A DNA stretch of 20,000 nt from Paramecium tetraurelia (taxonomy: Eukaryota): positions 171,158 to 191,157 of the forward strand of contig CT868061.1 in the NCBI GenBank assembly GCA_000165425.1, in the 5' to 3' direction. Below, piece after piece: positions 1-20,000 of the stretch. Under the pieces are notes generated by a model. It worked only from the letters and a program-made list of their open reading frames with translations, searched no databases and was not told where the DNA came from. How positions within the stretch are numbered: the stretch's first letter is position 1; each line of letters starts with the position of its first letter. The position numbers and the translations under genes were made by a program.

Positions 1-443
1 ATTTTTCCTTAGATACTGAGTCTTATTCATCACTGCCACTATAAGTGATCATTATTTCTATATCTCTCTCAGATAATTGCAATCCTAAAATCATGTGTTT
101 CATTTAATTTACCCCAAAATTCACTTTGCTTCTTTAATTCATCTTTGCTTATCTTTCCAGAATTGGTGGTGTCCATGATTTAGAAAATCATTTCGAAATT
201 TTCATAGAGATTGTAGTTGAAATTAAATTATTCTGTAAATTGATTTAGGTCGAGCTAATTCCCTCTTAGATTTTCTAGTTTCTTTACAAGCAATTCACAA
301 TTCCTATCGAGTCCTGTGGTTTATAGAATTTCTAAGAATTCGCTCACATTCAATAGGTTGGTTTCTGGCGATTTGAATTCATTGAATATTTCCATGATTT
401 CTTATTGCTACTTCTGTAACATGGGTTTGTCTCCTTAATTCAT
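1..443 (-). CDS. Centrin/calmodulin-like EF-hand protein (3' end runs off the window)
   Basis: Ciliate-code translation MNQGDKPMLQKQQQEIMEIFNEFKSPETNLLNVSEFLEIL...FEMIFQIMDTTNSGKISKDELKKQSEFWG|LQLSERDIEIMITYSGSDEQDSVSKE. Contains the EF-hand loop DTTNSGKISKDE and a 28-nt GT-AG intron at 85-112. Confidence 0.85.
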
Positions 444-551
444 TTATTTTAATAATTATTTAATTATATTAATTATGAGTAAATTTAAGTAATTCAGAGT
501 TGCTTCATCAATGTCTCCCCATAAATACGTTTTTAAATTATAAATAAATAA

Positions 552-1603
552 ATGAAATATTATAAGCAAGGTCAATTGCTTTGTTACATCGGAACATGGA
601 TGCCTTTTGTTATATTAGTCACAATATTTCTATTCTTCTACGGAGTGTATATGTAGGTATATGATGCCTATTAATGTTCAAGACCTACTTGTTGCCCAGA
701 ATAAGATCGGAGTACATTGAAAAACCAGTGGTAGAAATAAACACTTACTTGATTCAATTAGTACACATCAATGACTATGTCTTCAGTAATTCAACTGTGG
801 TAATTACAGTATTATTGCATACAATACTTGTTCTCTTTTTAATTACATTAATAAGAGTAGTAACAACATTGCCTGGGAAAGTACCTAAGGAATGGCTGAA
901 CAGAGTGGAGGGAGAGATTAACAAGATGATTGAGAATGAGGAGAACATGATCAATTTTCACAAGAAAAGGATCATAGACATCAACATCCTTCTCTTCAGA
1001 AATAGATGATGAACAACGATTGTAATTGAATTCAAAAGCAAGGTTGGAATTGATAGATAAGTCTGGACATCGGTTCTGTAAGAATTGCTAGGCATTCAAA
1101 CCGAAACGTTGTCATCATTGTCGTCAATGCAAGACATGCTGGTTGAAAATGGATCATCATTGTCAATGGCTTAACAATTGCATAGGTTACAATAATTATA
1201 AAATGTTCATCAATTTGCTTGGTTATTCATGTATAAGATACATTATATCTAGGGTTGCTTATAAGTTTTATAATGCTAACTTACAGTCGTTGCTATTATG
1301 ACACTCTATATTCATATTCATCTGATAGTAAACTATTCCTGGTTTCCTTCACTTTTTTGTATTGTTGTTTCTTATGGATACTTTTAACGGCCTTCACGTT
1401 TTTCCACTTATGGTACTCTAATTCATTATAATGAGATCAATAGGGCTATCAAATCCAACATCACAACCCTTGAATATTGCGAGAATAAACCCAGACAACC
1501 AGTTCAGAAGAGTGCTTTAGAGAATATTGTTGAAGTGTTTGGCATCAATCCTTTAATTTGGTTCTTACCAATTTAACCAAATACGAAACCAATATTGGAT
1601 TGA
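552..1603 (+). CDS. DHHC-type palmitoyltransferase (zf-DHHC); apparent +1 frameshift near 966
   Basis: Motif [46 protein letters not shown], hydrophobic TM segments, an NITTLE motif and a C-terminal [11 protein letters not shown]. Tiny introns start at ~657, ~1231 and ~1413. An alternative start at 475 would need an unusually long 38-nt intron. Confidence 0.9.
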
Positions 1604-1651
1604 AAAAAAGATAAATAAATTTACATAATCATATAATTATATTTTTACAAA

Positions 1652-2271
1652 ATGGAAAAAATAGATATATTAGTTAAAGTGGTAATCATTGGAGATACAA
1701 CAGTGGGAAAGACAAACATTATGACGCAATATTGTGATACTAATTTTAAAATGAACTCTCTTCCTACAATCGGAGCTGATTCCAGAGTAAAGATGATTTA
1801 AATGAATGAAAGAGAAACTATAAAAATGATGATATGGGATACGTGTGGTCAAGAGCGTTTCAAATCCATTACAAAAAATACATTTAAAGGTGCATAGGGA
1901 TTTGTGTTGGTGTATGATATTAACATCAAAAAGCACTTTTGAACATGTGGAAGGTTGGCTAGAAGTAAAACTTAATTTAATCTAAGTCAATTAAAGACAA
2001 CATTGATACAAATACAGTTTCGATTGTTTTGGTTGGCAATAAGTCTGATCTAGATGAATTGAGGCAGGTTTCAAGAGATCAAGGACAGACTTTGGCCAAT
2101 AAACATAATCTCAACTTTTTTGAAACTTCAGCCAAGTTGGGAATTAATTTGAGTGAGGTTTTCATTTCACTTGCTAGAAATATCAGGAAAATCATAAACT
2201 CAGCAAATAAAGACACCGAGATGTTAACTACAGATAAAACTAAAGCTTAAAAGAAGAAAGGGTGTTGCTGA
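1652..2271 (+). CDS. Rab-family small GTPase; apparent +1 frameshift near 1921
   Basis: Motifs IIGDTTVGKT, WDTCGQERF, LVGNKSDL and FFETSAK, with a C-terminal KKKGCC prenylation motif. One 22-nt intron at 1965-1986. Confidence 0.93.
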
Positions 2272-2295
2272 TATTCAATATACTAAATTAATTAA

Positions 2296-2757
2296 TCATT
2301 ATGAAAGAATATTTTCTCTGCAAGTAGGACATTCTGGTTTTCTCAAAATCCATTCTTTTATGCAATCGTTGTGGAAATAATGATTGCATTATAGAATTTT
2401 AATTAAGATTTTCTCGTTTATCTCTAACAAACAAATTGAGCATACTCTACTTTGCTTATAATATATTTACTCTGACTCAGTAATTTCATCCACTCCAATC
2501 AGAATAGGAATGTCATCAAACAAATTCTTTGGTGTCTACTCTTTCAACACTTTTAAGTTTGTAGGTTTCAGTTAGGGGAATTGCAATAAATTTAGGTACA
2601 TGAAATTCTTTGTAAGGAAAGATTTTTTCAAAGACTCTATGTAATTGTTTCCCCAAAAGTATAGAGATTGTTGACTTATTGGCTTATGAATCTTTTTTTT
2701 AATTTCACAGACTTTGTCTTATGAACTGTTGGATAACTATTATTTTTTTTGATTCAT
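2296..2757 (-). CDS. RING-H2 (C3H2C3) zinc-finger protein, putative E3 ligase
   Basis: ORF MNQKKQQLSNSS... ends with CSICLLEINEKILIKILQCNHYFHNDCIKEWILRKPECPTCR. There is a possible in-frame 24-nt intron before the RING. Confidence 0.85.
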
Positions 2758-2773
2758 TTGAAAATTTATTTTC

Positions 2774-3352
2774 TCACATTTTTTTACTAGAATTTGATAT
2801 AAATAAAATATAAAACCTTAAATTCATTACCAAACTTTTTAATACAATTTAATCACAATAATAATTATAATTCACTAGACAAATCAAGAATTTATGATAA
2901 GTATTAAATTTTCTAATTGTCCATGTATTTCAAAGACTGCTGTCTATGTTACTGCAATTCGCTACTTAGCTGTTCAATTATCTTATCCCTATTTCGCAAT
3001 AAATTCTGACAATTCTATATGTCTTGAGCATATTGATTCTTTAATTTGGCCACTTCCTACTCCTTCTCCAATTACAAAGCATTCAAATACTCCTTCTAAT
3101 ATTGTTTTTCTGCTTCCAAATCCTTCTAACTCTACTCAGTCTTCACCTTATTTGCTCCTTAACTTTACTAACTATATTGCAATATCTCTTAATCCTTCTT
3201 GCTCACCTCCTTTGTCAACAATTACAACTTTGTATTTAAGTAATTGATCTGATCTCATTACTCAATATTATTACTTTCTATTCATACACCTATTACATCA
3301 ATTGAATCTCAGCCTACTTCAACTCCTCCAAACGTGCAATCTCTGAGTTCAT
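2774..3352 (-). CDS. Small coiled-coil hypothetical protein
   Basis: MNSEIARLEELKQAEIQLMQQVYEQK|INYLNTKLQLLTKEVSKKDQEILQ...LEAEKQYQKEYLNALQLEKEQEVAKLKNQYAQ. A 26-nt intron restores the frame. Exact start and stop are uncertain. Confidence 0.65.
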
Positions 3353-3462
3353 CCTATCGTTATTTAAATTAAATTATATTTTTGAAATCCTTACTATTTT
3401 TCCCTTTTGATCATCCAACACGAAAAAACAATTCAATATAAATTAAATATTCCTATTAATAC

Positions 3463-4446
3463 TCACTATTTTAACATCCTCGTCCAATCGTATGATTTCC
3501 ATATTAATTAAAATGCGTCATTCTCTTATTTGGCTTCCTACTCAGTTCTTGGCTTCGGACTCAAAACATTTGATTTCTCGACACTCAGAATCGATGCCAA
3601 TATCTCTCTAGCAAAATTCGATGAAAAATTATTCTCATTCTCAATCACATGAGCATATCCCAATTTTAAACTGAAATCTACATAAAAATATGCAAATCCT
3701 TTTGGAATCTATTTCCTTATGCCTCCCTTATTCTTTTGAATTTCAATGATCTTTTTGTGAGTAGCCCAGAATCCATCTAATTCATCCATCCCTTGTTTGA
3801 AATATAAATTTAAATTAGCCTCCTTGCTAATCTTATATGGTATAGCAACACATTCAATAATTGCATGAGGGACATATTTAAACTTGAAAGCATTCTCATA
3901 AAATATGCACTCCAAGTTTGCCTTATCAAATGCTCCAACCAAACATTTTTAAAAGTTTCTGATCTCTTCATAAGTCTCATCTTCCACATCTCTAATGCAT
4001 TAAACATGTTCCATTGGCACTATCAACAAGTGAGTGTAAGCATTATAAAACCCTTTAAATAGCACAATTATGATTTACTTTATTTTGGCAACACTAGCAT
4101 CACATTGTTGCTTTGACTTAGAATGTAATATTGACTTAATTTCTCATTGCTCAAACAAAACTCGCATTCAGAAATCGCCTTCTATTATTATCTTTACTAA
4201 AACAGCATTTCGCCCTTCTTTTAATTTTCCTTGTTCTTTTCCTATTTAGTTTTTTGATGATCTGATTTTTGATCATCATCCTCTAAGTCATCAAATTGTA
4301 GTCCTTTCTCCTTAATTCTTTATTTGTGCAATTGATCATCCATAATTCTAACTTTCTCTATTAATCAACAATAAGTAATTACTCTATCTAACAGGTTCCT
4401 CAATTTCATCTTCATACACCTTACGTACTTTCACTCCTTTAAGCAT
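3463..4446 (-). CDS. CWF19L2: CWF19-like protein 2 (CwfJ C-terminal domains; spliceosome-associated)
   Basis: Motifs CEFCL, HLLIVPMEH, YEEIRNFQKCL, CIFYE, HAIIECVAIP, WATHKKII, IPKGFAYFYVDF, GYAHVIEN and the terminal FQLIWKSYDWTRML. Two tiny introns. Confidence 0.9.
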
Positions 4447-4980
4447 TTATATTAAAATAAAAATAATATTGATATAGACAACCCAAGTTTCAATATTAAA
4501 TACATACAATAAGTGTATGAAAATGTAGCTGATAAGATGATCAATATACTGTCTAAATATATTTGTCACTCTATCTAAAACTCATATTTAAAGACAATAA
4601 AGATTGATATGTAAAATTCATTATGATATTGTAAGGTTGGCTATAGGTTCGTGTGGTTATTTATAGAATGTAAATAACATATATTTGGAAAGTGCCTGCA
4701 GTTACAAGAAGATTAGACATGAGCAGTATATTATGTAAAGAGTATTTAAAATGTCTGAAAATGAGGAACCTCTTTACTAGTTACATTAATTAATGCAAAT
4801 TAAAAAGCTATTATTTATTGTTGTTTGAAAATGGGATAACCAAAGAAAAGTATTGTAGAACTTAGGAATTCAGTACTAGATCTTGAATAATGTAATTGGG
4901 ATTAATAATTATTAAAAATGATTTATTTTATAATCCAATTTTGTATGTTAGAAATAATAATATATATTATATAATTTTAT

Positions 4981-6670
4981 ATGTAACCATCATCAAAATA
5001 GCCACCTAAGGAGGATGAGTAATGCTCGGTGGAGGATCATATACTGAAGAAGTTTGAATTGCTGGAATTTAAGGGGAAGGGAGCATACGGTGTGGTATGG
5101 AAGGCAATAGATCGTAAAACGAAATAAATTGTGGCACTAAAGAAAGTAAAGCTATTTATTTAATTCAGATTTTCGATGCTTTTCATAATGTAACTGATTC
5201 TTAAAGAACATTCAGAGAGGTGATGTTTTTGGAGCAACTGAACAATCATGAAAACATAATTAAATTGACATCTGTCATAAAGGCAGAGAACAACAAAGAT
5301 TTATATATGGTATTCGATTACATGGAGACAGATTTACATAAGGTAAGTATGTATGATTGAGAAGTAGGTCATACGAGCTAATATTCTTGAGCCTGTTCAC
5401 AAGAGATACATCGTGTATCAAGTTTTAAAGGGTTTAAAATATCTGCATACTGGAGAATTGATACATCGAGATTTGAAGCCTTCGAATTTGCTGATCAATT
5501 CAGAATGTAAAGTGAAAGTAGCAGATTTTGGATTGGCAAGGAGTGTAGCAAAACCAGATGACAACACAAACCCAATTCTAACTGAATATGTAGCTACTAG
5601 ATGGTATAGAGCCCCTGAAATATTGTTGGGATCTCAATATTATTCAAAGGCAGTCGATATGTGGAGTCTAGGATGCATTGTGGGAGAGATGATAGTTGGA
5701 AAAGCCATATTTCCTGGAACATCAACTATGAATTAGATTGAAAGGATAATCGAACTCTGTGATCGACCCAAACCTGAGGATATCGAAGCATTAAGAGCCC
5801 CATTAGCAGAACGAGTCTTGGATGATATAAAAACACAAAAGAGGAAGAGTTTTGCTTAGTATTTTTCTGCTGCCTCTGAAGATGCTATAGATTTTCTCAG
5901 GTAAATTATACAATATTTATGAATCTCATAGAAAAACGCTGGTTTACAATCCCAATAAAAGAATGACGGTAGAGTAGGCATTTGAGCATCGCTATGTCAA
6001 GGAATTTAAGAATTGTGAAGATGAAACTAAGAGAGGTATTGTCGTTAGTATTTTTGTAGACTCTCCTTTTGAAACATACATGGATGACAATCGCAAATAT
6101 TCGATAAAAGAGTACCAGAATTTTCTGTATAATCGCATAGTTTAAAAGAAGAGGAATGAACATAAATCATCATTGATGTTTAGAAACTAAAATAATGGGA
6201 GTGTCAATCTTAGCGTTGATAAATCCCCATCTCCAACTAAGAAGGATTCTTCTATAGTTAAGAAGGATTCAGAAACATCTAATATTGATAATGATTTTCA
6301 ACATCATGGTCATGGTCGTGCTCTTCATCAGAAGTCTTAGTCCTACTCTTAAGGGTAGTTTATGCAGAGGAAAAACACCTCACAGGAGGATACTTAGTTT
6401 TAGGTCTCGACTCACCAAAGTCCTACTTATAAGAAGCATCAATAGATGTTTCCGATTGTCGATTCCAGCAGTCCAATTAATAAAGGCAGTAGAAAGTCCT
6501 CCTTGGATAAAAAGTTACAAAGCACCATGACTTCTGCTCTCATGTAGGCTACTCTGTCTCAATAATAATTCTCAAGAAAAGGATCTTAAGGTTCTATATC
6601 TAAAACAACTGTTTTCAATAAATCCACCATTAACACACAATACAACTCCTTGTTTCAGAAAAAAAAGTGA
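4981..6670 (+). CDS. MAPK15: Mitogen-activated protein kinase, ERK7/ERK8 (MAPK15)-like
   Basis: Motifs [52 protein letters not shown] and [14 protein letters not shown] (TEY activation loop), followed by a long S/Q-rich tail. Four tiny introns start at ~5146, ~5343, ~5901 and ~6036. Confidence 0.93.
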
Positions 6671-6727
6671 ACTTATTAAATATCTATATACCAAATTTAT
6701 TATCTTTCAAAGATCATTAATATAATA

Positions 6728-7807
6728 ATGAAAATTAGCATAATTTTAGGTCTAATCAAGCTAAAAAAGGAAAGAAGATAAATATAAAAAATATTGGACA
6801 ACATCCATCCTGAAGAATAGCATTTCGCATCCAATAAATAAGAAGAAATTCTATATTACAATATCTACATGTTGACCATACTCCCTATTTTGAGGATATT
6901 AGAAATTGTGAAACACGCTCTAATTGAAAAATTCATCACAAAAATCCCAGCATTTCATCCCTTCACTAAATAATAGGTTGAAGAAGAGTCCTTGCATATT
7001 TTCAACGACTTCCTTGACTCTCTGTCTTAAAAAGGACAAATGAATGTCAATAAATATATACACAAGGTAATAAAAAAATACACCACATACTAAGAAGCAT
7101 TAGAGATGGCCACTTCTGCTAAGACTCTGTTAGTTTAACCGAATGATTTCTAAAGACAATCTTCAATATAATTAAAGCATATCAATGGGAATGTGAAAGT
7201 CAAATCAAAGATGTCTGATTTTTATGAGAATACTGCAGATGATCATTTGTAAAGGAATATTGCAATGAATAGAACCTTCGATTTACTTTACATTTTTATA
7301 GGAGATATACATTATCACAAATTACTAGAGGATCCAGATTATTTATATAACCAGATCTAGCATATGAATCCAGATTATTGGAAAACCAAATACACACCAG
7401 TTATGCACAAAATAAGTGAATGCATTGATGAAGACTTGGAGGATTTCATTAAGCAAGACGATAAGAATCAGAATAAATAAGAATAATAATAATAGAAACA
7501 AGAGTATTGTTGCATACTAAGAGCAATTTGTTAATATGCAGTAGACTTATTAAAGAGTGTGAATGTGGCTACTCTGTATTATTATTCAGTTAATTATTCA
7601 TTTCAAAAATTTGTAAACCGTTTGGATGGAGAGGAGGATTTGCAGAGAATATTATATTTGACTTAGAATCATAATAGAGAGAGGAATTACAAATAACATG
7701 TGAAAGACTTTTTGAGAGGACGTTCAAATTTCATTAGAGAGATGCGAAATAGGTGTTTGATTGATTAGGGAGAAAGAGAGTTGATAAAAGTAATTTTAAA
7801 TTTCTGA
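6728..7807 (+). CDS. Hypothetical protein (~359 aa)
   Basis: Uninterrupted ciliate-code ORF MKISIILGLIKLKKERRQIQKILDNIHPEEQ...GERELIKVILNF*. No domain recognised. Confidence 0.75.
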
Positions 7808-7822
7808 GTTTTTTATTTATTT

Positions 7823-8501
7823 ATGTTAAAACCACATAAAGTGTTGTTGCATGAGTTTGCTGAACTGATATTGAATCAGAGAGTAGAGTAGAAACCATCA
7901 AGTTTGAGACATTCGAATGTACTGAATTTGTGGCAGATCAAGGGAATATGGGTGGATGAGAATTCAGATTTAAGAGTGCAGCTAAATTTCTACATTTAGA
8001 AATGGAATACTAGGATTCTAGTTGAAGTTTGGGTCTTAGAAGTAATCATAACAAACGAGTAATAGAACAACACTAAAAAGATAATTTAAGATGAGTGATC
8101 AGGAATTTAAGAAGACACAACGACTGGCTCTTTTGCAATCGAGGAGTATTCTAGGAATATTGGCCAATCTCCCCCTCTCTCAAGAAATCCCTTCCTTTAA
8201 TAAGCATATGAAAATTGCATACAATACTGAAAATAGTACAATCCCAACACATTTCCATACCATCAACTTCCCAGTCATCCCATGTTCAAGTAAAAAGGTC
8301 ACTTACTTGTATATGCAGGTTCACTACTAAAAGGAAATTATATTCTCTCCACAACCAAAATTAGCACAAAAACCATTCACTCAAAGAGAAGATGCTGAAA
8401 TGACCACTTTGCATCAAATTCAAAAGAGTTTCAGAAAAAGAACCAAGGCTTCTTCTTAGATAACTGAAACTCTGGAATACTTTATTTGCACTGTGAACTG
8501 A
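7823..8501 (+). CDS. Hypothetical protein
   Basis: MLKPHKVLLHEFAELILNQR... joins NGILGFQLKFGSQKQ...MSDQEFKKTQRL...TLEYFICTVN*. The join needs either a 22-nt GC-AG intron (7978-7999) or a frameshift. Confidence 0.6.
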
Positions 8502-8544
8502 TAAATTACTATCTATATATTTGTATATAATAATTATTAACTGA

Positions 8545-10580
8545 ATGCACATTGATCCAACTCAGATGGTCAAGATTTCATTCTAAGCTAGCATTGTGAT
8601 TTTCATTTCTTTAACATTTGCAGCAATTCTATTTGGTTAACCTGAAAAGTTGACAAGAGGCTTCGATCCAGATGGTAATTAGCATTATTATAAAAAGGAA
8701 TTGCATGTGGTTCTGATTTTGGATCTAGAGATTATCCTTACATTTATTTTGGCAATCCTACTCCCAATACTTTACATTAAACTGTCTGTGTGAAATCATG
8801 TCCTAAGCCAGATCATAAAAACGGCAGTACAAATACAAATCATATCTTTTAGTGCCAAAACAGTTAGATTGCATGCCTAACTCTATTATTCAGTAATGTT
8901 AAGCTAAGTTCTCTATAGACCATCCAGAAACTTAATTTTTAATATATGATACCTTCCTTTATAAGGGAAACATTTGTATGCCTCGAAATTTAGCTTATTA
9001 TGAGGCGATCAAAGAAATATCCACACCTCCTTCTAGATTAAGTAATACCAGTGACGTCTACAAGAATAAATGGATGCTCCTTATCTTTATACTCGTTGCA
9101 GGCGTTGCATCGAAATAATTACTCACATAACTGAAGGCAAATACTTAATATAGTGTTTGGGGCTTGACATTTGGACTATTCATTTTTGTGGGAACTTTGG
9201 GAGTTATTTTTGTTTCTTAAGCCAGAGATGCTATCGCCAATTCAATAGAAACTAATTCCATGTCTGCTTTTTAGGTGGATGAAGAATATATTTTGAAAAT
9301 GAGTAATGTGCCCAATCCTATTAAAATGGTCATCTTATCTTTAATTTTTGTAATTCTAACATTTTATGGAGCTTATTTCTTATACAACAATTACGATCGA
9401 ATCAAAGATCTGTCACAATTATTTGAATAGGTTGAAATATATATGGCTGATCATGAATACCTATAAGAAGCATCTTACCCTATGATTTTGGTCCTTAATT
9501 TCTTTCTATTCTTAACACTCTATACCATTCTGTATACATTTATCAATATTTCTAATAGATCATTAAGAGCTTGTTTCGTGATTGATTTCTAATAGATCGG
9601 ACCCTTTGAAAAAATCTAAGGAGGTGTTCTCTATTATTTCCAAATCTTGATAGCGTTTTTCTTCTTTTGGGGAGTCCAAGTGATCTTTGGAATTAACAAC
9701 TATATGGTGTCGTCATCTCTGGTGCAGTGGATTCAAGTGGGTTACAATCAACACCAAGATGTACAATACAATAGGAATTAAGCTACACTTATTTTAACCA
9801 GATACTTTATGCAAGAAGCCTTCTATAACATTGGTAAAATAGCATTTGCTTCATTTCTCTTATTGGTATCTCCAGTTAAATTTGTATGCGATGCTATTAA
9901 GGATTGGGCTGTCAGAAGGTAAAATTAGAAGTTTAGAAATTTACTTACTAAATGTTGCTGTCTGCCCTTCATTCAAATATACAAAAAAACCAGACAAATT
10001 GAAGAGGTTGTTTACATTGAATAAGCAATCAATAGGAAGTATTGCATAACCGTTAATGTCTGTTTTAAATTCATTGAGGACTACTTGGAATTAAGATTAG
10101 AGGATTCAAATGCTGCTGAGCTTTTTGAATAACTAAGTACTTTCATTCATATAAACTTTAGGGAATACTGTAGATTCATTTTTATTGATCATCAAAATAT
10201 TTATTGCACTACTTTGTGCTATCATTTGTAAGTTTATTTTGAGTTTCAATTACTTTTCAAATCATATGTACGAAACCAACCTCACTTCTTTGATAGCTGC
10301 TATCATAGGATATTATGTTGCATCATTATATTTCTAAATCTATTCGATTGTTCTATAAGGTTTGGGTTATATTTATATAAGAACGATGAATATTTGTAAA
10401 AAGAACAATGAGAATTATGAAAGGAATTAATAAAAAAGAAGAGATACCGCATTTGAAACATTTAAAAATATTTATAAAGTACCTATGTATATCATAACTT
10501 TTTAGGATTTTTCGGAAATTATGATTCACTTTGAAAATAAGATTAGAAATTAGAAAACCAAAGAATAACTTCCTCATTGA
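8545..10580 (+). CDS. Choline transporter-like (CTL/SLC44 family) membrane protein
   Basis: N-terminal TM segment, then GFDPDG|IACGSDFGSRDYPYIYF...TVCVKSCP (CTL ectodomain signature), many TM segments and FYNIGKIAFASFLI. Several tiny introns. Confidence 0.8.
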
Positions 10581-10856
10581 TAAAATATATGCTTTTACAA
10601 TTATATATATTATCAATAAATTTTCTATAATAAATCTGCGTATCACTAAAAGTGTAAGCTAATAAATAAGTATCAAGTAAGAATTGGAGTGAGTTAATAC
10701 CTAAATTATAACTTATTATCTTGAAGAACAAAAACAATTTATTTTTTCAATAAATTATTTGAAATTCTTAGATCTTATAATATATTTAAAGCATTTATAT
10801 TGAAAATTATTTTATTATTGTTTAGACATACATCATATTGAAAATTAATATAATTA

Positions 10857-12859
10857 ATGAATTCAAAACCGAAAAGTATTTTTGAATGTTTGGATGAACA
10901 CTTTTAGGAGTTAGATTAAGAAGATGAAGATGAAGAGAATGAAATAATGCAGAATGAAAATATTACAAATTATGATTAGGGTCCAGGATAAAAATAAGAT
11001 AAGTCTAAACATATAGCGAGACCAAAGGATATAATCAAATGGGAAGATATCAATAAATTAGATGTTTAAGAAGATGATTTGTTTGAAATTTAAGAAGCAC
11101 CAGAAGAGAGTGTTGTTTCATAAGTCAAAGATAATGAAAATTTTAATTTCGATTATGAAATACCAGTCCTAATGTTGGATGATGACAGTCAAATAAGTCA
11201 AGGAAAAAAAATTAAATTAGCTGGTTTAAATAATTACATTAAATCTAAAGAAAAGGAAAGGCAGTAGGTTGAAGAAAATTTTTAAAGAATTGTTTAACAA
11301 AAAGCTGAAGAATTAATTCAAGAATAAAAAAAGGAGGAGTTGATGAAAAAGATATAAAAGCAAAGTATTCCTTCTAAATTGCAATAAAAAGTCTAATCAC
11401 TATTTTAATAAGTCGATTATGAAGCCAATCCAATAAAGATAACTGCTTAATAAAGTATTACTAATTCAACAAATACCCCTTCTTTAACTAAAAAAAAATA
11501 AAATGATAATGAACAAGTGAGTAAATTGAAGGAAGAAATACTGAATCTCAAAAACCTAATAAATGACTATAAGTTACGCTACAATCAAGATTAGGATTTA
11601 ATTAAGACTCTTAGAGTAACTATTCAGAAAGGAGACACAAATTAATCACGTACAAGTTGTTCAACTAAAGCTAGCAAAACAGATGATTTAATAAATGAAA
11701 ATGAGCAATTGAAATAGGATATGATTACTTTAAAATAGCAACATTAAAAAGAAATTGAGTCATTGAAATAGTAATTATCAAGAGTTTAGAAGATATAAGT
11801 AGGATGTCAATAAAGATAATAGAAGGATCAAGTAATACCAGATAAAACTAAAGAAGAAATTACAAAATTATAGGCAGAAAAAGCCTAACAGGGTTCAGAT
11901 TTCAGAAATAAATTAAATGAAGCAACTCTAAAAATTTAATAAAAGGATTAGGAATTAGAAAAATTAAAAAAACAAATTAAGACTATGTAAGAATAAAAAG
12001 AATAACCAGATAAATAATAGATCGTAATTGAAGATTTAAAATAATAAATATAAAAGCTCAATCAACAGATTGAAGAAATAAAATAGAAGTACTTGTTTGA
12101 TAATTAACTTAAACTATTATTCCCAATATAATAAGATAATGTTTTAGCTGTCCTTAATATCTTTTACAAATTAGAAAACACTAAAAATGCAGTCAATTTT
12201 ATAAAAACTAAATTGAATACTGGATTTACTTATGTTTACTCAAAAATATACAATGTCTACAAATGGTTTAAATAAATGATTAAATTTAAGTGGACCAAAT
12301 CAGTTGTGCATCATCCTGATAATTAACAACTTGTAAAAGAAGCTATTTAAAAAATAAGGACTAATCCCACTGTTTTAGAAACTGAAAATTAAAAATTAAC
12401 AAAAACATTGATCTAGTTAGGCTAAGAGAACAAGGATCTTTAAGAAAAGTTATCCTCATTATAAATATAATACAATTAGAAAATTGAAATCTATGGTTAA
12501 TTAGATGAATTAGTTAGAGTTGATAAAATATAATTAGCAAATCAATTAATGATGCGTATACTGAAAAAAGAAGCTGAGGATAGAAATAATGAGTAGTAAA
12601 TAGAATACCCTGAATTATAAATTGTTAAAGTATTCTAATTACAAATATTTAGAAATATGCTGAGTTGATAATGCAATCAACTCTTCCTCAATATCAAAAG
12701 TCGTAATCACCTAAACAGGATAAAAACACTAAGGCTGTTGCATCCCTATAAGGAATCAATAATAAATAGGTCTCCATTGCAGTTACAAAATGTGGACACA
12801 TTGAAAGGCACTAAAAAAGAGATTAAAAGCCTACTAAAGGGTAATATTATAATAAATGA
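10857..12859 (+). CDS. Long coiled-coil protein with an acidic N-terminus
   Basis: MNSKPKSIFECLDEHFQELDQEDEDEENE... followed by K/E/Q-rich heptad segments such as KLKEEILNLKNLINDYKLRY and ENEQLKQDMITLK. Tiny introns near 12.09-12.3 kb and at 12630. The 3' exon structure is uncertain. Confidence 0.75.
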
Positions 12860-13374
12860 ATAATAAACTTTTAATTTAATTATTTTTACATTTAATAATG
12901 CAAAATATTATTAAAGATAACATTTTCAACTAATGAAATCAAATAACGCCTAAAAATTTGATTTTAATTAATAGATAAAAGAAAACGCTTATTAACAAAT
13001 TAGTTACTTCAAATCATAATAAGAAGTTAATTTCGGAAAAATTAATCTTTAGAAACTAGCTTAGAAGAAACAGTTTTCTCTCCCTCCTTATTAGTTTTTA
13101 AATTCTAGAAAGCTTTTTCAATAACAGAGTGAAGTGTTATTTAATATTATTTTACTTTTGTTTTTTAATTTCTATAATAATTTGAAATGCATATCATAAA
13201 ATAATTCAATATTTGAAAGAAAGAAAGAAAGAAAAAAAAAGTAAAATGAAATTTTAAACATGAGGTTAGGATTATTTAACCTTGTTCCATGTTGAATTTA
13301 TTTTTAACAATGTTAAATAACAATGTAAATAGAATAATGGTGTGAAATAGTTAATTTTAATATTTGCCAATAAA

Positions 13375-16300
13375 TCAACTACTTTTATGATTGAATGATT
13401 TGTAATTAGAATTCTGAAGAAATTATTTTAGAATTTCATATTTATCCTGCTTTGAATTTTCGTTCTGATTATATACGGTTGTTTATTCTAAAAAAGATAT
13501 GAGTAAAACTACCCTTATGCATATGATAATTTTTATTTTCAGGATTTTTCTATATTGCAATATCATATTATGCTTATGCTTCAGTAATACGATTTAATTT
13601 GATTAGCGTATTTGCTATTTCAAATATATTAATACCTTTATAAAAATATAGATCAGAACAACTAGGATTTATTAAAATTGCCTAATCATAATATTTTAAA
13701 GCTTCTTCCAAAAGATCCATTTAGTGTAATGTAAATGCTAATCAAGTATTCCTTTTTTATTTACCTTTATTAAAATAAAATTGATAGCACTCAGGATATT
13801 TCTAAATAGCTATATCAAAACTTTCTAATGATTGTTCAAAAAGTTTCATTTTAGCTAGAGCAATTGCTAATAAATATGAAATTGATTATGCCTTTATTGT
13901 TGTAAAATTTTGCATTATTTGAATCCCTTTAAATAGCAAGATCAAAAAATTCTAATGCTTCTTAAAACCTTTGCATTTCTATTAAAGTAGTAGCTTTTTA
14001 TGAATTTAGGTTAAACGTACCTTTATTTTCATAATATTCTGAATTTTCAGGATTCTTCTTTATAGCTAAATCATAAAATTTTAATGCTTCCTCATTTCGA
14101 TTCTGTTTGGATAAAGTATTAGCTATTCTTAAATAAATAAAATAACCTTTATTATGATAGTACTCTGGATTTTCAGGATTTTTCTATATGGCTAAGTCAT
14201 AATATTATAAAGCTTCTTTAATTTTATTTTAATAGACTAAAACATTTGCTATTAGATTATATATTAGATTATACCCTTATTATGATAAAGCTCTGAGAAT
14301 TCAGCATCAATACCTATGGCTAAATCAAACTATTATAAGGCTTCTTAATATTAATCTAATTTGCTTAGCGCAATTCCTTTTTGATAATATATTTGGCAAT
14401 ACCTTTTTTGTTATAAAAGTCAGCATTTTTTTAGTTTCTCTCAATTGCATAATTATAATATTTTAATGCTTCATTTAAAGAATTCATATCTTCTAAAGTC
14501 ATAGCTATCAATAAATATCAAATATTTACCTTTATTATAATAAAATGTAGCATTTTCTGGATATCTCTAAATCGCATAATTATAATACTCCAAAGCCTCT
14601 TCAAAACGATGCAATTTAATTAAAGTATTTGCTGCAAAAATATATTACATATATGACAAAACCTTTCTGATTATAAAATAATGGATTTTCTGGGTTTTTT
14701 TAAATAGCAATTTCAATTTATTCTAAGGCTTCTGAAAAACGTTACAATTTTTTTAAAACAATAGCTATTATTATTACTATATATAAACATTTATTATAGT
14801 AATTTTCTGGACTTTGAGTATTTATTTTAATAGCATAATCATAATATTCTAATGCTTCTTAATACCGATTCAATTTAAAATTAAAGCACTTGCTTACATA
14901 TGTATATTTATTTTTTAATACCTTTGTTACTGAAAAATTCCGAATTTTCTGGGGCTTTTTTTATCGCTTTTTCAAAATATATTATTGCCTCATCAATTCT
15001 ATTTAGATCTTCTAGAGCAAAAGCTATTAAATAATATATAAATATAATTGATGCCTTTTTCGTTATAATGATCAGGATTATCAGAGTTAATTTAAATAGC
15101 AATATCAATCTATTCCAAAGCTTCTTCTTAACGGTTCAAGGCGATTAAAGTAATTGCTTTTAAATAATTTTGAGTGACAATTTATACCTTTCTATGAATA
15201 ATAATCAGACATTGTAGGATTTTTTGAAATAGCTAAATCACAATTCTGTAATGTTTCTTCAAACCGATTCAATTTAAATAAAGCCATAGCTGCTCATTAA
15301 GTCTTTCATTTTACCTTTACAATAATATAAATCGGGATGTTAAGGATTTATTTTGATAGCTAAATCAAAATGCTCTAATGCTTTTTCAAGTTGGTTTAAA
15401 TGGGCTAAATACTTGCTATACAATTTTCAACTTTTTTTACCTTTAATGTAATAATGGTCATAAAATTCAGGGTTTTTTTAAATAGAATAATCACAATTTT
15501 CTAATGCCTCTTCATAACGGTTCATTTGACATAAAGTGAAAGCTAAAATATTGTTTTTCATTACCTTTGTAATAATACTACTCCGAGTTTTCAGGATTTT
15601 TTTCAATTCCTTAATCATAATATTCTAATGCTTCTTAATAACGATTCAATAAATGTAATGCAAATCCTATTCAATTATATTTTGATTCTTACCTTTTTAT
15701 CTATAATTATCACCATTTTATGGATTTTTTTAAATAGCGCATTCAGACTGTTCTAATGATTCCTCAAACCTATTCATTTTTTGTAAAGTGTTTGCTACCG
15801 AATTTATAGCTTATTACCTTAAACTTTAAAATATATTTCTTTCTCTGGATTTCTCTAAATAGCAGCAACCACATTTTTTAATGCCTATTCATACTCTTTG
15901 CATTCAAATAAAGTATTTGCTTATTAATTTATAACTGTTATACCTTTATTATTATAATATTCTGAATTTTCGGGATCAATTGAAAGAGCTTTGTCATAAT
16001 GATTTTATGCTTCTTCAAATCTTTTTAATTAGGCTAAGGTGTTTGCTGTAGAAGAATGACTGAATCAATTCATACCTTTATTGTTATAATAATCCGCATA
16101 TTTTGGATTTATTTTTATTGCTTAATCATAACATTTTAATGCTTCGTCTAAACGATTCAATTCATGTAGAACACTTGCTGTTCAATAATAATGGATTTAT
16201 TATACCTTTATTATTGTAATAATCTGCATTATTATGATCTTTCGAAATTGCCAAATCATAATATTCTAATGCCTCCCATAGACGACTCATTTCATGTAGA

Positions 16301-17269
16301 GTAATTGCTTATGCTTTATGATTTTTTTATACCTTTGTTATAATAGTATCCAGCATTTTACGGATTTTTTTTTATAGCATAATCAAAAAATGTTAACGCC
16401 TCATGAGGCCTATCTAAGTCAATTAATGTGTTTGCTTAAATTAAAAAATTGTAATTTCACCTTTGTTGTTGTAATAATCTGGATTTTCAGGATCTTTTTG
16501 GATAGCATAATTGTTATATTTTAGTGCTTCATGAAAACGATTTACTTTTTTTAAGGCAATTGCTACATAATATGTTATCTTAATTTATACATTTTTCATT
16601 GTAATAAGTTGAGTTAGTAGGATCTCTCTGAATGGCTTTATCATAATATTGTAATGCTTCTTCAAATCGATTAGAATCAAATAAAATGTTAGCTTTTAAT
16701 TATAAATTTAATTAAACCTTTATTGTAATAATAATCTGGAGGATGAAGATCATTCTTACTTGCATCAGCATTTTTACTCTATTATACTGCCTTCACTTGA
16801 TTAATTTAGGCTGATTATTTTTAAGTGATATTTTGCACTATCTAATTTGTTTATAATTCGTTGATTGTATTTAAACTCAGTTAATTTAATACATTCAATT
16901 AACTCTACTTTTTCTATTTATCATTAAGATTCTTTAATTCCTCTAATTTTTATTTTCCATTTGTAGTTTATTAAATTTTACCCAGTTCTAGTTAGATAAA
17001 CTTTAATCAATTTACAAATCAACTTCCTCAACTTATTAATATTTGTGCAAATTTTTCTCTTTGTGAAAATTTGAATCCCTGTTTGCTTGTATACCTTTTA
17101 TTGTAATGAAAATGCTCCCATATCTATATATTAGAATAGTATTAAACCTTTCATTATCTATTATATAGGTATTTCTTTAAACATATGATATGTCCTAATT
17201 AAATTAAGATTGGTTATGGAGAATTTAAATAATTAAGTTTTCTAATATCCATTTGCATTCAGCTTGCAT
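13375..17269 (-). CDS. Large TPR-repeat protein: Q/K/N-rich N-terminus plus 25 one-exon TPR units; apparent frameshifts (assembly error or pseudogene)
   Basis: Repeat consensus A-N-T-L-x-x-L-N-R-F-E-E-A-L-E-Y-Y-D-x-A-I-x-K-N-P-E-N-x-D-Y-Y-x-N-K, e.g. ANILFDSNRFEEALQYYDKAIQRDPTNSTYYNEK. The last exon reads EQTTVYNQNENSKQDKYEILKQFLQNSNYKSFNHKSS*. The start codon is uncertain. Confidence 0.9.
13488..16717 (-). repeat. Tandem array of 25 TPR exons (102 nt) separated by 21-31 nt phase-1 introns (period ~128 nt)
   Basis: Recurrent AAAG|GT donors and ag|C(A/T) acceptors. Exon boundaries were counted by hand, e.g. 16591-16692, 16461-16562, 16333-16434 ... 13636-13737, 13513-13614. Confidence 0.93.
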
Positions 17270-17383
17270 TATAAATCTTTTTAAATCAATTATATCATTT
17301 TTTTTATTATAATTATAATATTTTAAATAGGCAATATTGTAATGTGATCATTTTTTGTATCTTTTCTCATAATTCTAGGTGAT

Positions 17384-18339
17384 NNNNNNNNNNNNNNNNN
17401 NNNNNNNNNNNNNNNNNNNNNNNNNNNNNNNNNNNNNNNNNNNNNNNNNNNNNNNNNNNNNNNNNNNNNNNNNNNNNNNNNNNNNNNNNNNNNNNNNNNN
17501 NNNNNNNNNNNNNNNNNNNNNNNNNNNNNNNNNNNNNNNNNNNNNNNNNNNNNNNNNNNNNNNNNNNNNNNNNNNNNNNNNNNNNNNNNNNNNNNNNNNN
17601 NNNNNNNNNNNNNNNNNNNNNNNNNNNNNNNNNNNNNNNNNNNNNNNNNNNNNNNNNNNNNNNNNNNNNNNNNNNNNNNNNNNNNNNNNNNNNNNNNNNN
17701 NNNNNNNNNNNNNNNNNNNNNNNNNNNNNNNNNNNNNNNNNNNNNNNNNNNNNNNNNNNNNNNNNNNNNNNNNNNNNNNNNNNNNNNNNNNNNNNNNNNN
17801 NNNNNNNNNNNNNNNNNNNNNNNNNNNNNNNNNNNNNNNNNNNNNNNNNNNNNNNNNNNNNNNNNNNNNNNNNNNNNNNNNNNNNNNNNNNNNNNNNNNN
17901 NNNNNNNNNNNNNNNNNNNNNNNNNNNNNNNNNNNNNNNNNNNNNNNNNNNNNNNNNNNNNNNNNNNNNNNNNNNNNNNNNNNNNNNNNNNNNNNNNNNN
18001 NNNNNNNNNNNNNNNNNNNNNNNNNNNNNNNNNNNNNNNNNNNNNNNNNNNNNNNNNNNNNNNNNNNNNNNNNNNNNNNNNNNNNNNNNNNNNNNNNNNN
18101 NNNNNNNNNNNNNNNNNNNNNNNNNNNNNNNNNNNNNNNNNNNNNNNNNNNNNNNNNNNNNNNNNNNNNNNNNNNNNNNNNNNNNNNNNNNNNNNNNNNN
18201 NNNNNNNNNNNNNNNNNNNNNNNNNNNNNNNNNNNNNNNNNNNNNNNNNNNNNNNNNNNNNNNNNNNNNNNNNNNNNNNNNNNNNNNNNNNNNNNNNNNN
18301 NNNNNNNNNNNNNNNNNNNNNNNNNNNNNNNNNNNNNNN
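17384..18339. other. Assembly gap (956 N)
   Basis: Run of N. Confidence 1.
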
Positions 18340-18931
18340 AATAATAGGCTCGCAAGGATAGATCGATTTTTGGGATAACGTTAGTTGTTGGAAATGTATT
18401 TAAACTCTGATTTGCCATAACATGGCTCCTATTTATAGCTTAAGTTTAAATCAATCTGAAACTTTATTAATCTCATGTGCATTTGACTGTTCTATCAACA
18501 TTTCTGCCAAATAGGGTTAATAATGGATTGTCAAATAAATAATCAATATTGATATTCATGGATTGAGTTTACTTTTTATCGATGATGGCTATTTTGTTTT
18601 TCAATCTATAGAGTTAAAAATTTTAGTATATTAATATAAGAGTGAGTAGGACATTTTTGTTTAAATTAAGGACATGGCTATTTAGGGAAAAGAAAATCAT
18701 TTGGATGCCTCAAAATTTGAATATAATGCCGAAAAAGATATCATACTTAAAAAAAATGGATAATTTCTCAATCTAATTAGTGGTTATAAAGAGACCTAAT
18801 AATTAAGTTAATCTTCGCTTTAGTTTTCAAGTAATCGAATATCCTGCGCACTTAGTAAAACTGCCGATTATCTCGTAGTATTTAACGCCTAAGAACATTA
18901 ATTTATTATATATATATTAAAGCAATTTTGA
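18340..18931 (+). CDS. WD40-repeat protein, 3' part (5' part lies in the gap)
   Basis: Ciliate-code ORF IIGSQGQIDFWDNVSCWKCIQTLICHNMAPIYSLSLNQSETLLISCAFDCSINISAKQGQQWIVKQIINIDIHGLSLLFIDDGYFVFQS...SKTADYLVVFN...LKQF*. Shows the WD40 H-x-x-x-I-Y-S-L-S-L-N...LISC-x-x-D pattern. Confidence 0.82.
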
Positions 18932-20000
18932 AATGCAACTATTTGTTTAGTATTTTATTGTACAAATTTAAATGATACAAAGCGCATTCTTCAATCCAAA
19001 CTTAATATAAATCAAAATATTAAATTAAATTTATGAATAACAATATAAAAGCATTTTTTGCATTCGCATGCATATATATGAAGAGATTAACAAATCTAAT
19101 ATAAACGAATGTAAAATAAAATGTATTTCAAAAAAATTTGATTTTCATCTAAAGAACTATAATTTCATAAATGTATTAATTAAAAATATACCAAAGTGAG
19201 TAAAACAAAATTTGAAATTCTTTTTTTTAACAATAATATTATGCAAATTAAAATAAATACTTGATCCATAGATTATTACCACCATCTAAAACAAAAAATT
19301 CATGAACATCCAAATGGTAACTAATATAATTGAGGAATGAATGTTTTTATTCACTAAAACAATTTGCTCAAAATAGTACTAAATTAAAAGTTTTTGATAA
19401 TTATATCGCATAATAATAATTAATAAAATTTGATTAAATTTTTAATGAATAAATATTAATATGAATTATATTCTTTAAAATGATAGTTACCAATGGTTAC
19501 TTTATGAAGACTAAATTTTTAATAAACTTTGGCAAAATTATAAAGAGGGGTATTTGAGAAAAATCTTAATTGATTAACTTGTCTTAAATCTAACACTACG
19601 TTGGAAAATAAAATAATGTCATATATAACATTACTTTAAATGAGTGAGTGCATTAAATGAATCTGAAATATATCTTATATATAAAAGATTCTATGATCTC
19701 CATTATGATTGTTTGAAATAGATCACTTGAGTGTTTAATAAATATTTAGACAATATTTAAATCAAGAAACATGAGAGCGTAAAATTAGAATATCTTGAAG
19801 AAGATTTCATTGATCTTAATATTTGTAGCTAATGTCGCCTAAAGCTCCTGGTGGATAATTTTAGCAACGATTGTCATATCGCCAATTAATTATGAACTTC
19901 TCATATTATAGATACTATGCCTATCAACTAGGATCTGTTAGTATATATAAATTCAAAGAAGTTTAGGACTTAATTTATATCTAGCCGCCACGACCTACCG

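What the first reader, a model, noticed from the sequence alone, without database searches (positions are those of the whole stretch)
13488..16717. One-exon-one-repeat TPR array: 25 symmetric 102-nt exon cassettes, a candidate exon-shuffling recognition system in Paramecium
Seen in the sequence: 25 consecutive exons, 23 of them exactly 102 nt (one 34-aa TPR). All 26 flanking introns are 21-31 nt, phase 1, and sit at the same codon (..YYNK A|..). Intron sequences look unrelated to each other while exon length and phase stay fixed, so any exon can be added, lost, swapped or skipped without breaking the frame. Known: Tetrahymena has rapidly evolving LRR genes built from fixed 90-bp exon arrays. 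The brown alga Ectocarpus has ROCO-LRR and NB-ARC-TPR genes with one-repeat exons proposed to diversify by shuffling. Inference: this may be a TPR-based ciliate counterpart, a modular variable binding protein for non-self, prey or endosymbiont recognition. I am not aware of it being characterised in Paramecium, but I cannot search the literature.
Basis: partly seen in the sequence, partly recalled or inferred. Interest (0 to 1): 0.88.

Follow-up and report, generated by a model that had tools for sequence, protein, structure and literature searches.

The report
One-repeat-per-exon TPR gene, Paramecium
A Paramecium tetraurelia gene encodes a long TPR-repeat scaffold protein with each of 25 repeats on its own 102-base exon; the layout is real and striking, but it belongs to an abundant gene family already noticed in print and shows no sign of recent exon shuffling.

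Summary
On the minus strand, 26 phase-1 introns of 21-31 nt split the same codon and bound 25 exons. In the window 23 exons are 102 nt. The other two (101 and 104 nt) break the frame. An independent DNA contig (run X1, depth 174) differs there by one inserted base and two missing bases, which makes all 25 exons 102 nt and in frame.

Each exon is one 34-residue TPR period. A neighbouring ORF is 99% identical to a P. tetraurelia protein.

The array looks old. Exon identity averages 62% (maximum 74.5%) with no neighbour effect. Synonymous sites are saturated, and introns are no more alike than shuffled ones. No pseudo-exons were found, and no domain other than TPR.

Published work on P. tetraurelia already describes "TPR coding exons", each with a 27-28-bp germline IES about every 130 bp, function unknown (PMC6771405).

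Best reading: an intact member of that family, built by ancient tandem amplification of an exon-intron unit. An immune-like shuffling role is unsupported. Splicing was not shown directly.

The parts
13375..17370 (-). Whole TPR-array gene as modelled: 28 exons, 1,095 codons from the ATG at 17370 or 1,071 from the ATG at 17298; stop TGA at 13377-13375
   Evidence: The 5' end is a model only: frame 1 is still open at the assembly gap at 17384.
16988..17015 (-). Candidate 28-nt GTA..TAG intron joining the N-terminal ORF to the frame of the array. Inferred, not shown.
   Evidence: the only single-intron path from an ATG to the array frame without a TGA that uses a GTA..TAG intron.
16718..16987 (-). 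Last part of the pre-array exon. It is Q/N/K-rich and probably coiled-coil, and ends in a partial TPR unit (16791-16718).
   Evidence: nhmmer match to exon-model positions 35-102, E 4e-4; no Pfam family for the ORF 16677-17006.
16591..16692 (-). TPR exon 1 (102 nt); upstream intron 16717-16693 (25 nt, GTT..AAG)
16461..16562 (-). TPR exon 2 (102 nt); upstream intron 16590-16563 (28 nt); the preceding exon ends AAT, so the split codon reads Ser
16333..16434 (-). TPR exon 3 (102 nt); upstream intron 16460-16435 (26 nt, GTG donor)
16206..16307 (-). TPR exon 4 (102 nt); upstream intron 16332-16308 (25 nt)
   Evidence: TRF period 130 over 16072-16309
16076..16177 (-). TPR exon 5 (102 nt); upstream intron 16205-16178 (28 nt)
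   Evidence: 73.5% nt identity to exon 4
15944..16045 (-). TPR exon 6 (102 nt); upstream intron 16075-16046 (30 nt, 3n, with an in-frame TGA)
15818..15919 (-). TPR exon 7 (102 nt, the most divergent unit); upstream intron 15943-15920 (24 nt, 3n, stopless)
15693..15794 (-). TPR exon 8 (102 nt); upstream intron 15817-15795 (23 nt)
15565..15666 (-). TPR exon 9 (102 nt); upstream intron 15692-15667 (26 nt)
15441..15542 (-). TPR exon 10 (102 nt); upstream intron 15564-15543 (22 nt)
15315..15415 (-). TPR exon 11: 101 nt and frame-broken in the window, 102 nt in DNA run X1 (extra A behind 15406 on the + strand); upstream intron 15440-15416 (25 nt)
15188..15289 (-). TPR exon 12 (102 nt); upstream intron 15314-15290 (25 nt)
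15055..15156 (-). TPR exon 13 (102 nt); upstream intron 15187-15157 (31 nt)
14922..15023 (-). TPR exon 14 (102 nt); upstream intron 15054-15024 (31 nt, GC donor)
14789..14892 (-). TPR exon 15: 104 nt and frame-broken (in-frame TGA) in the window, 102 nt in DNA run X1 (2 letters missing at 14877); upstream intron 14921-14893 (29 nt)
14663..14764 (-). TPR exon 16 (102 nt); upstream intron 14788-14765 (24 nt, 3n, stopless); the split codon reads Ser
14530..14631 (-). TPR exon 17 (102 nt); upstream intron 14662-14632 (31 nt)
14403..14504 (-). TPR exon 18 (102 nt); upstream intron 14529-14505 (25 nt)
14275..14376 (-). TPR exon 19 (102 nt); upstream intron 14402-14377 (26 nt)
14147..14248 (-). TPR exon 20 (102 nt); upstream intron 14274-14249 (26 nt)
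   Evidence: the most similar exon pair is 20/21, 74.5% nt
14021..14122 (-). TPR exon 21 (102 nt); upstream intron 14146-14123 (24 nt, 3n, stopless)
   Evidence: TRF period 126 over 13983-14253
13892..13993 (-). TPR exon 22 (102 nt); upstream intron 14020-13994 (27 nt, 3n, stopless)
13765..13866 (-). TPR exon 23 (102 nt); upstream intron 13891-13867 (25 nt, GC donor)
13636..13737 (-). TPR exon 24 (102 nt); upstream intron 13764-13738 (27 nt, 3n, with an in-frame TGA)
13513..13614 (-). TPR exon 25 (102 nt); upstream intron 13635-13615 (21 nt, 3n, stopless)
13375..13487 (-). Terminal exon after the 26th intron (13512-13488, 25 nt): 37 non-TPR codons plus the TGA stop
   Evidence: (ORF 13375..13845)

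Best explanation
This is an intact macronuclear gene of Paramecium tetraurelia for a TPR-only protein of about 1,070-1,095 residues. It has an N-terminal region of roughly 180-210 residues with no recognisable domain, ending in a Q/N/K-rich, probably coiled-coil stretch and a half repeat. Then come 25 consecutive 34-residue TPR units and a 37-residue tail.

Every unit lies on its own 102-nt exon, because one ancestral unit was amplified in tandem at the DNA level. That unit was a TPR period carrying a tiny phase-1 intron in the codon for TPR position 8 (Gly/Ala). In the germline it probably also carried a short IES. In-register unequal recombination between units is the likely mechanism. The symmetry of the exons is therefore a by-product of how the array grew, not a device for shuffling.

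The amplification is old. Units have diverged to saturation at silent sites and in their introns. Selection has kept the 34-residue fold signature, the exact exon length and all 52 splice sites.

The product most likely forms a long TPR superhelix, roughly three turns at about 8 repeats per turn. This figure comes from general TPR knowledge and was not modelled here. Its concave face, lined by the most variable positions, would bind one or more protein partners in the cytoplasm as a scaffold. The two frame breaks in the window are errors of the reference sequence, or variants of it, and are not features of the gene.

Shown: exon-intron anatomy, TPR identity, intactness in an independent DNA run, age of the repeats, species, family membership by sequence. 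Inferred: splicing, the start codon, growth by unequal recombination, germline IESs at this locus, scaffold function.
For: Anatomy:
- 26 phase-1 introns and 25 exons.
- All 25 exons are 102 nt once the two indels seen in the X1 contig (depth 174) are applied.

Coding capacity:
- 0 TGA in 850 in-frame codons against 11 and 63 in the other sense frames; 40 in-frame TAA/TAG read as Gln.
- Strong Pfam TPR_1/TPR_2 matches, E 1e-9 to 1e-18, on read-through ORFs.
- Seven of the eight classical TPR signature positions are kept: L 25/25, A 23/25, A 22/25, Y 22/25, A 21/25, P 19/25, Y/F 18/25 (the mapping to canonical positions is mine).

Age of the array:
- Exon nt identity averages 0.623, maximum 0.745, with no lag effect.
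- Introns are no more alike than shuffled ones, and exon similarity does not predict flanking-intron similarity.
- Same-residue codon identity is 0.608 against 0.589 expected.

Species:
- The neighbouring ORF is 99% identical over 99% of its length to a P. tetraurelia macronuclear protein; P. octaurelia is 92%.

Family:
- The best-identity hits are P. tetraurelia and P. octaurelia TPR proteins with the same K|A unit junction.
- These proteins carry only TPR domains.
- PMC6771405 (passages; 20 of 270 supplement rows) reports TPR genes as the most IES-dense genes of P. tetraurelia. [quoted passage not shown]
- The rows seen give 27-28-bp IESs spaced 122-131 bp in two genes, apart from one 93-bp step and one 130-bp IES. 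That matches the 123-133-bp exon-plus-intron period here.
- PMC3464196 (passage) attributes multi-copy IESs to expansion or recombination of TPR and WD40 repeats.

Indirect hint of splicing:
- Four runs (one on record as RNA) hold 0.50-0.56 of the sampled 31-mers.
- The expectation is 0.48-0.59 for a fully spliced transcript and 0.968 for DNA carrying the X1 differences.
- The DNA-like runs show 0.92-0.96.

The model protein has no hydrophobic segment reaching 1.6 on a 19-residue Kyte-Doolittle scan.
Against: - No direct RNA evidence. The three RNA or RNA-guessed runs gave only 18-25-nt scraps when laid. This may be because I left the likeness threshold at 95, and 26 short gaps may have failed it.
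- No annotated protein for this locus turned up. The best hit among proteins of 271-2000 residues was 50% identical.
- The putative N-terminal ORF has no homologue and no Pfam match. The start codon and first intron are therefore guesses, and the frame is still open at the assembly gap (17384-18339).
- Two introns begin with GC and five with GTT or GTG instead of the usual GTA. Their splicing is assumed only because the downstream exons are intact.
- Germline IESs at this locus could not be checked.
- TRF reports two neighbouring unit pairs at 76% matches including the intron, so some duplications may be younger than the bulk.
- Repeat trees on 34 residues carry little signal, so ancient exchange between genes cannot be excluded.
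Confidence: 0.75

Rival explanations
1. One reading: the array is an actively shuffling set of exon cassettes that generates variable TPR binding proteins for recognition of non-self, prey or endosymbionts. [quoted passage not shown]
For: - All exons are symmetric (phase 1-1) and of one length, so adding or losing a unit keeps the frame.
- The family is abundant in P. tetraurelia.
- Multi-copy IESs are attributed to expansion or recombination of TPR repeats elsewhere in the genome.
- One paralogue (P0001) has units up to 85% identical in protein, which suggests younger expansions in other members.
- The most variable unit positions include four that map to the concave face of helix A (the mapping is mine).
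Against: - At this locus no unit pair exceeds 74.5% nt identity, silent sites are saturated and introns are unalignable.
- There are no inactivated exons in the flanks or on the other strand.
- No NB-ARC, ROCO, kinase, signal-peptide-like or membrane segment was found.
- Introns of about 26 nt offer almost no room for intronic recombination.
- Paramecium's narrow intron-size range (passage; the size figures are recalled) argues against skipping a 102-nt exon.
- Variable concave-face positions are a general property of TPR proteins (recalled), not a mark of immune receptors.
Confidence: 0.07
2. The locus is a decaying pseudogene: two exons are frame-broken, two donors are GC, and no protein is annotated.
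For: - The window has a 101-nt exon and a 104-nt exon, the latter with an in-frame TGA.
- There are 2 GC donors and 5 donors other than GTA.
- No database protein matches the locus.
- No in-frame ATG exists in the exon directly upstream of the array.
Against: - The independent DNA contig (X1) restores both exons to 102 nt.
- Fourteen other DNA-like runs from several studies show the same 0.96 word share expected if they also carry the X1 version. This is inference; only X1 was laid.
- 0 TGA in 850 codons against 11-63 in the other frames.
- The fold signature is kept in all 25 units.
- All 26 acceptors and 24 of 26 GT donors are intact.
Confidence: 0.05
3. The array mainly matters as a germline-soma interface. 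Each unit carries a short IES in the micronucleus, and imperfect, temperature-sensitive excision tunes or diversifies expression of the TPR protein in the new macronucleus. This idea was raised for the family in PMC6771405.
For: PMC6771405 (passages) reports that TPR genes are over-represented among genes hit by IES retention at 18 and 32 degrees C, and that they are enriched two-fold in Dcl5-dependent IESs. The IES spacing in two family members equals the unit period seen here.
Against: - Nothing was tested at this locus. No micronuclear sequence was available, and the macronuclear contig of X1 shows no insertions.
- The authors themselves offer the simpler reading that IES-dense genes are just more exposed to excision errors.
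- IES retention would mostly truncate the protein; 'PTC_INDUCED True' stands in many of the rows seen.
Confidence: 0.1

Closest known systems
P. tetraurelia TPR-motif gene family with one IES per TPR-coding exon (e.g. PTET.51.1.G1500001, G1000001, G1000002; Vitali, Hagen & Catania 2019, PMC6771405)
   Same: Same species. Both are TPR-only proteins. The repeat-per-exon layout is implied by 'TPR coding exons', and the ~130-bp unit period is the same. The repeat consensus and K|A junction match those of database paralogues. Function is unknown in both.
   Different: This particular locus was not found as an annotated protein. Its germline IES content is unknown. The paper deals with IES retention, not with exon length, phase symmetry or the age of the repeats.
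Tetrahymena LRR genes with arrays of exactly 90-bp exons (Xiong et al. 2019, PMC6564038)
   Same: Both are ciliate genes with long arrays of exons of one exact length, one structural repeat per exon, and introns all in one phase. Both are explained by expansion of an exon-intron unit. This array resembles their older 'group II' genes, which lack nucleotide-level repeat similarity.
   Different: LRR versus TPR, 90 versus 102 nt, phase 2 versus phase 1. The Tetrahymena group III genes show recent, species-specific clonal expansions that are not seen here. The paper states that P. tetraurelia LRR genes lack such a peak, and the passages I saw say nothing about TPR exon lengths.
Ectocarpus NB-ARC-TPR (and ROCO-LRR) genes with repetitive exons (Zambounis et al. 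2012, PMC3341825)
   Same: One TPR per exon, with exons of identical length divisible by three.
   Different: The Ectocarpus exons are 126 nt (a TPR plus a linker). They are attached to an NB-ARC domain, interspersed with inactivated exons in long introns, and reported with signs of positive selection. Here there is no NB-ARC, no pseudo-exons, introns of only 21-31 nt, and no recent turnover.
Long TPR superhelices such as the TPR domain of O-GlcNAc transferase (recalled; one source names paralogue P0001 after it)
   Same: Consecutive, consensus-like TPR_1 repeats without linkers. These are expected to form a continuous superhelix that binds partners on its inner face.
   Different: There is no catalytic domain here, and about twice as many repeats. 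The resemblance is at the level of the repeat consensus only: bacterial and archaeal TPR proteins score as high as the Paramecium ones.

Membership tests
Tetratricopeptide repeat (Pfam TPR_1/TPR_2) | 34-residue units matching the TPR profile above the curated threshold | tested here: met
   TPR_1 scores 66.2, 37.8 and 46.7 bits (cut-off 27.8) on three read-through ORFs that cover 3, 2 and 2 units.
Tetratricopeptide repeat (Pfam TPR_1/TPR_2) | Conserved small and large hydrophobic signature positions (classical 4, 7, 8, 11, 20, 24, 27, 32) | tested here: met
   seven of the eight positions are conserved in 18-25 of 25 units. Position 7 is Lys instead of Leu (24/25). The mapping to canonical numbering is mine.
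P. tetraurelia IES-dense TPR gene family (PMC6771405) | Belongs to P. tetraurelia and resembles its TPR proteins in sequence | tested here: met
   (neighbour 99% identical to a P. tetraurelia protein); 50-59% identity to P0001, P0002 and P0018 (P. tetraurelia) and P0061 (P. octaurelia), with the same unit register.
P. tetraurelia IES-dense TPR gene family (PMC6771405) | Unit period of about 130 bp, with one TPR-coding exon per unit | tested here: met
   exon plus intron is 123-133 bp. IES spacing is 122-131 bp in two family genes (20 of 270 rows seen).
P. tetraurelia IES-dense TPR gene family (PMC6771405) | A short IES near the 5' end of each TPR exon in the germline genome | not testable with these tools
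   No micronuclear sequence was available. The supplement held is cut before the likely scaffold. A TA at exon nt 10-11 in 25/25 units is a possible junction, but Leu codon usage explains it equally well.
Exon-shuffled candidate immune receptors (Ectocarpus NB-ARC-TPR type) | Repeats each on one symmetric exon of fixed length | tested here: met
Exon-shuffled candidate immune receptors (Ectocarpus NB-ARC-TPR type) | NB-ARC, ROCO or another signalling domain attached to the repeats | tested here: not met
   no Pfam family in the N-terminal ORFs, and paralogues carry TPR families only. Caveat: sequence hidden in the gap 17384-18339 was not seen.
Exon-shuffled candidate immune receptors (Ectocarpus NB-ARC-TPR type) | Inactivated or stray repeat exons in introns, flanks or the opposite strand | tested here: not met
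   apart from the 25 exons and one half unit, no hit better than E 1.3 in the 20-kb window on either strand.
Exon-shuffled candidate immune receptors (Ectocarpus NB-ARC-TPR type) | Recent duplication or exchange of exons and positive selection | tested here: not met
   Searches show no recent duplication or exchange. Positive selection as such was not tested, because silent sites are saturated.
Tetrahymena 90-bp-exon LRR arrays | LRR repeats on 90-bp exons with phase-2 introns | tested here: not met
   Here the repeats are TPR, the exons 102 nt and the introns phase 1. This is an analogue, not a member.

The most novel reading that the evidence does not exclude
In Paramecium the TPR family is built from a three-layer cassette: a 102-nt exon, a ~26-nt intron and a ~27-bp germline IES. 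In-register recombination between cassettes in the germline, together with condition-dependent IES excision during macronuclear development, would make the number and integrity of TPR units variable between lineages or even between sexual generations. That would be a ciliate-specific way to diversify or switch a large set of binding proteins. This 25-unit gene would then be an old, fixed member of an otherwise dynamic system.
Probability: 0.06. Interest if true: 0.8.

Novelty: new member of a known kind. Interest (0 to 1): 0.35.

Why it matters
The locus is a clean, extreme example of how tandem amplification of an exon-intron unit produces a long array of symmetric exons, here in a genome whose introns are at the lower size limit for splicing. 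The 26 introns share one origin yet have diverged completely, while staying within 21-31 nt. That makes the locus a natural experiment on the constraints on tiny introns, including two GC donors and five stopless 3n introns.

Practically, it flags two indel errors in the reference sequence. These probably explain why no protein model for this large gene was found.

It also sharpens a testable question about the abundant Paramecium TPR family, whose function is unknown. Are its arrays static scaffolds, as this one appears to be, or do younger members still gain and lose units, and what role do the per-unit germline IESs play?

It does not provide evidence for a ciliate immune-receptor system.

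Tried and rejected
- Whole-genome exon-length histogram: not possible, because no genome is held for this window.
- Direct splicing evidence: runs X20, X17 and X19 were laid together with DNA run X1. The RNA or RNA-guessed runs gave only 18-25-nt pieces belonging to other contigs. I had left min_likeness at 95, which may have excluded contigs with 26 short gaps, and the single call allowed was used. The joints listed for X1 (skips of 909 and 2375) have sides of 20-25 nt and come from other contigs that share short TPR-like words. I treat them as noise.
- N-terminal homologues: none among 80 candidates of 269-2000 residues. BLASTP against P0001 gave only a weak match (E 0.073) to TPR units. By eye I suspected decayed TPR remnants near 17100-17160, but nhmmer does not support them.
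- Orthologue comparison of unit number and order: no orthologue identified. The best P. octaurelia hit (P0061, 59% in its best stretch, 4 clean units) is not demonstrably orthologous.
- Family size from sequence searches: not informative. TPR proteins of bacteria and archaea score as high as the Paramecium ones: 11,827 hits at E<=0.001, and of the 10 top hits looked up only 2 were Paramecium.
- Repeat-level comparison with paralogues: only ungapped, near-full-length HMM matches were kept (27 units from 6 proteins; other matches were dropped). It shows no gene-specific clustering of the window's units, but 34 residues carry little signal, so no tree was built.
- IES positions for this locus: the held copy of Supplemental Table S2 of PMC6771405 is cut, and only 20 of 270 TPR rows were read. 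The locus was not located.
- Earlier notes of this scan: three look-ups, nothing found.
- TA at exon nt 10-11 in 25/25 units as an IES footprint: rejected as evidence, because the other conserved Leu codon also ends in TA in 21 of 22 cases.

Full report
WHAT IS THERE

The feature lies on the minus strand. Searching for donors of the type ..AA(A/G)G|GT and pairing each with the acceptor that keeps the register gave 26 introns of 21-31 nt (mean 26.1) and 25 internal exons. Every intron is in phase 1 and splits the first codon of a 34-residue unit. That codon reads Ala in 21 of 25 units, Ser in 2 and Gly in 2.

Read with the ciliate code, the exons give units that Pfam recognises as TPR_1/TPR_2 well above threshold. 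By my mapping, the intron sits in the codon for TPR position 8, the small Gly/Ala residue of helix A. Each exon therefore carries one repeat period, offset by seven residues from the Pfam repeat boundary. Seven of the eight classical signature positions are conserved in 18-25 of 25 units.

THE TWO ODD EXONS

In the window 23 exons are 102 nt. Exon 11 is 101 nt and exon 15 is 104 nt, and both destroy the frame; exon 15 then runs into a TGA.

I laid four public runs on 13000-17383. A 12,777-nt contig of DNA run X1 (depth 174) covers 13254-17383. It differs from the window at five places only:
- three C>T substitutions (17057, 17059, 17175);
- two letters missing at 14877;
- an extra A behind 15406.

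Both indels fall in A-runs. Applied in a script, they turn both odd exons into 102-nt exons that read as regular TPR units. So the array is 25 of 25 exons of 102 nt.

Fourteen DNA-like runs from several studies hold 0.96 of the sampled 31-mers, and two more hold 0.95 and 0.92. The share expected for DNA that carries these five differences is 0.968. This suggests, but does not prove since only X1 was laid, that the window's version is a reference error rather than a strain variant.

After correction the coding frame has no TGA in 850 codons, against 11 and 63 in the other sense frames and 4-13 on the opposite strand. It contains 40 TAA/TAG codons read as Gln.

ENDS OF THE GENE

Downstream, a terminal exon (13487-13375) adds 37 non-TPR codons and a TGA.

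Upstream, the exon that ends at 16718 finishes with a half unit (16791-16718) preceded by a Q/N/K-rich stretch without a Pfam match. It has no in-frame ATG. An exhaustive search of ATG-to-array paths found one canonical GTA..TAG intron (17015-16988). This intron links an upstream ORF with ATGs at 17370 or 17298. It gives a protein of 1,095 or 1,071 residues with one terminal stop and no membrane-like segment.

This 5' model is unproven:
- the ORF is still open at the assembly gap (17384-18339);
- it has no homologue among 80 candidates;
- it has no Pfam family.

Beyond the gap lies the 3' part of a plus-strand gene with a WD40 match just below Pfam's cut-off (25.6 against 27 bits).

SPECIES AND FAMILY

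A neighbouring 608-codon ORF (10842-12668) is 99% identical over 99% of its length to a macronuclear protein of Paramecium tetraurelia. The next best matches are P. octaurelia (92%), P. pentaurelia (82%), P. primaurelia (80%) and P. sonneborni (69%). The window is therefore P. tetraurelia macronuclear DNA, which fits the tiny introns, the code and the 22-26% G+C.

A three-unit read-through ORF found P. tetraurelia TPR proteins P0001 (856 aa, 50%) and P0002 (590 aa, 44%) as the best longer relatives. It found no protein that could be this locus's own product.

The exhaustive search gave 11,827 hits at E<=0.001. Of the 10 top hits I looked up, 2 were Paramecium (P0018 P. tetraurelia; P0061 P. 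octaurelia). The named ones among the other 8 were prokaryotic or generic TPR proteins, and some had no name. The repeats are so close to the general TPR consensus that bit scores do not delimit the family. The Paramecium members stand out by higher identity (51-59%) and by the same K|A junction between units.

P0001, P0002, P0018 and P0061 carry only TPR-type Pfam families above the cut-off.

AGE OF THE ARRAY

- The 25 exons are on average 62.3% identical in nucleotides (range 45-74.5%). Neighbours (62.8%) are no closer than units 2-7 apart (61.4-63.4%).
- The best pairs are 20/21 (74.5%) and 4/5 and 9/15 (73.5%). TRF's two period-126/130 hits at 76% matches correspond to the two neighbouring pairs.
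- Where two units have the same residue, they use the same codon in 60.8% of 4,242 comparisons. Expectation from the gene's own codon usage is 58.9%. Silent sites are therefore saturated.
- Intron cores are 56.6% alike against 55.2% for shuffled introns. Exon similarity does not predict similarity of the flanking introns (Spearman -0.04 and -0.02).
- At protein level the window's units are as far from each other (mean 0.44, maximum 0.68) as from units of five other Paramecium-type family proteins (0.43-0.50, maximum 0.71). P0001 has internal pairs up to 0.85 (only ungapped near-full-length matches were kept).
- A profile of the 25 exons finds nothing else in the 20-kb window on either strand better than E 1.3, apart from the half unit.

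The array is thus old and, at this locus, quiet.

WHAT IS IN PRINT

- PMC6771405 (Vitali et al. 2019; passages read; 20 of 270 TPR rows of Supplemental Table S2 seen). TPR-motif genes are among the most IES-rich and the most IES-dense genes of P. tetraurelia, with 1,135 of 44,928 IESs. [quoted passage not shown] 8E legend). The function of these proteins in Paramecium is stated to be unknown.
- In the rows I saw, two genes carry 27-28-bp IESs spaced 122-131 bp, with one 93-bp step and one extra 130-bp IES. That is the same period as exon plus intron here (123-133 bp).
- PMC3464196 (passage) ascribes IESs present in 3-6 copies to expansion or recombination of TPR and WD40 repeats.
- PMC8670300 (passage) calls the TPR domain 'extremely abundant' in P. 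tetraurelia genes.
- PMC6564038 (passages) describes Tetrahymena arrays of exactly 90-bp LRR exons with phase-2 introns. It states that P. tetraurelia LRR genes lack such a peak. TPR is listed there only among domains of species-specific genes.
- PMC3341825 (passages) describes the Ectocarpus NB-ARC-TPR genes: 126-nt TPR exons, inactivated exons in introns, and some positive selection.
- Six full-text searches found no paper that analyses 102-nt symmetric TPR exons in Paramecium as such. Subscription journals and bioRxiv supplements were not searchable.

HOW IT MOST LIKELY AROSE AND WORKS

A single TPR period that already contained a tiny phase-1 intron was amplified in tandem. By analogy with its relatives, it probably also contained a short germline IES. 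In-register unequal recombination between units keeps the frame automatically, so the symmetry is a consequence of the growth mode.

Afterwards the units diverged. Selection kept the 34-residue fold, the exon length and the splice sites, and Paramecium's tight intron-size window kept the introns at 21-31 nt.

The product should be a cytoplasmic TPR superhelix of about three turns. Its most variable positions include four of the top six by entropy that map to the concave face of helix A (the mapping is mine). These would contact protein partners. Such variability is usual for TPR proteins and does not by itself indicate an immune-type receptor.

With introns this small there is little room for intronic recombination. 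Skipping an exon would mean removing about 155 nt in a genome whose introns are narrowly size-limited (passage; the figures are recalled).

SPLICING

Splicing was not shown directly. The RNA or RNA-guessed runs X20, X17 and X19 gave no usable alignments, possibly because of the 95% likeness setting.

There is an indirect hint. Four runs hold 0.50-0.56 of the sampled words, and 0.48-0.59 is expected if only exon-internal 31-mers are present.

The conservation of all exons downstream of the two GC donors also argues that those introns are removed.

VERDICT

The gene is intact in an independent data set. It is a member of a known, abundant but functionally uncharacterised P. tetraurelia family whose repeat-per-exon layout and per-exon IESs have been noticed in print.

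The exon-shuffling, non-self-recognition reading is not supported at this locus. It remains a low-probability possibility for the family as a whole.

Noticed in passing
window 14877-14878 and 15406/15407: The window differs from an independent DNA contig (run X1, depth 174) by two indels in A-runs. Each breaks the reading frame of a TPR exon. They are probably errors of the reference sequence and would derail any gene model here.
   Followed up: yes
window 17057, 17059, 17175: Three C>T differences (+ strand) between the window and the X1 contig, all in A-rich context in the putative 5' part of the gene near the assembly gap.
   Followed up: partly
window 15054-15024 and 13891-13867 (minus strand): Two of the 26 introns begin with GC instead of GT. 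The downstream exons are intact, so GC-AG splicing is implied but unproven. A further 4 donors are GTT and 1 is GTG, rather than the usual GTA.
   Followed up: partly
introns at 15943-15920, 14788-14765, 14146-14123, 14020-13994, 13635-13615 (minus strand): Five introns have a length divisible by three and no in-frame TGA. If retained, they would insert 7-9 residues without triggering a stop. This is why several multi-unit 'ORFs' read straight through introns.
   Followed up: partly
nt 10-11 of each of the 25 TPR exons: A TA dinucleotide (the Leu codon TTA or CTA) is present in 25 of 25 exons. It could mark the germline IES junction reported at the 5' end of TPR exons in relatives, but codon usage alone may explain it.
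   Followed up: partly
window 17384-18339: An assembly gap of 956 N lies between the TPR gene's putative 5' end and a plus-strand gene.
   Followed up: no
window 18341-18931 (+): The 3' part of a plus-strand gene, with a WD40 match just below Pfam's cut-off (25.6 against 27 bits), transcribed divergently from the TPR gene.
   Followed up: partly
window 10842-12668 (+): A long coiled-coil-type ORF, 99% identical to a P. tetraurelia protein that one source names as a centrosomal protein. Orthologues in four sibling species are 92-69% identical, which makes it a useful synteny anchor for finding the TPR gene's orthologues.
   Followed up: partly
window 1-10500: By eye, from the ORF list only, the upstream genes include a DHHC-type zinc-finger protein (~950-1600 +), a Rab-like GTPase (~1600-2270 +), a RING-finger protein (~2300-2820 -), a protein kinase (~5060-6670 +) and a multi-pass membrane protein (~8700-10400 +). 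None was tested against a family library.
   Followed up: no
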